Below are positions 1 through 49,911 of a stretch of DNA of 49,911 nucleotides, piece after piece. The position numbers were made by a program, and so were the translations under genes. Numbering within the stretch: position 1 is the stretch's first letter; every line of letters begins with the position of its first letter. The stretch is from the NCBI GenBank assembly GCA_021161645.1, contig JAGHAC010000046.1, positions 1-49,911 on the forward strand, in the 5' to 3' direction. Source of the stretch: a bacterium (lineage in GTDB: Bacteria; Patescibacteriota; Minisyncoccia; Minisyncoccales; PEYH01). Under the pieces are notes generated by a model, which ran no database searches, was not told where the DNA came from, and worked only from the letters and a program-made list of their open reading frames with translations.

Positions 1-3
1 GAA

Positions 4-768
4 ATGTATAGCTCTTACCATCCCAAGATGAGTCCTAGAAAATATCGCTTCAAATTGAATAATCAGATATTTATTGTTTTTTCTCTATTAGTATTGGGAG
101 TTTTTAGTTTTTATGCTCAAGGAGTTTTTGGAGTAATAGATTCTGGAGGGGGAGGGGGAGGCAATGTATCCCTATTTCTTTATATTGAAAATCCTACAAT
201 TTTTGTTGGTAATAGTGTTGCCGGAACTGCTACTGTAAAAATATATGGAGAGAAAGCTCTTTCTTGTAACACCACCGTGAATTTTGGTGAGAGGTCGGGA
301 GATACTAAAAATATGTTAAGCTTTAATTGTGAATACAATCCGCAAGAAAACGCCGGGTCTAAATTCACAGAATGTTCCCAAACTTTTTCTTATCTTTACA
401 AAGATGAGGGTGAATATAAAATTCATATGAAAACTGATTGTGGCACCACATCATATGAGAGATTCCACACTGTTAAAGTAATCGCTCGTCCGACCACGGG
501 TATCTCTGGCATAGAGTCTCCTATTCAAAGCACCACTATTGAGGAATTACTTGAGCGTATAGGAACAATACTACAAAACATTATTATTGCCTTGGGGATT
601 TTTGTATTAATCATAGCCGGCTATTATTTTATGGCTGCTGGGACTAACCCTCGATATGTTTTAAAGGCAAAAAGAATTATAGTTTGGGTATTTGTAGCGC
701 TAGGTATTGCTATACTCGCAAAAGGAATTATCTTTTTTATTACCCATATGTTTTCTTCATCTTCTTAA
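4..768 (+). CDS. Surface protein: signal-anchor, Cys-containing beta-rich (Ig-like) module, C-terminal VirB2/TrbC-like two-helix pilin hairpin
   Basis: The ORF is open to the left window edge, so the true start may lie outside. It has a hydrophobic N-terminus (IFIVFSLLVLGVFSFYAQG), a G6 linker and a ~120 aa beta-rich region with 4 Cys. It ends in a TM-(AAGTNPRYVLKAKR)-TM hairpin resembling the hairpins of the 7818 and 10096 ORFs. Confidence 0.6.
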   Translation: MYSSYHPKMSPRKYRFKLNNQIFIVFSLLVLGVFSFYAQGVFGVIDSGGGGGGNVSLFLYIENPTIFVGNSVAGTATVKIYGEKALSCNTTVNFGERSGDTKNMLSFNCEYNPQENAGSKFTECSQTFSYLYKDEGEYKIHMKTDCGTTSYERFHTVKVIARPTTGISGIESPIQSTTIEELLERIGTILQNIIIALGIFVLIIAGYYFMAAGTNPRYVLKAKRIIVWVFVALGIAILAKGIIFFITHMFSSSS

Positions 769-771
769 ATT

Positions 772-2982
772 ATGAGAAAAAAAATTACTATTTTCTTATT
801 TCTTGTTCTCACTCTTCTCTTTGCTCCTCATTTAACCCAGGCGGCGTCTGTTTTAGGAATACTCGGAAGCATCTTGGCTATTGTCTTATCACCTGTAATA
901 GCAGTTTTTACTTTAATTACCCGTCTTTTTTTTGTCTGGTCTGCCACTGTTCTAGTTTGGGTAGCGAATCCTTCTTTTATAAAAGTTTCTTTTACGAGAA
1001 ATGAATTTGTTCAGGAAGGATGGACTATTACTAGAGACTTCACTTATATGTTTTTCCTTCTTATCTTGGTCGCAATAGGTTTTGCTACCGCTCTCAGAAT
1101 TAAGGGTTACGAAGTAAGCAAAACCCTTCCTCGCCTGATAGGAGTTGCTCTCCTAATTAATTTTACGCCCGTGATATGCGGCGTAGTCATTGATGCTAGC
1201 AATATTTTTATGAACTTCTTTCTTTCTGCTGGTGGAGCTGGATATTCGGGCATCATAAACACAATAACCGATCTAGCAAAAAACGTAGCCGATGCTCTTT
1301 ATACTTCATCTGCAAGAAATCTCTTAAATGGTCAACTCTTATTTCAAGGATTAGGAATTATTCTTTTTAATATTATGGGAGCGTTCGTGATGATCTTGAT
1401 GGCAGGATTGTTCTTAATAAGATATATGGCTTTGTGGACCTTGGTTATTTTATCTCCCTTGGGTTTTGCTGCTCTTATCTTACCCTCTACCCAAAAATAT
1501 TGGGGAATATGGTGGAAACAATTTCTTAACTGGTGTTTTGTAGGGGTAGGAGCTTCTTTTTTTCTTTACCTTTCTCAAAAAATGGCTGAATTTGTGCATA
1601 GTTACATTGCTGTTCCGCCTACAGAAAGTACTGCTCTGGGATTATTATTGGTTAGATTCTTACCTCTTATATTTTTAGTAATTGGCTTCTTTGCCACTAC
1701 TAACGCCTCTGCTATGGGAGCTAGTCAGACGCTTAATTTTATGAAAAAACAAATAGGGCGGGCTAGAAAAAAAATTATTGAACCTAGAACTAAAGATTTC
1801 CTTCGAGCATATCAGGAAAAAGTGCTGGGTCGCCCAAAAGTAAGACAAGCGATGCAAAAACTTCAAACCCTCCGCCCTCCTCAAAAATTCGGAAAAGCAG
1901 GGAAAGTTCTTGCTCCTGCTACTTGGACAATAAGGAAGCTTTCGCAGGGAACTAGCTATGTTACCGGCACCCCCGAGTCAACCCTTGCATATTTCACACG
2001 AGACAAAAAAGGTCTAGAAAGCTCCTCATATCCCGCCCTTGTAAGCACATTAACTGCCTCAGGTGCAACCGTGCCGCTTTCTAAAAAATTAGCCGCTCTC
2101 TCAATTTTACAAGAACGAGGACAACTTAAAGAGGCAATTAAAAACGGTCTTATTTCTCCAGAGCAAGTATTAAATATTTTATCTGGCATCTACAAACACA
2201 GAGCTCTTTCCAAAAAACATAAAAAAGTAATAGAAGGTCTAGAGCGCTCCCTCTATCTTCAGACAAAGGACCAAAAACAAAGAGATAATATTCTAGCTCG
2301 TATTGTCAGAAACAGGGCAGCAGGTGAGGGTAAAACAGTCGAGGAATGGGAAGCAGAAAATATTAAGGGTAAAGGGTACCGCGATTACGAGCAGATAATT
2401 CTTACCTCTCTTAAAACACCTGAAGACATCGAATCTTTTGCCGGTAAACTAAAGGAAGGAATGGTTGAGAAGTTCTTAGAAAAAGCATCTCCATCCCAAG
2501 TAAGAAAATGGGCAGAAAACTTAGGAAATGAATTTAACAATTTATACAGCAAAATACTTAATGAAAAAGGTGCTGCTTGGCTTGCTGAAATTGATTCCAA
2601 CACTAATAATCCTCGAAACCTTCCTCTGTTAAAATATGCTGTAAGCACTGCAGCTCAGGCATATTTACCTACTCCTCATAAATTCGAAGAAACCGCTGTA
2701 AACTTTGTAGTGAAAAAAGCGCAGGAATATTCTTCTAAGATCCGGGGTGCCGGCAAGAATACTTCTCAGCTGAAAAGTCTTCTAACAAATCTAGAACGAG
2801 AAAAAAATAGCATCTTGTCAAATCCAAAATTAACTGACGAACAAAAAGGCATTTATGAATCATTCTTTGACTCCTATGGAAAGGCTATAAGAGATTTAAT
2901 TCGCAGCCAACAGACAGAAACAGACAGCGGTGGAACAAGATATGGCGATGGTTCTGGTGGCGGTGGTCGATATCCACAATAA
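772..2982 (+). CDS. Polytopic membrane protein, VirB6/TrbL-like, with ~400 aa hydrophilic C-terminal tail
   Basis: 736 aa ORF starting 4 nt after the previous stop. The first ~330 aa contain about 6-7 hydrophobic helices. The rest is charged and helical and ends in GSGGGGRYPQ. The VirB6 call rests on topology and position beside VirB4/VirB3-like genes. Confidence 0.55.
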   Translation: MRKKITIFLFLVLTLLFAPHLTQAASVLGILGSILAIVLSPVIAVFTLITRLFFVWSATVLVWVANPSFIKVSFTRNEFVQEGWTITRDFTYMFFLLILVAIGFATALRIKGYEVSKTLPRLIGVALLINFTPVICGVVIDASNIFMNFFLSAGGAGYSGIINTITDLAKNVADALYTSSARNLLNGQLLFQGLGIILFNIMGAFVMILMAGLFLIRYMALWTLVILSPLGFAALILPSTQKYWGIWWKQFLNWCFVGVGASFFLYLSQKMAEFVHSYIAVPPTESTALGLLLVRFLPLIFLVIGFFATTNASAMGASQTLNFMKKQIGRARKKIIEPRTKDFLRAYQEKVLGRPKVRQAMQKLQTLRPPQKFGKAGKVLAPATWTIRKLSQGTSYVTGTPESTLAYFTRDKKGLESSSYPALVSTLTASGATVPLSKKLAALSILQERGQLKEAIKNGLISPEQVLNILSGIYKHRALSKKHKKVIEGLERSLYLQTKDQKQRDNILARIVRNRAAGEGKTVEEWEAENIKGKGYRDYEQIILTSLKTPEDIESFAGKLKEGMVEKFLEKASPSQVRKWAENLGNEFNNLYSKILNEKGAAWLAEIDSNTNNPRNLPLLKYAVSTAAQAYLPTPHKFEETAVNFVVKKAQEYSSKIRGAGKNTSQLKSLLTNLEREKNSILSNPKLTDEQKGIYESFFDSYGKAIRDLIRSQQTETDSGGTRYGDGSGGGGRYPQ

Positions 2983-3014
2983 AGGGGCTGCTTTAAAGCG
3001 GCCCCTCTTCTTTT
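2983..3014. terminator. Bidirectional intrinsic terminator between convergent genes
   Basis: Hairpin AGGGGCTGC-tttaaa-GCGGCCCCT (one G-U pair) preceded by AAA and followed by CTTCTTTT. It lies exactly between the stop at 2982 (+) and the stop at 3013 (-). Confidence 0.7.
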
Positions 3015-4155
3015 AGCCCTTATTTTGGGAACTTTGAAGTTTTTGGGCGAGATATTTTACCAAAGGAGTGATTATCTCTGTAAGCTGAGAAATGATAGGC
3101 TCCAGGGCCACAACCCATTGCTTTTGCTCTGCTGCCGTACCAAGTTTTTCCAAAATTAACGCCTGATCAAGAGCTTTTCTTTTCCCCATTCCTGCTTCTC
3201 CGAGAATTTCAGCCGATTGGACTACAGGACGAACCCTCATTGTAGCTTCTTCTAGCGCCCTATAGGTTGCTGCTTCTGCTGCTCTGCGAGCAACAAGTGG
3301 TTCTTGACGTGCTTTTTCTATGTTTTCTGGCAATTCTTGGCCTGTAAATTTTGCCGAAACTATTTTTATGCCCATGTCGGCTGCCTGGCTCTGTATCTGT
3401 TCGAGTTCTTTACATATAGTCTCGTGGATTATCGACACCGTCTTGATTCTTTGTTTCTCTAGTTCAAGTTCATCTAATAGGGGTTGGAGTAATGTTGATT
3501 TCGATGCCCCTAGCTCGATTTCTCTTTTCAAGCTTGCAATCCTTTCTTCCAAATTTCTGATTTTTACTTGGTCGATTCCGGGCGATTCTTTGATTCTTTC
3601 AAGTAAATCCCCCAGAATCATTCCACTATCCACAGCTTCTCTTACAGTGAATGTCTGAACAAAGCGCGGCAACAGACTTTCAAACGCATCTCTCACCCAC
3701 TCCCTCCAAAACTTTACATTGTATATTACCCTTTGGGGATTATCCGGATCTATTGTTATGTACACTATAGGGTATCTAGGAATAACTGAACCATCAACCA
3801 GGTCTAACTCATATGTTTGTTCGGTAAATAATTCGATAGGCTGTATTCGTATGTCCACTCTTTCTCTGACTGTATCTACAAAAGGCAACTTAAAATTCCA
3901 ACCTGGGAAAAACACTCTATGGAACTTTCCAAGACGCTCTATTATCCAGCGTTCCGGCTCTTCTACTATCACAATACAAAACAAATATAAGGCGCCTGTT
4001 ATAAGAAAAATTCCGCCAAGAATAGGCGCTATACCAAAATAGATCCCCTGAACCGCGACGAGAATTCCTAAAATCAATAAAGTGATCCTTGCTATCCCCA
4101 GCCAACGCCTCTGTCTTTCGATGCTAGTTAATTGTTTCTCTTCCTTTTCAGCCAT
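3013..4155 (-). CDS. SPFH/band-7 (stomatin/prohibitin-like) membrane protein with coiled-coil C-terminal extension
   Basis: Two N-terminal TM helices are followed by IIERLGKFHRVFFPGWNFKLPFVDTV, typical of an SPFH domain start. I prefer the ATG at 4155 because GGAGGA lies 7 nt upstream. The longest ORF starts at 4170. Confidence 0.8.
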   Translation of the reverse strand: MAEKEEKQLTSIERQRRWLGIARITLLILGILVAVQGIYFGIAPILGGIFLITGALYLFCIVIVEEPERWIIERLGKFHRVFFPGWNFKLPFVDTVRERVDIRIQPIELFTEQTYELDLVDGSVIPRYPIVYITIDPDNPQRVIYNVKFWREWVRDAFESLLPRFVQTFTVREAVDSGMILGDLLERIKESPGIDQVKIRNLEERIASLKREIELGASKSTLLQPLLDELELEKQRIKTVSIIHETICKELEQIQSQAADMGIKIVSAKFTGQELPENIEKARQEPLVARRAAEAATYRALEEATMRVRPVVQSAEILGEAGMGKRKALDQALILEKLGTAAEQKQWVVALEPIISQLTEIITPLVKYLAQKLQSSQNKG

Positions 4156-4251
4156 TTTTATTCCTCCCATTTACTTTTTGAAGGTTCTTCTTACTAATAA
4201 AGTATACCATAATTAAGTCTCTCTTGTCAAACCTTACTTATTGTCTTTGTT

Positions 4252-4281
4252 TTCAAAATTATGATAAAATAATGATATAAT
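4252..4281 (+). promoter_or_regulatory. Candidate extended -10 promoter for the 4302-11691 gene string
   Basis: TGaTATAAT at 4273-4281 with a weak -35 (TTCAAA, 4252-4257), 21 nt upstream of the ATG at 4302 in the divergent intergenic region. Confidence 0.4.
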
Positions 4282-4301
4282 GTAACACATAAACAAATTT
4301 T

Positions 4302-4616
4302 ATGGAGCTATCATCTCAAACATATTGGAAAGCATATCAAAAACTTCCCCCTGTGCTTAAGGAAATGATTTTTTCGCCAGATACAGCAGAGGCCATTTGG
4401 GGTATAGCAAAAATTTGTGAGATAGACCGCACTGCCACCTTGGCGAAAATTATAGGAGATGTGCTCTCTGGCTTCCTTCCTCCCGAAAAATTTAAAGAAG
4501 CTGCTCAAAAGCAATTGGGCCTAGACGAGGAAAAAGCAAAAAAGCTTGAAATATATGTTAACCATTACATTTTTGATTTGGTAAGAGACGAACTTAATCA
4601 ACTATACGCTGAATAA
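4302..4616 (+). CDS. Hypothetical small soluble helical protein (first gene of the T4SS-like string)
   Basis: 104 aa ORF with no TM segment and no motif I recognise. Its stop lies 2 nt before the next start. Confidence 0.6.
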   Translation: MELSSQTYWKAYQKLPPVLKEMIFSPDTAEAIWGIAKICEIDRTATLAKIIGDVLSGFLPPEKFKEAAQKQLGLDEEKAKKLEIYVNHYIFDLVRDELNQLYAE

Positions 4617-4618
4617 AT

Positions 4619-5035
4619 ATGGAGTATCCTCTTCCTCAATTTTTGGAAATCAAACCAAAGGTCGCCGGGCCCCTTACCCTACGCCAATTATTATATTTTG
4701 CCGGCGCCCTAATTTTCCTTTTATATTTCTACTTTACTAAATCCCCGGGGGTTTTTCTTCTGATAGCTATACCTGTTATTGGGGCAACCTTTATTTTGGC
4801 GTTTGTAAAAGTAAAAGGTTATCCCATTCCTACGCTAATCCTCCGAGCTATCGGCTACTCTATCAAAGAAAAAGTTTATGTTTGGAGAAAAATCTCTACG
4901 CCCACGCCAACTCTTCCAAGAATCGGGGTTGGAAAACCAATTAAAAAAGAAACAAACAAGGTAATTCCTAAAATAGGCCCTTCAAAAAGCAAACTAAAGG
5001 AATTATCTAAATTAGTTGAAATTCATCCAAGATAA
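4619..5035 (+). CDS. PrgI/VirB3-like small two-TM membrane protein
   Basis: 138 aa with two adjacent TM helices (LLYFAGALIFLLYFYF, VFLLIAIPVIGATFILAFV). It sits immediately upstream of the VirB4 genes, the usual VirB3/PrgI position. Confidence 0.5.
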   Translation: MEYPLPQFLEIKPKVAGPLTLRQLLYFAGALIFLLYFYFTKSPGVFLLIAIPVIGATFILAFVKVKGYPIPTLILRAIGYSIKEKVYVWRKISTPTPTLPRIGVGKPIKKETNKVIPKIGPSKSKLKELSKLVEIHPR

Positions 5036-5037
5036 AT

Positions 5038-5679
5038 ATGCCTTTTTTTTCTACAGGAAGCGCCCAAGTGCTTCTTCCGATTAAACAAATTCGCGATGGA
5101 ATTATCATAATGCGAGACAATAGTCTGCGGGGAATATTAATGGTTTCTTCCATTAATTTTGAACTTAGGTCTTATGAAGAGCAGGAAGCTATTATCTTTC
5201 AATTTCAAAATTTCTTGAACTCCTTAGATTTTTCCTGTCAAATATTAGTCAATTCTCGCAAAATTAACATTACCGGCTACCTTGACCTTCTCAAAAGAGC
5301 AGAAGAAACACAAACTAATTCTCTTTTGAAGCAACAGATTATTGAATATAGAAAATTTATTGATCAATTAGTCGCGGGTGGTTCAATAATGAATAAAAAT
5401 TTCTATTTAATTATTCCTTTCTTTTTGGGTGAGAAAAAGAAAACCGATATATTTCGCCTCAAAACAATCCCTCGTCTTACCGAAGAACTCTATCAGCAAT
5501 ACAGGAGACATCTTTATCAAAGAATGGAATTTTTGGCCTTAGGATTAAGAAGATGTGCCCTTTGGGCAATGCCTTTGAAAACCGAAGAAATTATAGAACT
5601 TTTGTGGAGTTATTATCATCCCAAAGAAGCACAGGTTGGATATTATCCTGAGATCCCTCCTGAACTAATTATTGGTTAA
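5038..5679 (+). CDS. VirB4-family N-terminal domain encoded as a separate polypeptide
   Basis: 213 aa. The stretch LPIKQIRDGIIIMRDNSLRGILMVSSINFELRSYEEQEAIIFQFQNFLNSLDF has the pattern I associate with the extreme N-terminus of Gram-positive-type VirB4/TrsE/Orf16 ATPases. The TAA stop at 5677-5679 lies 2 nt before the next ATG, which is in a different frame. Confidence 0.6.
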   Translation: MPFFSTGSAQVLLPIKQIRDGIIIMRDNSLRGILMVSSINFELRSYEEQEAIIFQFQNFLNSLDFSCQILVNSRKINITGYLDLLKRAEETQTNSLLKQQIIEYRKFIDQLVAGGSIMNKNFYLIIPFFLGEKKKTDIFRLKTIPRLTEELYQQYRRHLYQRMEFLALGLRRCALWAMPLKTEEIIELLWSYYHPKEAQVGYYPEIPPELIIG

Positions 5680-5681
5680 TT

Positions 5682-7457
5682 ATGTCTTTCTCTTTTCTCA
5701 AAAACATTATTCCCTCCCGTCCTCAACCTCAAGCAATGACTCTGCTGGATTTTATTGCTCCGCCCGCAATAAAGGTAGGCTCAAACTACATTCAAATAGG
5801 CGAAAAACTTGCTCGTTCATATTTCATCTTTTCTTTTCCTCGATATTTAACCACCGGATGGCTTTCTCCGTTAATTAATCTTGATGTCCCTCTTGATATA
5901 TCTATTTTTCTTCATCCAATAGACACGGGTTTAGTTTTAAAAAAACTTAGAAAGAAAGTAACTCAGATTCAGTCGGAAATTATGGAAAAAGAAGAGAAAG
6001 GATTGATTAGAGATCCTGTACTAGAAACGGCTTATAGAGACGCCGAAGTTTTAAGAGATCGCTTACAAACCGCCCAAGAAAGAATGTTTGATGTAGGCAT
6101 TTACATAAATGTTTATGCTGATTCTGAAAAAGAACTGGAGAAGACCGAGGCTACCATCCGAGCTATTCTTGAATCTAAGCTTGTATATATCAAACCCGCC
6201 CTATACCAACAAGAAAAGGGACTAATTTCGTCGTCACCATATGCCTTAGACCAACTGAATGTGCACACACCGATGAATACCAGCCCTCTCTCTACTCTTT
6301 TCCCTTTTGTTTCCTTTGATTTAAGCTCTAATGAGGGAATTTTATATGGCATTAACCAACACAATAACTCATTAATTTTATTTGATAGATTCAGCCTGGA
6401 AAACGCCAATATGGTTGTTTTTGGTAAATCGGGCGGAGGAAAATCATACGCGGTAAAATTAGAGATTTTGAGATATCTTATGCTAGGCGTTGATGTAATT
6501 GTTATTGATCCGGAAAACGAATATAAATTTTTGTGTGATGCAGTTGGTGGAGGTTTTTATAACATTTCTTTAAAATCGCCAAACCACATTAATCCCTTTG
6601 ATTTACCCGAACCTTTAGAAGACGAAACCCCTGAAGAAGTTCTGAGGTCAAATATTATAAACCTTGTAGGGCTTTTAAGGTTAATGCTTGGGGGTTTAAC
6701 GCCCGAAGAAGATTCTATTATAGAGCAAGCAATAACGGAAACCTACGCTGCGAGAGATATAACTGAGAACACTGATCCTAAATTATGGCCTGAACGACTT
6801 CCTCTTCTTTCTGACTTAGAGTCGGTTCTAGAAACGATGGAGGGAGCAGAATCTCTTGTGCAAAGATTAAGAAAGTTTACTAAAGGGGTCTACTCTGGAT
6901 TCTTCAACTACCCTACAAATATAAAAATGGAGAATAATATGGTGGTTTTCGGAATAAAAAACCTTGAACCGGAATTAAGACCGATGGCGATGTATATTAT
7001 TATGCGTTATATATGGAATACTATCAAAGGAGAGTTAAAGAAAAGAATGCTTGTAATTGATGAGGCTTGGTGGCTCATGCAAAACGAAGATAGCGCCTCT
7101 TTTCTGTTTGGAATAGTAAAGCGAGGAAGAAAGTACTGGCTGGGAACTACCACCATCACTCAAGACGTAAATGACTTTATGAAATCAGAATATGGACAGC
7201 CTATTATCTCAAACTCTTCTCTTCAATTATTAATGAAGCAATCTCCGGCAACAATTGCTGTAGTCCAAAAAACTTTTAACCTCACAGATAACGAAAAGGA
7301 TCTGCTTTTAGAGGCTCCTGTAGGAGAGGGAATCTTTTTTGCCGGCGAAAAACATGTTGCTATAAGGGTAGTTTCCTCTTATACAGAACACCAAATTATT
7401 ACTACTTCTCCTGAAGAGCTGGCAAAAATAAAAGAATTAAAAAAGATTAATCAATGA
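5682..7457 (+). CDS. virB4: VirB4-class type IV secretion ATPase (middle domain plus ATPase domain)
   Basis: Walker A VVFGKSGGGKSY, Walker B RMLVIDEAWWLM and TTITQD are present. The N-terminal part (YFIFSFPRYLTTGWLSPLINLDVPLDISIFLHP) is typical of the VirB4/TraE middle region. Confidence 0.85.
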   Translation: MSFSFLKNIIPSRPQPQAMTLLDFIAPPAIKVGSNYIQIGEKLARSYFIFSFPRYLTTGWLSPLINLDVPLDISIFLHPIDTGLVLKKLRKKVTQIQSEIMEKEEKGLIRDPVLETAYRDAEVLRDRLQTAQERMFDVGIYINVYADSEKELEKTEATIRAILESKLVYIKPALYQQEKGLISSSPYALDQLNVHTPMNTSPLSTLFPFVSFDLSSNEGILYGINQHNNSLILFDRFSLENANMVVFGKSGGGKSYAVKLEILRYLMLGVDVIVIDPENEYKFLCDAVGGGFYNISLKSPNHINPFDLPEPLEDETPEEVLRSNIINLVGLLRLMLGGLTPEEDSIIEQAITETYAARDITENTDPKLWPERLPLLSDLESVLETMEGAESLVQRLRKFTKGVYSGFFNYPTNIKMENNMVVFGIKNLEPELRPMAMYIIMRYIWNTIKGELKKRMLVIDEAWWLMQNEDSASFLFGIVKRGRKYWLGTTTITQDVNDFMKSEYGQPIISNSSLQLLMKQSPATIAVVQKTFNLTDNEKDLLLEAPVGEGIFFAGEKHVAIRVVSSYTEHQIITTSPEELAKIKELKKINQ

Positions 7458-7855
7458 TCCCAGAACCGGAAACGCTTTTAGATTTTCTGGTTGCTATAAT
7501 TTTAGACGCTATAGGAGCGCTCTGTCTTATCATTGATTTAACTGGGCTGGGCACAGTTTTTGGCGAAGCGCTTTCGTTTGTCCCCGATATTATTGGCTTT
7601 TTTTATTTTGGGACAGAGCTACTCTTTAAGACTGTTTTGTCAAACACAATGAGTGATATCTCTTCTGTTCCTACCACTGTCTTAGAAGGAATATCTAACA
7701 AAAACACATCCAGGAAGATTGTTAAGACAACTTTAAAAAGAGTAGCTTCTAGATTTGCTTTGTTTTCTATCTTAGAATTTATTCCTGTCGTGGGAAGTTA
7801 TTTTTTCTGGACTCATTATGTTATCTCAAAATCCAAAATGGATCTTAATTCTTAA
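7454..7855 (+). CDS. Small multi-TM membrane protein, unknown function
   Basis: 133 aa with an ATGA overlap onto the VirB4 stop. It has hydrophobic helices at both ends. Confidence 0.55.
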   Translation: MIPEPETLLDFLVAIILDAIGALCLIIDLTGLGTVFGEALSFVPDIIGFFYFGTELLFKTVLSNTMSDISSVPTTVLEGISNKNTSRKIVKTTLKRVASRFALFSILEFIPVVGSYFFWTHYVISKSKMDLNS

Positions 7856-10094
7856 CTGCTTGATGGCAATGACTTTGTGCCTAATTGCTGACTCTTTAGT
7901 TTGGGCTACGGATTTAGAGGTAAAATATCCTCGAATTCCCGGAATTACTCCGCCAGAAAGTGTTCAAGTCCCTCTTTCTTTTTACTTAAATTATATTTTT
8001 GAACTCGCTGTTGGCCTTGCAGGTTTTTTGGTATTTTTTCTTCTTATTAGGGCGGGAACTATATATGTTTTTAATTCTTATAACCCTGGCAAAGTAAAAG
8101 AGGCAAAAGAAATTCTTACCTTTGCTTTTGTAGGTTTTGGTATTATCCTTTCTTCTTATCTAATTTTGGCATTAATCAATCCTCAATTAGTTAAATTTCA
8201 TCTCCCCTCTCTAACACCTGCAAAACTAGAACCTATAGAAGAAATTGGCGAAATTCAGGCTCCCTCAATTCCTTTAACCGAAATTCCTGTGGGGACTTTA
8301 ATTACCTCAGAGACCGGGGTTTCTTCTTTTATTTTAACTCCTGGAACAGATCCCCCTTATAATCACCCAAATTATGATAAATATTTTCCTGGAGTAGTAA
8401 AATATCCAACAGATTATCAGGGGGCAATAAATGGAAGAAGGGTTAAAAGAATACATGAAGTTACCCAACACAGCGTACCTATGTCTGGCATAATGGTATT
8501 TCTGGTAGAAAAACTAAAAGGGCTTACTGATAAGTGTGTATGTAGAAATTGTGAATGTATTGCTAAGCAAAGCTGCCGGGCCGGAGAGTGCCAATTAGGT
8601 ATATGTACCTCAGAAACAAGAGCGAGAATAACTTGTGCTCAACTTCAGATTGTTTTCTTTACAGGCGCATATACTGCTTGGCTGGACGGCAACAATATTT
8701 TAGAAAGATATGTAAAAGCCAACCAGGGGCTATTAGTTAAAATCGAGAACTGCGACCCCGAGGGTACAGCAAAAATAATGCAAGCGATAAAGAAAGCAAT
8801 CGAAATTGAAAATAAAGGAACATGGACTCCTAAAACCGACCCGCCAGAGAGAGACGTCCAGCAAAACATCTGGCACCTAGAGAAAATTATTGAGTATTTA
8901 AATAGCGTGAAACTTACCTTAACGCCTGAGATTCCCGGTAACCCCTGCTCCTATGTTTATAGCAACGCTCAAGTTGGAGGAGAAATAGCAAAAGATGTTG
9001 TGCCTATGATCGAAGAAGTCAATGTTATAGAAGACCCTGCTACATTTTACTGTTCTCTCTCTCCATTAAAAATTTTGAGTGATTTGGAATTGCTCCAAAT
9101 TCTCTCTCAAGAATTGGGAAGTTCTGAAGCCCCAAGTACCTGTGACGATATAGTAGAAATCCCTGTAGGAAAAGCGATAGACGAAGCTCTAAAACTTGCC
9201 AATGATATGTTGAGAGAATTAAAAAATATTTGGAAGCAAGGACACCAACAAATTGAATGGGCTTTACAAATGAATGATATTGCTGATAAAATAAAAACAG
9301 AGAACAACTGTTCTGTTTATTGCATTCATAAAGTAAGATGCCTCTTCACTAACCCTGAAACTCACCGTTGTGAGGTCTGTGAGTGTACATGTAAAGAATC
9401 ACCTACCCTTACAGTGCTTCGTCAAAAACTTCAAGATCTCTTAGAGGCCATTAAACAAGCTCATGATAGCATTTTTATGTCTTTTAAAAGAATCAATTCT
9501 AAAGACCCTCTTACAGGACAACGTGTGCCTATTGGTATAGATCGCTGCTGCGTAAAACCATTAGGAGATTGCTTTTTGGAAAACGAGTTCGAAAAGCGGG
9601 ATTACACTCTTAAAGAAAAGCTTCTCGAAGTTCAAAAGCTGCTTGACCGCGCTCGATTATTTAGTACATACGAATTACTGCTTAAACAGCTTGCTAATCT
9701 TAAATCATCGGGTCGCCTATCCGGTCCAGAATATGCTAGATTACCAGACCCAATTAAAGAGTTTAATAAAGTTTTAAGTGCAGAATATGCGAAATACAGA
9801 TATGACCTTACAAACTGTGATGTTCTAACCAAACAGCACATTGAATCAGAAGAAACGGTAGGCCAACTTAATATTTTAGAGAGTTGTTATGTGGCAAAAA
9901 CCATTTATCATTTAAATCCTGAATATTGTCGCTCCAACCCACCTTATAATTGTGATTATTTCAATCCTATTTCCCCTCCAAAACTGAGACAAGGGTTGCT
10001 CTGCTATTGTAACCAACCCCCGGATTTTTCTGAAATTGCTTCTGATTTTTTCTGCTGTGTAAGCGCATCTCATATGTTACAAAAAGAGCGGTAA
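7818..10094 (+). CDS. Giant pilin-fusion: signal peptide, VirB2/TrbC-like two-helix hairpin, ~620 aa cysteine-rich ectodomain
   Basis: Signal peptide ...LIADSLVWA, then LEVKYPRIPG, then helix1 (YLNYIFELAVGLAGFLVFFLLI), loop NSYNPGKVKEAKE and helix2 ending LINPQL. About 30 Cys follow in CxC/CxxC clusters (CVCRNCECIAKQSC, CEVCECTC, DRCCV, FFCCV). An alternative start at 7863 is possible. Confidence 0.7.
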   Translation: MLSQNPKWILILNCLMAMTLCLIADSLVWATDLEVKYPRIPGITPPESVQVPLSFYLNYIFELAVGLAGFLVFFLLIRAGTIYVFNSYNPGKVKEAKEILTFAFVGFGIILSSYLILALINPQLVKFHLPSLTPAKLEPIEEIGEIQAPSIPLTEIPVGTLITSETGVSSFILTPGTDPPYNHPNYDKYFPGVVKYPTDYQGAINGRRVKRIHEVTQHSVPMSGIMVFLVEKLKGLTDKCVCRNCECIAKQSCRAGECQLGICTSETRARITCAQLQIVFFTGAYTAWLDGNNILERYVKANQGLLVKIENCDPEGTAKIMQAIKKAIEIENKGTWTPKTDPPERDVQQNIWHLEKIIEYLNSVKLTLTPEIPGNPCSYVYSNAQVGGEIAKDVVPMIEEVNVIEDPATFYCSLSPLKILSDLELLQILSQELGSSEAPSTCDDIVEIPVGKAIDEALKLANDMLRELKNIWKQGHQQIEWALQMNDIADKIKTENNCSVYCIHKVRCLFTNPETHRCEVCECTCKESPTLTVLRQKLQDLLEAIKQAHDSIFMSFKRINSKDPLTGQRVPIGIDRCCVKPLGDCFLENEFEKRDYTLKEKLLEVQKLLDRARLFSTYELLLKQLANLKSSGRLSGPEYARLPDPIKEFNKVLSAEYAKYRYDLTNCDVLTKQHIESEETVGQLNILESCYVAKTIYHLNPEYCRSNPPYNCDYFNPISPPKLRQGLLCYCNQPPDFSEIASDFFCCVSASHMLQKER

Positions 10095-10095
10095 T

Positions 10096-11691
10096 ATGAA
10101 AAAAAGATTAATATTCTATTATTCTCTAACAGTTGTATTGACTATCATTGCAAGTACCACCTTAGTGAGGGCTGATTCTGGTTTAGAATTAGAAGTAAAA
10201 TACCCGAACCTGTCTCAAACAATATCTCCGCCCCAATCAGCCAAGGGGTACCTTGTTGATTATATTAAATATATTTTTGAAGTGGCAATTTTCCTCTCCG
10301 GAATCGTGGCTTTTGTGGCTTTTCTCAGGGGAGGGTTTTCCTATCTTACTTCAACAGGCAATCCCTCTAAAATGCAAGATGCTAGAGACCAAATTCTTGC
10401 CGGTTTTCTTGGTTTAATTATTATCTTAGGTTCTTTTATCCTTTTGAATACCATCAACCCGCAATTAACGGAAATTAAACCTCCTGGAATTACTGGAGTA
10501 GGCCGAGGCATTATAGTCTATTCCGACGAAAACTGTGGAGATGGCGCTAATGCCCTTCCCGGTGTTCTAAAACCTTTACCTGAGGGAGTTATTTACGAAA
10601 GAGTAGAGTGGACCAAGGCTCTCTCTTCCACATCAAGAGCCCAGAACGGAACAAGAAAAGGAATGGCTATCAGATCTTTATATTCCTTCAATAGCGGAGA
10701 AGAATTAGTTCGTATAGAATTTTATCAAAACAAAGAGTGCCAAGGTCAGCCAATATCTGTTTTTACCCCCCCGAATGCAGACAAATGTTATAGCGGGACT
10801 GATATAGCCGACCAAGGGAAAATAGAGGATGTCCAATGTATTAAACTCATATGGCATATTCCCGGCGTCTGGCTTTTTACTGAAGAAGACGGAAATCCTG
10901 AATCGCCTACAGGTCCTTTTACAATAATACAAATGGATGCTCCCTCGCTACCGGAGAAGGTAGCTGGCAAAGTAAAATCTATCGCTTTAGTTGATGATGA
11001 ATTAAAACATCAAAAATATGGGGTTGTTCTCCATGAAAAATCTGGGCCTAGATACAAGGTTAAAGGTTGGGCACATCCTTATTTTCCTAAACCACAACTC
11101 TCGACAACCCGTTATAAAACAACAAACAAAAATGCTCATTCTGCCACAGTGTTTATTGTAGATGAAAACACTCCTTCTAAATGGGTGAGGCTTTGCGAGC
11201 ACGACGATTGCCAGCCGGCATCAGTTAATGAAGGAGGAGAGGTTGTTTCTAAGCCGGCTGAGAGATATTATATGTGGCCGGGGGAAAACAGACCTCCTGT
11301 CGGTGGCAACACTACACCATTAAAAGAGATTGAAAAAGTACCTCCTGAATATGCCAGAGGGGCTCTTCTCCACGAAGACGCTGATGAGTGGTGGAAGGGA
11401 GGAGATAAAGTAGCTATTTGTGAAAGTGTAAGTGGTATTAATTGGATCGGCAGAATTACCCAGTTGACAGGTAAATGTTATCGAGGAGTCTCCGCCATCG
11501 AACTCGAAGAGGGAAGTAGTTATATCTTAATCCTTTGGGCTACAGGGAAAACAAAACCACAATGGGTGGAAGGTGCGCGAGGAAATGCTCCGGCTCTTAT
11601 TATAGACAAAACCACTCGAAAACTGATTGACTTCGGATTTAATGAACAGTTGGGCATGTTTTTGGTTATAAAGGTTAAATCTTCTTTTTAA
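10096..11691 (+). CDS. Pilin-fusion paralog: signal peptide, VirB2/TrbC-like hairpin, ~400 aa ectodomain with 8 Cys
   Basis: Signal peptide ...STTLVRA, then LELEVKYPNLS, YIKYIFEVAIFLSGIVAFVAFL, loop STGNPSKMQDARD, and helix2 ending TINPQL. The N-terminal ~130 aa are clearly paralogous to the 7818 ORF. Confidence 0.7.
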   Translation: MKKRLIFYYSLTVVLTIIASTTLVRADSGLELEVKYPNLSQTISPPQSAKGYLVDYIKYIFEVAIFLSGIVAFVAFLRGGFSYLTSTGNPSKMQDARDQILAGFLGLIIILGSFILLNTINPQLTEIKPPGITGVGRGIIVYSDENCGDGANALPGVLKPLPEGVIYERVEWTKALSSTSRAQNGTRKGMAIRSLYSFNSGEELVRIEFYQNKECQGQPISVFTPPNADKCYSGTDIADQGKIEDVQCIKLIWHIPGVWLFTEEDGNPESPTGPFTIIQMDAPSLPEKVAGKVKSIALVDDELKHQKYGVVLHEKSGPRYKVKGWAHPYFPKPQLSTTRYKTTNKNAHSATVFIVDENTPSKWVRLCEHDDCQPASVNEGGEVVSKPAERYYMWPGENRPPVGGNTTPLKEIEKVPPEYARGALLHEDADEWWKGGDKVAICESVSGINWIGRITQLTGKCYRGVSAIELEEGSSYILILWATGKTKPQWVEGARGNAPALIIDKTTRKLIDFGFNEQLGMFLVIKVKSSF

Positions 11692-11692
11692 C

Positions 11693-12163
11693 CTAGATCT
11701 TTTTGGGTTTTATTATTACTCTTCTTTCTGGTTCTTCCCCTACGCTTTCTGTGGCAACATCATTTCTTTTAGCTAATTCTAAATGAATGATTCTTCTTTG
11801 ATAAGCTGGCATTGGTTCCAGCTCTTTCTTTTTTTTGGAAAGAGTCACTTCGTCAGCCACAGAATTTGCTATCTCTCGAAGATAAGTATACTTCTTTTCT
11901 TTATATTCGTTAATGTCTAGATCAACAAAAAAATCTCCTTGGTTTTTCTTTTTAAGAATCTTTGAAAGAAGTTTTTGAATTGTATTAAGAACTATTCCAC
12001 CCTGCCCAATTAAAATCTTAGGTTCTTCCACTTGAATTCTGATGTGTAAAACCCCTTCTTCTAAAAAAACCTCTACTTTCTGAAGATCAAAACCCATTTT
12101 CTCAAAAAACTGACAAACAAGAGATTTTGTATTTTTAAAATTGACAGCGTCCTCCATATTCAA
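11693..12163 (-). CDS. jag: Jag/SpoIIIJ-associated KH + R3H RNA-binding protein
   Basis: KH GxxG motif (ILIGQGGIVLNTIQ) and R3H motif (YQRRIIHLEL). It sits downstream of yidC, as is typical. Confidence 0.85.
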   Translation of the reverse strand: MNMEDAVNFKNTKSLVCQFFEKMGFDLQKVEVFLEEGVLHIRIQVEEPKILIGQGGIVLNTIQKLLSKILKKKNQGDFFVDLDINEYKEKKYTYLREIANSVADEVTLSKKKKELEPMPAYQRRIIHLELAKRNDVATESVGEEPERRVIIKPKKI

Positions 12164-12858
12164 TTTTTAATTCTTCTTTTAACAATTTCTTGTTGAAGAA
12201 TAGCAAATAATCCACTTACAAGCAAGTAAAGAGCGACGGCTGAAGGTACTTTTAGGAGAACTATCACAATAAAAGCCGACAAAAAATAATTCATCATTAA
12301 CTGCTGATGTTTTTGCTGCTTATCTTTTGAAGACGATCTTACACTCATCCATTTTGTCTGAAGATACTGAGAAACGCCCACAAGTACTGCCAATAAAATT
12401 GACGGTTTAGCTAAATCTATGTTTAAAAAGATGGTATTTATTGTCTCTGGCTTGTGAACAAAACTGTAAAGATAAGTAAAATTTTCTGGGTTCAAGCCTC
12501 TCAAAAACAATCTATAAAGAGCGATAAGCACCGGAAATTGAATAAGAAGCAGCCAAAATCCTGAAAAGGGGTTAAACTTTTCTTTTTTATAAATCTCCAT
12601 CAGAGCTTTTGCCTGTTTTTCTCTATCGTACTTATGCTTCTCTTGGATTTCCTTAATTTTAGGTTGAATTTTTTGAAGGGCTATCTGCGATTTAATCACC
12701 TTTTCTTGAAAAGGATACAAAGCAGCTCTAATAAGTAGGGTTAAAATAATTATTGCCAAACCAAAACTATGACCAGGCAAATAAGTAGTTAAAAGAATTA
12801 AAAGATTAAAAAGCGGCTGGTAGAAGATTATATAAAAAATTTTTACAATACTATTCAT
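12160..12858 (-). CDS. yidC: YidC/Oxa1-family membrane protein insertase (short form)
   Basis: 232 aa polytopic protein in the conserved rnpA-yidC-jag order, with a 4 nt overlap to jag and an 8 nt overlap with rnpA. Confidence 0.85.
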   Translation of the reverse strand: MNSIVKIFYIIFYQPLFNLLILLTTYLPGHSFGLAIIILTLLIRAALYPFQEKVIKSQIALQKIQPKIKEIQEKHKYDREKQAKALMEIYKKEKFNPFSGFWLLLIQFPVLIALYRLFLRGLNPENFTYLYSFVHKPETINTIFLNIDLAKPSILLAVLVGVSQYLQTKWMSVRSSSKDKQQKHQQLMMNYFLSAFIVIVLLKVPSAVALYLLVSGLFAILQQEIVKRRIKN

Positions 12859-13201
12859 TTTGTTTGATAATTCCTGCTTTTTGAAAGATTGTTAGTATAA
12901 TTTCCTGTAGTTCCCAAAAATCATACTTTTCTGCTCCGGGTAAAGCGATTACCACAACATCATAACCCTGCTTAATGTGTAGCAGAATACTTCTTATCGC
13001 TTCTCTCAATTTCCTTTTTAATCTGTTTCTTGTCACTGCTCTGTTTGAAACTTTTCTAGAAACCACAAACCCAAATCGCAAACCAGAATCTTCTTTTTCA
13101 AGAATCTTAATAAAAATTTCTTTTTCTCTATATCCTTTTCCTTGACGAAAAACTAAGTTGAAATCCTTTTGTTTTTTGAGTCGGTTTTTGAAAGGTAACA
13201 T
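12851..13201 (-). CDS. rnpA: Ribonuclease P protein component
   Basis: 116 aa basic protein with KKQKDFNLVFRQGK near the N-terminus. It starts 1 nt after the rpmH stop. Confidence 0.85.
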   Translation of the reverse strand: MLPFKNRLKKQKDFNLVFRQGKGYREKEIFIKILEKEDSGLRFGFVVSRKVSNRAVTRNRLKRKLREAIRSILLHIKQGYDVVVIALPGAEKYDFWELQEIILTIFQKAGIIKQNE

Positions 13202-13336
13202 TTAAGGAATAAGTTTTTTTCTGCCCTTTTTCCGCCTTCTCTTTAACACTCTCTTGCCTCCTTTAGTTTTTGTTCTTTTTAGAAACCCATGTGTTTTCTT
13301 TTTCTTTCTTTTTTTACCTTTGTTTGTAATGCTCAT
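13202..13336 (-). CDS. rpmH: 50S ribosomal protein L34 (below the ORF-track length cutoff)
   Basis: Manual translation of the minus strand gives MSITNKGKKRKKKKTHGFLKRTKTKGGKRVLKRRRKKGRKKLIP*. This contains the L34 core THGF..R.KTKGG..VL.RRR.KGRK.L. Confidence 0.9.
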   Translation of the reverse strand: MSITNKGKKRKKKKTHGFLKRTKTKGGKRVLKRRRKKGRKKLIP

Positions 13337-13425
13337 ATGCTCAAATAAATTAAAACTAATAATTAGATTATATCATAATGACTTTAGTGGTCAAATCAAA
13401 AAGTTTTTCTCTAAAGATTTACAGA

Positions 13426-13445
13426 TTATCCACAACTTATTCACA
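13426..13445 (+). promoter_or_regulatory. Two tandem DnaA boxes upstream of dnaA
   Basis: TTATCCACA (13426-13434, perfect consensus) and TTATTCACA (13437-13445, one mismatch). Confidence 0.7.
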
Positions 13446-13467
13446 TAGGTGTTGTTTTTTCTTGATT

Positions 13468-13496
13468 TTGCGTTGTTTTCTGATAATCTCTATAAT
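13468..13496 (+). promoter_or_regulatory. Candidate dnaA promoter
   Basis: TTGCGT, a 17 nt spacer, then TATAAT (13491-13496), 29 nt upstream of the dnaA ATG. Confidence 0.5.
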
Positions 13497-13524
13497 ATAA
13501 GAGGGCAAATTAATACTGAACTAT

Positions 13525-14871
13525 ATGACAAAAGAAGAGCTCTGGCAATCTGTTCTTGCCCAAATCCAACTCAATGTTTCTCCAGCAAATTTTGCTACCT
13601 GGTTTAAAAATACAAAAATTGTAGGAGTAAACGGAAGCTCTGTAATTATAGGCACCCCAAATGCCTTTTCCAGAGAGTGGCTTGAAAAAAAATATGGCAA
13701 AACCATATTAAAAATTTTAAGAAACCTAGATACCCAAATTAAAAAAATAGAGTTCCAGGTAATTTCTCATAAGCCCCTTAAAAACTTTGCTCAAAAATCT
13801 GTAGAATATCCTGACCAACTTAAATTTGAAGAATTTTATTTAGACAAAAAAACTAACCTTAATCCAAAATATACTTTTGAGAACTTTGTTGTAGGTCCGT
13901 TTAACGAACTTCCTCACGCTGCTGCTTGGGCTGTAAGCGAAAATCCGGGATCTGTATATAATCCTCTTTTTATTTACGGAGGCGTAGGACTAGGAAAAAC
14001 TCATCTTATTCAAGCGCTTGGTAACAAAGTATTAGAAAACTTCCCAAACAAAAAAGTACGCTATGTATCTTCTGAAAGATTTACTTCCGAGATTATTAAC
14101 TCTATCAAAAATCAAACAATAGACCGCTTCAAAAGATCCTATCATCAAATCGATCTTTTAATCATAGACGACATTCAATTTCTCTCAGGCAAAGAAAAAA
14201 CCCAAGAAGAATTCTTTCATATTTTTAATTCACTCTATGAGGCGAATAAACAGATTATTCTCTCTTCTGATCGTCCACCAAAGGCAATTTCCGCTCTAGA
14301 AGAAAGATTAAGATCAAGATTTGAGGGAGGAATGATTGCAGATATCAGCATTCCGGATTTTGAGTCGCGAGTCGCTATTTTGAAACAAAAAATGCAGGAA
14401 AAAAACATCTTTTTTGACGACCAAATCTTAGAATATATTGCCGAGAATATCCAAAGCAATATAAGAGAACTTGAGGGAGCGCTTAACAGACTCATTATTT
14501 ATCAAAAAATCAATAACCAAACCGTAGATCTGGAAACTGCTAAAAAGTTGCTTAAAAGAATCATAAAACCTCAAGCTAAAAGGGTGAGCTTTCAAAAAGT
14601 AATAGATATTGTAGCTGAATTTTACAACCTCAAATCCAAAGATCTCTTTCAGAAAACAAGAAAACAAGAAATTGTAAGACCAAGACAAATAGCAATGTAT
14701 TTATTAAGAGAAGAAGTTAAACTCGCCTTTCCAACTATTGGGAAAAAGTTTGGAGGAAAAGACCATACCACTGCCATCTACGCCTACGAAAAAATCGCTA
14801 AAGAAATTGAAGAGAATGAAAGTTTCTCAGAGGAAATAAACATCATCAAAGAAAGAATTTATACCTTATAA
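13525..14871 (+). CDS. dnaA: Chromosomal replication initiator DnaA
   Basis: Walker A GGVGLGKTHL, Walker B LLIIDDIQFL, and the C-terminal DNA-binding signature RPRQIAMYLLRE...GGKDHTTAIYAYEKI. Confidence 0.95.
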   Translation: MTKEELWQSVLAQIQLNVSPANFATWFKNTKIVGVNGSSVIIGTPNAFSREWLEKKYGKTILKILRNLDTQIKKIEFQVISHKPLKNFAQKSVEYPDQLKFEEFYLDKKTNLNPKYTFENFVVGPFNELPHAAAWAVSENPGSVYNPLFIYGGVGLGKTHLIQALGNKVLENFPNKKVRYVSSERFTSEIINSIKNQTIDRFKRSYHQIDLLIIDDIQFLSGKEKTQEEFFHIFNSLYEANKQIILSSDRPPKAISALEERLRSRFEGGMIADISIPDFESRVAILKQKMQEKNIFFDDQILEYIAENIQSNIRELEGALNRLIIYQKINNQTVDLETAKKLLKRIIKPQAKRVSFQKVIDIVAEFYNLKSKDLFQKTRKQEIVRPRQIAMYLLREEVKLAFPTIGKKFGGKDHTTAIYAYEKIAKEIEENESFSEEINIIKERIYTL

Positions 14872-15101
14872 AGTGTTAAAAAGAAGTGGAAAAATTAAGA
14901 AGAATGTCTGAAGAAAACGTGAAGAAATTTTGTCTAATATTTTTTCATATTTTCTTCCACAATAATACCCAATTTTTTCCTGAAATTTCCACAAAGTTTT
15001 CCTACCTAATTTAATTGATTCTATCTTATTTTTACACAAAAACAATCAGAAAACATAAAATCTAATAGTAGTAATAATCTAATTAAAATTAAATTAAAAT
15101 T
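14872..15101. promoter_or_regulatory. Candidate oriC segment (dnaA-dnaN intergenic region)
   Basis: 230 bp non-coding region with three TTCCACA-core box-like motifs: GTGGAAAA at 14886-14893 (inverted), TTCTTCCACA at 14952-14961 and ATTTCCACA at 14985-14993. A nearly pure A/T stretch at ~15040-15100 could serve as an unwinding element. Confidence 0.55.
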
Positions 15102-16235
15102 ATGGCTATAGAAGTTTTGCGAGAAAATTTAAAAAAAGGTCTTCAGATTGTAGAAAGAATCACAGGAAAAAATTTAGTTCTTCCAATTTTAAACAATGTT
15201 TATTTAAAAACAGAAAAAAATTCGTTAAGGCTTGCGACTACGGATTTAGAAACAGCAATCTATCATTGGATATTAGCAAAGACGGATAAAGAGCAAGAAA
15301 TTACAGTGCCTGTAAAATTATTTTCGAATCTTTTATCTTTTTTGTCAGATCAAAAAATCAATCTAGAAATAAAAGATAAAATTTTAATATTAAGCGGAGA
15401 AAACTATAAAACAGAAATAAAAGGATTAGATCCAAAAGATTTTCCTATTATTCCTAAAATTGAAAAGAATGAGTGGATCGAGATTGATCCTTTATCGTTT
15501 ACAACAAGTATTTCTCAGGTAATTGATTTTTGTAGCACAACTCAAGTGAGGCCAGAACTTACTGGTGTTTATTTTTTCTTTTCGGAAAAAAATGTAAAGA
15601 TTGTTGCCACAGATAGTTTTAGGTTGGCGGAGAAAACCCTTAATTATCAAACTTCTCAAGGAAATCTTAAAGAAGAGAAGGCTTTTATTCTTCCAAGAAG
15701 TGCTGCTAGGGAAATTACAGGAATTTTCAATGAATCGGGGCAAAAAATTAAGATATTTTTTACTTCCAATCAGGTTTTGGTAGAGAATTATTTCTTTGAA
15801 TCAGAAACGCCACAGACCCAATTAATTTCGAGGTTAATAGAAGGAGAGTTTCCTAATTATCAAGATATAATTCCCAAGGAGTCGAAGACAGAAATTTTAG
15901 CAGATAAGTCTCAATTTTTGAATTATCTAAAGGCGGCAAGCATTTTTGCTGGAAGGGGTAATGAAGTAAATTTGAAGGTTGATGCTAAAGATAAGAGAAT
16001 AGAGATTTTAACCGAGAATACGGATGTGGGTTCTACTCAATTTACTCTTCCGGCAAAGATTAATGGAGAAAAAACGAAGATATGCTTCAATTACAAGTTT
16101 TTACTTGAAGGAATTTCTAAAATTAAAGGAGATGAAATATATATAGGATTAAACGGTGAAGATGGTCCGGGGCTCATTAAATCACAAGAAGATTCTAGTT
16201 TTCTCTATATCCTAATGCCGATTAAACCTACATAA
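15102..16235 (+). CDS. dnaN: DNA polymerase III beta sliding clamp
   Basis: 377 aa directly after dnaA. The N-terminal pattern (L..GL..V.RI....LVLPILNNVYL) and the length fit DnaN. Confidence 0.9.
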   Translation: MAIEVLRENLKKGLQIVERITGKNLVLPILNNVYLKTEKNSLRLATTDLETAIYHWILAKTDKEQEITVPVKLFSNLLSFLSDQKINLEIKDKILILSGENYKTEIKGLDPKDFPIIPKIEKNEWIEIDPLSFTTSISQVIDFCSTTQVRPELTGVYFFFSEKNVKIVATDSFRLAEKTLNYQTSQGNLKEEKAFILPRSAAREITGIFNESGQKIKIFFTSNQVLVENYFFESETPQTQLISRLIEGEFPNYQDIIPKESKTEILADKSQFLNYLKAASIFAGRGNEVNLKVDAKDKRIEILTENTDVGSTQFTLPAKINGEKTKICFNYKFLLEGISKIKGDEIYIGLNGEDGPGLIKSQEDSSFLYILMPIKPT

Positions 16236-16278
16236 AACTTTAGAAACCTTAAACTCTAAACTTCTAGATTCTAAATTG

Positions 16279-18189
16279 CTATTGCTTGAATCTTTTCAAT
16301 ACTTCTAGCATTATTTGGTGCCAGATAGGACCGGCAATCGTTACAGCCGGTTTTTTTGCCATAGGAGTATTATCGTTATTACCTACCCATATTCCTACAA
16401 CTGTTGACTTGGAATAACCAACAACCCAAGCATCGCGAAAGCTGTCTGTGGTACCAGTTTTGGCAGCTACCCAATGTCCAGGAAAATAAAGAGGAGAGTT
16501 AATACCGAACATTGGCGCACGTGCTTTGTTATCAGAGAGAATACTGTTGATTAGCTGACAGGCGTTTTTGTCCAAAATTCTTCTTAGGCTTGTCTGAGTA
16601 TTATCTTCTATGATTCGTCCTCTGTTGTCTAAAATTTTTATTACCGCCTTGGTTTGGGTTTTCAATCCTTCAGTGGTAAAAACTCCGTAAGCGCTGGTTA
16701 GCTCAAGTAATTTGACTTCTCCTCCACCTAGAACTAATGCTGGACCATAAAATGCCCCAGGCTTATCAAGAGTAGTAATTCCCATCATTTTCGCTGTTCT
16801 TAAACTGTCTTCGATGCCAGCTAGATATAACAAAACTTTAACAGCAGGGATATTTAAAGATTGGGCAAGAGCTTGCCTTAAGGTCACGGGACCTCTAAAT
16901 TTTCCGTCATAGTTTTGAGGAATGTAGTATTTGTTACCCCATTTGCCAAAATTGGTGAGCTCGTCAACAACTATAGTTTTGTCACTATAACCTTTTTGAA
17001 AAGCAGTAACATAAATAATAGGCTTTAAAGCAGAGCCTGGTTGCTGACCAATTCCATAAACAGCAACATTTACTTTTGGTTCAAATAAGCAATTTTTTCC
17101 AGGTGTACATTTTTCAGGATACGGTTTTCCAAAATAATCTTTAGATCCAATCATTGTAAGAATTTCCCCAGTATAAGGATTTAAAATCACTACCGAGGCA
17201 TTATAGGCACCGTATGATTTTAAAAATTCATCGTTTTTTTGGATAATTTCTTTTGTTTTTTGGTACAAGTCCCAATCTAAAGTGGTATAAACATTCAAGC
17301 CTGCTTCTTTGAGATACTCAGAACCGTATTTTTTTTCAAGATAGTCCTTAACATACAAAACAAAGTGGGGAGCTTTTATCTTATCTTTATATTCGCTAAA
17401 TATAATATCTTCGTTTTTTGCTTTTTGGTATTCCTCTTGGGTAATAAAATGATCTTCAAGCATTTTCGTAAGAGTATCATCTTTGCGTTTTAAAAGTTCC
17501 TGGCGGTGTTGCCAATAGAAACTCGGTGCTTTAATAGTAGAAGCTAGGAGAGCTGCTTCTGGTAAAGTTAATTCTTTAGCAGGTTTGTTAAAGTAGGATT
17601 GAGCGGCTTCTTCGACTCCATAAATATTGGGACCAAAAGATATTTGATTAAGATACCATTCTAAAATTTGATCCTTTGAATATCGTCTCTCTAACTCCAA
17701 GGTTAAAATTATTTCTCTTATTTTTCGAGTAACGGTTTTTTGGGAAGTAAGAAAAGTGGAGCGTATTAGTTGTTGAGAAATAGTTGATCCTCCGTAGGTA
17801 GGTTTTTTAATTTTTAGGTTAATCAAAATGGCCCTAAGAATTCCCTGGAAGTCTATGCCATGATGTTTATAAAAATTTTTATCTTCTGCGGCAAGTACAG
17901 CCTTAATTAAATAAGGCGAAATCTCGCTTAGTTTTACTGGTTCTCTTCGTTCTTCTCCATAAATTGTATAAAGAAGCACCTTGCCTGTGCGATCATATAT
18001 TTTTGTAGGCAAAGCTAGCTGTCTTTCCTCAAAAACTTCTGGACGGGGAAGGTCTTTAGCGTAATAAATGAAAATTCCCAGCCCTGCAACAATAAAGAAA
18101 GTAACAAACAAAAGAAAAAATTTTAAGATTATAAAGAAAGGTCTTTTTTTTGTGACAATAATTTTTTTATCTCTCTTTTTGTTAAGCAT
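16279..18189 (-). CDS. Class A penicillin-binding protein (glycosyltransferase + transpeptidase)
   Basis: N-terminal TM anchor. GT51 motifs AAEDKNFYKHHGID and GGSTISQQL, and transpeptidase motifs SALKP (SxxK) and KTGTT. Confidence 0.9.
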   Translation of the reverse strand: MLNKKRDKKIIVTKKRPFFIILKFFLLFVTFFIVAGLGIFIYYAKDLPRPEVFEERQLALPTKIYDRTGKVLLYTIYGEERREPVKLSEISPYLIKAVLAAEDKNFYKHHGIDFQGILRAILINLKIKKPTYGGSTISQQLIRSTFLTSQKTVTRKIREIILTLELERRYSKDQILEWYLNQISFGPNIYGVEEAAQSYFNKPAKELTLPEAALLASTIKAPSFYWQHRQELLKRKDDTLTKMLEDHFITQEEYQKAKNEDIIFSEYKDKIKAPHFVLYVKDYLEKKYGSEYLKEAGLNVYTTLDWDLYQKTKEIIQKNDEFLKSYGAYNASVVILNPYTGEILTMIGSKDYFGKPYPEKCTPGKNCLFEPKVNVAVYGIGQQPGSALKPIIYVTAFQKGYSDKTIVVDELTNFGKWGNKYYIPQNYDGKFRGPVTLRQALAQSLNIPAVKVLLYLAGIEDSLRTAKMMGITTLDKPGAFYGPALVLGGGEVKLLELTSAYGVFTTEGLKTQTKAVIKILDNRGRIIEDNTQTSLRRILDKNACQLINSILSDNKARAPMFGINSPLYFPGHWVAAKTGTTDSFRDAWVVGYSKSTVVGIWVGNNDNTPMAKKPAVTIAGPIWHQIMLEVLKRFKQ

Positions 18190-18206
18190 ATTTATATATT
18201 ATAAAC

Positions 18207-18237
18207 AAAACCCCCTCGCTTCAAGCGAGGGGGTTTT
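18207..18237 (-). terminator. Intrinsic terminator
   Basis: AAAA-CCCCCTCGC-ttcaa-GCGAGGGGG-TTTT is a perfect 9 bp GC-rich stem flanked by A and T runs. It lies 11 nt downstream of the stop of the acidic ORF on the minus strand. Confidence 0.8.
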
Positions 18238-18247
18238 AAGAAGATAA

Positions 18248-18454
18248 TTAAGCTTCTTCTTTTCCTTCTTCCCATTCATCTGACTCATCTGAACCTTCGT
18301 CTTCTTCTAGCTCTTCTTCACCTTCTTCTTCCCAGTTTTCTCCTGTTTCTTCTTCTCCTTCTGTTTCTTCAGTGCCTTCTTCGGTTATTTCTTCGTCAGA
18401 TTCCTCTTCTAATTCTTCCTGATTGGTCAGGAATAAATCTGCTTTATATTCCAT
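18248..18454 (-). CDS. Hyper-acidic 68 aa protein (32 Glu + 5 Asp)
   Basis: ATG-initiated ORF followed by a strong terminator. After the short N-terminus MEYKADLFLTNQ the sequence is nearly all E/D/G/T/S with two W. No clear Shine-Dalgarno sequence, so coding status is uncertain. Confidence 0.5.
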   Translation of the reverse strand: MEYKADLFLTNQEELEEESDEEITEEGTEETEGEEETGENWEEEGEEELEEDEGSDESDEWEEGKEEA

Positions 18455-18531
18455 AAATTTAAAAGCTTATTTTTTAATTTAAAACGACCTTTGTGGTCTA
18501 TAAAGTAATTATATTTTTTGAAAAGAGCCTG

Positions 18532-19032
18532 TCAAGCACTTTTTTCACATTTTTGATTTTTAATTATTGTTGAGCAACATACAGCAATGGCTATGGCGTC
18601 AGCAGCATCATCTGGCTTCGGGATTTCCTTCAGCTGAAACATTTCTTGTATCATTCTTTGGATTTGTTTTTTTTGAGCGCGACCATAACCTACAATGTTT
18701 AGTTTAACTTGAAGAGGGCTAAACTCATAAACTGGAATTTTGTTTTTTGCCGCCCAAAATAAAATTACTCCCTTAGTTTGACTTACTTTTATAGCTGTTT
18801 TTGAATTTTTAAAGAAAAAAACACTTTCTATTGCTAGAATATCGGGTTTGTTTTTTTTAACTATCTGTTTCAGTTTCTTATATGTTTGATTAAGCCTTTG
18901 AGCGTCTGAGAAATTCGGGGTAGTATAGATGCAACCATATTCGATTAAGCTTAATTTTCCTGTTTTTTTACTGAATCTTATCAGTCCGTAGCCAGTAGTT
19001 GCTGTCCCAGGATCTATGCCCAAGATAATCAT
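18532..19032 (-). CDS. ruvC: Holliday junction resolvase RuvC
   Basis: MIILGIDPGTATTGYGLI N-terminus plus DAADAIAIA near the C-terminus. Confidence 0.9.
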   Translation of the reverse strand: MIILGIDPGTATTGYGLIRFSKKTGKLSLIEYGCIYTTPNFSDAQRLNQTYKKLKQIVKKNKPDILAIESVFFFKNSKTAIKVSQTKGVILFWAAKNKIPVYEFSPLQVKLNIVGYGRAQKKQIQRMIQEMFQLKEIPKPDDAADAIAIAVCCSTIIKNQKCEKSA

Positions 19033-19035
19033 ATT

Positions 19036-19758
19036 TTAAGAGAGCTTAATATTAGAGTAAATTTCCTGCACATCATCATTTTCGTTCAACGCCTCAAATA
19101 GTTTTTCCGCCTGTCTTTTTGTTTCTTCTGGAACTTCTATCTCTTCTTTTGGCACCCAGCCAAGAGCTGCCGACTCTATTTTTAGATTGAGATTTTTTAA
19201 GTTGTCTTTTACTTTTTCTAATTGATCCGGTTTGGTGTAGATTTCTAATACAGAATCTTGCCATTTTAAGTCTTCTGCTCCAGCTTCTATTGCTTGAAGT
19301 TCAACGCTTTCCTTCTCTTTATTTTCTGTGTCAACGGTGATTATTCCTGATTTATAAAACATCCATCGTTGGGATCCTTCCTGCGCTAGTTTTCCGTTGT
19401 GTTTCGCGAGAATGTTTTTAATTTCATTCAGAGTTCGATTTTTATTATTCGTGATGCCCTCAATAATGATTGCTATTTTCCCTCCTGGTCCCAAAGCATC
19501 GAAGGTAAATTCTTCTAAGCTTTCTCCCTCAATCTTTCCTGCGCCTCGCTGAATAGCTCTTTCAATATTTTCATTTGGCATTCTAAATTCCTTAGCTCTT
19601 TCAATAGCCATTCTTAACCGAGAATTGGTTTCCGGATCAGCACCATCTCTCGCAGCAACACTAATAACCCGCGCCAACTTAGAAAAGATTTGGGCTCTTT
19701 TTTTATCTTCAAGCTCTTTTTTATGTTTTATACCATGCCAATGGCTGTGACCAGACAT
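19036..19758 (-). CDS. yebC: YebC/PmpR-family probable transcriptional regulator
   Basis: MSGHSHWHGIKHKK N-terminus, 240 aa, upstream of ruvC as in many bacteria. Confidence 0.9.
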   Translation of the reverse strand: MSGHSHWHGIKHKKELEDKKRAQIFSKLARVISVAARDGADPETNSRLRMAIERAKEFRMPNENIERAIQRGAGKIEGESLEEFTFDALGPGGKIAIIIEGITNNKNRTLNEIKNILAKHNGKLAQEGSQRWMFYKSGIITVDTENKEKESVELQAIEAGAEDLKWQDSVLEIYTKPDQLEKVKDNLKNLNLKIESAALGWVPKEEIEVPEETKRQAEKLFEALNENDDVQEIYSNIKLS

Positions 19759-19766
19759 ATGTAAAA

Positions 19767-20489
19767 TTAATAATTTTTCTTCCTTCTATTAAATTTAAAT
19801 TTAGAAAAGAGAAAAGTCAAAGAAAAGGAGGAGATATTTGCCAAGAGAAGTTGAGAGAGAAAGGAGTTTTTGGCAGAAAAGGTTTTTAGGCTTATTCTCT
19901 CTTTATCTGGGGTATTTTCTGCTTGTTTTTTGAGGGAAAGAACTAAGTTTTTTCTTTTTGGAGTTCCGCTAGGATAAATACTAGTTTGCCAGTTTTTAGG
20001 ATCTGATCCCGGCACATAAGCACTTCTTCTTTCCATAGTTCTTTTTGTCTTATTGTCTCCCGCAAACCATCCTTCTTTACAGTTAACTTCGTCAACTATT
20101 TTACCCCTTTTGTTTATTAGCATCAAATATCCTCCGCTATTTTTTAACGCGCCAGTATAAATAAAATCCGCCTTAATATCAGGTAGTGTTTCTTCCGAAG
20201 TTCTTTCTAAAGTAAAAAAAGAAAAAGGCGTAATTTTTCCCTTAAGAACAATATTTATTTTCCCAAGCCTGTCTATAAGCCGCCAACCATTTATATTTAT
20301 GTTTTTGTCGGTGGGATTATAAAGCTCGATCCACTCTTTGGTATAGTCATTTTTACTTCCCGCCCAGGCGATTTCGTTTATTACAACCGATTCTACCTTA
20401 GCCCAACAGGTTGAGGTTTGCCAAAACAGACTTACAGAAATAAAAAAGAATATTTTTGATATAATCTTTGACAATATGACTTTTGACAC
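19767..20489 (-). CDS. Lamin-tail-domain (LTD) surface protein with N- and C-terminal hydrophobic segments
   Basis: VVINEIAWAGSKNDYTKEWIELYNPTDKNININGWRL is the LTD signature. It has an N-terminal signal/anchor and a C-terminal hydrophobic tail. The apparent start codon is GTG. Confidence 0.7.
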   Translation of the reverse strand: MSKVILSKIISKIFFFISVSLFWQTSTCWAKVESVVINEIAWAGSKNDYTKEWIELYNPTDKNININGWRLIDRLGKINIVLKGKITPFSFFTLERTSEETLPDIKADFIYTGALKNSGGYLMLINKRGKIVDEVNCKEGWFAGDNKTKRTMERRSAYVPGSDPKNWQTSIYPSGTPKRKNLVLSLKKQAENTPDKERISLKTFSAKNSFLSQLLLANISSFSLTFLFSKFKFNRRKKNY

Positions 20490-20509
20490 GCTTGCTTTTA
20501 AAATAATTT

Positions 20510-21517
20510 TTAGAAAGACATTTGGCTATTTTTAGAAGAAATTCCCAAATGGGTGTAAGCAAGGTCGGTTGCTATTCTGCCCCGTTGGGTTCTTTTTAAA
20601 AGCCCTAACTGAAGGAGGTAAGGCTCATATATTTCTAAGATAGTGTCAATTTCTTCTCCTACTGTTGCTGCTAATGCTTGAATTCCTACGGGCCCGCCAT
20701 TAAACTTTTGGATTATCGCCCTTAAAATTTTTCGATCTGCTTCTTCTAATCCCAGTTTATCAATTCCCATAGCCTCAAACCCTAAAATGGCTATTTGTTT
20801 GTCAATAATACCATTTCCTTCAATCTGGGCGAAATCGCGAAGCCTTTTTAAAAGTCTGTTTGCTACTCGAGGCGTAAAACGACATCTTTCCGAAATGAAT
20901 TCTACGGCTTTCTCAGTTATTTCTACCCCGAGAATTTTGGCAGAACGTCCGATGATTTTTTTGATATCTTCTTTTGTGTAGAAATTTAATTGAAAAGTGG
21001 CTCCAAAACGACTTCTTAAAGGAGAAGATAAAAGAGCTATTCTTGTTGTTGCTCCTATAAGAGTAAATTTTGGGAGCTTGAGTTCAATTGTTCTTGCCAT
21101 AACTCCTCTGCCGGCCATAAGGTGCAATTTAAAATCTTCCATTGCAGGATAGATCAACTCTTCACATGTTTTACTTAGTCTATGAATTTCATCTATAAAA
21201 AGAATGTCTCCTTCTGATAGGTTAGTAAGAAGAGCTGCCAAATCTCCGGGTTTTTCAATCATAGGACCGGCAGTAATTCTGATATTTGTCTTTAGCTCTT
21301 TAGCAATAAGATAAGCAAGCGTTGTTTTACCTAATCCAGGAGATCCATAGAAGAGGAGATGATCTGGATTTTCCTTTCTTTTTTTTGCCGCCTCAATAAT
21401 AACTTTCAGGTTTTTTTTAACCCGTTCCTGTCCAATATACTCTTCCCATTTTTGAGGCCGTAAAACAGCATCTATTGTCTCCTCGGTTGCGCGTGGGGTT
21501 TCTCCCTTGACAGACAT
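20510..21517 (-). CDS. ruvB: Holliday junction branch-migration ATPase RuvB
   Basis: LRPQKWEEYIGQERVK, Walker A GSPGLGKTTLA and Walker B ILFIDEIHRL. Confidence 0.95.
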   Translation of the reverse strand: MSVKGETPRATEETIDAVLRPQKWEEYIGQERVKKNLKVIIEAAKKRKENPDHLLFYGSPGLGKTTLAYLIAKELKTNIRITAGPMIEKPGDLAALLTNLSEGDILFIDEIHRLSKTCEELIYPAMEDFKLHLMAGRGVMARTIELKLPKFTLIGATTRIALLSSPLRSRFGATFQLNFYTKEDIKKIIGRSAKILGVEITEKAVEFISERCRFTPRVANRLLKRLRDFAQIEGNGIIDKQIAILGFEAMGIDKLGLEEADRKILRAIIQKFNGGPVGIQALAATVGEEIDTILEIYEPYLLQLGLLKRTQRGRIATDLAYTHLGISSKNSQMSF

Positions 21518-21535
21518 TTTGATGTTTGCTATAAT
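21507..21535 (+). promoter_or_regulatory. Consensus sigma70-type promoter on the plus strand
   Basis: TTGACA (21507-21512), exactly 17 nt of spacer, then TATAAT (21530-21535), preceded by TGc (extended -10). The -35 overlaps the first codons of ruvB on the other strand. Confidence 0.65.
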
Positions 21536-21540
21536 ATGTT

Positions 21541-21657
21541 AAGTCCCTGACTGGAAGAGGAATTTTTCTTAGCTACTGGGTAGCCTGGCTCTGGCTGGGC
21601 TATGCCTCGGAAAAATTCTGGTTTTGGTTGCTTTCCAAGATTTCCAGTCAGGGATTT
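21541..21657 (+). ncRNA. Candidate ~117 nt structured small RNA of unknown class
   Basis: It starts 6-8 nt after the -10. A 16 bp closing stem pairs 21541-21556 with 21642-21657, and a 9 bp inner stem pairs 21560-21568 with 21610-21618. The apical GC-rich hairpin (21581-21588/21595-21602) has two G-U pairs that form only on the plus strand. A T-rich tail (TTTTAAATTTTT) follows. Both flanking genes are on the minus strand. Confidence 0.45.
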
Positions 21658-21672
21658 TAAATTTTTAAGTTG

Positions 21673-22971
21673 TTATCTTTCCATGGCTACTCTTTTTACC
21701 TCTTCTATGGTGGTAATTTTCTCTATAACCTTTATCAAACCATCTTTATACATAGAAACCATTCCTCTTTTCTCCGCCAGTTTTCTCATCTCGGAGACAG
21801 ATGGTTTTTTAAGAATCAGGTCTTCCATTTCAGAATCTACTAAAAAAGCTTCAAAAATGCCCACTCTTCCTTTATAACCAGTAAAGTTGCAGTATTTGCA
21901 ACCTTTTGCTTCCATAACTTCTAAATCCTGAGAAATTTTAGGAATTTTAATATCTTTGGGTAAGTTAGAGAATTCTGATTTTAACATTTGGAATTCTTCA
22001 GGACTAATTTTTCTAGGGAGAGCACATTTTGGACAAATTTTTCTTACCAATCTTTGGGCAATAACCATATTAATTGCCGGTGCAATATTAATAGGATTTG
22101 CTCCCAAAGATGCCAGTCTTGGAATAGCACCCGGAGCATCGTTTGTATGAAGAGTAGAAAAAACAAGATGTCCGGTAAGAGCAGCCTGTAGAGCAATTTC
22201 AGCGGTTTCTTTATCTCTGATTTCTCCTACTAGAATAACATCCGGATCTTGACGAACAATGGACCTAAGGCCATTTGCAAAATCGTATCCTTTTTCTGGG
22301 TGAACTTCTGTTTGCGAGATTCCTTCTAATCTGTACTCAATTGGATCTTCGATAGTAATAATTTTAATCTCAGGCTTTTGAAGGAAGCGCAGGAAAGCAT
22401 ACAAAGTAGTAGTTTTTCCTGAACCAGTAGGACCAGTCACAATAATCATTCCGTTTGGTTTCTGGATTTCATTTTTAAATAATTCTAGAAGATCTTTTCT
22501 TAACCCCAATTCTTCAATGTTTTTTAAACTTTGAGGGTTGAGAATTCTCATTACGATAGATTCTCCATAATCTGCAGGCAGGACAGAAGTTCTAATTTCT
22601 ATTTCTAATTGAGGTAGAGCAACGGAAAAACTTCCATCTTGGGCCCTATCGTGAATGTTTAGTTTTAGTCCCGCCAACAATTTTATTCGCGAAAGCAAAA
22701 GATGGTATGTTTCTACTCGAAAAGAGAAAACATCTTGTAGCATTCCGTCTAACCGGATTCTTAAACGAACACTTTCTTCCTGTGGTTCTAGATGAATGTC
22801 TGAAGCAAATAAATGAATTGATCCAGTCAAGATCAAGCCGAGAAGATCACTAATATCTTTATCAAGAAATTTTTCTATTTCTTTGGCAAAATCAGAAACG
22901 CTTTCGATTTCTTTTTGAGCCAGTTTCTGAATTTCTGGAGGTATAACAATTTTGTCTGTTATTGTTACCAT
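21673..22971 (-). CDS. Short GspE/PilB-family secretion ATPase (lacks the long N-terminal domains)
   Basis: Walker A GPTGSGKTTT, Asp box EDPIEY, Walker B DPDVILVGEIRD, His box LTGHLVFSTLHTN and the tetracysteine CPKC...CKYC. I prefer the ATG at 22971; the ORF track uses the TTG at 22980. Confidence 0.85.
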   Translation of the reverse strand: MVTITDKIVIPPEIQKLAQKEIESVSDFAKEIEKFLDKDISDLLGLILTGSIHLFASDIHLEPQEESVRLRIRLDGMLQDVFSFRVETYHLLLSRIKLLAGLKLNIHDRAQDGSFSVALPQLEIEIRTSVLPADYGESIVMRILNPQSLKNIEELGLRKDLLELFKNEIQKPNGMIIVTGPTGSGKTTTLYAFLRFLQKPEIKIITIEDPIEYRLEGISQTEVHPEKGYDFANGLRSIVRQDPDVILVGEIRDKETAEIALQAALTGHLVFSTLHTNDAPGAIPRLASLGANPINIAPAINMVIAQRLVRKICPKCALPRKISPEEFQMLKSEFSNLPKDIKIPKISQDLEVMEAKGCKYCNFTGYKGRVGIFEAFLVDSEMEDLILKKPSVSEMRKLAEKRGMVSMYKDGLIKVIEKITTIEEVKRVAMER

Positions 22972-22976
22972 AGAAT

Positions 22977-24059
22977 TCAACAGCTTGAAATTTCTTGTAT
23001 TAGTTTCTCCTTTTTTTCTTTCGGTATTTGGAAGAGAAGGGCTTTTCCATTGGTTTGCCCTCCAAATTTAGAAGCAAGTCTAACCAATGTTTCTTTTTCT
23101 GGAAAATAAAAAACCCCTCCAAGAGATGATAAGTCAGCATGGGACTCCCATAAAATTAGAAGAGAGGGGAAATTGAATACTTGAACGCGAAGCATTTTAA
23201 TAAGATAAATAATTTTTTGACGATCTATATCAGCGAATTCCTTTTTGGTTAAGATCACTAAAGGAATATTGTTTTCGCCTATTACTTTAATTCTTTTTAA
23301 TACTTTCTCAGAAAAAGTCAAAACTTCGGGATTAGGATTTCTCAAAAAGAGCCTTAGAATATTTTTTATTTCTAAAGCATTTCTTTGGGCAAGGGTAAAA
23401 ACCTGTAATATTTTTTCGGGATCTTTTTTGTAATAGTCAATTATTCCTACAAAAAGATTTTCTAGCAAAATTTTATCTTCTGTTTTTGGCAAAAGATTTA
23501 TGGCCAGTTGATGAACTATTTCCGAAAGAGCCATATCCTTTTTTATCCAATTTATTTGCCCAAAATTAAAATTGTCTTTTTGGTTATCTATATTCAAAAT
23601 GAAACCCTCAAAAAATGTTTTAAAGTTTTTTTCATAATATTCTCCTAACTCTTCTAAATTTCTTACTCCAAGAGAAATAATTAAATCAACATTTAAATTT
23701 AGAGGATCGTCTTCTAAAGAAAAAAGACGAATGTTGTTAGAAGAGGAGGAGTTTTTTGATAAGGTAATTAGCAATCGGAAAGATTCGGAGCTTTTTTGAT
23801 AATACAGTTCAGAGATATTGTTTGGAGGTGAGATTTCCAGAATATAGGTATCAAGGTTATCGATAGGGTGAGGCAAAAGAGAGAATTTATTCTTGATTGT
23901 TTCCGGATAAATATTTACTTTTTTGCCAATCCTTTTTAGAGTGTAAAAAAGGCAAAAAAACGCAGATATTAAATCTAAAGTTAATTTACCACTTTTGGTA
24001 ACTAAAAGCACAGACTGAGAGTTGATTATTTTTTGTCTAATCTCTTGAAGTTCGTCCAT
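22977..24059 (-). CDS. Degenerate DHH/DHHA1-like protein (NrnA-like layout, catalytic motifs substituted)
   Basis: Its length and order resemble NrnA-type phosphoesterases. ILNIDNQ sits where IDHH is expected, and LASKFGGQTNGKALLF sits where the DHHA1 GGGH motif is expected. I prefer the ATG at 24059; the TTG at 24098 gives the longest ORF. The family call is from memory-based alignment only. Confidence 0.35.
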   Translation of the reverse strand: MDELQEIRQKIINSQSVLLVTKSGKLTLDLISAFFCLFYTLKRIGKKVNIYPETIKNKFSLLPHPIDNLDTYILEISPPNNISELYYQKSSESFRLLITLSKNSSSSNNIRLFSLEDDPLNLNVDLIISLGVRNLEELGEYYEKNFKTFFEGFILNIDNQKDNFNFGQINWIKKDMALSEIVHQLAINLLPKTEDKILLENLFVGIIDYYKKDPEKILQVFTLAQRNALEIKNILRLFLRNPNPEVLTFSEKVLKRIKVIGENNIPLVILTKKEFADIDRQKIIYLIKMLRVQVFNFPSLLILWESHADLSSLGGVFYFPEKETLVRLASKFGGQTNGKALLFQIPKEKKEKLIQEISSC

Positions 24060-24112
24060 AATCTTTTTCAATTTAATTCCAAAGATTCCAAAAGTCAATT
24101 TTGTGAGATTTA

Positions 24113-24613
24113 ATGAAATCTAAAGCAAATAACAAGAAAAAATTATTGTGTGCTTCTCTTTCAGCACGAGAAACCCGCAAAATGGGTAAAATTTTTGCCC
24201 GCAAAGTTTTAAATTGTGGTTTCTTAAACAAAAATCTAAGAAAACAGGCAATAGTCATAGCTTTGGAGGGAGATTTAGGCGGCGGGAAAACAACTTTTGC
24301 TCAAGGATTTGCTAAGGGACTGGGCATTGAAAGAAAAATTTTAAGCCCTACATTTGTGATTATAAAAAGATATCCAATTCCAGCAGTAAAGAGTAGCTAT
24401 TTCTGCCACATAGATTGTTATCGAATTAAATCTTCAAAAGATCTTAAAAGCATAGGAATAAAAAGATTAATAAAAGACACAAGAAATATTATTATTATTG
24501 AATGGGCTGAAAAAATTAGAGAAATACTTCCCGAAGACACCATTTGGATCCGTTTTGAGTTTGTAGATTTAAAGAAGAGAAGAATTTATAGTTCTTGGTG
24601 CGGGAAAAATTAA
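24113..24613 (+). CDS. tsaE: tRNA t6A37 biosynthesis ATPase TsaE
   Basis: ALEGDLGGGKTTFAQGFAKGLGI...SPTFVIIKRY, the P-loop plus SPTF signature of the TsaE/YjeE family. Confidence 0.85.
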   Translation: MKSKANNKKKLLCASLSARETRKMGKIFARKVLNCGFLNKNLRKQAIVIALEGDLGGGKTTFAQGFAKGLGIERKILSPTFVIIKRYPIPAVKSSYFCHIDCYRIKSSKDLKSIGIKRLIKDTRNIIIIEWAEKIREILPEDTIWIRFEFVDLKKRRIYSSWCGKN

Positions 24614-24624
24614 TATTCTCTTTT

Positions 24625-25590
24625 ATGGAAAAGAAGAAAATAATCATTATAGATGGCAATGCGATAGTCCATCGTGCTTATCATGCGTTACCAAAACTTA
24701 CCACAAAATCAGGCAAGGTTGTTAATGCTGTTTATGGCTTTCTTTTAATCTTGTGGAGGGTATTTAAGGACTTTAAACCGGATTTTGCGATTGTTGCTTT
24801 TGATTTCCCCGCTCCGACCTTCAGAGATAAAATTTATAAAGAATACAAAGCTAAAAGAAAAAAGGCGCCTGACGAACTGTATGAGCAAATACCAGAGGTA
24901 AAAAAAGTTCTTAGGGCTTTCGGAATTAAATTTTTTGAGCTTAAGGGTTATGAGGCAGACGATCTTATAGGCACAATTGTAAAATTGGCAGAAAAAAAAC
25001 AGATTTTCCCCAAAATAGAGGTAATTATTACAACAGGAGACTTAGATGCGCTTCAGTTGATCGATAATCAGACAAAAGTTCTTCTTCTGAAAAGAGGTAT
25101 TAAAGAGGCGGTTTTATACGATAAAGAAGAAGTTAAAAAAAGATATCAGATAGAACCTGAGCAATTAATTGATTTTAAGGCTCTGAGGGGGGATCCTTCA
25201 GACAATATTCCAGGGATTTCTGGCATAGGAGAAAAAACAGCTATTAATTTAGTTAAGCAGTTTGGCTCTTTAGAAAATCTTTACAAAGCAATAGAAGAGA
25301 ATCGCGATATTACAAAAAAAATATCTCCGAGGGTAAGGGAGCAGTTAATGCGCTCAAAAGAAGAGGCTTTTTTTTCGAGAAAACTCGTTGAGATTAGAAA
25401 AGACGCTCCTATAAATTTTAATTTGCAAGAATGTAGAATTGATAAAGAGAATTTATCTAAGGCAAAGAAGATCTTAGAGGAATTTGAGTTTTTTAGCTTA
25501 ATCAAAAGGCTTCCAGAGATTTTTAATTCTAAAACAGAAGAAGAGCAATTATCTAATAGTCAAGAATCAATCCAACAAAAACTTGTCTAG
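24625..25590 (+). CDS. 5'-3' exonuclease / flap endonuclease (stand-alone Pol I N-terminal domain)
   Basis: IIIDGNAIVHRAYHA, GYEADD, GDLDALQL and the H3TH motif GDPSDNIPGISGIGEKTA. I prefer the ATG at 24625 over the ORF-track start at 24595. Confidence 0.9.
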   Translation: MEKKKIIIIDGNAIVHRAYHALPKLTTKSGKVVNAVYGFLLILWRVFKDFKPDFAIVAFDFPAPTFRDKIYKEYKAKRKKAPDELYEQIPEVKKVLRAFGIKFFELKGYEADDLIGTIVKLAEKKQIFPKIEVIITTGDLDALQLIDNQTKVLLLKRGIKEAVLYDKEEVKKRYQIEPEQLIDFKALRGDPSDNIPGISGIGEKTAINLVKQFGSLENLYKAIEENRDITKKISPRVREQLMRSKEEAFFSRKLVEIRKDAPINFNLQECRIDKENLSKAKKILEEFEFFSLIKRLPEIFNSKTEEEQLSNSQESIQQKLV

Positions 25591-25633
25591 CAATTTATTT
25601 TAAAAAACAAAAACATTTGATATTATTAGAGTA

Positions 25634-26317
25634 ATGAAAGCAATACAAAGAACAAAACAAGGAAGTATCTTTTTTAGAATCTTTTACGGTGTGCTAATAA
25701 TTTCGGTTTTTTCAAACCTAATTTTTGCATACATTATTCATCGCGGATATGAGACAGCAATAGATCCTTTGAGAGAAATGGTTTCAATTGAAACGTTTAG
25801 TAATATAGAGGCAAACATCTTTAATACATGGATTGTGTCAGCCTCTACTTTTATTTTTGTGGTACTAATGACAATGTTTTTTGCAGTAATCTTTACTCAA
25901 AGAATCGTTTCTCCTATTCGAGAATTAGTTAAGGTGGTTAAAAGAGCTGCCGCCGGCGATTTAAATATAAGAGTGGGGGTGAAAGGGAACGACGAATTAG
26001 CTCAGCTTGGGAAAGAGTTTAATTTTATGATAGAGCAACTCAAAAAAACCAAAGATCAGCTAGAGGAGGAAAAAAAGGTTCTGGAAATCAAGGTGAGAGC
26101 AAGAACCAGAGAGCTTGAGGAGTTGGCAGAAACTTTAGATGCTCAAGTAAAAGAAAGAACAAAGGAATTGCAGGAAAGGGTGAACCAGCTAGAGAGATTT
26201 CATAAGCTTACAATAGGAAGGGAAATGAAAATGATAGAATTAAAGAAGAAAATCCGCCAGCTTGAAAAAGAACTAGAGAGGTGCAGGTCAAAAAATTTAA
26301 ACAACTCAAAGCATTAA
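25634..26317 (+). CDS. Membrane HAMP-domain protein with coiled-coil tail and no output domain
   Basis: Two TM helices flank a ~30 aa outside loop. A HAMP domain follows (IVSPIRELVKVVKRAAAGDLNIRV...DELAQLGKEFNFMIEQL), then ~90 aa of heptad-rich K/E sequence. No kinase or MCP domain is present. Confidence 0.75.
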   Translation: MKAIQRTKQGSIFFRIFYGVLIISVFSNLIFAYIIHRGYETAIDPLREMVSIETFSNIEANIFNTWIVSASTFIFVVLMTMFFAVIFTQRIVSPIRELVKVVKRAAAGDLNIRVGVKGNDELAQLGKEFNFMIEQLKKTKDQLEEEKKVLEIKVRARTRELEELAETLDAQVKERTKELQERVNQLERFHKLTIGREMKMIELKKKIRQLEKELERCRSKNLNNSKH

Positions 26318-26325
26318 TCTTTAAT

Positions 26326-26931
26326 ATGGAGGATAGACTTAGTCAGAAAGAAGTGAGACGTTTAATGAAGATTTCCGGCAATGTAAAGGGAAGTGTAATT
26401 TTGGCAGACATAGATTATGTCAAAATTAAAGGAGGAGAGGGAGCAGTGAAGAAACTTAAAAAGAGAATGAAAGAAATTAGAATAAAATTCGAGTTAGAAA
26501 AAGTCAAGCCCATGGAGATGTATCCAGAGGCGATCAGCGTGATAATTGTTCTTTTAGCAAAAGAAATTTTGGGGCTGGACGAGAAAGGTGTTTTTGATAT
26601 GGGAAAAGCAGCGGTAAAACTTTCTTTTTTTATTAAAATTTTAACCAGATATTTTATTTCGCCAAAGAGATGTTTTGAAGAAAGTCCTCGATATTGGGCA
26701 AAACATTTTGATTTCGGTGAACTTGAAGCAGTTGAGTTTGATGAAATTGAAAAGTATGCAGTGATAAGAATTAGGGGTTATAAATTTCATCCAATAATGT
26801 GTCAATATCATAGAGGTTATTTTTTACAGATAGCTCAACTAGTTTTAGGTAAGAAGGAGATTTCGGTGGAGGAGACAAAATGTGTTTTTAGAAATGATGC
26901 TTATCATGAATATGTAATAAGCTGGAAATAA
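26326..26931 (+). CDS. Hypothetical ~200 aa protein inside the sensor operon (possible small ligand-binding domain)
   Basis: I prefer the ATG at 26326; the ORF track uses the GTG at 26281, which overlaps the HAMP gene. No confident motif. The C-terminal ...ETKCVFRNDAYHEYVISWK is loosely reminiscent of V4R/DUF2378-type sensor folds (weak). Confidence 0.55.
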   Translation: MEDRLSQKEVRRLMKISGNVKGSVILADIDYVKIKGGEGAVKKLKKRMKEIRIKFELEKVKPMEMYPEAISVIIVLLAKEILGLDEKGVFDMGKAAVKLSFFIKILTRYFISPKRCFEESPRYWAKHFDFGELEAVEFDEIEKYAVIRIRGYKFHPIMCQYHRGYFLQIAQLVLGKKEISVEETKCVFRNDAYHEYVISWK

Positions 26932-26936
26932 AAAAT

Positions 26937-28520
26937 ATGTTTTCTTTTTTATTTCATAAAAAGGTTGCAGAGCTTAAAAAAGAGATGAGGGAAACAAAAG
27001 AAGATTTGTTAAATGTCTCATCATATTTAGATGACCTTTTTTCTTTTTTACCTATAGCGGTTTGCGATCTAAATCCTTCGTGGGTTATAAGCAACACCAA
27101 TAAATCATTTGAAAAGCTTACCGGATACACCCAGGTAGAAATTGTTGGAGAAAGACTGGAGAAGATTTTTTTAGAGAAGGAGAAAATAAAGGGAATTCAG
27201 ACAGAGTTGTTAAATCTAAAAGAGATAGAAATAAAGAATGTAGAATTGACCTTAATTACAAGAGAAGAGAAAGAAGTTGCTGTAAATGTCTCTTTTGCAG
27301 TAAGGAGAGATGCTCGAGGAAACATTGTAGGTTTTTTTGTTGGAATAACTGATATTAGTAAGCTGAAGAAAATTCAAGATGAAACAGAACAAAAGATTGT
27401 CCAGAGAACGAAAGAGCTGGAGAAGTCTCGAAAAGCTCTTTTAAATATATTAGAAGATACAGAGGAGGCTCGTCGACGAGCCGAAGAAGAAAGAAAAAAA
27501 ACAGAAGTGATTATTAAGAATTTTGTAGATGGGATGTTGGCTTTTAATAAAACGAAAAAATTGATTTTAATTAATCCTAAGGCAGAGGAATTTTTAAAGA
27601 CAAAAGCCGCAGAGGTCTTGGGGAAAGATATCCGAGTACTGAAGAAAAAAAACCGAAGGTGGGCCCAACTCTTTAAGACAGCGGGAGAGGGGATGAAGGA
27701 GGTTTTTAGAAAGGAGATGGCAATAAGCAAATCGTTTTTCTTAGAGATCACCACCACCATAGTTGAGTCGCAGGGGAAAGAAAATCTTATTTTGGTTATT
27801 TTGCACGATATTTCAAGAGAAAAATTAATAGAGCAGATGAAGAGTCAATTTGTATCTGTTGCCGCCCATCAACTAAGAACGCCGCTTTCGATTATTAAAT
27901 GGAGTTTAAGCCTTTTAAAAGAAGAAAAAGAATTCAACAGAGAAGAAAAAGATCTTGTTTTAAAAGCATATCAGACAAACGAAAGGATGATTAATTTGGT
28001 GAACGATCTTCTAAATGTTGCCAGAATAGAAGAAGGAAGGTTTGTTTATGAGCCCAAAATTGTGGAATTCTCAGAAATTGTGGAATCTGTATATAATTCG
28101 TTAAAAGAGTATGCTCGCCAAAAGAAAATTGAATTTAAGCTAGAAATTTCTGAGGGTAAAAAAATAGTAAAAGTGGATGTAGAAAAGATAAGTTTGGCGG
28201 TAAAAAACCTAATAGAAAACGCTCTTAAATATACACCAGAAAAAGGAAAGGTAGAAGTTTCTGTTAAGGAGAGAAAAAGGAGACACGAGCTTGTTTTTTC
28301 TGTTAGAGATACAGGAGTGGGGATTCCTAAAGATCAGCAAGAGAGAATCTTTACAAAATTTTTTAGAGGGGCAAATGTTGTCAGGATGCAGACAGAAGGA
28401 ACGGGGTTGGGTCTTTTTATTACAAAAAATATTATAGAAGCGCATGGCGGCAAAATTTGGTTTAAGTCTCAGGAAAATAAAGGAACAATTTTTTATTTTA
28501 CTTTACCACTTTCTTTTTGA
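26937..28520 (+). CDS. Soluble PAS-domain sensor histidine kinase
   Basis: No TM segments. It has PAS-like regions, a coiled coil, H-box SVAAHQLRTPLS, N-box LIENALKYTP, G1 VRDTGVGIP and G2 GTGLGLFITKNIIEAHGG. Confidence 0.9.
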   Translation: MFSFLFHKKVAELKKEMRETKEDLLNVSSYLDDLFSFLPIAVCDLNPSWVISNTNKSFEKLTGYTQVEIVGERLEKIFLEKEKIKGIQTELLNLKEIEIKNVELTLITREEKEVAVNVSFAVRRDARGNIVGFFVGITDISKLKKIQDETEQKIVQRTKELEKSRKALLNILEDTEEARRRAEEERKKTEVIIKNFVDGMLAFNKTKKLILINPKAEEFLKTKAAEVLGKDIRVLKKKNRRWAQLFKTAGEGMKEVFRKEMAISKSFFLEITTTIVESQGKENLILVILHDISREKLIEQMKSQFVSVAAHQLRTPLSIIKWSLSLLKEEKEFNREEKDLVLKAYQTNERMINLVNDLLNVARIEEGRFVYEPKIVEFSEIVESVYNSLKEYARQKKIEFKLEISEGKKIVKVDVEKISLAVKNLIENALKYTPEKGKVEVSVKERKRRHELVFSVRDTGVGIPKDQQERIFTKFFRGANVVRMQTEGTGLGLFITKNIIEAHGGKIWFKSQENKGTIFYFTLPLSF

Positions 28521-28521
28521 G

Positions 28522-28530
28522 TGATATAAT
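28522..28530 (+). promoter_or_regulatory. Candidate extended -10 element ahead of the receiver genes
   Basis: TGaTATAAT located 2 nt after the kinase stop and 43 nt before the ATG at 28573. Confidence 0.35.
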
Positions 28531-28572
28531 ATCAAAAGATGCGTTAATTTTTAAAATTAAGAATTAACAACT

Positions 28573-28962
28573 ATGGACAAAAAAATATTAATCATAGAAG
28601 ACGAAGAAATTCTACTAGATCTTTTAAGAGAAAAATTACGAGCCTTGGGATTTAAGGTATTTACTGCATCCGATGGGGAAGCAGGGCTTGCGGCGATTAG
28701 GGAAATAAACCCCGATCTCATCTTGCTGGACATTGTGATGCCAAAAATGGGCGGTTTTGAAGTGATGGAAGAAATGCAGAAGGATCCTTCGATAAAAGAT
28801 ATACCCGTGATTATAATTTCCAACTCCGGTCAGCCTGTTGAATTGGACAAAGCAAAGCAGTTAGGAGCAAAAGATTGGTTAATTAAGACGGAATTCGACC
28901 CCAAAGAAGTTATTAGCAAAGTTTTTAATGTGCTCGAAAGAACAGATAGCGATTATAATTAA
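28573..28962 (+). CDS. Single-domain response regulator (receiver only)
   Basis: ILIIEDEE..., phospho-acceptor context DLILLDIVMPKMGG, and later IIISN...K. At 129 aa there is no room for an output domain. Confidence 0.9.
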   Translation: MDKKILIIEDEEILLDLLREKLRALGFKVFTASDGEAGLAAIREINPDLILLDIVMPKMGGFEVMEEMQKDPSIKDIPVIIISNSGQPVELDKAKQLGAKDWLIKTEFDPKEVISKVFNVLERTDSDYN

Positions 28963-28980
28963 ATTAAAATTTAATTTCAT

Positions 28981-29358
28981 ATGAGCCAAAAAATACTTAT
29001 TATTGAGGACGACAAATTTCTAAGAGAGTTAATAGCAAAGAAGTTAATGAAAGAGGGATATGATATTGAAGAAGCGATAGATGGAGAGGAGGGGTTGAAA
29101 AAGATTGGGGAAGTAAATCCAGACCTTGTTTTGTTAGATCTTATTCTCCCAGGCATAGATGGTTTCCAGGTATTAAAAGAGGCCAAGGAAAACCACAAAA
29201 CAGAGAACATACCCGTAGTTATTCTTTCAAATTTAGGGCAGAAGGATGAGATAGAAAAAGGGCTTAATCTGGGAGCGGTAGATTTTCTTATTAAAGCCCA
29301 CTTTACTCCAGAAGAGATCGTAGAAAAGATTAAGCTGGTTTTAGCAAAGAATAAATAG
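28981..29358 (+). CDS. Single-domain response regulator (receiver only)
   Basis: ILIIEDDKFL..., DLVLLDLILPGIDGF, VVILSN...K. 125 aa. Confidence 0.9.
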   Translation: MSQKILIIEDDKFLRELIAKKLMKEGYDIEEAIDGEEGLKKIGEVNPDLVLLDLILPGIDGFQVLKEAKENHKTENIPVVILSNLGQKDEIEKGLNLGAVDFLIKAHFTPEEIVEKIKLVLAKNK

Positions 29359-29362
29359 CTTC

Positions 29363-30235
29363 ATGCCAGAACTTCCCGAAGTAGAAACAACGGTTTTAGA
29401 TTTAAAAAGAAAAGTCCTTCAAAGGACTTTTCTTGATATATGGACAGATGCCCCCAAGCTTATAAAGAAGCCAAGCCTTGCAGAATTTAGAAAGGAGATT
29501 AAAGGGAAAAAAATTATAGATATTAAAAGAAAGGGCAAGTTTATTATTTTCTATTTAACAGGGAAAAAGAGACTTTTAATTCATCAAAAGCTTACAGGAC
29601 ATTTACTTGTGGGCCGATGGAAAAGAGAGAAAGGAGAATGGGCTTCTTTACAAAAGGGACCTTTAGAAGATCCAATGAACAGATTTATACATATTATCTT
29701 TTTTCTGGATAATGGGTTAATGATTGCTTTTTCTGACTTGAGGAAATTTGGCAGAATAGAACTTTTAACAGAAAGAGAATTAGAGAACCTTAAAGATTTA
29801 AAACAGCTGGGCCCAGATCCTTTAGATAAAAACTTCACTTTTGATAAATTTAGACAGATAATTCAAAAACAAAAAAGAAAAATCAAGCAGGTTCTTATGG
29901 ATCAAAAGACAATTTCAGGAATAGGCAATATTTATTCTGATGAGATTCTTTTTCGGGCAGGGGTTCATCCTTTCAAATCAGCCAACACTCTTCAGGAAAA
30001 GGAGCTCAAAAAAATTTATCGTAACATAAAAAGCGTGTTAAAAAAAGCAATTAGATTGGGTGGAGAAAGTATTTCTGATTATCGAAGGCCTGATGGCAGA
30101 AAAGGAGGGTTTGATAAAGAAAGAAAGGTGTATAGACGAGAAGGAATGCCTTGTTATGTTTGTGGCACAAAAATAGAGCGAAGAAAAATAGGGTCACGTT
30201 CAACCTACTTTTGTCCCAAATGTCAAAAACTATGA
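29363..30235 (+). CDS. mutM: Formamidopyrimidine-DNA glycosylase
   Basis: MPELPEVE N-terminus and the C-terminal zinc finger CYVCGTKIERRKIGSRSTYFCPKCQ. Confidence 0.9.
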   Translation: MPELPEVETTVLDLKRKVLQRTFLDIWTDAPKLIKKPSLAEFRKEIKGKKIIDIKRKGKFIIFYLTGKKRLLIHQKLTGHLLVGRWKREKGEWASLQKGPLEDPMNRFIHIIFFLDNGLMIAFSDLRKFGRIELLTERELENLKDLKQLGPDPLDKNFTFDKFRQIIQKQKRKIKQVLMDQKTISGIGNIYSDEILFRAGVHPFKSANTLQEKELKKIYRNIKSVLKKAIRLGGESISDYRRPDGRKGGFDKERKVYRREGMPCYVCGTKIERRKIGSRSTYFCPKCQKL

Positions 30236-31143
30236 TTTATTTAATTTGTGGGAAAAACACATATTTGTCTAAGAAAAAAAAGCAGGAGCTAATAGATGTC
30301 TATAAAAAGAAAGGTTTTGTTCCAGAACTTCTCGATAAAGATTATACAGATGTTAAGCAGTTTTTGAAAGAATTCAGAGTGCAATCTCTTTTTGGGGAGA
30401 AAAAGCTTTTTGTAATAAACTCTTTGTGGGGAAGAAAATCCCTGAAGGAGAAATTTCAAAAGGGGATAGAGAAACTTCAGAATCAAGAGATTGTTATTTT
30501 TGAAAACAAGGAGATTTCTTCAAAAGATAAACTCTTTAAGAAAATTCAAAAAATAGGTAAAGTATTTCAATTTTCTTTGTCGGGTGAAAGAGACATAAAA
30601 AAGATCATCAGAAATGATCTAAAAAAAGAAAATTTTTATATAGAAGATATAGCCCTAGACACTCTTATAGAATTTTTAAATTCTCGTCCGGAGCGTTTTG
30701 CAAGCGAGCTGACAAAATTAAAAGCTTATAAGTTTTTTGAGAGAAAGATAGAAACTCAGGATGTGTTAAAACTTGTTAAGCCAGAAAGTGAGGCAGATGT
30801 TTTTAAAATGATAGAGGCAATCGCTAAAAGACATAAAAAAACAGCGCTTAACCTTATTAACAAACATCTTCAAAAAGGAGACTCGCCTTTTTATCTTTTA
30901 GCAATGATTAATTTTCAGTTTAGAAACTTGATTATGTATCAAGAAGGGAAAACCCTCTCCCGTTTTGTTCAGGAATCCGGAATGTCTTTTTTTCAAATAA
31001 AAAAAACACAAGAATTAGCCTACCTTTTTGATCTTGAAAAACTAAAAAAAATCTATCGAAAGTTATTCAAAATAGATTTAGCCGTGAAAACAGGAAAAAT
31101 GGATTTACTGGAAGCGCTCGAGCTGTTAATTTTGGAAACCTAA
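30232..31143 (+). CDS. holA: DNA polymerase III delta subunit (HolA-like)
   Basis: The ATG at 30232 overlaps the mutM TGA (ATGA). MIYLICGKNTYL... and the ~300 aa length fit HolA. Similarity is weak, so confidence is moderate. The ORF-track start at 30151 lies inside mutM. Confidence 0.6.
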   Translation: MIYLICGKNTYLSKKKKQELIDVYKKKGFVPELLDKDYTDVKQFLKEFRVQSLFGEKKLFVINSLWGRKSLKEKFQKGIEKLQNQEIVIFENKEISSKDKLFKKIQKIGKVFQFSLSGERDIKKIIRNDLKKENFYIEDIALDTLIEFLNSRPERFASELTKLKAYKFFERKIETQDVLKLVKPESEADVFKMIEAIAKRHKKTALNLINKHLQKGDSPFYLLAMINFQFRNLIMYQEGKTLSRFVQESGMSFFQIKKTQELAYLFDLEKLKKIYRKLFKIDLAVKTGKMDLLEALELLILET

Positions 31144-31145
31144 AA

Positions 31146-31400
31146 TTAGATCGTTTTTTTGGTGATTTTTGATTTTTTTCTTGCAGCAGTCCTTTTTTTT
31201 AGAATCCCAACCTTGGCTGATTTGTCGATTATTTTGAAAATATTGGGGAGAAGTTTTTCTGCTTCTTCCTTTTTGTTTGCATGAATTAAAGAATGGAATT
31301 CTTTGATTAAGGATTTCATTCTTTTTTTATACCAGAGATTTCTTTTTCTCCTTTTGGTATTTTGCCGCAAAGATTTTTTAGCAGATTTACTGATAGGCAT
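31146..31400 (-). CDS. rpsT: 30S ribosomal protein S20
   Basis: MPISKSAKKSLRQNTKRRKRNLWYKKRMKSLIK. It is basic, 84 aa, and has the typical S20 N-terminus. Confidence 0.9.
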   Translation of the reverse strand: MPISKSAKKSLRQNTKRRKRNLWYKKRMKSLIKEFHSLIHANKKEEAEKLLPNIFKIIDKSAKVGILKKRTAARKKSKITKKTI

Positions 31401-31470
31401 ATTAAGTTTTAATAATTTATTATATACACAAGATTATCAGAAAACGATGATAATTTCAAGCAAGGATCAG

Positions 31471-31510
31471 AATATCAAAATATCGAAATGTCGAGAAGTC
31501 GAGAGGTCGA
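31471..31510 (+). repeat. Five contiguous 8-nt units forming a graded tandem repeat
   Basis: AATATCAA|AATATCGA|AATGTCGA|GAAGTCGA|GAGGTCGA. Each unit differs from its neighbour by 1-2 nt. The repeat lies in the divergent rpsT/kinase intergenic region, 33 nt upstream of the ATG at 31543. Confidence 0.7.
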
Positions 31511-31542
31511 CACGGATTGAAACAATATGATAAAATAAAACT

Positions 31543-32472
31543 ATGAGAATAAAATTTATCTCAAACTGTAAAGATTTAGGTCTTTCTTTGTGGCAGTGTC
31601 CTCAGTTCTTGTTCTTGGTAATGGGCGTTATTAATATTGCTTCAACTATTTTTTTCTATTTTTTGGGTCAAAAATATATTGATGATCCACGCATTATTGC
31701 CCTAGTAGTTTCTGCCATTTCTGCAATTTTGTTTGTTATTTCCTATGTGATCACCCGAAGTTTGGAAGATCTAGTAGAGGTAAATAGGCTCAAAGAGGAT
31801 TTTTCCAATATCGTTTCCCACCAGCTTCGGGCTCCAATTACTAATCTTAAATGGTTGCTGGAAAGCGCTGAAAAAGAAAAAGAAATTAAGCAGCTTCCTT
31901 CTTCCTGCAAAGAATATTTTGGGCTAATGGAAGAAAATATTCAGCGCATGGAGAACTTAATTAATGATCTGGTAATTGTTGCCAAAATTAAAAACCTTAG
32001 GGCTTTCCCTAAGCGTTCTTTTGAACTCAATAAAACAATAGGAGAAGTAGTGAAAAATTTTGCTCCTTTAATAGATGCTTCTAATCTTGAAGTAGAACTT
32101 GATTTTAATCCTGATAAAATTGAGATAAGGCAATCACAGGATTTGCTAAGAACCGTCATCGAAAATCTTTTAGATAATGCGATTAGATACAATAAGCCTA
32201 AAGGAAAGATAAGGATAACAACGAGAAATAAAGGAAGAAACAAGGCCATGATCGAAATTAAGGATACAGGCATAGGGATTCCTGATAAATCGAAGCAGTT
32301 TCTTTTTCAGAGGTTTTTCAGAGCAAGCAATGCTATAGAAAAAGATCCGCGCGGGTCAGGACTGGGCCTCTTTATCGTAAAAACTATTGTTAACCAGCTG
32401 GGCGGCAAAATATATTTTTCCTCAAAACTTGGCGAAGGAACCACTTTTAAAATAATCTTACCCAAGAATTAA
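31543..32472 (+). CDS. Membrane sensor histidine kinase (two TM helices, minimal sensor loop)
   Basis: H-box SHQLRAPIT, N-box LLDNAIRYN, G1 IKDTGIGIP and G2 GSGLGLFIVKTIVNQLGG. Confidence 0.9.
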   Translation: MRIKFISNCKDLGLSLWQCPQFLFLVMGVINIASTIFFYFLGQKYIDDPRIIALVVSAISAILFVISYVITRSLEDLVEVNRLKEDFSNIVSHQLRAPITNLKWLLESAEKEKEIKQLPSSCKEYFGLMEENIQRMENLINDLVIVAKIKNLRAFPKRSFELNKTIGEVVKNFAPLIDASNLEVELDFNPDKIEIRQSQDLLRTVIENLLDNAIRYNKPKGKIRITTRNKGRNKAMIEIKDTGIGIPDKSKQFLFQRFFRASNAIEKDPRGSGLGLFIVKTIVNQLGGKIYFSSKLGEGTTFKIILPKN

Positions 32473-32481
32473 TATGCTGCT

Positions 32482-32847
32482 ATGAAAAAAATATTATTTA
32501 TAGAAGATGAGGCAACATTACAGAAGACTATAGGAGGCGTTTTAAGAAAAGAAGGATACGATGTTATCAGCGCTCTTGATGGAGAAACGGGTTTAAAGTT
32601 AGCGCAGCAAAAGATTCCAGATTTAATCCTCCTCGATCTTGTTTTGCCTAAGATGCATGGGTTGGATCTCTTAGCAAGGCTAAGAGAGGGTGAGAAAACA
32701 AAAGACATTCCGGTAATAGTGCTTACTAATATAGAGGGTGTTCAAGAAATAGAAAGAGCCATCAGTTTGGGGGCACGGGCATATTTAGTGAAGTCGGATT
32801 ATAAGCTCGATGAAGTCATTAGAAAAATCAAAGAAGCCATTCAATAA
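32482..32847 (+). CDS. Single-domain response regulator (receiver only)
   Basis: ILFIEDEATL..., DLILLDLVLPKMHG, VIVLTN...K. 121 aa. Confidence 0.9.
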   Translation: MKKILFIEDEATLQKTIGGVLRKEGYDVISALDGETGLKLAQQKIPDLILLDLVLPKMHGLDLLARLREGEKTKDIPVIVLTNIEGVQEIERAISLGARAYLVKSDYKLDEVIRKIKEAIQ

Positions 32848-32873
32848 AATTTAAGCAAATCAATTTATTAGAT

Positions 32874-34619
32874 ATGAAGGTTGAAGATCAACAACTTAAG
32901 CTTTTTCTTCTAGACACAAAGCTTGTCAAAGAAGAGGATTTAAAAAAGGCAGAAGAGAAAGCAAAGAAAACAGGTAAAAAACTTGAAGATGTTTTAATTT
33001 TGGAAAAATTAATTTCTCCCGAAGACCTAATTCGTCTAAAAGCATATATTCTAGGAATTCCTTTTATCAGCTTAAAAGATGAGATTATTCCCAAAGAAAT
33101 TTTAGAAATCATTCCGGAGCCTATCGCCAGAGCTCACAATATTATTGCTTTTCGGAAAAAGGGCAGAAATCTGGAAGTGGCCATGCTTGATCCAGAGGAT
33201 CTTCAGACAATTGACTTTATAAAAAAGAAAACAAATCTGAAAATTTTACCCCGGCTTACTGACCCAGGAAGTGTCAAAAATGCTCTTGCTCAGTATAAAA
33301 AAACTCTTAGCGCAGAATTCGGCAGGATTATTCAGAAAGAGGCACAAGGTATTAAAACAATCGGAACAAAAACAGAAGAACAGGACAATTTAGAAAAAAT
33401 TGCCCAGGAGGTTCCTATAATGAAGATAGTTGACACTTTGCTTCAGCATGCAGTTTTAGATCGTGCCTCTGATATTCATATAGAGCCGACAGAGAAAGAG
33501 CTTTTAATAAGATATAGAATAGACGGAATTTTAAGAGAAGTGATGACTCTTCCTAAAAACATTGCTCCGGGTATTGTAGCAAGGATTAAGGTGCTGTCAG
33601 ATCTAAAACTGGACGAACACAGGTTGCCTCAAGACGGAAGATTTAGATTTGAAAGCGGGGGAAATAAATTTTCTGTGAGGGTATCAGTTCTCCCTGTAAT
33701 CAACGGCGAAAAAGTAGTAATGAGAATTCTTCCAGAGGAAGCAAAGGGTTATAACTTGGAAACACTGGGATTAAGAGGTAGAGACCTAGAGGAGGTTCAA
33801 ATGGCTTTGCGAAAACCTACGGGAATGATTTTGGTCACTGGTCCTACCGGCTCAGGGAAAACTACTACTTTGTATTCGATGATAGAAATTCTTAATACAC
33901 CCGAGGTGAATATTTCTACTATTGAAGACCCGGTAGAATATAGAATGCCCCGCGTTAATCAGACCCAAGTTAAACCCGAAATCGGATTGACTTTTGCAAA
34001 CGGTTTAAGATCTCTTTTAAGGCAGGACCCTGATATTATCATGGTCGGAGAGATAAGAGATAACGAGACAGCTTCTTTAGCAGTAAATGCTGCCCTTACC
34101 GGACATCTTGTTCTTTCCACTCTTCATACCAATAGCGCTGCCGGAGCAATCCCAAGATTGATAGACATGAAAGTAGAACCCTTCTTAATTGCCTCAACTC
34201 TTAATATAGTTATTGCTCAAAGGCTGGTAAGAAGGCTTTGCGAAGAAAAAGAAGAGTATTGCCTGGATAGCGCAGCTGTAAAAAGAATTGCAAAGTATTG
34301 TGATTTAGAAAGAATTAAAAAGATCTTAAAAGAAGAAGGATTGATAAAGGGGCACAATAAAACAATCCGCGATATTAAATTTTACAAACCAAAACCAACA
34401 AAAAGTTGTGAGGAGGGATACAAAGGCAGAATAGGCATCTTTGAAGTTTTGTCGGTTACGGAGACAATAAAGAAATTAATTACCCAGGAAGTGAGCGATG
34501 AAGAAATTCAAAAACAAGCATTAAAGGAGGGAATGAGAACAATGGTAGAAGATGGATTTGTAAAGGCGGCTCAGGGAATTACTTCTATAGAAGAGGTCTT
34601 AAGAGTAATAATTGAGTAA
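32874..34619 (+). CDS. pilB: Type IV pilus assembly ATPase PilB (GspE family, full length)
   Basis: It has an N-terminal GSPII-type domain, Walker A GPTGSGKTTT, EDPVEY, DPDIIMVGEIRD and LTGHLVLSTLHTN. Confidence 0.9.
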   Translation: MKVEDQQLKLFLLDTKLVKEEDLKKAEEKAKKTGKKLEDVLILEKLISPEDLIRLKAYILGIPFISLKDEIIPKEILEIIPEPIARAHNIIAFRKKGRNLEVAMLDPEDLQTIDFIKKKTNLKILPRLTDPGSVKNALAQYKKTLSAEFGRIIQKEAQGIKTIGTKTEEQDNLEKIAQEVPIMKIVDTLLQHAVLDRASDIHIEPTEKELLIRYRIDGILREVMTLPKNIAPGIVARIKVLSDLKLDEHRLPQDGRFRFESGGNKFSVRVSVLPVINGEKVVMRILPEEAKGYNLETLGLRGRDLEEVQMALRKPTGMILVTGPTGSGKTTTLYSMIEILNTPEVNISTIEDPVEYRMPRVNQTQVKPEIGLTFANGLRSLLRQDPDIIMVGEIRDNETASLAVNAALTGHLVLSTLHTNSAAGAIPRLIDMKVEPFLIASTLNIVIAQRLVRRLCEEKEEYCLDSAAVKRIAKYCDLERIKKILKEEGLIKGHNKTIRDIKFYKPKPTKSCEEGYKGRIGIFEVLSVTETIKKLITQEVSDEEIQKQALKEGMRTMVEDGFVKAAQGITSIEEVLRVIIE

Positions 34620-34621
34620 TT

Positions 34622-35824
34622 ATGGCTATTTATCGTTATTTGGCAAAAAACAAAGAAGGAGAAACGATTTCTGGAAGAAAAGAGGCGGTTAGTATAAGAG
34701 ATTTGGCTCAGAAACTTTCGAATCAAGGTTTTTTATTAATTTCAGCTTCTTTAGATAGAAAAAAGCAAGGTTTTTTAAATTTAAAGAGGGTTTCTTTAAA
34801 AGAAAAAATGATGGCTATCAGGAATTTACAAGTGATGCTTGCGGCTGGTGTTTCACTTCCAAAATCTTTAGATGTGTTAACCTCCCAGAGCAGAAACAAA
34901 TATTTTCAAAAAATCCTTCAGGAAATTAAAGAAAAAATTATTCAAGGCAACTCTTTTTCAGAAGCTCTTGCCGAATATCCAAGAGTCTTCCCCAAAATTT
35001 TCTCAAGTATGATAAAAGTAGGAGAAAAAACCGGAAGCATGCCAGATGTTTTAAATACGCTTGCCTCTCACTTGGAAAAAGATTTCAGATTGAGGTCAAA
35101 AGTGAAGGGAGCTCTAATGTATCCTATGATAGTAGTAATTGCTATGATTTTGATCGGAGTTGTGATGTTGGTTTTAGTTGTTCCAAAACTAAGTGAAGCG
35201 TTTAAGTCTTTAAACATAGAACTCCCTAAAACTACAAGATTAATAATGAATTTAGGGAATTATTTCAAGGATTATTGGTACCTGTTGTTGGCTGTTCCGC
35301 TTTTGATCGCTGGCTTTATTATTCTTCTAAAAAGAAGCCCCAAATTTAAAAATAGTTGGGATAGATTTGTTTTTAAAATACCATTTGTTTCGAGTTTAAT
35401 TAAAAAGATTAATACTGCATATAGTGCTAGGACTTTGAGCTCCCTGATTTCTGGGGGCGTATCTATCGTAGAGGCTTTACAAATTACTTCGGAGACAGTC
35501 TCCAATGAAAAATTTAGGGAGGTTTTAATAAGAGCCTCGAAAGAAGTAAAGAAAGGGGAAAAACTTTCCTCGATAATTGCTCAATTCCCAGAGGTTTATC
35601 CTCCGGTATTTGTTCAAATGCTAGAGGTGGGAGAAGAGACAGGGCAAACCTCCAAAGTTTTACTAAGATTGGCGGAATTTTTTGATGAAGAAGTAACGAG
35701 TGTAACGCAGAATTTAGCTTCTATTATTGAACCAATTCTTCTACTTGTTATTGGAGGAATTATTGCTCTGTTTGCGGTTTCAATGATAAAACCAATCTAT
35801 TCAATGATTGGCACAATGCACTAA
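34622..35824 (+). CDS. pilC: Type IV pilus platform protein PilC (GspF family)
   Basis: 400 aa with a duplicated GspF-type domain architecture and three TM helices, directly after pilB. Confidence 0.9.
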   Translation: MAIYRYLAKNKEGETISGRKEAVSIRDLAQKLSNQGFLLISASLDRKKQGFLNLKRVSLKEKMMAIRNLQVMLAAGVSLPKSLDVLTSQSRNKYFQKILQEIKEKIIQGNSFSEALAEYPRVFPKIFSSMIKVGEKTGSMPDVLNTLASHLEKDFRLRSKVKGALMYPMIVVIAMILIGVVMLVLVVPKLSEAFKSLNIELPKTTRLIMNLGNYFKDYWYLLLAVPLLIAGFIILLKRSPKFKNSWDRFVFKIPFVSSLIKKINTAYSARTLSSLISGGVSIVEALQITSETVSNEKFREVLIRASKEVKKGEKLSSIIAQFPEVYPPVFVQMLEVGEETGQTSKVLLRLAEFFDEEVTSVTQNLASIIEPILLLVIGGIIALFAVSMIKPIYSMIGTMH

Positions 35825-35835
35825 AATCTTTAAAA

Positions 35836-37170
35836 ATGTTAAATTTTTGCCGCAATCAAAAAGGAATGAGCTTGCTAGAAAGCATTATAGGAATTGGTTT
35901 GATCGGGATTGTCTTTTGGGGAGTTATAGGGATGTATATTTTGAGCGTAAAAGTAGTTGCTCAATCTAAATTAAGATCAACGGCAATTTTTCTAGCAAAT
36001 CAAAAGATTGAAGAAATCCGAAGTTTATCTTATGAAAATATAGGAACAATAGGCGGAGTACCTTCTGGATCAGTGTCTCAGGAAGAAACTAAGACTTATA
36101 ATGGCGGGGAGTTTACTATAAAAACTACTATAGTGTATGTTGATGATCCCTCTGATGGAGCATTGCCTGATGATTCTGTTCCTACGGATTATAAAAAAGC
36201 AGAAGTAAGAGTTTCGTGGGCAGGGGAAAATTCAGGAGAAGTTTTGTTTACTACAGATATTGTTCCCAATACTGTAGAAGAGAGCGTTGGGGGAGGAATT
36301 CTTTCTATTAGCGTAAAAGACGCAGATATCCAAGGTGTCTCTAATGCCGAAGTTCATATATATAATGATCAGGTGAGTCCTATTATAGACGCTAATTACT
36401 TAACTAATAGCCAAGGAAACCTAGTTCTTTTGGGTTTGCCTGAAAGCACTGAAAGTTATCAGATTACCGTTAGCAAAACGGGCTACAGTATAGATCGAAC
36501 ATACGGAGAAGATGAGGTTGCTACTCCTCTTAAGCCTCATGCAAGCGTTTTCAATAATCAGACCACAGAAATAGGCTTTGAAATAGATTTATTAGGGACA
36601 ATGAATATTAGTACTACAGGATCTGAGGAGAACGGATATCCTCCTGTTGGTAATATTCAATTCCGACTGAGAGGAGAAAAGATTATAGGTACAGATGCTT
36701 TTGGAGATCCTGTATACAAGACAGATGAAATTTTACAAACCGACAGTTCAGGTTCGCTAGAAATCGCGGATTTAGAATGGGACTCTTATGATTTTTCCAT
36801 ACTTTCGCCTGAAGGCCTTAATCTTATAGGAATAGAGTCGCCTTTGGGGACAGCTACGACACAACCTATAGATTTATTGCCCGGAGAGACAAAAGATATA
36901 CGACTTATTCTAGGGGCGCAGAATTCTTGCTTGCTAAAAGTTTACGATGCGTCTACGAACGATCCACTTTTTTCTGCCTCAGTTCGTCTTTACGACAGCA
37001 CAGAATACGACCAAACTATACCTACAAATTCCCAAGGAGAAAGCCTTTTTATACCTTTGGAAGAAGGAGACTATACTCTAGAAATTCAGATGGACGGATA
37101 TATCTCTTATACGGAAAGCTTTTATATTTCCGGAGAAGTAACAAAAGAAATTTATTTATCCCCCATATGA
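35836..37170 (+). CDS. Large pilin-like protein (prepilin-type N-terminus plus beta-sandwich/carboxypeptidase-regulatory-like repeats)
   Basis: The class III signal NQKG|MSLLESIIGIGLIGIVFWG has Glu at +5. The ~400 aa beta-rich C-terminal region includes SISVKDADIQGVSNAEVHIYN and LKVYDASTNDPLFSASVRLYD modules. Confidence 0.7.
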   Translation: MLNFCRNQKGMSLLESIIGIGLIGIVFWGVIGMYILSVKVVAQSKLRSTAIFLANQKIEEIRSLSYENIGTIGGVPSGSVSQEETKTYNGGEFTIKTTIVYVDDPSDGALPDDSVPTDYKKAEVRVSWAGENSGEVLFTTDIVPNTVEESVGGGILSISVKDADIQGVSNAEVHIYNDQVSPIIDANYLTNSQGNLVLLGLPESTESYQITVSKTGYSIDRTYGEDEVATPLKPHASVFNNQTTEIGFEIDLLGTMNISTTGSEENGYPPVGNIQFRLRGEKIIGTDAFGDPVYKTDEILQTDSSGSLEIADLEWDSYDFSILSPEGLNLIGIESPLGTATTQPIDLLPGETKDIRLILGAQNSCLLKVYDASTNDPLFSASVRLYDSTEYDQTIPTNSQGESLFIPLEEGDYTLEIQMDGYISYTESFYISGEVTKEIYLSPI

Positions 37171-37757
37171 TTAACAAGAAAACAGGAGGTTTTACCTTAA
37201 TTGAGACAGGATTGGCAATTCTAATTTTTCTCTTGGGGGTAACAACGATTTTTAGGTTGGTAGAATTTGGATATTTTGGTAAGGATTATACTTTTCAGCA
37301 AGCATTAAGTATTGAGGAGGCGCAAAGAGGTATAGAAACAATGGTTAAGGAAATCCGAGAAGCTCGGGGTGGAGAAGATGGATCTTTTTCAATTGTTCAA
37401 GCTGAAGGTTTTGAATTTTCTTTTTTCTCCGACATAGATAATGATGGAGAAACAGAGAAAATAAGATATTTTTTAGAAGGAACTGATTTTAAAAAGGGAA
37501 TTATTGAACCGCGATGTTGCCCGGTTAGTTATCCCAGCAGTTCGGAGCGAGTAATTACTTTAACTCAGTACGTAAGGAACTCTCCCCCAATATTTCGTTA
37601 TTTTGATAAAGATGGAAACGAACTTGGTCCCCCCGCTAATCTTAAAGACACTAGAAGAATGAGAGTATATCTAGTGGTTAATGTTAATCCTGCTCGCCCA
37701 CCCCAAAATTTTGTGTTAGAAACAGATGTTTTATTAAGAAACCTAAAAGAAGATTAG
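37167..37757 (+). CDS. Minor pilin-like protein (prepilin-type N-terminus)
   Basis: The ATG at 37167 overlaps the preceding TGA (ATGA). MINKKTGG|FTLIETGLAILIFLLG is a canonical G/FTLIE motif. The ORF-track start at 36927 is an artefactual upstream extension. Confidence 0.75.
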   Translation: MINKKTGGFTLIETGLAILIFLLGVTTIFRLVEFGYFGKDYTFQQALSIEEAQRGIETMVKEIREARGGEDGSFSIVQAEGFEFSFFSDIDNDGETEKIRYFLEGTDFKKGIIEPRCCPVSYPSSSERVITLTQYVRNSPPIFRYFDKDGNELGPPANLKDTRRMRVYLVVNVNPARPPQNFVLETDVLLRNLKED

Positions 37758-37761
37758 TTCT

Positions 37762-39135
37762 ATGAAAAAAGTCGGTTCTCAAAAAGGTTCTTTGGTCATT
37801 TTTGTTCTTATCTTTGGAGGAGTGTTTTTGATATCTTTTGGGGGAATATTAAGTTTCCTTTTGCTTCAATATAAGTTCTCTTTAGAAAAAGCAGCGTATG
37901 AAGAAAGCCTTCATATTGCAGAAGCAGGGATAGATTTTGCTAAATGGCATATCAATCATTGGCCCGACGATTTTTCTTTTTCAGGAACCTATAATTATAA
38001 GAACGCTTCGGGCGATACGATAGGTTATTATCAGCTATCGATAGAAGAAGAAACGGCATGCAGTCCAGGTATTAAAATTATTTCCACTGGATGGACTAAC
38101 GATTTTCCTAACAAAAAGAGATCTATTAAAATTACTTTGATGAAAACCAGTATAGCTTCTTACGCCTTTCTAAGCAATTCTAATATTTGGTTTGGAGAAA
38201 ATGAGACAGTGAAAGGACCATTTCATTCGAATGGTGGGATAAGAATGGATGGTAGTCAAAATGCTCTTTCTACTTCAGCCAAAGATACATATCTTTGTGG
38301 AGAAGAGCATGGTTGTTCTCCTCCTCAAGAGAAGCCTGGAATTTGGGGAGAGGGAGATGGGCAAGATCTGGGATTGTGGAAATTTCCAGTAAGCTCGATT
38401 GATTTTGATTCGATTTCAAACGATCTGGCTTATTTAAAAGACGAAGCCCAAACTAAAGGAATTTATCTTCCCAATCAAGGTTTGGGCTATTATCTGCACT
38501 TTAATTCGGACGGCACCATTGATGTTTATAAAATAAAAAAGCTTAAACAAAAAGTTTGGGGTTATAATGGTGATGATTGGGTATACGAAGCCAATGATTT
38601 TGACACAATTGAACTTTACACAACTTATAATTTACCATTAAACTGCGGACCTATATTTATAGAAGACAATGTTTGGATCGACGGCACAGTTAATGGTAGA
38701 GCAACAGTTGTAGCAGCCAAACTTCCCGAAACTCCGAACACAATGAAAAAAATTATAATTAATGGTAATATAGATTATGAGGGGGTAAATTCAGTTTTGG
38801 GTTTAATTGCACAAAAGGATATTATTATTCCTCTTTATGCGCCGGACGATTTAACGGTAAAAGCGGCAATGATGGCACAGAACGGAAGAATTATTAGATA
38901 TTATTATCCTTGGTGGTATGCTCCTTATAATTTAAGAAATTCTATTAGCATAGAAGGATCTATTGTTACCAATAAAATTTGGACTTTTACTTGGGTTGAT
39001 GAAGAAGAAGAGGTAATATCCGGCTACAAAAATACAGAGATGTCTTATAGGGCAAGCCTTACATATAACCCACCTCCCTATTTTCCTGCGATAGGTGATT
39101 ATAGGGTGCTAAAATGGGAAGAAATAAAAAAGTGA
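37762..39135 (+). CDS. Pilus-associated membrane-anchored protein (PilX-like N-terminus, large ectodomain)
   Basis: MKKVGSQKGSLVIFVLIFGGVFLISFG resembles PilX-type N-termini and lacks Glu5. The 430 aa extracellular part has no motif I can name. Confidence 0.55.
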   Translation: MKKVGSQKGSLVIFVLIFGGVFLISFGGILSFLLLQYKFSLEKAAYEESLHIAEAGIDFAKWHINHWPDDFSFSGTYNYKNASGDTIGYYQLSIEEETACSPGIKIISTGWTNDFPNKKRSIKITLMKTSIASYAFLSNSNIWFGENETVKGPFHSNGGIRMDGSQNALSTSAKDTYLCGEEHGCSPPQEKPGIWGEGDGQDLGLWKFPVSSIDFDSISNDLAYLKDEAQTKGIYLPNQGLGYYLHFNSDGTIDVYKIKKLKQKVWGYNGDDWVYEANDFDTIELYTTYNLPLNCGPIFIEDNVWIDGTVNGRATVVAAKLPETPNTMKKIIINGNIDYEGVNSVLGLIAQKDIIIPLYAPDDLTVKAAMMAQNGRIIRYYYPWWYAPYNLRNSISIEGSIVTNKIWTFTWVDEEEEVISGYKNTEMSYRASLTYNPPPYFPAIGDYRVLKWEEIKK

Positions 39136-39155
39136 GCATAAATTTTTAAAAGTAT

Positions 39156-40118
39156 ATGTCAAAAAAACATTTTTTTCTCATATTTTTTGGATTAACGATT
39201 CTTTTGCCATTGGTAATTTATTCTTATTTTTTGACGCCCCCTTCTGTTCAAGAAGCAAGAATTAATACCAGCATTCAATACCAAGGAGCAACAGAAGGCC
39301 AGTATTCTGACTATGTTACTCTTTCTGGGCAGCTGACAGAACAAGAAAGCGGTAATGCTTTATCGGGAAAAACAATAAAGTTTGTTTTAGGTACTCAAGA
39401 AGTAAGCGCAACAACAAATAGCCAAGGGATAGCTCAAACTACCATGAAACTTAGTCAAAATCCAGGCAATTACAATCTTTTAACTATTTTTGAGGGAGAT
39501 GATATCTATTATGGTTCCTCTGATACGATCCAATTTCAAATTAAGAAAGAAGACACTTCTATTTCTTATACAGGACCTCTTTCCGGTACAGAAGATTCTA
39601 CGATAACGTTAAGTGCTACGCTCTCAGAAATTGATGATGAAGTCGGGAATCTTTCTGGTAAGAATATCAAATTCAAACTGGGACCTCTTCAAACAAGCGC
39701 CACAACTAATTCTTCAGGGAAAGCAAGTACAACCTTAAGACTTGATGTTTCTCCCGGAACTTATACTCTTAAAACAGAATTTCTGGGAGACGGTTATTAT
39801 TTGTCTTCCAACGCTAGCCGCAACTTTACAGTTAAGGAAAAATGTGGGCATTGTGGTGGAGGCGGAGGCGGCGGAGGAGGATGTTTTATTGCCACCGCTG
39901 CTTACGGTTCCCCATTAGAACAAGATGTGGTAATTTTACGAAAATTTCGAGATGAATATTTAGAAAAAACACCAGTGGGGAGAGGGTTAGTAGATTTATA
40001 TTATAAATACAGTCCCCCAGTGGCCAAAAGAATTGCCCAAAATTCTTTTCTTAAAAAGACAACAAGAATAGCCTTAAAGCCAGCAATTCAAATCGTAAAG
40101 AAAAAATTTTTTAAGTAA
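39156..40118 (+). CDS. Surface protein: two Ig-like repeats, CGHC-G9 linker, CFIATAAYGS-type C-terminal module
   Basis: Signal/anchor FFLIFFGLTILLPLVIYSYF. Two ~95 aa repeats share LSGK.IKF.LG....SATTNS.G.A.TT..L...PG.Y.L...F.GD..Y. Then comes HCGGGGGGGGGCFIATAAYGSPLEQDVVILRKFRDEYL....G..LVDLYYKYSPPVAKRI. Confidence 0.7.
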   Translation: MSKKHFFLIFFGLTILLPLVIYSYFLTPPSVQEARINTSIQYQGATEGQYSDYVTLSGQLTEQESGNALSGKTIKFVLGTQEVSATTNSQGIAQTTMKLSQNPGNYNLLTIFEGDDIYYGSSDTIQFQIKKEDTSISYTGPLSGTEDSTITLSATLSEIDDEVGNLSGKNIKFKLGPLQTSATTNSSGKASTTLRLDVSPGTYTLKTEFLGDGYYLSSNASRNFTVKEKCGHCGGGGGGGGGCFIATAAYGSPLEQDVVILRKFRDEYLEKTPVGRGLVDLYYKYSPPVAKRIAQNSFLKKTTRIALKPAIQIVKKKFFK

Positions 40119-40119
40119 A

Positions 40120-41214
40120 ATGCTAGTTAATATATTAAATCTTAAAATAAAAAGCTTTGGGCTGGATATTTCGGACAGATCTCTAAAGATTGCCCAAATC
40201 GAAAAAAGAAGAAAAAAGAATATGCTTGTTAGTTTTGGTCGTGTTGATGTACCTCCAGGCATTATTAAAGCAGGAGAAATCAAAGAGCCAGAAAAACTTT
40301 CTCTTTTAATAAAGAAGCTAATAAGAAACGCGAAAGGAAAAAAGATATCTTTTCCTTATGTTGTTGCTTGTCTGCCGGAAGAAAAAACTTTCTCCCAAAT
40401 AATCTCTTTACCTAAGATGACAGAAGAAGAGGCAAGACAGGCAATTCGTTTTGAGGCAGAAAAATACATCCCCTATTCGGTTGAAGACGTGTATCTTGAT
40501 TGCCAGCAGGTAATAATAGAAAACCCTCAAAAAGATAAAATATATGTATTACTTGTTGCGCTACCAAAAAAAATTGTTGACAGATGTATAAAATCTTTGA
40601 AATTGGCAGATTTAAAACCCATATCGCTGGAAGTCGAATCACAGTCAACCGTCAGAGCTATTTTAGATCAAAAGAAAGACAGATTTCCTCCCTCTCTTAT
40701 TTTAGACATAGGAGCTACCCGAACAGGTTTTATGATATTTTCTGGTACTTCTTTAAGGTTTACTACTTCTATTCCTGTTTCCTCTGGAAGTCTCACAAAG
40801 TCTATAAGTAAGACTCTAAAAATTGATTTTCAAAAAGCAGAAGAGATGAAAATAAAATACGGCATTTCAAAGAGGACTAAAAAAGCACGAAAGGTTTTTG
40901 AGGCAATTATTCCTCCGCTCACCGATCTTGTAGAGCAGATTAAAAAATATATAGAGTACTATCATACAAGGGCTCAAAAAGATCCAAGTTTTGTAGATGG
41001 AATTAAAATAGAGAAGATAATTCTAACGGGGGGAGGAGCTAAAATGAAAGGTTTAAAAGAATTTTTTCAAGAAGAATTTGGCTTGCCCACATATCTAGCA
41101 GATCCTCTAATTAATGTTGAAGCTTTAAGTAACTTTCCCAAAAATCAAGCATTAGAATATGCCAATGCCATAGGATTAGCATTAAGAGCAGTGCAGGAAA
41201 ATGAATTATATTAA
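40120..41214 (+). CDS. pilM: Type IV pilus assembly protein PilM (actin-like ATPase fold)
   Basis: FGLDISDRSLKIAQI N-terminus and LTGGGAKMKGL near the C-terminus. 364 aa, followed by pilN/pilO-like genes. Confidence 0.85.
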   Translation: MLVNILNLKIKSFGLDISDRSLKIAQIEKRRKKNMLVSFGRVDVPPGIIKAGEIKEPEKLSLLIKKLIRNAKGKKISFPYVVACLPEEKTFSQIISLPKMTEEEARQAIRFEAEKYIPYSVEDVYLDCQQVIIENPQKDKIYVLLVALPKKIVDRCIKSLKLADLKPISLEVESQSTVRAILDQKKDRFPPSLILDIGATRTGFMIFSGTSLRFTTSIPVSSGSLTKSISKTLKIDFQKAEEMKIKYGISKRTKKARKVFEAIIPPLTDLVEQIKKYIEYYHTRAQKDPSFVDGIKIEKIILTGGGAKMKGLKEFFQEEFGLPTYLADPLINVEALSNFPKNQALEYANAIGLALRAVQENELY

Positions 41215-41734
41215 TTTACTTCCCAAAAGAGAATTACAACAGAGAAGCGAAGAAAAAAAACTACGTTTGATTGTGATAGTTGGGAGCATTTGTTTGTTTT
41301 TGCTGATTTTTTTTCTGCTTTTAGTTTTTGTCTTTAAGATAAAAGCCAGTAATTATTTAGAAGAAGCAAAAATAGAACTAGCAGAAAAGAAGGTAGATCT
41401 TTTTCAGGTAAATCAATTAGAGAAGAAAATTTCCAGACTGAACTCTACCTTCAAAAAGATAAACAAATTTTATCAAAGCCAAATATTTACAACAGAAATT
41501 TTTAAGACCCTGACTTTTTATTTTGAGCCCGGAATGTCAGTTCAGGGCTTTAATTTTAGTCCAGAAACAGGAAAGGGATATCTGCTAGGATACGCTAAAA
41601 GTTTAGAATCTTTAGAGAGATACAGAGACAAATTAAAAGAAAGCACCTCATTCCAAAAGGCAGAAATTGAGATTCTTGGATTTCTTAAAACCAAAGACGT
41701 GACCTTCCGTTTAGATTTTGAATATGGAAAATAG
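41201..41734 (+). CDS. pilN: PilN-like bitopic membrane protein
   Basis: MNYINLLPKRE start (INLLP signature), a single TM helix and 177 aa. Confidence 0.75.
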   Translation: MNYINLLPKRELQQRSEEKKLRLIVIVGSICLFLLIFFLLLVFVFKIKASNYLEEAKIELAEKKVDLFQVNQLEKKISRLNSTFKKINKFYQSQIFTTEIFKTLTFYFEPGMSVQGFNFSPETGKGYLLGYAKSLESLERYRDKLKESTSFQKAEIEILGFLKTKDVTFRLDFEYGK

Positions 41735-42275
41735 AACAAAAAACAATTTAATAATAACCCTTTTTACAACAATAGCGCTTATAATTATTTGGTATGCGCT
41801 AAGCCACCCTTTTTCAGAATTGAAAGCAATTATTCAAGAATATATAAAGACGAAAGCGGAGATATCTACTATTGAACAGAAAGTAAGCAATTTTCATACG
41901 CTTGAAAAAAGTTATGGCGAATATAAAGAAAATCTTGAAAAAATGGAAAAACTAGTTAATGATAATCTTTTTATTGACAGAGAGATTCCTTTGGGTTTTA
42001 CTCAGTCGTTAGAACAATGGGCTAAGCATTTAGGGCTTGAGATAGAAATTTCCCCAACGAAAATTCAAAAAACAGACACAGATTTTAGAGAATTTGTGGG
42101 TTATAAGATAAGAGTTAAGGGTAAACAATTAACACCTCTGCTTCAATTTTTAAGAAAGCTAGAGACCAGTCAATGGGTAGTTAATATTTCTACGGTTTCT
42201 TTGTCTTTAGAGCAAACAAAAAAGAACGAAACATATATTGTGGAAGATATTTTTATCAAGGTCTATGTTTTTTAG
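41718..42275 (+). CDS. pilO: PilO-like bitopic membrane protein
   Basis: One N-terminal TM helix, a coiled-coil segment and 185 aa. The call rests mainly on position after pilM-pilN. Confidence 0.55.
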   Translation: MNMENRTKNNLIITLFTTIALIIIWYALSHPFSELKAIIQEYIKTKAEISTIEQKVSNFHTLEKSYGEYKENLEKMEKLVNDNLFIDREIPLGFTQSLEQWAKHLGLEIEISPTKIQKTDTDFREFVGYKIRVKGKQLTPLLQFLRKLETSQWVVNISTVSLSLEQTKKNETYIVEDIFIKVYVF

Positions 42276-42600
42276 AAAAACAGAGAAAACTTTTTTTAGC
42301 AAACAAAAAATAAGGAAAAGTTTGGTTTGGATAATATATTGTATTGCTAGACATGATTTTTTGGTTTTTGTTCTGTTGTCTACGCTGATTACAGGTTTTA
42401 TTTGTCTTTATCTTTGGCATTATATTGAGATTGTGGAAAAAGAAAATAAATCCGTGATTGTTCCTATGGTGAAGATAAACGAAAAAGAGTATAATAAATT
42501 TTTAGAGTACTCGAGCAAACGACAAGAAGAATTCTGGAAAGCAGAACAGGAAAAATATAAAGAAGTTTTCACTCCTTTACCTTCTCAGTCTCTTGATTAA
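42265..42600 (+). CDS. Small single-TM protein ending the pilus operon
   Basis: I prefer the ATG at 42265; the ORF track uses the TTG at 42238. It has one TM helix (FLVFVLLSTLITGFICLYLW) and no recognisable motif. Confidence 0.5.
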   Translation: MFFRKTEKTFFSKQKIRKSLVWIIYCIARHDFLVFVLLSTLITGFICLYLWHYIEIVEKENKSVIVPMVKINEKEYNKFLEYSSKRQEEFWKAEQEKYKEVFTPLPSQSLD

Positions 42601-42642
42601 TGCTCGCTTTTCAAGTAGTATAAACTAATTTGAAATCTCTTT

Positions 42643-42715
42643 GCCCCCATAGCTCAACTGGATAGAGCACGGGCCTTCTAAGCCTGGGATCCAGGTTCGA
42701 GTCCTGGTGGGGGCG
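42643..42715 (+). tRNA. tRNA-Arg (anticodon TCT)
   Basis: Hand-folded cloverleaf: acceptor GCCCCCA/TGGGGGC, D arm GCTC..GAGC, anticodon stem CGGGC/GCCTG with loop CTTCTAA, T arm CCAGG-TTCGAGT-CCTGG. Confidence 0.9.
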
Positions 42716-42737
42716 CTAATCGTTTATATACATCTTT

Positions 42738-43952
42738 ATGAAAGAACAAATCAAAACAGATAAAATAAAAGACATTTTAGAAAAAGGAGTAGAAAAAATT
42801 ATTGACAAAGATCACCTTACAAAAAAACTTCTCTCTGGAAAAACTTTGAGAGTTAAACACGGAGTTGATCCTACAGGACCAAACATTCATTTAGGAAGAG
42901 CGGCTCAACTTTTAAAATTGAGGGCATTTCAAGACTTGGGTCATAAAGTGGTAATAATTATTGGTGATTTTACTGCTCGCATTGGCGATTCCTCTGATAA
43001 ACCAGAAGGCAGGAAGGGACTAACTCCCGAGGAAATAAAGATCAATATGAGTAATTATCTGAAGCAGTTTTCCAAGATTTTAGATATAAAAAAGACAGAG
43101 ATCAGATATAACTCGGAATGGTTTTCGAAAATGAACCTGGAAAATTTTCTTAAGATAGCCAATAATTTTTCTGTTCAGCAACTGGTGCATCGAAGGAACT
43201 TTAAACAGCGATGGACAAAAAAGCAACCTATTTGTTTGCCAGAAATTATTTACCCTATACTTCAAGGGTATGATTCGGTGATGGTGAAAGCAGATATAGA
43301 ATTGGGTGGATATGATCAATTGTTTAATTTAAAAATGGGCAGAATCTTGCAAGAAATTTATAATCAAGAACCCCAAGATATTATTACTCTAAAAATGCTA
43401 CCCGGTCTTGATGGGCGTAAGATGTCTACAAGCTGGGACAATATGATTAGTATCGTTGAAAACCCTTGTAATATGTATGGCAAAATAATGTCTATGCGGG
43501 ACGAATTAATTCCTTTATATTTTGAACTATGTACAACCTTTTCTCTCAAAGAAATCAAAGAAATTGAAAAAAAATTAAAAGAGAACAAGGTAAACCCTAG
43601 AGATATGAAAGCACGTTTGGCTTTTGAGATAGTTTCGTTTTATTATGGAAAAAATAAAGCCCGTCAAGCAGAGAATGAATTTATTAGGGTTTTTAGAGAA
43701 AAGAAAGAACCAGAAAGAATAAGAAAATTTTTTGCCCCCAAAAAAGAATATCCAATTGTTGATCTCTTGGTAGGGTTGGGTTTTGCCAAATCTAAAAGCG
43801 AAGCCAAAAGATTAATAGCTCAGGGAGGTGTGAAAATAGATGAAAAACTGCAAAAAGATTGGAAAAAAATTGTAAAAGTAAGAGAGGGTATGATTGTTCA
43901 GGTCGGGAAGTTAAAGTTTGCCAAAATGACCTTCGATGACCACCTTGACTAA
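42738..43952 (+). CDS. tyrS: Tyrosyl-tRNA synthetase
   Basis: Class I HIGH-type motif (GPNIHLGR), KMSKS-type motif (RKMSTS) and a C-terminal S4-like domain (SKSEAKRLIAQGGVKIDEK). Confidence 0.85.
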   Translation: MKEQIKTDKIKDILEKGVEKIIDKDHLTKKLLSGKTLRVKHGVDPTGPNIHLGRAAQLLKLRAFQDLGHKVVIIIGDFTARIGDSSDKPEGRKGLTPEEIKINMSNYLKQFSKILDIKKTEIRYNSEWFSKMNLENFLKIANNFSVQQLVHRRNFKQRWTKKQPICLPEIIYPILQGYDSVMVKADIELGGYDQLFNLKMGRILQEIYNQEPQDIITLKMLPGLDGRKMSTSWDNMISIVENPCNMYGKIMSMRDELIPLYFELCTTFSLKEIKEIEKKLKENKVNPRDMKARLAFEIVSFYYGKNKARQAENEFIRVFREKKEPERIRKFFAPKKEYPIVDLLVGLGFAKSKSEAKRLIAQGGVKIDEKLQKDWKKIVKVREGMIVQVGKLKFAKMTFDDHLD

Positions 43953-43983
43953 TTCTAAACCGACAACTAACAACTAATGATCG

Positions 43984-44009
43984 GTTGATTTCTTTACAAA
44001 GAAATCAAC
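43984..44009 (+). terminator. Perfect inverted repeat after tyrS (possible terminator or processing hairpin)
   Basis: GTTGATTTCTTT..AAAGAAATCAAC gives ~11-12 bp of AT-rich stem. No T-tail follows, and tRNA-Ser begins 5 nt downstream. Confidence 0.4.
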
Positions 44010-44013
44010 GCCG

Positions 44014-44102
44014 GGTGGGGTGCGCCGAACTGGCAAGGCACCGCTCTCGAAAAGCGGCTCCCATTTTTGGGATTGTGGGTTCAAGTCCCACCCCCACCGC
44101 CA
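44014..44102 (+). tRNA. tRNA-Ser (anticodon CGA), CCA encoded
   Basis: Acceptor GGTGGGG/CCCCACC, anticodon stem CCGCT/AGCGG with loop CTCGAAA, long variable arm, T arm GTGGG-TTCAAGT-CCCAC, discriminator G, then CCA. Confidence 0.9.
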
Positions 44103-44173
44103 TGCACCACGTAGGGTGCATGGCGAGCCCTAAACCCAACGTGGTTTATGGCCGCCAAAAGTAATACACGATT

Positions 44174-44428
44174 ATGTATTATGTCTATATTTTTCAAAGT
44201 CAAAAAGATAAAAAATTATATATCGGATTTACTTCTAATTTAAAGAAACGAATAAGAAAACATCGGGCGGGAGAAGTAACATCAACAAAAACTCGTCGAC
44301 CGTTGAGGTTAATATTTTATAAATCCTTTTTAGCAGAACAAGATGCTCTAAGAAGAGAAAGATATTTCAAGACACAAAAAGGAAAAGTGTCGTTAAAACA
44401 AATCATCAGAAATTCGTTAAAACAATGA
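44174..44428 (+). CDS. Small GIY-YIG nuclease-family protein
   Basis: MYYVYIFQSQKDKKLYIGFTSNLKKRIRKH matches the GIY...YIG...R..H core. 84 aa. Its stop overlaps the infB ATG (ATGA). Confidence 0.8.
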   Translation: MYYVYIFQSQKDKKLYIGFTSNLKKRIRKHRAGEVTSTKTRRPLRLIFYKSFLAEQDALRRERYFKTQKGKVSLKQIIRNSLKQ

Positions 44429-45933
44429 GAAGCAACACACAAATTATTCAAAGACCGCCTGTAGTATGTATATTAGGCCATGTGGATCATGGTAAATCTT
44501 CGCTTTTAGAAGCAATTAAGGATTTTAAAATTACCTCTAAAGAGTCGGGAGGCATTACCCAGCATATCGGCGCATATGTGGTTGAGCAGAATGGTAAAAA
44601 GATTACATTCTTAGATACGCCCGGACATGAGGCATTTTCTGCTATAAGGTCACGAGGGGCTCAGGTAGCAGATATTGCTATTTTGGTAGTTGCCGCAGAT
44701 GAAGGAGTAAAGCCGCAAACTATTGAGGCTTATGAATGTATTAAGAAAGCAGAAATTCCTTTTTTGGTGGCAATCAATAAAATAGACAAACCCGAATCAA
44801 ATCCACAAAAGGTTAAGAATGAGTTAGCTCAACATGGTATTTTTGTTGAGGGGATGGGAGGAGATGTACCGGTTGTAGAAACTTCGGCAAAGACAAAACA
44901 GGGCATTAACGATTTATTAGAGATAACACTTTTGGTGTCTGAAATGCATCCCCAAAAAGTTAACCTTGATGTTCCGGCAAGAGGCGTTATTATAGAAGCT
45001 TTTCTGGATTCTCGGCGTGGTCCAGTAGCAACTCTTTTAATAAAAGAAGGTATATTAAAAAAGCAGGACATAATAGCAACTCCTACTTCTTGCGGGAAAG
45101 TGAGGATTTTGGAAGATTTTTTAGGTAGTCCTCTTAAAGAAGCTTATCCTTCTACGCCGGCTTATATGATGGGGTTTGAAGAAGTGCCAAAAGTTGGAGA
45201 GAGATTTATGGTTTTTGATGATCTTGAAAAGGCAAGGGAATTTGTTATAAAAGAAAGAGAAAGAGAAAAAGAAAAAGAAAGAGAGAAAAAACAGAACGCA
45301 TATTTAGCCGAAGAAGGAAAAGAGGTTTTAAACCTCATAATAAAAGGAGATGTAGTAGGCTCAATTGAGGCAATAGAACAATCAATAGAGAACATTCCTC
45401 AGGAAGAAGTGTTCACCCGCATTTTAAAAAGTGGGGTAGGTGATATTACAGAAGATGATGTAGTTTTGGCTGACTCTGCTGGTGCCAAAATCGTCGGATT
45501 TCGCACGAAAATTTTACCTGAGGCAGCAAAAATAGCAGATCAGAAAAAAGTAGAGATCTATATTTTTGAAGTAATTTACGATCTTATCCAAAAAATAAGA
45601 GAGATGATTAAGAATATTATTGAATTGCAGGTTGTCAGAGAAGATGTGGGAAGGTTAAGAGTATTAGTAGTATTTCTCTCCGAAAAAGATAAACAGATTA
45701 TAGGGGGAAGAATATTCCAAGGAGAAATGTATAAAGGATTAGAGGTAGAAATTTTTAGAGAAGAAAAGAAAATAGGTCAAGGTAAGATTATTAACCTTCA
45801 AAAAGAGAAAAAAGATATTGAGAAAGGAAATCAAGGAGAAGAAATTGGTATTTTGCTGAAAACTTCTACAAAGATAAAGGAAGGCGATGTCTTGGTGGCA
45901 TTTACTCTTAAGCAAAAGAAGGCAGAATTTTAA
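44425..45933 (+). CDS. infB: Translation initiation factor IF-2 (short form starting at the G domain)
   Basis: RPPVVCILGHVDHGKSSLLEAI (G1), DTPGHEAF (G3), NKID (G4) and IIKGDVVGSIEAI. It is 502 aa with only ~10 residues before the G domain. Confidence 0.9.
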   Translation: MRSNTQIIQRPPVVCILGHVDHGKSSLLEAIKDFKITSKESGGITQHIGAYVVEQNGKKITFLDTPGHEAFSAIRSRGAQVADIAILVVAADEGVKPQTIEAYECIKKAEIPFLVAINKIDKPESNPQKVKNELAQHGIFVEGMGGDVPVVETSAKTKQGINDLLEITLLVSEMHPQKVNLDVPARGVIIEAFLDSRRGPVATLLIKEGILKKQDIIATPTSCGKVRILEDFLGSPLKEAYPSTPAYMMGFEEVPKVGERFMVFDDLEKAREFVIKEREREKEKEREKKQNAYLAEEGKEVLNLIIKGDVVGSIEAIEQSIENIPQEEVFTRILKSGVGDITEDDVVLADSAGAKIVGFRTKILPEAAKIADQKKVEIYIFEVIYDLIQKIREMIKNIIELQVVREDVGRLRVLVVFLSEKDKQIIGGRIFQGEMYKGLEVEIFREEKKIGQGKIINLQKEKKDIEKGNQGEEIGILLKTSTKIKEGDVLVAFTLKQKKAEF

Positions 45934-46253
45934 TGAATAAAAAGAAAATCGAAAAATTTGCCAGCATTATTCAAAAAGAGTTGGGAGAGATTATTCTCAG
46001 AGAAATTGACCTCCCAAGAAATAGTTTTATTACTATAACAAAAGTAGTTGTTTCTCCCGATAAAAGAAAAGCAGAAGTTTTGGTAGGCGTTATGCCTCCC
46101 AACCACACACAAGAAACATTGAGGCTGCTTTTGCGAGAAAAAAAACATTTAAGAAGCTTACTTGCGCATCGTTTAGATATCAAAAGAGTGCCGGAGATTC
46201 ATTTTTTGGAAGATAAAGGTTTGAGAATAGGAGAACTTTTACAAAATATTTAA
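45933..46253 (+). CDS. rbfA: Ribosome-binding factor A
   Basis: 106 aa with ...KFASIIQKELGEIILREI..., directly after infB with a TAATG overlap. Confidence 0.8.
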   Translation: MNKKKIEKFASIIQKELGEIILREIDLPRNSFITITKVVVSPDKRKAEVLVGVMPPNHTQETLRLLLREKKHLRSLLAHRLDIKRVPEIHFLEDKGLRIGELLQNI

Positions 46254-46324
46254 GTTTATAAAAGCTCTGCACTAGAATAGTTGTGAGATGGTTTTTCTTT
46301 TATGGCTTGGTTGACTTGAATTTA

Positions 46325-46396
46325 GGCCAGGTAGCCAAGTGGTAAGGCAAGGGTCTGCAAAACCCTTATACGCGGGTTCGAGTCCCGCCCTGGCCT
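46325..46396 (+). tRNA. tRNA-Cys (anticodon GCA)
   Basis: Acceptor GGCCAGG/CCTGGCC, anticodon stem AGGGT/ACCCT with loop CTGCAAA, T arm GCGGG-TTCGAGT-CCCGC, discriminator T. Confidence 0.9.
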
Positions 46397-46441
46397 CACA
46401 ACTCGGAATATCGACATTTTGACATATCGACGTTTCGGTTT

Positions 46442-46526
46442 GCCGGGGTGGCGGAATTGGTAGACGCGAGAGACTTAAAATCTCTTGGGGTGATCCCCCG
46501 TGCGGGTTCAAGTCCCGCCCCCGGCA
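46442..46526 (+). tRNA. tRNA-Leu (anticodon TAA)
   Basis: Acceptor GCCGGGG/CCCCGGC, anticodon stem AGAGA/TCTCT with loop CTTAAAA, long variable arm (GGGG-tgat-CCCC), T arm GCGGG-TTCAAGT-CCCGC. Confidence 0.9.
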
Positions 46527-46528
46527 CA

Positions 46529-46583
46529 GGGCGGTTAGCTCAGTTGGCTAGACCTGCCTGCCGGCAGGCAGGGCGTGCGCGAC
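46529..46583 (+). pseudogene. tRNA 5'-half-like fragment fused to a perfect 20-nt GC palindrome
   Basis: GGGCGGTTAGCTCAGTTGGCTAGA looks like an acceptor 5' strand plus D arm, but the D stem closes as GACC rather than GAGC. It is followed by CCTGCCTGCCGGCAGGCAGG (46553-46572). No T arm or complementary ACCGCCC strand lies downstream. Confidence 0.55.
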
Positions 46584-46657
46584 GGGCCCGTAGCTCAGAT
46601 GGCTAGAGCGCTTCGTTGACGTCGAAGAGGTCGCGGGTTCAAATCCTGCCGGGCCCA
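46584..46657 (+). tRNA. tRNA-Val (anticodon GAC)
   Basis: Acceptor GGGCCCG/CGGGCCC, D arm GCTC..GAGC, anticodon stem CTTCG/CGAAG with loop TTGACGT, T arm GCGGG-TTCAAAT-CCTGC. Confidence 0.9.
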
Positions 46658-46706
46658 CATATAAGAACTAAGAGATGTTTCTGTCAAAACAAAAGATTAC
46701 AAAGTC

Positions 46707-46732
46707 GGAGGTTTGAATCCTCCACGTCCACA
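46707..46732 (+). other. T-arm/acceptor-like hairpin with no matching 5' half (tRNA 3' remnant or plain hairpin)
   Basis: GGAGG-TTTGAAT-CCTCC followed by ACGTCCACA. The loop deviates from TTCRANY at C56. No GTGGACG partner occurs within 100 nt upstream. Confidence 0.3.
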
Positions 46733-46737
46733 TAAAT

Positions 46738-46809
46738 GCCGGAGTGGTGTAGCGGTCTGCACGTTGCTCTGAAAAAGCAAAGGTCCCAGTTCGACTCTGG
46801 GCTCCGGCA
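46738..46809 (+). tRNA. tRNA-Phe (anticodon GAA)
   Basis: Acceptor GCCGGAG/CTCCGGC, anticodon stem TTGCT/AGCAA with loop CTGAAAA, T arm CCCAG-TTCGACT-CTGGG. Confidence 0.9.
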
Positions 46810-46817
46810 CAAAATAA

Positions 46818-46892
46818 GCGGGAGTGGTGTAATGGCAACACGCTTCCTTGCCATGGAAGAGATTGCGGGTTCAAATCCCGTCTCCCGCTCCA
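46818..46892 (+). tRNA. tRNA-Gly (anticodon GCC), CCA encoded
   Basis: Acceptor GCGGGAG/CTCCCGC, anticodon stem CTTCC/GGAAG with loop TTGCCAT, T arm GCGGG-TTCAAAT-CCCGT, discriminator T, then CCA. Confidence 0.9.
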
Positions 46893-46912
46893 TTACCGGC
46901 CAAAGAAATATT

Positions 46913-46936
46913 GCAAGGTTTGACCTTGCTTTTTTT
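46913..46936 (+). terminator. Intrinsic terminator of the tRNA array
   Basis: GCAAGG-tttga-CCTTGC followed by seven T residues. Confidence 0.75.
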
Positions 46937-46956
46937 ATTGCGGAGTTAACAAACTC

Positions 46957-46985
46957 TTGACATATTAGTTTTAATTCTGTATCAT
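46957..46985 (+). promoter_or_regulatory. Candidate promoter of the 3D-domain gene
   Basis: TTGACA (46957-46962), 17 nt of spacer, then TATCAT (46980-46985), 12 nt before the ATG at 46997. Confidence 0.55.
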
Positions 46986-46996
46986 AGAACAACTTT

Positions 46997-47491
46997 ATGA
47001 GTATTTTCAGAAAAGCGATTTTTGGGATTTTTCTCCTCTTTATTGTAATAGGAGCGGCTTTGCCTTTCATCGGAAGGGCTCTTGCTGACGAAGAAAAACC
47101 GATAATGAATTCTATAAAAACGCTCCCAAAAGAGGAAAATATTGTTGTTCAGAATAATACAGTTTTGAGCAATACAGCTCATTATTATAATAAGCCAACG
47201 GCAAAAATTTCTGTGGTTGTCACAGGATATTCTTCAGACCCACTTGAAACAGACGATACTCCATTTATCACCGCTTCAGGAACATTTGTCAGAGAAGGGG
47301 TGATAGCGACAAACTTTCTTCCTTTTGGAACAAAAATCAGAATTCCCTCTTTATTTGGAGAAGAAATTTTTGTAGTAGAGGATAGAATGAATCCTCGCAA
47401 AAAGTTTCAAATAGATGTGTGGTTTCCCACGAAAGAAGAAGCGATTAATTTTGGAGTTCACAAAACTTATATTGAAGTTTTAGAACAATAG
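46997..47491 (+). CDS. Secreted 3D-domain (MltA/RlpA-like fold) cell-wall protein
   Basis: N-terminal signal/anchor. VVVTGYSSDPLETDDTPFITASGTFVREGVIATNFLPFGTKIRIP...FVVEDRMN....IDVWF matches the 3D-domain pattern. Confidence 0.75.
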   Translation: MSIFRKAIFGIFLLFIVIGAALPFIGRALADEEKPIMNSIKTLPKEENIVVQNNTVLSNTAHYYNKPTAKISVVVTGYSSDPLETDDTPFITASGTFVREGVIATNFLPFGTKIRIPSLFGEEIFVVEDRMNPRKKFQIDVWFPTKEEAINFGVHKTYIEVLEQ

Positions 47492-47515
47492 AAAAAGAAA
47501 GCCGTTGAAGAATAC

Positions 47516-47542
47516 AAACCCCGTCTTTTGACGAGGTTTTTT
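47516..47542 (+). terminator. Intrinsic terminator
   Basis: AAACCCCGTC-tttt-GACGAGG (one mismatch in the stem) followed by TTTTTT. Confidence 0.6.
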
Positions 47543-47546
47543 ATGC

Positions 47547-47575
47547 TTGAAAAAAGAGTCAAACCAACTTATGAT
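47547..47575 (+). promoter_or_regulatory. Candidate ruvA promoter
   Basis: TTGAAA, 17 nt of spacer, then TATGAT, ending 9 nt before the ATG at 47585. Confidence 0.4.
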
Positions 47576-47584
47576 AAATAGAAT

Positions 47585-48151
47585 ATGATTTATTTTATTA
47601 AGGGTAAAGTCCTCAATAAAAAGAAAGATTATATTATCTTAGAACATCAGGGGATAGGGTTTAAAATTTATCTCTCAGAAAAAAATTTAGAGAGATTGCG
47701 TGAAGGAGAAGAAAAAACAATATATACACATCTCGCTTTCAGAAATGATAAGATTGAGCTTTATGGGGTGCTTTCCCAAGAAGAATTATATCTTTATCAG
47801 ATTTTTGAGAGAATATCGGGCATAGGACCTAAAGGAGCCTTAATTCTTGCTTCTGTTGGTAGCCTCCAAGATTTTAAAAAGGCGATTGAAGAGGGAAATC
47901 TTGATTTCTTTGAAGGTATTAAAGGGATAGGCAAGAAGAAAATTCAAAAAATTATTTTGGAAATAGGCGGAGAACTGAGAAAAATCTCAAAAAAGAAAGA
48001 TAGAGAAATAAATCGAAAAGCGTTAAACGCTTTGGTTTCATTGGGTTTTGGTAAGGCAGAAGCAAAAGAGGCATTGATTTTAATTCCAAAGAAAATAAAA
48101 AAGACAGAAGAGCAAATTAAAGAAGCCCTTAAAATTCTTTCTCAAAATTAA
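47585..48151 (+). CDS. ruvA: Holliday junction DNA helicase subunit RuvA
   Basis: MIYFIKGKV...YIILEHQGIGFKIY N-terminus (OB fold), the HhH region ISGIGPKGAL...IKGIGKKK and a small C-terminal domain. Confidence 0.9.
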   Translation: MIYFIKGKVLNKKKDYIILEHQGIGFKIYLSEKNLERLREGEEKTIYTHLAFRNDKIELYGVLSQEELYLYQIFERISGIGPKGALILASVGSLQDFKKAIEEGNLDFFEGIKGIGKKKIQKIILEIGGELRKISKKKDREINRKALNALVSLGFGKAEAKEALILIPKKIKKTEEQIKEALKILSQN

Positions 48152-49450
48152 ATGCTTCTAAAACCAGCAATAAAAAAAGTGCTCCCCCAAAAAGCTTTGA
48201 GAGGGTATCATTATTTATTGGCTTTTTTAGGTTCTTTGATATTTGCACAGCCTTCAAAAGGTTTAACTGTTATAGGGGTTACGGGAACCAATGGTAAGTC
48301 TACTACGGTAAAGATGATTTCTCAAATTTTAGAAGAAGCAGGGTTTAAGACGGCTTATACTTCCTCAATAGAGTTTAAAATAGGAAGGAGTGTTTGGCAG
48401 AACAGATTTAAAATGACAATGCCGGGCAGATTTTTTCTTCAGAGTTTTTTAAGAAAAGCAAAAAAAGCAGGGTGCCAATATGTAATTATAGAAGTTACTT
48501 CAGAAGGGATTAAACTTTTTCGTCACAAATTTATAGATTTTGATATTGCTCTAATTACCAATTTAAGGCCAGAGCATATTGAGAGCCACGGGAATTATGA
48601 AAATTATAAAAAAGCCAAAGGAGAGCTTTTTAAATCTACAAAGAAAATTCATATTATAAATTTAGACGAAAAGGAATCAGAATATTTTTTAAGTTTTTCC
48701 GCGCAAGAAAAATGGGGATATGGAATAAATTTTGACAGCGCCAAACATAGAGAAAAGATAAAAATTCTTCAAGCCAGAGATGTCCAGGTTCAAAATCAGG
48801 GAGTGGAGTTTTTAGTTAAAGGAGAAAAAATTAAATTGTCTCTGAAGGGCAAATTCAACATTTATAATGCTTTAGCAGCAATTTGCGTTGGGCTTTCTCA
48901 GGGGATTGATATAAAAACGATTAAGCGGGGGCTTGAAAAAATAGAAAAGGTATCTGGAAGATTGGAAGAGATAATTTCTGCTCCTTTTAGAGTATATGTT
49001 GACTATGCTCATACTCCCGATGCTCTAGAAGAAGTTTATGCTACCCTGAAGAAAGAATTGTCTCAAAGAGGAAAGTTGATCTGTGTTTTGGGTTCGTGTG
49101 GGGGAGGAAGAGATAAGTGGAAAAGGCCGCTTATGGGAAAGATTGCTGAAAAATACTGCGACAAAATCATTTTAACCAACGAAGATCCATACGATGAGGA
49201 CCCAAAAGATATTATTGAAGACATAACAAAAGGGATTAAGAAAAAAGATAGAGTTGTAAAAATTCTTGAAAGAAAAAAAGCAATTTTGGAAGCGATCAAA
49301 GAAGCCAAGCTAAATGACATAGTAATTATTACAGGTAAGGGTTCTGAACCATGGATGTGTGTAAAAGGTAACAAGAAAATTCCCTGGGACGATAGAGAAA
49401 TTGTTAAGGAAGCGTTTCAAGCATTAAGTCAAACCTATGGAGAAATTTAG
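48152..49450 (+). CDS. murE: Mur ligase, MurE-like (UDP-MurNAc-tripeptide synthetase), short N-terminus
   Basis: P-loop VIGVTGTNGKSTT, DYAHTPDALEEVY, GSCGGGRDKWKRPLMG and TNEDPYDEDP (MurE-like DNPR.E.P). The amino-acid substrate cannot be read from the sequence. Confidence 0.7.
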   Translation: MLLKPAIKKVLPQKALRGYHYLLAFLGSLIFAQPSKGLTVIGVTGTNGKSTTVKMISQILEEAGFKTAYTSSIEFKIGRSVWQNRFKMTMPGRFFLQSFLRKAKKAGCQYVIIEVTSEGIKLFRHKFIDFDIALITNLRPEHIESHGNYENYKKAKGELFKSTKKIHIINLDEKESEYFLSFSAQEKWGYGINFDSAKHREKIKILQARDVQVQNQGVEFLVKGEKIKLSLKGKFNIYNALAAICVGLSQGIDIKTIKRGLEKIEKVSGRLEEIISAPFRVYVDYAHTPDALEEVYATLKKELSQRGKLICVLGSCGGGRDKWKRPLMGKIAEKYCDKIILTNEDPYDEDPKDIIEDITKGIKKKDRVVKILERKKAILEAIKEAKLNDIVIITGKGSEPWMCVKGNKKIPWDDREIVKEAFQALSQTYGEI

Positions 49451-49841
49451 AGTTCTTCCCCACACAGCAGATCTTAAAATTGAGGTTTTTGGCAAAAACC
49501 CAAAAGAGTTGTTTAAAAACGCAATGGTCGGGATGTTTCGGGCAGCCGGTTATATTGGCGAGGGAGAAAGTTTAAAGCGTAAAATTAAATGCGAAGGTAT
49601 GGATTTGCCGTCTCTTTTAGTTTCATTTTTGGACGAAGTTCTTTATTTAAGCGAAGCATACGAAGAAGTTTATACAGGAATTAGTTTTAGTAATTTTTCA
49701 GAAGAGCAATTGGAAGGAACTTTGACGGGTCAGCCTCTAAAAAATAGAGAATTAGTAATAAAGGGAGTTACTTTTCATGAACTTGAAATAGAAAAACAAA
49801 AAGATGGTAAATTCAAGGCGGTAATTCTTTTTGACATATGA
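49437..49841 (+). CDS. Archease
   Basis: LPHTADLKIEVFG near the N-terminus and ...KGVTFHELEI... near the C-terminus. 134 aa, with a 14 nt overlap onto murE. Confidence 0.8.
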   Translation: MEKFRVLPHTADLKIEVFGKNPKELFKNAMVGMFRAAGYIGEGESLKRKIKCEGMDLPSLLVSFLDEVLYLSEAYEEVYTGISFSNFSEEQLEGTLTGQPLKNRELVIKGVTFHELEIEKQKDGKFKAVILFDI

Positions 49842-49911
49842 TATTAATAGAAAAAACTACCAATAGAGAGGCTTTCATAGAAAAAGCATTTGAACAGGCA
49901 AAAATTTACGA
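49838..49911 (+). CDS. 5' end of an unidentified ORF running off the window
   Basis: The ATG at 49838 overlaps the archease TGA (ATGA). The sequence MILIEKTTNREAFIEKAFEQAKIY... has only 24 codons visible. Confidence 0.35.
   Translation, partial: MILIEKTTNREAFIEKAFEQAKIY

Follow-up and report, generated by a model that had tools for sequence, protein, structure and literature searches.

A type IV secretion gene cluster without a relaxase beside the replication-origin genes in a Paceibacteria genome

Background

What kind of machine is encoded by type IV secretion (T4SS) genes that lie directly against the replication-origin genes of a bacterial chromosome and do not include a relaxase? The question concerns positions 1 to 11691 of the window, by which we mean the whole stretch of DNA that was analysed, i.e. 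an entire NCBI contig of 49,911 bp from a Patescibacteria (Paceibacteria) MAG with an ultrasmall genome. The remainder of the contig contains housekeeping and T4P genes. An earlier note on this DNA described the locus as a minimal T4SS-like machine that has no relaxase, is fixed in the chromosome and probably does not serve conjugation, and this description is backed by the profile matches, the synteny and the missing mobility genes given below. Its further qualification as a poorly described system is outdated, as the system and its dnaA-proximal position are described in PMC10633639, PMC12102498 and PMC12857230.

Southlakia epibionticum was found to be unable to grow as an epibiont without the same T4SS (Wang 2023, Cell; PMC10633639), and its locus, SEML1_0006-0019, likewise encodes neither a relaxase nor a coupling protein. 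A survey of 3,035 genomes (Quinonero-Coronel 2025, Microb Genom; PMC12102498) reported TrsD, PrgI, VirB6 and arrays of PF18895 pilins, no relaxase, and for the Paceibacteria a T4SS that is typically located near dnaA/dnaN/rnpA/rpmH. The Patescibacteria T4SS has been reviewed (PMC12857230), and another review considers its role still completely unknown (PMC11665869). Tubular structures, possibly T4SS pili, have been reported at a parasite-host interface (bioRxiv 10.64898/2026.06.21.733656). Since the system, the missing relaxase and the near-origin position were already published in 2023-2025, the window raises no new question. Few machines are known to be indispensable to epibiotic life in a very large and mostly uncultured bacterial radiation. 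The Patescibacteria T4SS is one of them, and the window provides a further clean Paceibacteria example, which refines the parts list of the class with a TrsD+VirB4 motor, two accessory genes and pilin-ectodomain fusions.

Layout and transcription of the locus

The locus is a real T4SS gene cluster without a relaxase, located beside the replication-origin genes. The ORFs named in the earlier note are present at the coordinates given there, apart from the VirB4 gene at 5038-7457 (see below), and the gene junctions are indeed tight: gaps measure 3, 2, 2, 2 and 1 nt, and neighbouring genes overlap by 4 nt at 7454/7457 and by 38 nt at 7818/7855. The genes are not fully co-directional, as had been claimed: a minus-strand SPFH gene at 3013-4170 divides the locus. 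Because this gene, a hairpin and a divergent promoter-like region interrupt the locus, at least two transcription units can be distinguished, 4-2982 and 4302-11691. The GC-rich hairpin (2983-3006; 10-bp stem) is found between the convergent stops of the VirB6-like and SPFH genes and is probably a bidirectional terminator that closes operon 1. The divergent promoter-like sites, which are consensus matches only, are located at 4201-4281, within the 131 nt that separate the SPFH gene from orf104. On the plus strand, the consensus match TTCAAA-18-TATAAT (4252-4281) lies 21 nt 5' of the operon-2 start codon.

The SPFH gene encodes a SPFH/Band-7 (HflK/C-like) membrane protein of 385 aa (Pfam Band_7, E 3.2e-16). 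It was found at the same position by tblastn in just 7 of the 80 related loci, which argues against a T4SS part; the protein is therefore probably not a component of the system.

Two conserved ORFs on the plus strand were missed in the original gene list. The gene orf104 (4302-4616) encodes a soluble protein of 104 aa without a Pfam/NCBIfam match and is conserved directly 5' of prgI, a position held by members of its family in 65 of the 81 sources. According to the alignment, the conserved C-terminal tail D.YRE.IE is absent from the protein in the window. The gene orf133 (7454-7855) encodes a membrane protein of 133 aa with 2-3 TM segments, again without a Pfam/NCBIfam family match, and its family is found directly 3' of virB4 in 47/81 sources. 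The comparison by hhalign of the orf104, orf133 and PrgI families with 18 single proteins of pGO1, pCF10 and R388 yielded nothing, but the PrgI positive control failed as well, which makes the comparison uninformative.

The VirB4 and TrsD-like motor

Taken together, the locus encodes, in two operons, the cytoplasmic-membrane translocon of a monoderm T4SS, which consists of VirB4 and a separate TrsD-like N-terminal domain, VirB3/PrgI, an extended VirB6/TrbL, three pilin-module proteins and two small proteins. The VirB4-class ATPase that was proposed at 5038-7457 is indeed an ATPase, yet the stretch is not a single ORF. It holds two genes that differ in frame, the first (213 aa) closed by a TAA stop at 5677-5679 and the second (591 aa) beginning at 5682.

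The product of the first gene (5038-5679, plus strand) is TrsD-like and homologous to the N-terminal domain of full-length VirB4. It matches positions 104-233 of the NCBIfam model VirB4_plasma (E 1.9e-8), positions 9-121 of the NCBIfam CD1110 VirB4 model and the NCBIfam TrsD model NF041427 (E 1.5e-5), and its family aligns with TrsD of pGO1 over 167 columns (hhalign, E 5e-4). The second gene (5682-7457, plus strand) encodes a VirB4 ATPase of the MPF_FATA/CD1110 type that lacks the N-terminal domain. The match to NCBIfam conju_CD1110 (383.7 bits; cut-off 325) covers model positions 184-733 of 752, Pfam recognizes the TraG P-loop (E 3.4e-28) and AAA_10, and the translation contains the Walker A motif GKSGGGKS and the Walker B motif LVIDEAW.

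A single VirB4 gene that was split or pseudogenised can be ruled out, since the two ORFs are separate in every relative and their frames and gaps vary. All 77 relatives that contain both have a separate TrsD-like ORF (median length 212 aa; 0 fusions), the frame relative to virB4 differs between loci (30/29/19), and the gap between the two ranges from 5 to 257 nt. In the literature TrsD is a normal component of the Patescibacteria T4SS (PMC12102498).

The VirB3- and VirB6-like membrane proteins

The two-TM protein of 138 aa encoded at 4619-5035 (plus strand) was assigned to PrgI/VirB3 in the earlier note, in line with a match above the cut-off to Pfam PrgI PF12666 (E 1.4e-8, 35.6 bits; cut-off 27). 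The gene is found in 73 of the 80 related loci.

The polytopic membrane protein of 736 aa encoded at 772-2982 (plus strand) has a TM core (aa ~1-320) followed by a hydrophilic tail of ~400 aa. The protein itself has no direct Pfam or NCBIfam match, including TrbL, and its proposed VirB6/TrbL-like nature is supported via its homologues and by hhalign. The homologues (E down to 1e-104) carry PF19590 or PF04610, many having a precomputed PF19590 match, and ten of the 30 aligned family members match TrbL PF04610 on their own. The family profile aligns with R388 TrwI/VirB6 (hhalign, probability 89.5%, E 1.9e-6, 62 columns) and weakly with PrgH of pCF10 (E 0.041); against PDB sequences it retrieved noise only.

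The pilin-module proteins

The VirB2/TrbC-like hairpin that had been noticed in three proteins is supported by Pfam T4SS_pilin (PF18895), above the cut-off of 26.6 bits in one of them and just below it in the other two, the homologues of which carry PF18895. The first, a pilin-like protein of 254 aa (4-768, plus strand), scores 33 bits (E 6.3e-8) and also matches TrbC/VirB2 PF04956 (E 8.8e-4) and the NCBIfam Mbov_0395 pilin-like model (E 1e-4). It is composed of an N-terminal signal/TM segment, a Gly run, an ectodomain of ~130 aa and a C-terminal VirB2-like two-helix hairpin (aa 176-243), with TM segments at 183-214 and 218-251. An iterative HMM seeded with this protein joins all pilin-module ORFs of the relatives, which have a median length of 483 aa and a maximum of 1477 aa. 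The module is N-terminal in 121 of these 131 ORFs. The module profile did not match R388 TrwL or pCF10 PrgF, templates that as single sequences are insensitive (the PrgI control fails).

In the two other proteins the PF18895 match is N-terminal. The giant one of 758 aa (7818-10094, plus strand; 23.3 bits) carries a VirB2-like hairpin (aa ~53-120) besides a signal peptide, and its ectodomain of ~630 aa is mostly helical and contains 32 Cys. The AF2 model of the protein is confident (pLDDT 78.9, pTM 0.73) and places helices at 53-85 and 90-120, and a Foldseek search of PDB with this model gave no fold match (best E 0.43). Most of its full-length homologues carry PF18895 and some are named 'pilin' by NCBI, whereas the ectodomain family comprises only 33 clusters among 1.84 billion representatives. 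The protein of 531 aa (10096-11691, plus strand; 20.5 bits) has a beta-rich ectodomain of ~400 aa; its AF2 model is poor (pLDDT 59.8), and the structure search with that model gave no fold match. The two proteins are paralogous in their N-terminal 125 aa (37% identity; BLASTP E 5e-22, aa 9-133) and differ in their ectodomains. Such giant fusions with lineage-restricted ectodomains are a less-described feature of the system.

Relation to known systems

The locus is with high probability a member of the Patescibacteria-clade T4SS. It shares with that system the MPF_FATA-type VirB4, a separate TrsD, PrgI/VirB3, VirB6 and tandem PF18895 VirB2-like genes, as well as the phylum, the lack of a relaxase and T4CP at the locus and the dnaA-proximal chromosomal site. 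The best 80 VirB4 relatives (66-92% identity) are all Patescibacteria, Paceibacterota or Nealsonbacteria MAGs; this identity ranking of the best 80 genome matches is consistent with membership of a monophyletic Patescibacteria clade. There are differences too. In the published descriptions the VirB2 homologues are treated as small proteins in arrays of 2-11, whereas in the window and its close relatives the modules are fused to ectodomains of 400-630 aa. In addition, the VirB3-TrsD-VirB4 core is bordered by genes of the conserved orf104 and orf133 families, and the window has no VirB1- or VirB8-like gene: neither a VirB1-like cell-wall hydrolase nor a VirB8-like protein was found in it with Pfam and NCBIfam. 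Functional evidence comes from the Saccharimonadia alone, where S. epibionticum ML1 is the single member with established essentiality.

Among the Firmicutes systems, those of the pGO1/pSK41/pIP501 type (MPF_FATA, TrsD) also have a separate TrsD and a TrbL/VirB6-family protein. The order trsB-C-D-E-F of pGO1 matches that of the window: a small protein, the VirB3-like TrsC, TrsD, VirB4 (TrsE) and a membrane protein (TrsF). Unlike the window, pGO1 is plasmid-borne and encodes a relaxase, the T4CP TrsK, a VirB1-like CHAP hydrolase (TrsG), the VirB8-like TrsH, a topoisomerase and SSB. The Prg/Pcf system of the Enterococcus plasmid pCF10 shares the PrgI-family VirB3 and the CD1110-family VirB4 (PrgJ), but PrgJ is a single protein of 796 aa without a separate TrsD, and adhesion is mediated by the LPXTG protein PrgB rather than by pilin-module proteins. 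The extended-VirB6 proteins of the Rickettsiales and of MPF_FA systems likewise combine a polytopic TrbL/VirB6 core with a large hydrophilic C-terminal domain (PMC12857230), although their tails show no detectable sequence relationship to that of the VirB6-like protein in the window.

Chromosomal position and the absence of mobility genes

The setting next to the origin block that had been noted was recovered in full. The stop codon of the last gene (TAA, 11689-11691) and the convergent jag stop (11693-11695) are 1 nt apart, and the flanking region 11693-16235 contains every gene of the block: jag/KhpB (11693-12163), yidC (12160-12858), rnpA (12851-13201) and rpmH (13202-13336) on the minus strand, followed by dnaA (13525-14871) and dnaN (15102-16235) on the plus strand. 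In 57 of the 80 related genomes, convergent jag-yidC-rnpA and dnaA-dnaN are found downstream of virB4. DnaA identity in these 57 genomes is 57-96%. The number of DnaA boxes in the whole window (12, with 12.2 expected) is not above chance; the sole notable site is a tandem pair at 13426 and 13437 in the rpmH-dnaA gap, which is suggestive.

The absence of a coupling protein, a relaxase, VirB8-11 and an integrase was borne out for the entire 49.9-kb contig by a Pfam and NCBIfam scan that covered almost every window ORF of 150 aa or more, among them all those within the locus. A coupling protein or relaxase could be encoded elsewhere in the genome, beyond the 49.9 kb examined; VirD4 homologues are located far from virB4 in most Patescibacteria (PMC12102498).

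One may ask whether the locus is a decayed or truncated Gram-positive MPF_FATA ICE, of which the relaxase, T4CP and integrase were lost or lie beyond the left contig end. The VirB4 best match is to the CD1110 (C. difficile CTn2) family, the order TrsD/VirB3/VirB4 resembles pGO1, and the GC content of the first 11.7 kb (0.36-0.41) is slightly above that of the origin block (0.30-0.35). Moreover, position 1 is the contig end and the first pilin gene begins 3 nt later, so that the left boundary of the locus is set by the assembly rather than by biology, and the contig's own left flank is unseen. In relatives whose contigs reach further left, however, the pilin and VirB6 genes are immediately preceded by ksgA, a LysM-M23 peptidase gene, sigma-70 and DksA. 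In the relatives L004 and L008 the peptidase gene lies 1-2 genes ahead of the pilin gene, and relaxase, T4CP and integrase genes are absent from the upstream regions. No att-like repeats flank the locus, only short AT-rich chance repeats being present, and relaxases occur in only 103 of 3,035 genomes (PMC12102498).

The retention of the position beside jag...dnaA across such divergent genomes also speaks against an ICE, as does the conservation of VirB4 beyond that of DnaA. In the same genomes the median identity is 69% for VirB4, 56% for TrsD, 62% for DnaA and 44% for DnaN, and VirB4 identity tracks DnaA identity (rho 0.47, p 0.001) about equally well as DnaA tracks YidC. On the synteny, the upstream context in the relatives and the missing mobility genes and repeats, an ICE or other conjugative element is rejected as extremely improbable.

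Proposed function

The best overall explanation, which we hold to be very likely, is an MPF_FATA-derived Patescibacteria-clade T4SS; a role as a non-conjugative contact or conduit machine is slightly more likely than not. Docked on VirB3 and VirB6, the VirB4 and TrsD proteins would power the extraction of pilin modules from the membrane, and these modules may build a short filament or conduit at the surface. The 531-aa and 758-aa proteins could be incorporated via their hairpins or remain membrane-anchored, displaying their fast-evolving ectodomains for contact with the host cell. The machine would then transfer macromolecules between epibiont and host, either by export of effectors or by import of host material, and not by conjugative DNA transfer.

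Import might be the dedicated task of the system: a machine comparable to H. pylori ComB or archaeal Ced would supply an organism unable to make nucleotides with DNA, RNA or nucleotides from its host. The missing relaxase and T4CP are compatible with this, uptake has been proposed as a candidate role (PMC11665869, PMC12857230), and a 2026 preprint on a Minisyncoccota parasite describes feeding on host RNA and possible T4SS pili. The VirB4 protein also weakly matches the DNA-import ATPases CedB (E 9e-15) and CedD (E 4e-4), but these matches are far under the cut-off and reflect the shared P-loop. A ComB-type uptake T4SS has VirB7-VirB10 homologues, which are absent here (no VirB8, VirB9 or VirB10 matches in Pfam and NCBIfam). 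Furthermore, a comEC deletion is viable in S. epibionticum whereas the T4SS is essential, so that any uptake would have to follow another route (PMC12857230), and we consider a dedicated importer unlikely. A different possibility, likewise rather unlikely, is that the large pilin-module proteins are membrane-anchored adhesins that merely share the two-helix anchor, next to a T4SS core that is filament-free as in Gram-positive conjugation. Two of the three PF18895 scores are below the gathering score, the median and maximal lengths in the relatives are far above those of any structurally characterised VirB2, and 23 of the 57 relatives have virB4 directly beside jag, without genes of this kind in between. 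On the other hand, the module is homologous from the small (95 aa) to the giant members, their genes show translational coupling to virB4 and orf133, and S. epibionticum cannot do without its small pilin arrays (PMC10633639).

It is also conceivable, though less likely than not, that the T4SS 'pilins' of this lineage are mostly giant surface proteins anchored by a VirB2 hairpin, with fast-evolving ectodomains, and that the T4SS serves as a display/insertion machine or as an adhesin-bearing pilus. If true, host recognition by display/insertion or by a pilus with built-in adhesins would be a mode undescribed for any T4SS. The published surveys sought VirB2 as a small protein, and the giant hairpin-anchored form is unmentioned in them. 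The pilin-module ectodomains are obvious candidates for determinants of host specificity; the surface parts of the T4SS are just 26-33% identical among relatives.

Organization of the T4SS-like locus

The ORFs that an earlier note had listed for the cluster at 4-11691 proved to be real and correctly placed. What had been taken for a single VirB4-class ATPase (5038-7457) is a pair of ORFs, 5038-5679 (213 aa, ending in a TAA stop) and 5682-7457 (591 aa), which are read in different frames. Two genes inside the cluster were missing from the list: orf104 (4302-4616), which encodes a soluble protein of 104 aa, and orf133 (7454-7855), which encodes a membrane protein of 133 aa. The genes had been described as tightly coupled and co-directional. 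The junctions are indeed tight (neighbouring genes 1-3 nt apart, or overlapping by 4 or 38 nt), but the direction is not uniform, as an SPFH/Band-7 (HflK/C-like) gene of 385 aa lies on the minus strand (3013-4170), between the two T4SS operons. On one side of it a strong GC-rich hairpin with a 10-bp stem (2983-3006) is shared by the convergent stops of this gene and the VirB6-like gene; on the other lies a divergent promoter-like region of 131 nt. The cluster is thus divided into two operons, 4-2982 and 4302-11691. The SPFH gene was seen by tblastn at the same position in only seven of 80 related loci. As the window covers a whole contig of an NCBI MAG (49,911 bp; locus tags J7K92_02050, J7K92_02085 and J7K92_02090), position 1, its left edge, is a limit set by the assembly.

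The motor and membrane core

The protein encoded at 4619-5035 is a PrgI/VirB3 protein, above the Pfam cut-off, and 5682-7457 encodes a VirB4 of the CD1110 family (NCBIfam, 383.7 bits against a cut-off of 325). The latter covers model positions 184-733 of 752, and thus misses the N-terminal domain. The ORF in front of it, 5038-5679, matches four VirB4 models over ~120-150 N-terminal positions, and also the TrsD model (NCBIfam); its family aligns with TrsD of pGO1 over 167 columns (hhalign, E 5e-4). The domain that VirB4 lacks is supplied by this TrsD-like protein. The two are never fused (77 TrsD-like and 81 VirB4 ORFs), and their relative frames differ between loci.

The VirB6-like protein (772-2982) itself has no direct match in Pfam or NCBIfam, and VirB6 is the weakest of the component assignments. 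Homologues with E values down to 1e-104, however, carry PF19590 or PF04610, ten of 30 aligned family members individually match TrbL, and the family profile matches TrwI/VirB6 of R388 (hhalign, E 1.9e-6). The proposed VirB2, VirB3 and VirB6 identities were supported by profile searches, the first two through the Pfam families T4SS_pilin and PrgI, and VirB6 through its homologues and a profile match.

The VirB3-TrsD-VirB4 core is flanked by orf104 and orf133. The former was found in 45 of 80 loci by tblastn and in 65 of 81 sources by an iterated HMM, and the latter is kept in 47 of 81 sources. Neither has a family match in Pfam or NCBIfam, nor an hhalign match among 18 single reference proteins of pGO1, pCF10 and R388, a comparison in which the PrgI control found none either. 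In the window copy of orf104, the C-terminal D.YRE.IE tail that its relatives conserve is missing.

Pilin-module proteins

Three proteins carry a pilin module. The C-terminal hairpin of 4-768 matches T4SS_pilin (PF18895) with 33 bits, against a Pfam cut-off of 26.6, and the N-terminal hairpins of 7818-10094 and 10096-11691 score just below it (23.3 and 20.5 bits). The latter two proteins share a paralogous N-terminal module of 125 aa (37% identity, E 5e-22), and their full-length homologues mostly carry PF18895, some being named "pilin" by NCBI. An iterative HMM seeded with 4-768 reaches the same set of pilin-module ORFs. The related loci contain 131 such ORFs in 65 sources (median 483 aa, range 95-1477), the module being N-terminal in 121 of them.

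The 758-aa protein (7818-10094) contains 32 cysteines. In its confident AlphaFold2 model (35 homologues, pLDDT 78.9, pTM 0.73), a signal helix is followed by the hairpin (53-85 and 90-120) and then by a mostly helical ectodomain of ~630 aa, and a Foldseek search against the PDB gave no match better than E 0.4. Among 1.84 billion representatives, searched exhaustively with HMMER, only 33 clusters contain the ectodomain. In near-full-length matches (~740-1060 aa) that reach its N-terminal end, it starts at about residue 130-150, so that it sits behind a pilin module there as well. The 531-aa paralogue (10096-11691) has a different, beta-rich ectodomain, but the model of this protein is poor (pLDDT 59.8). 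These giant pilin-module fusions are a less described feature of the locus, and are plausible candidates for unrecognised host-contact modules.

Conservation and inheritance

Searching 185,579 species genomes yielded 259 VirB4 relatives. The best 80 of these (66-92% identity, with JAGGVA01 and CAYNAX01 at 92%), on whose loci the synteny counts rest, all belong to Patescibacteria, Paceibacterota or Nealsonbacteria MAGs. The TrsD-like gene is present in 78 and PrgI in 73 of the 80 loci. In 57 the convergent jag-yidC-rnpA|dnaA-dnaN block lies downstream of virB4; jag directly abuts virB4 in 23 of them, and in the other 34 a stretch of 3.7-9.6 kb with pilin-module genes lies in between. Relatives that extend further to the left have ksgA, a LysM-M23 peptidase, sigma-70 and DksA upstream of the pilin-VirB6 pair. 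In loci L004 (1115-3459) and L008 (2182-4166) of two such relatives, a LysM-Peptidase_M23 gene and ksgA immediately precede the first pilin gene. This peptidase, in a position past the contig end of the window, may be the cell-wall hydrolase of VirB1 type that is otherwise missing.

In line with the earlier note, which had also reported flanking repeats as absent, Pfam and NCBIfam searches of nearly all window ORFs of 150 aa or more, with all those of the locus among them, found no relaxase, coupling protein, VirB8-11 or integrase, nor did the regions upstream in the relatives' loci L004 and L008 contain any, and no att-like repeats were found in the window. The gene content is that of an inner-membrane T4SS translocon with pilin modules, without DNA-processing genes.

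Within the same genomes, median identity is 69% for VirB4, 62% for DnaA, 56% for TrsD, 47% for YidC and 44% for DnaN. VirB4 identity co-varies with that of DnaA (rho 0.47, p 0.001), roughly to the degree seen between DnaA and YidC. The surface parts share only 26-33% identity. The locus is fixed in the chromosome and under strong purifying selection, and the pattern of conservation is the mark of a core machine that is passed on vertically and whose exterior evolves fast.

The origin-gene block

The last T4SS gene ends (TAA, 11689-11691) a single base from the stop of the convergent jag/KhpB gene (11693-11695), as had been observed before. The jag product has R3H and KH domains; yidC and rnpA lie beside it, followed in the block by rpmH (13202-13336, minus strand), two DnaA boxes at 13426 and 13437 (one perfect, one with one mismatch), dnaA and dnaN. 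The main T4SS operon (4302-11691) runs toward dnaA, with no terminator between its end and the jag stop 1 nt away. With an origin at ~13.4 kb, the leftward replication fork would meet this operon head-on, and its transcripts would necessarily overlap those of the convergent genes. A switch in gene strand (22977-24098 minus, 24113 onward plus) and the minimum of the cumulative GC skew are found at ~22000-24113, which is ~9 kb rightward of dnaA and away from the rpmH-dnaA gap bearing the DnaA boxes. At the switch itself (24098/24113) the genes are only 14 nt apart, too close for an origin to fit in.

Relation to known systems and possible function

The locus is very probably the Patescibacteria T4SS. 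The cluster SEML1_0006-0019 of Southlakia epibionticum, which includes pilin genes and lacks a coupling protein and a relaxase, is essential for epibiotic growth (Wang et al. 2023, PMC10633639). A survey of 3,035 genomes (Quinonero-Coronel et al. 2025, PMC12102498) placed the Patescibacteria VirB4 in a monophyletic clade nested in MPF_FATA; of the components associated with it, TrsD was the most abundant. It also reported PrgI/VirB3, VirB6, pilins (PF18895/PF04956) that often form arrays, the near absence of relaxases and, in Paceibacteria and Microgenomatia, a location near dnaA, dnaN, rnpA, rpmH and ksgA. The genes trsB-trsC-trsD-trsE-trsF of pGO1 correspond in order to orf104-VirB3-TrsD-VirB4-membrane protein here, in agreement with the proposal that the system descends from conjugation systems of monoderms. 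The earlier reading of a relaxase-less, fixed and probably non-conjugative T4SS-like machine is therefore right, by gene content, synteny in relatives and the published Patescibacteria T4SS; it is not new, since this supposedly poorly described system is already explained in recent literature (PMC10633639, PMC12102498).

These points are repeated in a T4SS review of 2025 (PMC12857230) and a perspective of 2024 (PMC11665869), which regard the function as unknown and offer two hypotheses, effector delivery and the uptake of molecules from the host. We lean slightly towards a role as contact structure or conduit. VirB4 and TrsD, acting on VirB3 and VirB6, would drive assembly of the pilin-module proteins into a filament or conduit at the cell surface, the giant ones would present their variable ectodomains to the host cell, and the machine could serve non-conjugative exchange of macromolecules where epibiont and host touch. 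Import as the function in its own right seems unlikely; as a sub-hypothesis of the contact or conduit role it is somewhat favoured. A distinct reading centred on the giant VirB2-anchored ectodomain proteins is to be regarded as tentative and rather doubtful.

Other genes on the contig

The remainder of the window contains housekeeping genes and a type IV pilus cluster (21673-22980 on the minus strand, 32874-35824 and 35836-41214) with a PilT/PilB-like T2SSE ATPase, a PilB with MshEN domain, PilC (T2SSF), PilM and Ig-like/CarboxypepD_reg surface proteins. Both the type IV pilus and the T4SS are essential in the cultivated Saccharimonadia model. A lamin-tail-domain (LTD) protein is encoded between yebC and ruvB (19767-20489, minus strand), and an archease gene (49437-49841) occupies the right contig end. 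Histidine kinases with HAMP and PAS domains lie at 25634-28520 and 31543-32472; no response regulator was identified next to them.

Follow-up and report, generated by a model that had tools for sequence, protein, structure and literature searches.

VirB2-like hairpins fused to large ectodomains in a T4SS locus of an ultrasmall Patescibacteria bacterium

The window, meaning the whole stretch of 49,911 nucleotides analyzed here, derives from an ultrasmall Patescibacteria (CPR) bacterium and carries a chromosomal, monoderm-type T4SS locus adjoining dnaA. Directly 3' of the VirB4 gene lie ORF1 (7818–10094, + strand, 758 aa) and ORF2 (10096–11691, + strand, 531 aa). The gene order is conserved (VirB6-like, PrgI, TrsD, VirB4, o133, ORF1, ORF2, then jag-yidC-rnpA/dnaA), and identical architecture and order recur in 15 independent contigs or assemblies, each locus having exactly one gene of the ORF1 type and one of the ORF2 type at a constant position after VirB4. 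Upstream, on the + strand unless stated, are genes for a 254-aa hairpin protein (4–768); a 736-aa polytopic, VirB6/TrbL-like membrane protein (772–2982) with about six to seven hydrophobic segments in residues 1–317; an SPFH/Band 7 membrane protein (3013–4170, - strand; PF01145, 60.3 bits); a 104-aa protein at a conserved position (4302–4616, syntenic in nine loci); a PrgI/VirB3-like protein (4619–5035; PF12666, 35.6 bits); a TrsD/VirB4 N-terminal-domain-like protein encoded apart from VirB4 (5038–5679); the monoderm (CD1110)-type VirB4 ATPase (5682–7457; NF045971, 383.7 bits against a cutoff of 325; PF19044, 98.9 bits); and o133 (7454–7855), a 133-aa membrane protein with hydrophobic segments at residues 5–40 and 101–119, whose gene begins before the VirB4 stop and ends beyond the ORF1 start. 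The syntenic VirB6/TrbL-like ortholog in locus L002 bears PF19590 (TrbL_3). The TrsD-like protein gave weak NCBIfam matches far under the curated cutoffs (VirB4_plasma, 32.5 bits against 590; TrsD, 24.9 against 200), and its L002 ortholog bears PF26593 (TraC-like). Identity of the SPFH/Band 7 protein to its counterparts in the close relatives L012 and L013 is just 42–45%, and the 104-aa protein had no match in Pfam or PHROG. A hairpin search of the 50-kb window retrieved no short pilin gene. Scanning of the locus genes recognized neither a VirB8- or VirB1-like nor an adhesin-like gene, and it showed no TraF-like peptidase.

The original prediction described ORF1 and ORF2 as paralogs sharing a signal peptide, LEVKYP, a two-helix hairpin, and INPQL, and alignment of ORF1 residues 9–133 with ORF2 residues 11–133 bears this out (37% identity, E 5e-22). 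Hydrophobic segments lie at residues ~6–30 (signal peptide), 55–86, and 98–122 in both proteins, and AlphaFold2 places helices at 53–85 and 90–120 in each. Downstream of the hairpins nothing aligns, as expected from the claim that the ectodomains are mutually unrelated. The hairpin modules span residues 31–126 of ORF1 (7908–8195, + strand) and 28–126 of ORF2 (10177–10473, + strand). PF18895 (T4SS_pilin) matched residues 57–117 of the former (23.3 bits, E 6.8e-5) and 59–113 of the latter (20.5 bits, E 5e-4), both just under the gathering cutoff of 26.6 bits. Orthologs reach or pass that threshold: the L013 proteins scored 30.4 bits (ORF1-type) and 26.5 bits (ORF2-type), and P0143 scored 36.9 bits. 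At E ≤ 0.01, the same profile matched 84/86, 41/41, and 32/35 members of three family sets. The 254-aa protein consists of an N-terminal signal anchor, a ~130-aa ectodomain with four cysteines, and a C-terminal VirB2-like hairpin (residues 176–251), where the earlier reading had placed one; residues 176–243 matched PF18895 at 33 bits, our custom hairpin HMM retrieved the protein at E 2e-24, and its L002 ortholog is called T4SS_pilin. TrbC/VirB2 (PF04956) was not matched directly by ORF1 or ORF2, and weak matches came solely from the 254-aa protein (19.9 bits) and P0071. Searched against solved structures, the hairpin profile found no VirB2, TraA, or TrbC by sequence. The PF18895 results support placing the ORF1 and ORF2 hairpins in the VirB2-like T4SS_pilin family, as predicted, and a chance pair of signal anchors was rejected given the matches in both ORFs and their relatives.

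The original prediction had also proposed surveying related genomes for hairpins joined to varied ectodomains, and such proteins are common. Among the best 150 hairpin matches, 86 carry a single N-terminal hairpin, with a median length of 490 aa, so that close relatives of this hairpin type take this form more often than any other; it is no local oddity. The module also occurs as short pilins of 133–180 aa and concatenated two to eight times within one polypeptide, a concatenation that points to hairpins packed side by side. Across the 86 proteins, whose ectodomains are unrelated, Y37, P38, Y59, and P122 are invariant, and L33, E34, G69, G80, S86, G88, P90, G106, S113, L117, I120, and L124 are at least 90% conserved. 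This conservation, together with the short and concatenated forms, suggests that the hairpin is a functional module rather than a generic anchor. Hairpin fusions in relatives carry Crystall, NlpC/P60, Peptidase_C39, C70, and, in P0071, VanY; these are cell-surface or cell-wall modules, which we count in favor of a surface role for ORF1 and ORF2.

ORF1 comprises a signal peptide (residues 1–30), LEVKYP, the hairpin (53–120), INPQL, a linker (129–148), and an ectodomain (149–758). Block-mean pLDDT in the AlphaFold2 model is 64–89 over the hairpin module and 79–89 over residues 61–120; the ~20-residue linker is of low confidence. The ~620-aa ectodomain is predicted to be mostly helical (pLDDT 79; model pTM 0.73) and had no match in Pfam, PDB, or BFVD. 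Of the 32 cysteines in ORF1, 30 follow the hairpin, including those of CVCRNCECIAKQSC and CEVCECTC, and all eight in ORF2 lie in its ectodomain, in agreement with the predicted counts. The signal peptide and the position of all 30 and eight ectodomain cysteines after helix 2 were counted as evidence for an extracytoplasmic location. The ORF1 family contains more than 50 proteins of 739–1,064 aa, with 17 cysteines invariant across 35 sequences. Ectodomain conservation is mosaic but substantial: some islands are strongly conserved, and the charged residues R208, R211, E331, K333, R345, D346, and E447 are invariant. Such conservation would also suit an enzyme, or a structural part that stays fixed, instead of an adhesin. 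In P0042, a Peptidase_M74 domain is appended to an ORF1-type ectodomain. A free-standing ORF1 ectodomain, lacking the hairpin, was never found among 50 relatives.

ORF2 has a similar N-terminal layout (signal peptide, LEVKYP, hairpin 53–120, INPQL), followed by a ~400-aa ectodomain (136–531) that is all-beta in an AlphaFold2 model of low confidence (pLDDT 59.8). Judging from relatives and weak matches, this region probably consists of beta/gamma-crystallin-like Greek-key domains. In the ORF2 ectodomain family, 10 of 41 proteins matched Pfam Crystall (best E 4.4e-9), and ORF2 contains Greek-key-like YxxxxCxG and SxxV strings. The likeness to microbial beta/gamma-crystallin proteins (PF00030, PF08964; Inhibitor_I36) comes from the family matches, the strings, and the all-beta model, whereas ORF2 alone gave no significant Crystall match and Foldseek with the low-confidence model reached beta-crystallin at E 0.44.

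Comparison with close relatives revealed that o133, ORF1, and ORF2 form a hypervariable cassette bounded by the VirB4 and jag stops (7458–11701, + strand), with o133 as its first gene. Locus L013 is 96% identical to the window in DnaA, 94% in DnaN, 93% in PBP, 92% in VirB4, 89% in YidC, and 87% in Jag, whereas its ectodomains are 38% (ORF1) and 30% (ORF2) identical. By blastn, L013 aligns at 77% nucleotide identity over 4618–7457 and 86% over 11702–15476, with nothing alignable in the cassette. The equally close L017 (Jag, 89.5%; YidC, 90%) holds the cassette allele of the window (78% nucleotide identity over 8750–12469; ORF1, 82%; ORF2, 77%). o133 is syntenic, yet 28–49% identical, and undetectable in L013. 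The three genes behave as an allelic cassette, replaceable as one block between close relatives.

Like VirB2, TrbC, and TraA, ORF1 and ORF2 have a signal peptide, a helix-loop-helix hairpin with both ends predicted outside the membrane, and genes located with VirB4, VirB3, and VirB6 homologs. Those canonical pilins, however, belong to diderm systems and are ~70–100 aa when mature, with no extra domain; at 758 and 531 aa, ORF1 and ORF2 are far longer, as originally pointed out, and differ further in lacking a direct PF04956 match or a solved pilin detectable by sequence profile. In modular type IV pilins (such as Streptococcus sanguinis PilB/PilC), a pilin module is fused to an adhesive module in a minor subunit. 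The shared design, a filament-incorporating module plus a functional module, is an analogy only: the machinery is unrelated, and type IV pilins combine a class III signal peptide with one N-terminal helix, unlike the Sec signal and helical hairpin of ORF1 and ORF2. VirB5-type tip proteins, PrgB, PrgK, and TcpG serve T4SSs in target contact or wall penetration at the surface, roles otherwise unfilled in the window locus. No similarity of ORF1 and ORF2 to these proteins was detected in sequence or fold, and a VirB2-like hairpin is missing from VirB5 and PrgB.

Within Patescibacteria, Southlakia requires T4SS genes, among them those for VirB2-like pilins, to grow as an epibiont (PMC10633639), and T4SS loci lie close to dnaA with pilin arrays, no detectable adhesins, and VirB1 mostly absent (PMC12102498). 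The window locus resembles Southlakia-type loci in its monoderm-type VirB4, PrgI, VirB6-like protein, proximity to dnaA, and several divergent hairpin genes, with no relaxase seen (PMC10633639, PMC12102498, PMC12857230). ORF1 and ORF2 share the PF18895 hairpin family with array pilins such as Southlakia epibionticum SEML1_0014-0019. Array pilins are short, at about 125–185 aa (Table S2, PMC10633639), with 2–11 genes per array; the window locus instead encodes exactly three hairpin proteins, each extended by a further domain (130, 400, and 620 aa), and the replaceable cassette contains two of the three genes. We found no mention of large ectodomains on Patescibacteria T4SS pilins in published work, which covers arrays of short pilins.

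How such proteins are deployed admits several readings. On balance, we favor ORF1 and ORF2 as modular, VirB2-like, surface-displayed proteins that probably serve as minor subunits or at the tip, not as the shaft. The hairpins could instead anchor the proteins beside VirB6, with no pilus, and the ectodomains would form a fixed, wall-spanning outer part in place of VirB8/PrgL, VirB9/10, or the hydrolase VirB1/PrgK, which are absent from the locus. The single copy per type at a constant position after VirB4, the conserved islands and invariant charged residues of ORF1, the lack of a recognized VirB8-, VirB1-, or adhesin-like gene, the peptidoglycan hydrolase domains on related hairpin proteins, and the scarcity of VirB1 in the literature (PMC12102498) all suit such a scaffold. 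We nonetheless consider it rather unlikely: a fixed core would hardly be swapped for a 30–38% identical allele where VirB4 is 92% identical, conservation of the hairpin loop and of the motifs beside it goes far past the needs of a passive anchor, and free short pilins and concatenated repeats are further forms of the module. An artifact of assembly or gene calling, joining a pilin gene and one downstream of it, was refuted. No point in its support emerged; both ORFs are uninterrupted, full-length homologs (28–82% identity) occur in more than 50 independent metagenome and MAG contigs, the gene order recurs in the 15 independent contigs, and the ORF1 model is confident over the ectodomain.

The original prediction raised both a filament decorated along its length and a tip or adhesin subunit; its observations are confirmed and its interpretation is partly supported. 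Polymerization of ORF1 and/or ORF2 like VirB2, with a 400–620-aa domain on each subunit, would draw on the homology of the hairpin to pilins, the short linker following it in ORF1, and the absence of a short pilin from the window. In F- and T-pilus structures, VirB2-type pilins have both ends on the filament exterior, a topology that permits a C-terminal extension. Pilus geometry (about five subunits per ~1.2–1.5 nm rise, ~8.5 nm diameter) leaves each subunit an estimated ~7 nm2 of surface, whereas a 45–70 kDa domain has a footprint of ~20–25 nm2, which makes this filament sterically unattractive. The smaller 254-aa protein is a more plausible main subunit, and, the genome being incomplete, short pilins may be encoded elsewhere in it; we regard such a homopolymer as improbable. 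The tip or adhesin reading fits better, given one copy per type per locus and block replacement between close relatives. Slightly more improbable still is a precursor cut near the invariant INPxL into a short pilin and a free ectodomain, secreted as an effector or toxin or delivered to the host. Two near-invariant motifs bracket the hairpin regardless of what follows, canonical TrbC/VirB2 pilins are C-terminally processed and cyclized, and some fused modules (peptidases, cell-wall hydrolases) could serve as effectors. INPxL, however, also occurs in short pilins that end ~9 residues later, which marks it as belonging to the hairpin module and not as a site dedicated to cleavage, and neither a TraF-like peptidase in the locus nor a free-standing ORF1 ectodomain was encountered.

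For ORF1 and ORF2 as minor or tip subunits, we propose that a Sec-type signal peptide would direct membrane insertion. The hairpin (LExxYP, helix 1, a GNP-containing loop, helix 2, INPxL) would reside in the membrane with its loop cytoplasmic, leaving the C-terminal domain of 620 or 400 aa outside, a topology that we infer for both proteins. As the proposed recognition module for the VirB4/VirB6/VirB3 machinery, the hairpin may insert them, as low-copy subunits at the tip or base, in the stalk or pilus of the T4SS; the tip location is our conjecture. ORF2 would supply a beta/gamma-crystallin-type binding or structural module and ORF1 a disulfide- or metal-stabilized helical module whose fold has no known relative. 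Block exchange is typical of surface molecules that set partner specificity or are under attack, and the block difference between close relatives suggests a role in host-cell contact. We hypothesize that the ectodomains are presented where the cell contacts its host cell, on proteins whose genes, with o133, form a cassette exchanged blockwise between close relatives.

ORF1 (7818-10094, plus strand, 758 aa) and ORF2 (10096-11691, plus strand, 531 aa) share 37% identity (E = 5e-22) over their first ~133 residues. Downstream of this stretch, the two proteins have no alignable sequence, in agreement with the original observation that their ectodomains are dissimilar. The shared region follows a common order, in which a hydrophobic segment (the signal peptide) precedes LEVKYP, two hydrophobic helices, and INPQL. 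Hydropathy analysis places the hydrophobic segments of both proteins at residues 6-30, 55-86, and 98-122, with a short polar NP[GS]K loop between the helices, and AlphaFold2 models place helices at residues 53-85 and 90-120 in each. ORF1 contains 32 Cys, of which 30 lie C-terminal to this hairpin, as do all eight of ORF2; the two reading frames, their shared N-terminal layout, and the Cys counts had been described accurately in every detail checked. Mature pilins comprise ~70-130 aa and are essentially the hairpin alone, a size from which ORF1 and ORF2 depart by C-terminal domains of the predicted lengths (620 and 400 aa).

Profile comparisons place the hairpin in the VirB2-like family. The Pfam family PF18895 (T4SS_pilin) matches residues 57-117 of ORF1 (23.3 bits, E = 6.8e-5) and residues 59-113 of ORF2 (20.5 bits, E = 5e-4), both under the 26.6-bit cut-off. 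Among orthologues, the ORF1-type protein of L013, a locus from a close relative, and the related protein P0143 score above it (30.4 and 36.9 bits), and the ORF2-type protein of L013 falls marginally under it (26.5 bits). PF18895 is matched at E ≤ 1e-3 by 84 of 86 proteins having the same hairpin; it also matches all 41 proteins of a second related set and 32 of the 35 in a third. The module recurs at the C-terminus of a third protein of the window (4-768, 254 aa), where the proposed HMM check returned 33 bits for PF18895 and a sub-threshold 19.9 bits for TrbC/VirB2 (PF04956). The related protein P0071 also matches PF04956 below threshold (21.9 bits); ORF1 and ORF2 have no PF04956 match at E ≤ 1. 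An NCBIfam pilin-like family, Mbov_0395, scores ~21-22 bits against all three hairpin proteins of the window. Searches of the PDB with hairpin profiles built from 3 and 10 sequences retrieved no VirB2, TraA, or TrbC, only spurious "Pizza" repeats. No solved conjugative pilin was reached, so the connection with canonical VirB2 depends on membership in the Pfam family and on weak TrbC matches. An ordinary signal-anchor pair was rejected because conservation lies far above what a generic pair would show. Across 86 proteins with unrelated ectodomains, four hairpin positions are invariant and ~14 are at least 90% conserved, including S86, G88, and P90 of the loop and the motifs on either side of the hairpin, LExxYP and INPxL.

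ORF1 and ORF2 lie at the end of a type IV secretion system (T4SS) locus. The locus runs from the hairpin gene at 4-768 (plus strand) through a VirB6/TrbL-like polytopic protein (772-2982; its L002 orthologue matches TrbL_3), a minus-strand SPFH protein, a protein of 104 aa, PrgI/VirB3 (4619-5035, 35.6 bits), a TrsD/VirB4-N-like protein (5038-5679), a CD1110-type (monoderm) VirB4 (5682-7457, 383.7 bits), and o133, a 133-aa membrane protein (7454-7855), to ORF1 and ORF2. Directly downstream of ORF2, on the minus strand, are jag, yidC, and rnpA, followed by dnaA and dnaN; dnaA (13525-14871) was assigned from synteny and 61-96% identity to DnaA-named genes in three related loci. This gene order is shared by 15 independent contigs, all labeled Patescibacteria, Saccharibacteria, or Paceibacterota save three MAGs, namely one "Nanoarchaeota" that is probably mis-binned and two named only "bacterium." The division of VirB4 into a 213-aa N-terminal-like gene (5038-5679) directly upstream of a 591-aa ATPase (5682-7457) is kept in every locus examined.

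A CD1110/PrgJ-type VirB4, PrgI, a TrsD-like protein, and a chromosomal position near dnaA identify the locus as a monoderm (MPF-FATA-like) Patescibacteria T4SS. It matches the published picture of such systems, which lie near dnaA and include VirB2-like genes without a relaxase (PMC12102498). No relaxase or T4CP was found among the scanned ORFs, a subset of those in the window. The window contains only these three hairpin ORFs, and short pilins are absent from it. A search of PHROGs with six locus proteins gave no informative match: ORF1 and ORF2 had none, and the VirB6-like protein matched phrog_3750, a family of unknown function, weakly (E = 0.0025). In Southlakia, a T4SS of the same kind is essential to epibiotic growth (PMC10633639), and no T4SS of Patescibacteria is known to form a pilus (PMC12857230). 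The locus adjoins rnpA-yidC-jag and dnaA-dnaN (13525-16235), in keeping with reports on Patescibacteria, and cumulative GC skew reaches its minimum at ~20-24 kb, ~8-10 kb from dnaA.

The same 50 kb also encode a type IV pilus gene set (21673-22980, minus strand; 32874-35824 and 35836-37170, plus strand). Its products are a PilT/PilB-like T2SSE ATPase of 435 aa, a 581-aa PilB that has an MshEN domain, the T2SSF protein PilC, and a protein of 444 aa that includes a CarboxypepD_reg/SpaA-like domain. A pair of inverted repeats (22114-22461 and 33813-34160) is explained by the presence of two ATPase genes. Five tRNA genes (Cys, Leu, Val, Phe, and Gly) cluster within ~570 nt at 46325-46892.

The modular architecture of hairpin plus ectodomain is real and extends well beyond the window. 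ORF1 has more than 50 full-length relatives (739-1064 aa, 26-35% identity), several of which NCBI names "pilin," and ORF2 has ~50. These relatives, with the gene order conserved in 15 contigs, led us to reject an assembly fusion as the source of the long ORFs. Searching 1.84 billion proteins with a hairpin-only profile at a limit of E ≤ 1e-3 retrieved 52,693 cluster representatives. Of the top 150 matches, 86 carry a single N-terminal hairpin and have a median length of 490 aa; just five of these 86 are 200 aa or shorter. By comparison, the pilins of Southlakia are short, at ~125-185 aa (PMC10633639). Fusion partners of the hairpin are, among others, Crystall, Inhibitor_I36, NlpC/P60, Peptidase_C39/C39_2, C70, and Mx1. 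P0042 (878 aa) carries Peptidase_M74 on an ORF1-type ectodomain, and P0071 (329 aa) joins the hairpin to VanY. Such fusions to cell-wall hydrolase and peptidase modules may explain why VirB1 is reported absent from most Patescibacteria T4SS loci.

A further 63 of the best 150 matches bear two to eight hairpins in tandem on one polypeptide, which we term polypilins. P0074 (L016:1777-3435) has six and is a clean ORF on its own DNA in genetic code 11, on which basis read-through under an alternative code was rejected for this protein. It is located in an array with five more PF18895 genes, and P0073-P0100 contribute further polypilins, as do others. Concatenated conjugative-pilin modules were not described in the literature examined.

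The two ectodomains differ in what could be recognized. The ORF1 model is good (mean pLDDT 78.9, pTM 0.73) and shows a disordered linker at residues 129-148, then a domain of mainly long helices (206-238, 265-290, 450-494, and 529-560) with small beta elements. Conservation across this ectodomain is a mosaic. An alignment of 35 ORF1-family sequences has 36 invariant columns, 17 of them Cys and several of them charged residues, and sequences of a wider superfamily have in common E[IL]P[IV]G, CxC, GDPC..R, DPATFYC, IP[IL]G..D.A, and a C-terminal FFCC. Among 50 relatives, the ectodomain was never found free of the hairpin. The proposed structure search brought nothing meaningful for ORF1 (best Foldseek E = 0.43 in the PDB and 0.82 in BFVD). 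The family profile had no match in the PDB, and Pfam detected the hairpin and no other domain in all 35 members.

The ORF2 ectodomain probably consists of crystallin-like Greek-key domains. Of 41 family members, 10 match beta/gamma-crystallin (PF00030), seven Inhibitor_I36, and four Crystall_3, with P0143 (25.3 bits) and P0134 (26.7 bits) above the PF00030 cut-off of 25. The P0143 match falls on the part homologous to ORF2 residues ~475-530, the C-terminal domain. ORF2 itself is not matched by the Crystall or Crystall_3 HMMs. Its model is weak (pLDDT 59.8), all-beta, and best at residues 140-255; Foldseek returned 1blb at E = 0.44 and nothing in the PDB under E = 0.2, and the family profile matched 3hzb alone (E = 0.61), two weak matches that are in line with a crystallin-like fold.

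Comparison with two close relatives revealed that o133, ORF1, and ORF2 form an allelic cassette (7458-11701). Between L013 and the window, amino acid identity is 96% for DnaA, 94% for DnaN, 93% for PBP, 92% for VirB4, 89% for YidC, 87% for Jag, and 79% for TrsD. The corresponding values are 48% for the ORF1 hairpin and 38% for its ectodomain, and 57% and 30% for those of ORF2, not above the values for distant lineages. At the nucleotide level, L013 aligns at 77% over 4618-7457 and at 86% over 11702-15476, with no alignment over 7458-11701, and the breaks coincide precisely with the VirB4 stop and the jag stop. In the second relative, L017, Jag (89.5%) and YidC (90%) are as close to the window as in L013; its ORF2 is 77% identical, a C-terminal 447-aa fragment of its ORF1 (the contig begins within the gene) is 82% identical, and 8750-12469 aligns at 78% at the nucleotide level. 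Because two equally close relatives carry a deeply different allele and the same allele, respectively, the sequences indicate block replacement. Uniform fast evolution as the cause of the divergence from L013 was rejected, given the 77-82% identity of the equally related L017 cassette.

The small membrane protein o133 is part of the variable cassette. Its gene shares 4 nt with the end of VirB4 and 38 nt with the beginning of ORF1 and is syntenic in most loci at an identity of only 28-49%; it is undetectable in L013, where a 112-aa ORF takes its place. The divergence covers ORF1 and ORF2 over the entire proteins, and no repeat of at least 30 nt, whether a template/variable pair of a diversity-generating retroelement (DGR) or any other, touches 7818-11691. 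Other locus proteins also diverge between the window and the close relatives L012 and L013 (SPFH, 42-45%; 104-aa protein, 44%; PrgI, 61-65%), compared with 79-80% for TrsD and 92% for VirB4 on the ATPase side. This suggests rapid evolution or exchange of the entire membrane and surface part of the T4SS. Separately, ~600 nt at 15476-16071 (the 3' part of dnaN and the next spacer) do not align with L013, whose sequence is otherwise 83-86% identical.

VirB2-type pilins have a known orientation, with both ends outside. Taken with the topology of the hairpin, this would leave the loop cytoplasmic or lumenal, and since both hairpin ends would lie outside, we infer that the ectodomains are extracellular, with which their Cys-rich composition agrees. 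We hypothesize that, by means of the hairpin, ORF1 and ORF2 dock into the stalk or pilus of the T4SS, where, as subunits of low copy number, they would present their ectodomains to the host cell; the presence of exactly one gene per type per locus fits fixed minor components. Steric considerations make a shaft composed entirely of these subunits unlikely: from published pilus geometry, we estimate that each subunit has ~7 nm2 of surface available, against a footprint of 20-25 nm2.

The main rival to docked, low-copy display is a static, membrane-anchored scaffold that stands in for missing outer parts of the machine. The conserved charged residues of ORF1 and the hydrolase fusions of relatives would suit this role. 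The replacement of the cassette speaks against a component of the core that is fixed. Beyond docked display in this locus, we tentatively propose, while regarding it as the less probable outcome, that the hairpin is a general display tag of Patescibacteria. The T4SS would extract tagged proteins from the membrane and place them along a pilus-like stalk or at its end, and the swappable cassette would determine the host range of the epibiont. Cargo of this kind could include adhesin-like crystallin modules, the Cys-rich helical module without a known fold relative, peptidoglycan hydrolases, and peptidases. If this reading is true, the tagged cargo would provide these essential T4SSs with the adhesin and wall-breaching functions that they are reported to lack.

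Patescibacteria, which live attached to a host cell, represent a large part of the diversity of bacteria. In the one genetically tractable species (Southlakia), the T4SS and its pilin-like genes are essential for growth on the host (PMC10633639), and surveys of Patescibacteria T4SSs found no adhesin and mostly no cell-wall hydrolase (PMC12102498). VirB2-like genes in these loci were already known, as was "pilin" as a database name on some long proteins; modular or giant VirB2-like pilins were not described in the open-access literature and bioRxiv preprints searched. As far as the searchable literature extends, the new elements are that many "pilins" are large modular proteins, that two ectodomain families are conserved, one without a detectable relative of solved structure, and that a swappable cassette lies beside VirB4 in this lineage. 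PF18895-based counts of "pilins" pool three kinds of protein, namely short pilins, giant modular ones, and those that concatenate several hairpins. Many pilin-like genes encode modular proteins with large surface domains (crystallin-like, hydrolase, peptidase, and one fold without a known relative), and in the lineage of the window these form a cassette swapped among close relatives. This finding names concrete candidates for recognizing the host and for breaching its envelope, and it predicts that the cassette allele should track host range.

Follow-up and report, generated by a model that had tools for sequence, protein, structure and literature searches.

A conserved RNA fold between a pilB-like gene and ruvB points to a small RNA family of Parcubacteria-type Patescibacteria outside Rfam 15

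One described system close to the element reported here is 6S RNA (ssrS; RF00013, 6S-Flavo), which it resembles in standing alone, in being presumably abundant, in its strong sigma-70 promoter and in the pairing of its two ends in a long closing stem; its expected action, too, would be to bind protein and not to base-pair. Of the housekeeping RNAs, 6S is the one that most often goes undetected in divergent phyla. It is a rod whose large central bubble mimics an open promoter, whereas the RNA described here is built around a covarying three- or four-way junction, measures 117-170 nt across its family, carries its conserved sequence in the middle of its long hairpin (P2) and matches no 6S covariance model. 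The small SRP (4.5S) RNA (RF00169) is similar in size (~115 nt), in its closed ends and in an irregular helix, conserved in sequence, where protein would most likely bind; unlike it, our RNA is branched, has a freely varying P2 loop and gives no match to the covariance model, and of SRP domain IV it shows neither the conserved GNRA tetraloop nor the loops, symmetric and asymmetric, with no AGCA-type motif seen. Bacterial Y RNA (YrlA) offers the parallel of a long stem that is formed by the 5' and 3' ends and bears a branched module, but no rsr (Ro) gene turned up at the locus here, neither a Ro-binding bulged helix nor tRNA-like T/D arms were recognised in the RNA, and the covariance model again finds no match. 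The orphan ncRNAs raiA, OLE, ROOL and GOLLD are, like it, lineage-restricted, strongly covarying and equipped with their own promoter and terminator; their architecture and sequence differ, OLE, ROOL and GOLLD are much larger, and the RNA here belongs to Patescibacteria and, among loci fetched through ruvB, to a single fixed position. Finally, its promoter lies over the ruvB start and its closing stem (P1) sits between an A-run and a U-run, in the manner of divergent or overlapping promoter pairs and bidirectional intrinsic terminators, arrangements that, unlike this one, need no conserved multi-helix RNA body.

Patescibacteria account for much of bacterial diversity, with genomes of ~1 Mb that hold almost no spare non-coding DNA and with very few culturable members. 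The element lies in a gap of 155 bp (21518-21672) of the window, by which we mean the whole 49.9-kb stretch of DNA analysed; the gap is bounded by the start of ruvB and by the stop codon of a short PilB/GspE-like ATPase gene, which falls 6 nt past the U-rich tail of the RNA (Table 1). An earlier reading of this DNA made from its letters alone (hereafter the sequence-only reading) had described the same gap and its two minus-strand neighbours, with which our coordinates and Pfam/NCBIfam assignments agree, and had suggested that a consensus promoter there drives an undescribed plus-strand sRNA. Homologues, covariation, strand-specific folding and promoter conservation, set out below, all speak for this suggestion, and the element very probably represents a real structured sRNA family, absent from Rfam 15, in Parcubacteria/Paceibacteria-type Patescibacteria.

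The promoter had been put forward as the best match in the window, a fair claim given that the sole other 12/12 promoter (18535-18508, minus strand) lacks the TG and has a spacer of 16 nt; only the plus-strand site combines a full score with both a 17-nt spacer and the TG extension. Among the 44 homologous loci examined, a perfect TTGACA and a -10 of the form TAnnnT are present in every one, while the spacer measures 17 nt in 42 and the TG is found in 33. Transcription is predicted to start at ~21541-21542, ~7 nt past the -10 and exactly at the foot of P1, as the sequence-only reading had it, and the predicted RNA is ~117-126 nt long (21541 to ~21666, plus strand). At the other end, the tail said to follow the fold is located as a U-rich stretch that overlaps the 3' strand of P1. 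In 20 of 27 homologues, at least four consecutive T occur in the 12 nt that follow P1, and P1 itself in fact spans 21-26 bp in most homologues, with an A-run 5' of it. A same-strand promoter of its own and a predicted intrinsic terminator, which together mark an sRNA gene, are thus both kept in relatives (44/44 and 20/27, respectively).

The plus strand of 21538-21672 folds with a minimum free energy (MFE) of -57.2 kcal/mol (z = -6.33; 0/200 shuffles as stable), and the minus strand with -40.7 kcal/mol (z = -5.3). In the window copy, P1, P2 and a short hairpin, P3, meet in a closed three-way junction that has only 2 nt on its 5' side, and the U-rich tail follows. Nearly all of the folding proposed from the letters alone reappears: the 16-bp closing stem is P1, and the 9-bp stem enclosed by it is the core of P2a, which terminal G-U pairs lengthen to 11 bp. 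The apical hairpin (P2b) stands as well, with three G-U pairs rather than the two that had been counted. Two mutually exclusive hairpins envisaged within 21571-21602 are not conserved; the bulge CUACU that they need gives way in homologues to 2-7 nt of unrelated sequence, so these alternatives look like chance.

Table 1. Features of the RNA locus and its two flanking genes (window coordinates; helices as in the MFE fold of the plus strand)
Feature	Position	Strand	Details
ruvB	20510-21517	minus	divergent from the RNA; RuvB_N, AAA_lid_4, RuvB_C (Pfam/NCBIfam)
Predicted sigma-70 promoter	21507-21535	plus	-35 TTGACA 21507-21512; 17-nt spacer; TG 21527-21528; -10 TATAAT 21530-21535; 12/12, extended -10
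ruvB ATG	21515-21517	minus	within the spacer of the plus-strand RNA promoter
P1	21541-21556 with 21642-21657	plus	16 bp; 5' strand AAGUCCCUGACUGGAA; MFE fold
P2, long hairpin	21559-21619	plus	MFE fold and family conservation
P2a	21559-21569 with 21609-21619	plus	11 bp, AU-rich, counting terminal G-U pairs; 9-bp core 21560-21568/21610-21618
P2 U x C mismatch	21570 / 21608	plus	
P2 conserved A-U and G-C pairs	21571-21572 with 21606-21607	plus	
P2 5' bulge	21573-21577	plus	CUACU, 5 nt
P2 conserved G-C pair	21578 with 21605	plus	
P2 G x G mismatch	21579 / 21604	plus	
P2b, apical hairpin	21580-21589 with 21594-21603	plus	10 bp
P2 apical loop	21590-21593	plus	UCUG
P3, short hairpin	21621-21627 with 21635-21641	plus	loop UUGCUUU; MFE fold
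U-rich tail	21655-21666	plus	TTTTAAATTTTT / UUUUAAAUUUUU; overlaps P1 3' strand; predicted intrinsic terminator and 3' end
Short PilB/GspE-like (T2SSE) ATPase gene	21673-22980	minus	convergent with the RNA; Pfam/NCBIfam

Searches against known families returned nothing at the element. Across the whole window, Rfam 15 (4227 models) at gathering thresholds gave tRNAs elsewhere only; at E <= 10, the region 21450-21720 held only sub-threshold noise (e.g., IS128 with 16 bits against a threshold of 80 bits), and 16 homologous loci yielded no consistent match at the RNA at either cutoff, both strands being covered for the window element as for these loci. The remark that the element is unlike SRP, 6S, tmRNA or any riboswitch is borne out by these scans. 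Several further identities were considered and rejected. ARAGORN finds 0 tRNA or tmRNA genes in 21000-22200, and an rRNA fragment is contradicted by the lack of any LSU, SSU or 5S model match at any threshold and by helix proportions unlike those of 5S. A MITE or other repeated mobile element does not agree with one copy in the window and one per homologous locus; a pattern scan of viral contigs for a phage element gave 10 chance matches, 0 of which matched the covariance model; and the neighbours (RuvB, an LTD-domain protein, YebC, RuvC, the PilB-like ATPase and a 373-aa protein) include no reverse transcriptase, as a retron ncRNA would call for. A riboswitch or other cis leader is set aside because the downstream, pilB-like gene is convergent in the window and in all loci, and the U-tail comes straight after P1. 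The element is also non-coding, since its sole ORF (21602-21877) is not conserved: the AUG lies in CUAUGCC, and other members have CUAUUCC or CUGUUCC. A full-text search of the literature on ncRNAs of Patescibacteria, Parcubacteria and CPR found no description, which does not prove that the RNA is unpublished.

Homologues were collected with RuvB, which was used to retrieve 80 genome and 80 metagenome loci; all of them were thus reached through ruvB, and the locus counts given here refer to that site. A combination of nhmmer and motif regular expressions uncovered a core, CUUAG...GGA...UCCUCGG, upstream of ruvB and common to several Patescibacteria loci; in every instance the promoter beside it is strong, the closing stem is long and a U-run is present. 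A covariance model built from a single seed (R1, locus L082) recovered 25 members, aligned as A4, and the rebuilt model (R2) gave ~40 matches in the ruvB-fetched loci, every one just upstream of ruvB and on the opposite strand; the same model had 0 matches in 62 ruvB loci of other phyla (407 kb). Confident members (E < 1e-3, with E-values that are rough because they come from a shortened calibration) score 36-116 bits in the sense direction versus 21-31 bits on the reverse strand. Within the ruvB-fetched loci, the covariance models place homologues in ~50 Patescibacteria/Parcubacteria-type loci, each between the pilB-like ATPase gene and ruvB, across which RuvB itself is only 55-69% identical.

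What these homologues have in common in sequence is centred on P2, whose core reads 5' Y-N-A-G-[2-7 nt bulge]-Y-G-G-R / 3' Y-C-C-U-C-R-R in three- and four-way forms. The apical loop beyond it is taken by interchangeable stable tetraloops (UUCG, UCCG, GAGA or GAAA; also UCUG, UGCG and others) and carries insertions in two members, and the loops of P3 vary. Inspection of bulges, P3 loops and junction strands revealed no consistent conserved loop-loop or bulge-loop pseudoknot.

Conservation and covariation among relatives, on which the sequence-only reading had let its proposal depend, are plain. In A4, 92.5% of cells hold standard pairs versus 73.0 ± 0.8% in shuffles, 41 of 49 pairs show compensatory changes and 0/500 shuffles reach any of five measures; alignments derived from a covariance model lean towards the modelled structure, and folds made independently of the model offset that lean only in part. 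As a control, sliding the 3' partners by 1-3 columns lowers pairing to 35-59%. Compensatory changes are spread over all helices, touching 17/17 pairs of P1, 17/24 of helices 2 and 3 together and 7/8 of helix 4 (P3). Independently of the covariance model, single-sequence MFE folds of 10 homologues share the architecture, and RNAalifold on a structure-blind MAFFT alignment recovers P1, P2a, P2b and P3. The assignment to the plus strand holds up as well: across the modelled pairs there are 223 G-U/U-G cells against 44 A-C/C-A cells, an excess that makes the fold one of the plus strand, and the sense fold is stabler than the antisense fold in 24 of 27 homologues. A chance hairpin is ruled out; the element is a conserved family.

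More distant loci, including ones labelled Moranbacteria (taxon labels are those written in public records), carry a longer RNA of ~160 nt or more. In these relatives an extra hairpin, P1a, stands between P1 and P2 and turns the junction into a four-way one, with arms of ~28 nt, roughly symmetrical, on either side; some members have a 5' leader hairpin besides. P1a is absent from the three-way forms. A third model (R3), seeded from locus L123, led to an alignment of 22 four-way members (A7) in which 93.9% of cells are paired versus 74.4% in shuffles, 42 of 52 pairs are compensatory and 0/500 shuffles score as high. All seven helices are supported (7/7), among them P1a with 6/6 and P3 (here helix 7) with 9/9 compensatory pairs. 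Sequence conservation in the four-way form falls on the inner part of P1 (UGYAGGCA / UGCCURCA), on GGGAAC at the base of P2a, on a U-tract and on the P2 core. Compared with this four-way RNA, the three-way RNA of the window appears reduced.

The surroundings of the RNA are conserved as well. In essentially every RNA locus the gene order is [373-aa protein] - [PilB-like ATPase] - RNA (opposite strand) - ruvB - (LTD-domain protein) - yebC, and the ATPase at the equivalent position is 40-63% identical in essentially all of them. The distance from the ruvB start to the RNA 5' end is 23-150 nt in most loci and 150-500 nt in some four-way members; the ruvB ATG lies inside or adjoins the RNA promoter in most loci and often falls within its spacer. 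A conserved ruvB-sense promoter was not found in the gap; the best candidates score 7-9/12, and their position shifts between loci.

As to function, our favoured proposal, which we regard as evenly balanced, is that the RNA acts in trans, as an abundant and stable species that binds protein at the conserved irregular helix of P2. The sequence itself displays a conserved promoter of maximal strength, a closed multi-helix fold kept on the plus strand by purifying selection, and a P1 that with its U-tract resembles a terminator. Its extended -10 sigma-70 promoter would initiate transcription at ~21541, the transcript would fold into the closed P1/P2/P3 junction (joined by P1a in distant relatives) and the long P1 stem with its U-tract would end it, leaving an RNA that would be plentiful and nuclease-resistant. 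The candidate recognition site lies in mid-P2, where an N x C mismatch, A-U and G-C pairs, the 2-7 nt 5' bulge and a GG/CC step follow one another; the other helices, capped by UNCG or GNRA tetraloops, would then be scaffold. We lean on three observations here: sequence conservation marks a distorted helix instead of a single-stranded seed, the loops of P2 are structural caps that can replace one another, and there is no same-strand gene downstream to regulate. In P2 we recognised no protein-binding motif already known. A local role would explain the strict position beside ruvB just as well, and such a position is seldom seen for an RNA that acts purely in trans. It is possible that physical overlap holds the RNA between the pilB-like gene and ruvB, and the position may be locked because the promoter contains or adjoins the start codon of ruvB and because P1, between its A-run and U-run, resembles a bidirectional terminator for the pilB-like gene.

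Such a local role is the substance of the main rival, a cis element between the two genes that would insulate their transcription or work as an antisense device; we consider this rival unlikely. Here P1 and its A- and U-runs would terminate pilB transcripts one way and the sRNA the other, the strong promoter over the ruvB start would fire head-on against read-through, and expression of ruvB-yebC-ruvC would be set by promoter competition or collision, or by pairing of the sRNA with read-through RNA. The unvarying place of the RNA, opposite in strand to both genes in every locus found, would suit this, as would a promoter that shares or touches the ruvB start in most loci, a gap devoid of a conserved ruvB-sense promoter and the runs that flank P1; yet a terminator or insulator needs no conserved P2 motif, no covarying P3 or P1a and no multi-way junction, the G-U bias marks selection on the sRNA fold itself, and several loci keep the RNA at 150-500 nt from ruvB, free of any overlap. 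A second strand of thought places the structure on the minus strand instead, where it would be the 5' leader of ruvB or an element between the pilB and ruvB cistrons, and takes the plus-strand promoter to be incidental. Transcription of ruvB must indeed cross or leave the gap, and the minus-strand fold also beats its shuffles (z = -5.3); the ratio of G-U to A-C cells (223:44), the greater stability of the sense fold (24/27), covariance-model scores ~60 bits lower on the reverse strand, and a promoter and U-tail conserved on the plus strand only make this reading hardly credible.

The two remaining alternatives keep the RNA on the plus strand and assign it another activity. Perhaps the sequence-conserved junction and P2 core form a tertiary pocket, as in a ligand sensor or ribozyme: the conserved nucleotides of the four-way form do cluster around the junction (inner P1, GGGAAC and the U-tract), and many riboswitch aptamers are no more elaborate in their architecture. 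We nevertheless think this quite improbable, in view of the absence of a downstream gene to regulate, a P1 of 16-26 bp that is far too long and stable for switching, peripheral loops that are UNCG-type caps and not tertiary-contact loops, the complete loss of P1a in three-way forms and the lack of a match to any ribozyme or riboswitch model. A highly divergent RNA of 6S type that binds RNA polymerase, with P1 as closing stem, P2 as internal stem, and P1a and P3 as hairpins of the bubble strands, is very doubtful. It would account for a stand-alone RNA with a promoter of maximal strength and a long 5'/3' closing stem, and for the ~160 nt of the four-way forms with their roughly symmetrical ~28-nt arms beside the junction, and 6S does tend to go unrecognised in divergent phyla. 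Rfam 6S models, however, remain unmatched even at E <= 10, P3 and P1a are covarying helices and not a bubble, the conserved sequence lies in mid-P2, a region not conserved in 6S RNAs, and the 2 nt on the 5' junction side of the window form leave no template strand for an action of 6S type.

Returning to a trans-acting, protein-binding RNA, we would tentatively go further and picture it as the RNA subunit or protein decoy of an as yet unrecognised RNP spread across Parcubacteria-type Patescibacteria, of the housekeeping grade of 6S, SRP or Y RNA. If that were true, we know of no earlier ncRNA class that is specific to the candidate phyla radiation. Its neighbours offer a hint that the partner or pathway might relate to DNA uptake and recombination; the 373-aa ORF upstream, a candidate partner, has no Pfam, NCBIfam or PDB match. 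Whatever the RNA does, the strongest possible promoter, a locus retained while RuvB has drifted to 55-69% identity, and dozens of compensatory substitutions point to strong selection. It thus provides a concrete entry point to RNA-based regulation or RNP biology in Patescibacteria, and the two covariance models, one for the three-way and one for the four-way form, are ready for annotating the family.

Two smaller points concern the RNA and its setting. RNase III could act on a perfect P1 of 21-26 bp, and the mature RNA may then not be identical with the primary transcript. Furthermore, the window covers the chromosomal origin region, with dnaA (13525-14871), dnaN (15102-16235), DnaA boxes (13426-13445), yidC and jag; a replication origin was rejected as the identity of the element, which has no DnaA-box cluster, and the origin region lies ~8 kb off, beside dnaA/dnaN.

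The short PilB-like ATPase gene adjoining the sRNA gene belongs to a conserved cluster with the 373-aa ORF that overlaps its start: at least 15 loci with the RNA have this ORF, at 25-30% identity, upstream of their pilB-like gene. The 373-aa product itself has no sequence match in Pfam, NCBIfam or PDB. A second, full-length PilB, to which the short ATPase is 44% identical, is followed by a PilC/T2SSF protein, which suggests that this is the site of the canonical type IV pilus cluster and that the short ATPase adjoining the RNA is a separate paralogue. The chromosomal origin region of the window is that from jag to dnaN, placing the sRNA gene ~8 kb from the likely oriC.

Features of the window and of two homologous loci (locus coordinates for L110 and L105)
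Feature	Position	Strand	Remark
jag	11693-12163	minus	R3H domain
yidC	12160-12858	minus	
Gap	13426-13445 (boxes)		667 bp; two adjacent DnaA boxes
dnaA	13525-14871		
dnaN	15102-16235		
Acidic ORF unit	18206-18535	minus	promoter 18535-18508, ORF 18248-18454, terminator 18238-18206
373-aa ORF	22977-24098	minus	4-nt overlap with start of pilB-like gene
Full-length PilB, then PilC/T2SSF protein	32874-35824		PilB 581 aa, MshEN domain
L110 leader	~1196-1330	minus	
L105 leader	~2802-2940	minus	

Some members of the larger, four-way-junction form (L110, L105, L115, L031) carry a leader of 70-130 nt between the promoter and the long closing stem, P1. As the leader folds into its own long hairpin in L110 and L105, primary transcripts may be processed in the lineages that have it. 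In another locus, L007, ruvB and the RNA promoter are separated by a long inverted repeat (2600-2720, minus strand); both arms contain GGGGCTTGAC (…ggggcttgacccccacacctaatcagga … tcctgattaggtgtgggggcttgaca…), and the repeat may be a duplicated promoter region.

Besides the RNA promoter, the only promoter in the window matching the sigma-70 consensus at all 12 of the -35 and -10 positions drives a hyper-acidic 68-aa ORF, in which Glu and Asp make up about half of the residues and which is closed by a very strong 15-bp terminator. The unit has no match in Rfam; the product may act as a DNA mimic or be a small, acidic protein that is highly expressed.

GC skew turns from negative to strongly positive across ~22000-26000, with its maximum (+0.34) at 26-28 kb. 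The switch lies near the divergence point of gene orientation (24098/24113) and away from the dnaA-proximal origin region, so transcription or coding-strand bias may account for it.

Follow-up and report, generated by a model that had tools for sequence, protein, structure and literature searches.

A catalytically degenerate NrnA-type DHH/DHHA1 protein encoded before an orphan PilB-type ATPase in Patescibacteria

The stretch of DNA analysed here (the window; 49,911 nucleotides of contig JAGHAC010000046.1 from a patescibacterium) carries two closely spaced genes whose pairing we did not find described in the searchable literature. We refer to the degenerate partner protein as DHHL and to the clade of the linked ATPase as PilB3; both are names of this analysis and neither has been published. 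The genes and signals of the locus are as follows.

20510..21517, minus strand: ruvB, the conserved downstream neighbour (locus comparison)
21507-21669, plus strand: small RNA in the gap between ruvB and PilB3, with its own promoter (perfect consensus promoter at 21507-21535, plus strand)
21673..22971, minus strand: PilB3 gene, encoding a 432 aa orphan GspE/PilB-type ATPase (PF00437, tree, dN/dS)
22980, minus strand: alternative TTG start of PilB3 (sequence)
22977..24059, minus strand: DHHL gene, encoding a 360 aa catalytically degenerate NrnA-type DHH/DHHA1 protein (profile, AlphaFold model, Foldseek, dN/dS)
24070..24098, minus strand: promoter-like sequence (TTGACT-17-TAAATT) ending ~10 nt before the start codon of DHHL (consensus scan, pattern match)
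24113..24613, plus strand: tsaE, divergent, with its place beside the pair conserved across the class (locus comparison)

Both reading frames lie on the minus strand, and the junction between them (...TGT TGA ATTCT ATG) matches the spacing given in an earlier note on this DNA, which is a 5-nt gap if PilB3 begins at ATG 22971 or a 4-nt overlap if it begins at TTG 22980. In close relatives PilB3 starts at the ATG, which yields the 432 aa protein. For DHHL, the true start is almost certainly ATG 24059 (360 aa), the point where all homologues begin. We rejected a start at TTG 24098 (373 aa) because the homologues begin at 24059 and because this TTG opens the promoter-like sequence. That site is likely to be the promoter of an operon and would yield a near-leaderless mRNA, and a pattern scan found no minus-strand terminator-like site between the two genes. 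DHHL and PilB3 would then form a small operon and be co-transcribed. The pilus operon (32874 onward) and the T4SS locus (1-11691) each lie about 10 kb away from the pair, in keeping with the distance claimed in the earlier note. The same cassette order, with tsaE divergent and a degenerate DHH-like gene followed by the ATPase and then ruvB, is found in the window and in relatives, and it is part of a wider conserved housekeeping string composed of polA-exo, tsaE, DHHL, PilB3, ruvB, yebC and ruvC.

The catalytic boxes and the zinc motif of PilB3, which had been called intact, can all be read directly in its sequence.

21889..22035, minus strand: tetracysteine zinc motif CPKC...CKYC (sequence, alignment)
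22135..22362, minus strand: Asp box IITIEDPIEY, Walker B DVILVGEIRD and His box LVFSTLHTNDA (sequence, alignment)
22408..22434, minus strand: Walker A GPTGSGKTT (sequence, alignment)

A tetracysteine zinc motif is characteristic of the GspE/PilB type and is absent from PilT. Residues 43-430 of PilB3 match PF00437 (T2SSE; E 5e-116), its N2 and C-terminal ATPase domains match PilB-type ATPases (E ~1e-94), and the protein aligns to residues 200-585 of Geobacter metallireducens PilB, Cys pairs included. By its motifs, then, the protein is active-looking as an ATPase. The description of this ATPase as N-terminally truncated is also correct, given that MshEN (PF05157) has no match in PilB3, whereas the canonical PilB at 32874 (581 aa) carries MshEN at residues 60-144 ahead of T2SSE at residues 178-577.

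The protein nevertheless does not fit the named subfamilies. It scores below the equivalog cut-offs for both PilB (TIGR02538; 434.5 versus 675.65 bits) and GspE (TIGR02533; 440.3 versus 630.25 bits). Two further assignments were rejected, namely PilT, for which PilB3 reaches only 185.9 of the 319.1 bits required by TIGR01420 and which forms a separate clade of its own (100/100), and ComGA, for which it reaches 243.4 bits against a cut-off of 300 for NF041000 over residues 50-313 only, and against which the tree also speaks. The pair-linked ATPases group together in one clade (100/100) that excludes PilT and both of the genome's PilC-linked PilBs. In this genome, which is approximately 90% complete, the two PilC genes (C24:34817 and C8:5908) each adjoin another PilB, and no gene for PilC/GspF, pilins or PilM-O was found beside PilB3, whose neighbours are DHHL, tsaE and ruvB. 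PilB3 would thus be a hexameric PilB-type motor without its own platform (PilC) or pilin genes. The truncation is lineage-specific, since the ATPase has its full length (554-630 aa) in orthologues from other orders, two of the three tested carrying MshEN. PilB3 is no oddity of one genome but an old third PilB-like clade, represented in almost every genome sampled from the class Paceibacteria, that lost MshEN in this order. Given that Patescibacteria genomes are tiny (~0.5 Mb), the retention of a third PilB-type motor by nearly every sampled member of the class suggests that this motor is likely to be important.

As a single sequence, DHHL has no match in Pfam or NCBIfam. A profile of its family is homologous to NrnA-type phosphodiesterases over both domains (E 1e-28 to 1e-12), with matches to TM1595, NrnA and Rv2837c at E 1e-28 to 1e-17, and PF01368 is matched by 28 of 42 family members. 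The match to TM1595 (E 1.3e-28) covers profile positions 5-65 and 117-364. The AlphaFold (AF2) model of DHHL is confident (pLDDT 89.2, pTM 0.86), its best Foldseek matches are NrnA-type (E ~1e-16, probability 1.0), and the top 30 PDB matches are all NrnA, TM1595, Rv2837c, Pde2, DhhP or GdpP. Global TM scores against these matches are only 0.41-0.47, which may reflect a different inter-domain angle. The two-domain DHH plus DHHA1 fold is retained, and the NrnA-type layout that had been read from the sequence is therefore borne out by profile, model and structural search alike. One segment departs from TM1595.

23715..23846, minus strand: beta-strand insertion of ~45-50 aa between motifs I and II (profile positions 66-116, unmatched in TM1595)

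In the model this insertion contributes beta strands (E72-114), and nearly every copy keeps its Tyr87. Members of the Patescibacteria NrnA-like family typically have this insertion, with the same spacing in those that are intact and active. DHHL is a paralogue of this Patescibacteria NrnA-type DHH/DHHA1 nanoRNase.

The active site of the ancestral enzyme has been largely dismantled, as seen by alignment at each of its motifs.

23973..23987, minus strand: DHH motif I, KLTLD in place of ..DxD, the second Asp (D29) alone being kept
23664..23684, minus strand: DHH motif II, LIISLGV, with the metal-ligand Asp replaced by Gly131
23580..23600, minus strand: DHH motif III, ILNIDNQ in place of ..IDHH, with Asn159
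23430..23447, minus strand: DHH motif IV, GIIDYY, with Tyr209 in the canonical Asp column
23049..23120, minus strand: DHHA1 substrate-binding elements, with the SLRS-strand Arg replaced by Tyr318 (GGVFYF) and GGGH by FGGQTN

Of the eight residues that canonically serve catalysis and substrate binding, six are replaced, which upholds the degeneracy that the earlier note had proposed, and both changes cited for it (DHH to DNQ and GGGH to GGQT) are present. The metal ligands DxD, D, DHH and D read TLD, G, DNQ and Y, leaving D29 and D158 as sole survivors, and the losses comprise three of the four Asp metal ligands, both DHH His residues, the substrate-binding Arg and the GGGH His. The DTxxF motif is likewise gone. 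Because of these losses, DHHL should be unable to act as a two-metal phosphodiesterase, and we predict that it is catalytically inactive. It might still be an enzyme of another arrangement, for example one that holds a single metal on D29, D158 and N159 and acts on an unknown phosphoester, and the retention of both Asp residues, together with the invariance of N156, N159, N163 and N170 in the order, would suit such an activity. However, distant ATPase-linked copies lack even D29 and D158, 163 of 188 family representatives keep four or fewer of the eight canonical residues, and the D80N/D154N form of TM1595, altered at the positions equal to G131 and Y209, is the form deposited as inactive (titles of PDB 5O4Z and 5O7F). 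Residual catalysis of this kind therefore seems very improbable.

It had also been suggested that an inactive DHH/DHHA1 copy coupled to a secretion ATPase could be a nucleotide-sensing regulatory subunit, in which case DHHL would bind a nucleotide such as nanoRNA, pApA/pGpG, c-di-AMP or pAp without cutting it and signal to PilB3, in the way that FimX, with its degenerate EAL domain, regulates PilB through PilZ. Such nucleotides are the natural substrates of the family, and PDB entries with pApA, AMP and GMP are among the top structural matches. Furthermore, certain residues in the former cleft are newly fixed within the order, including the aromatics W304 (100%) and Y318 (90%) as well as N159, which like G131 is fixed in all 30 copies; beside the retained D29, D158 and N156, these suggest a conserved pocket rather than drift. 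The ATPase of this order has also lost MshEN, a domain that binds c-di-GMP and is the usual dinucleotide-binding module of PilB/MshE-type ATPases. Against this, the canonical substrate-binding residues have been lost along with the metal ligands, as is evident from the SLRS-strand Arg (now Tyr), GGGH (now GGQTN) and DTxxF, and ATPase-linked copies from other orders conserve none of the order-specific residues. The sensor proposal is thus unsupported, and we regard it as improbable; DHHL would not be expected to sense a nucleotide at its old active site.

A related proposal, that DHHL replaces the lost MshEN domain, was rejected on the distribution of the genes, since short ATPases that lack MshEN exist without DHHL and many full-length, MshEN-bearing PilB3 orthologues do carry it. 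The former observation also counts against the sensor reading. Within the same order, tsaE directly adjoins a short ATPase (431-449 aa), with no DHHL, in seven families, and in three the DHHL copies are truncated to 237-293 aa; among 20 sampled genomes of the class without a DHHL match, 14 have none upstream of PilB3. DHHL was accordingly rejected as an obligate subunit, because its loss or truncation has recurred in many lineages that retain the ATPase, including some with short ATPases. DHHL is therefore optional rather than required.

Where DHHL is present, its position is well conserved, and comparison with related genomes agrees with the earlier note in treating the two genes as a pair. 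Neither outcome that the note would have taken as refutation, a missing DHH/DHHA1 fold or a pair not kept together in relatives, was thus observed. All 29 evaluable loci of the same order have DHHL next to PilB3, most of them with -20 to +16 nt between the two genes, as do 13 of 20 loci from the class's other orders and 4 loci from other classes. Even copies that have diverged to 71-73 bits still hold their place before the ATPase. All 46 ATPase-linked DHH copies are degenerate, whereas the 13 intact copies sampled from other parts of the phylum are all unlinked to the ATPase, so that degeneracy is associated with linkage by Fisher's test (p 0.007 in the phylum sample and 3e-8 when pooled, although the loci are not phylogenetically independent). 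Relatives carry an intact canonical NrnA alongside the dead copy, which is therefore not simply the nanoRNase of the cell. The dead copy is still under purifying selection, with a dN/dS of 0.17-0.23 compared with 0.04-0.07 for PilB3.

These data bear most directly on whether the two genes are mere neighbours, with DHHL a decaying or independently functioning paralogue in a housekeeping string and no functional tie to the motor. Such a reading is encouraged by the repeated loss and truncation of DHHL, after which the ATPase is retained all the same, by the equal constancy of tsaE and ruvB, and by the fast evolution of DHHL, whose mean distance is about threefold that of PilB3 (1.48 versus 0.50). 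Mirror-tree analysis gave no specific signal of co-evolution, in that the correlation between DHHL and PilB3 (r 0.67) was no better than that between DHHL and the unrelated neighbour tsaE (r 0.71). Natural fusions of DHHL to the ATPase were also absent from 150 family representatives and from the top 120 matches to a concatenated query, among which were tandem double ATPases only; the long members of the DHHL family bear disordered acidic tails, not ATPase domains. Against this reading, DHHL persists at a dN/dS of ~0.2 as an intact, confidently folding reading frame in at least 46 genomes of several classes, on the same strand as the ATPase and at near-zero or overlapping spacing in the order, and it holds this position even in the most diverged copies noted above, with its loss of catalysis fully associated in our sample with a place before the ATPase. 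We therefore consider the absence of a functional tie to be rather unlikely. A role in anti-phage defence was also considered and rejected, as PADLOC gave P-loop-level matches only.

We tentatively favour, at somewhat less than an even chance, the view that DHHL is a non-catalytic and dispensable accessory of PilB3. Under this proposal, DHHL would be made together with the ATPase from one operon with a tight junction between its genes, and would bind PilB3 as an adaptor or modulator, with both the contact and an effect on the ATPase presumed. If DHHL does bind the motor, it would represent a new kind of accessory for secretion and pilus ATPases; if the two are functionally unrelated, DHHL is an ordinary decaying paralogue beside an orphan ATPase. 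The retention of a dead-enzyme gene before PilB3 in many lineages strengthens the case for the importance of this motor, and these lineages provide a natural series for comparison, comprising full-length ATPases with the partner, short ATPases with it, short ATPases without it, and tandem-fused double ATPases. A more distant prospect is that PilB3 and DHHL are not pilus parts at all and belong to a cytoplasmic nucleic-acid machine specific to Patescibacteria (for example one that takes up or processes scavenged DNA or RNA), in which the dead nanoRNase holds an uncut oligonucleotide and gates the ATPase. This would fit the constant proximity of ruvB, ruvC, the polA 5'-3' exonuclease gene and a structured small RNA, but we think it highly improbable.

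Several known systems invite comparison. The NrnA-type phosphodiesterases (Thermotoga maritima TM1595, Bacillus subtilis NrnA, Mycobacterium tuberculosis Rv2837c/CnpB, Staphylococcus aureus Pde2 and Borrelia burgdorferi DhhP) resemble DHHL in both domains, in fold and in length. DHHL differs from them in its altered motifs I-IV, Arg and GGGH, in the extra beta insertion of ~50 aa and in being encoded before a PilB-type ATPase. Likewise, PilB3 shares the N2 and C-terminal ATPase domains, the catalytic boxes and the zinc tetracysteine with PilB, GspE and PilF proteins (G. metallireducens PilB 5TSG/6OLJ, Myxococcus xanthus PilB, Vibrio cholerae EpsE and Thermus thermophilus PilF), but has no N1/MshEN domain and no adjacent PilC/GspF, pilin or PilM-O genes, and falls in a separate clade.

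Cdc45 and archaeal GAN are DHH-family proteins, the former catalytically inactive, that serve a hexameric ATPase, the MCM helicase. If DHHL binds the motor, it would be a bacterial DHH-fold pseudoenzyme serving a ring ATPase much as Cdc45 does with MCM. The likeness is one of concept only, namely that a ring ATPase is assisted by a DHH-fold protein lacking nuclease chemistry, and the DHHL model matches RecJ-Cdc45/GAN folds weakly (Foldseek E 1e-7 to 1e-6). Cdc45 and GAN belong to the RecJ-like DHH branch and work with another class of ATPase, whereas DHHL is NrnA-like and its complex with PilB3 putative. Another parallel is the regulation of PilB by degenerate phosphodiesterase domains or N-terminal modules, as with c-di-GMP binding by MshEN or in the FimX-PilZ-PilB system of Xanthomonas, where a non-catalytic relative of a dinucleotide phosphodiesterase is tied to a PilB-type ATPase (PMC8389850). 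DHHL differs in having a DHH/DHHA1 fold whose ligand-binding residues have been lost, and its ATPase is without the N-terminus. FimX, by contrast, has an EAL domain with its ligand-binding residues retained and works through the N-terminus of PilB.

We tentatively propose that DHHL, the 360-aa degenerate NrnA-type DHH/DHHA1 protein of the window, is a non-catalytic, optional accessory of PilB3, the orphan GspE/PilB-type ATPase beside it; the two would be expressed from one operon, and the dead protein would assist the ATPase without catalysis and be dispensable. The genes and candidate signals are as follows:

21673-22971 from ATG, or 21673-22980 from TTG, minus strand: PilB3 ATPase gene, GspE/PilB-type, downstream ORF of the tight pair
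22977-24059, minus strand: DHHL gene, 360 aa, upstream ORF; start most likely the ATG at 24059, shared with all homologues
24098 (first base of TTG), minus strand: promoter-like site TTGACT-17-TAAATT upstream of DHHL, by pattern match
24595-25590, plus strand: stand-alone 5'-3' exonuclease, 331 aa, PolA N-terminal/FEN-like, IIIDGNAIVHRAYHALP
21507-21669, plus strand: region with a perfect sigma-70 consensus promoter (21507-21535), TTGACA-17-TATAAT with TG extension, by pattern match

The junction of the pair reads TGT TGA ATTCT ATG, giving a 5-nt gap with the ATG start or a 4-nt overlap with the TTG start; the ATPase of close relatives begins at the ATG. Domain searching placed PF00437 on residues 43-430 of PilB3 (E 5e-116) and returned no further specific domain, and the top NCBIfam models (GspE, 440 bits; PilB, 434 bits) both scored far under their equivalog cut-offs, with alignments that start only at about model position 107-170. 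Walker A (GPTGSGKTT), the Asp box, Walker B, the His box and CPKC...CKYC can all be read in the sequence, aligned to G. metallireducens PilB residues 200-585. Because the canonical PilB encoded at 32874 carries MshEN (PF05157, the N-terminal domain of full-length PilB-type ATPases) at residues 60-144 ahead of the same core, PilB3 is considered N-terminally truncated. The earlier note's description of a truncated ATPase with intact motifs and a complete CxxC...CxxC, separated from its partner by 5 nt or overlapping it by 4, thus stands.

Phylogenetically, PilB3 is a separate, old PilB-type paralogue. A maximum-likelihood tree unites the DHH-linked ATPases in a single clade (100/100 support), distinct from PilT and from both groups of PilB linked to PilC or PilT. 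When 151 genomes of the class Paceibacteria were queried with the window ATPase, the best match in nearly all of them scored within this clade's range. The window genome encodes three PilB-type genes, one pilT and only two pilC, each pilC adjoining another PilB, and the same repertoire recurs in ten genomes examined, in some cases plus one further ATPase. Neither platform nor pilin genes belonging to PilB3 were found; it is always surrounded by genes for nucleic-acid housekeeping (the polA 5'-3' exonuclease gene, tsaE, ruvB, yebC and ruvC). The clade also takes in double ATPases, tandem fusions of about 1000 aa in two genomes, G063 and G112; each is a single chain with two complete T2SSE units:

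L033:4153-7128 (G063): double ATPase
L073:886-3924 (G112): double ATPase
P0189-P0308 (protein records): double ATPases

Such fusions are numerous among the listed matches labelled Moranbacteria and Parcubacteria. That of G063 still follows a degenerate DHH gene, and that of G112 has moved away from its DHH gene.

Several features flank the cassette of tsaE, DHHL, PilB3 and ruvB. The exonuclease gene shares 19 nt with the end of tsaE, and this pair lies alongside the cassette in most related loci. The sigma-70 promoter-like site is directed into the gap between the ATPase gene and ruvB and converges on the ATPase 3' end. In several same-order relatives (L118, L119 and L124) the ATPase is followed directly by a membrane-anchored lamin-tail-domain protein and yebC, not ruvB, and therefore the lamin-tail-domain gene travels with the block even without ruvB.

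The ancestry and fold of DHHL are clearly those of a nanoRNase (NrnA-type). Its single sequence matched nothing in Pfam, NCBIfam or PDB sequences. Among 43 homologues in a large protein collection, the named ones are all patescibacterial, and some bear the annotation DHH phosphoesterase; PF01368 is matched by 28/42. The family profile aligns over both domains with T. maritima TM1595, an NrnA-type reference (1.3e-28), and with NrnA, Rv2837c and Pde2 (1e-23 to 1e-12). Of the 30 best PDB matches to a confident AlphaFold2 model (pLDDT 89.2, pTM 0.86), every one is an NrnA-type DHH/DHHA1 enzyme or the catalytic domain of GdpP (E about 1e-16 to 1e-9). In both profile and model, roughly 50 additional residues are inserted as beta structure between motifs I and II. 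Profile and structure prediction thus agree with the fold proposed earlier.

Judged from its sequence, DHHL is without the catalytic and substrate-binding residues of a nanoRNase. The canonical residues, located through the TM1595 alignment, are replaced as follows:

motif I DxD: TLD
motif II D: G131
motif III DHH: DNQ
motif IV D: Y209
Arg of the SLRS strand: Y318
GGGH: GGQTN

The degeneracy noted previously in DHH and GGGH therefore extends to motifs I, II and IV and the SLRS arginine, and we regard residual enzyme activity as very improbable. It had also been suggested that DHHL could be a nucleotide-sensing subunit. This is not borne out and now appears doubtful, since the canonical residues for ligand binding have been lost; its only remaining support is an order-specific conserved pocket, in which G131, N159 and W304 occur in 100% of same-order copies and Y318 in 90%, none of the four being conserved in ATPase-linked copies from other orders.

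Each of the 46 ATPase-linked copies that were examined is missing most canonical residues. The wider family extends through the phylum (matches in 210/251 genomes; 3181 clusters at E below 1e-30) and includes fully intact members; 13 of these were sampled in other classes, and none of the 13 adjoins an ATPase. Degeneracy is associated with linkage (Fisher p 0.007, or 3e-8 pooled), in a test that ignores phylogeny and treats loci that are not phylogenetically independent. Long acidic, disordered tails are common on intact members; four of these (P0177, P0075, P0092 and P0106) bear Pro/Gln/Ser-rich, apparently disordered acidic tails of 100-360 residues with no Pfam match. Since an intact canonical NrnA (321-327 aa, no insertion) is also encoded by several relatives, two of them from the same order, DHHL is not simply the cell's nanoRNase. 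That NrnA was not found in the window's own genome (G000, about 90% complete), where the sole catalytically intact DHH protein found, alongside the degenerate DHHL, is RecJ-like:

L096:935-2107 (G000, contig C30): RecJ-like DHH/DHHA1 protein, 390 aa; motifs DADLDG, LDCG, IIIDHH, LADQ and GGHAPACG intact

The gene pair is kept together well beyond the window, as counted in sampled genomes and loci. Among 41 relatives, the DHHL profile matched 25/25 same-family genomes and 8/16 from other families of the order, and an orthologous short ATPase (422-470 aa) directly follows DHHL at 29/29 same-order loci with downstream DNA, mostly with gaps of -20 to +16 nt and with divergently transcribed tsaE on the other side. 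The order DHH-like gene, PilB3, ruvB recurs at 13/20 loci from other orders of the class, and the DHHL-ATPase arrangement at 4/20 from other classes. PilB3 orthologues in those other orders are full length (554-630 aa; MshEN in 2/3 scanned), so the truncation in the window is an order-level loss of MshEN.

The partnership is nevertheless frequently dissolved. Among 20 class genomes without a DHHL profile match, 14 have PilB3 without an upstream DHH-like gene (tsaE adjoins it in 11) and six retain weak or truncated DHHL remnants; within the window's order, seven families have a short ATPase without the DHH-like gene, and three have 237-293-aa copies. DHHL is therefore neither an obligate subunit, as shown by repeated loss beside a kept ATPase, nor compensation for the lost MshEN, given those short ATPases in seven families. 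Within-genus dN/dS (0.17-0.23 for DHHL versus 0.04-0.07 for the ATPase) indicates that DHHL is functional but less constrained. Mirror-tree comparison revealed no signal specific to the ATPase (DHHL r 0.67 with the ATPase versus 0.71 with tsaE), and no natural DHHL-ATPase fusion occurs among 150 family representatives or the best 120 matches to a concatenated query. That the two are mere neighbours seems to us unlikely, if less so than nucleotide sensing.

A full-text literature search found no description of PilB3 combined with a degenerate DHH protein. A study of Saccharibacteria pili makes no mention of a third ATPase or a DHH protein, and describes two characterised type IV pilus systems, each with its own PilB and PilC (PMC12206443). 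The DHH/DHHA1 and PilB-type families are each well known.
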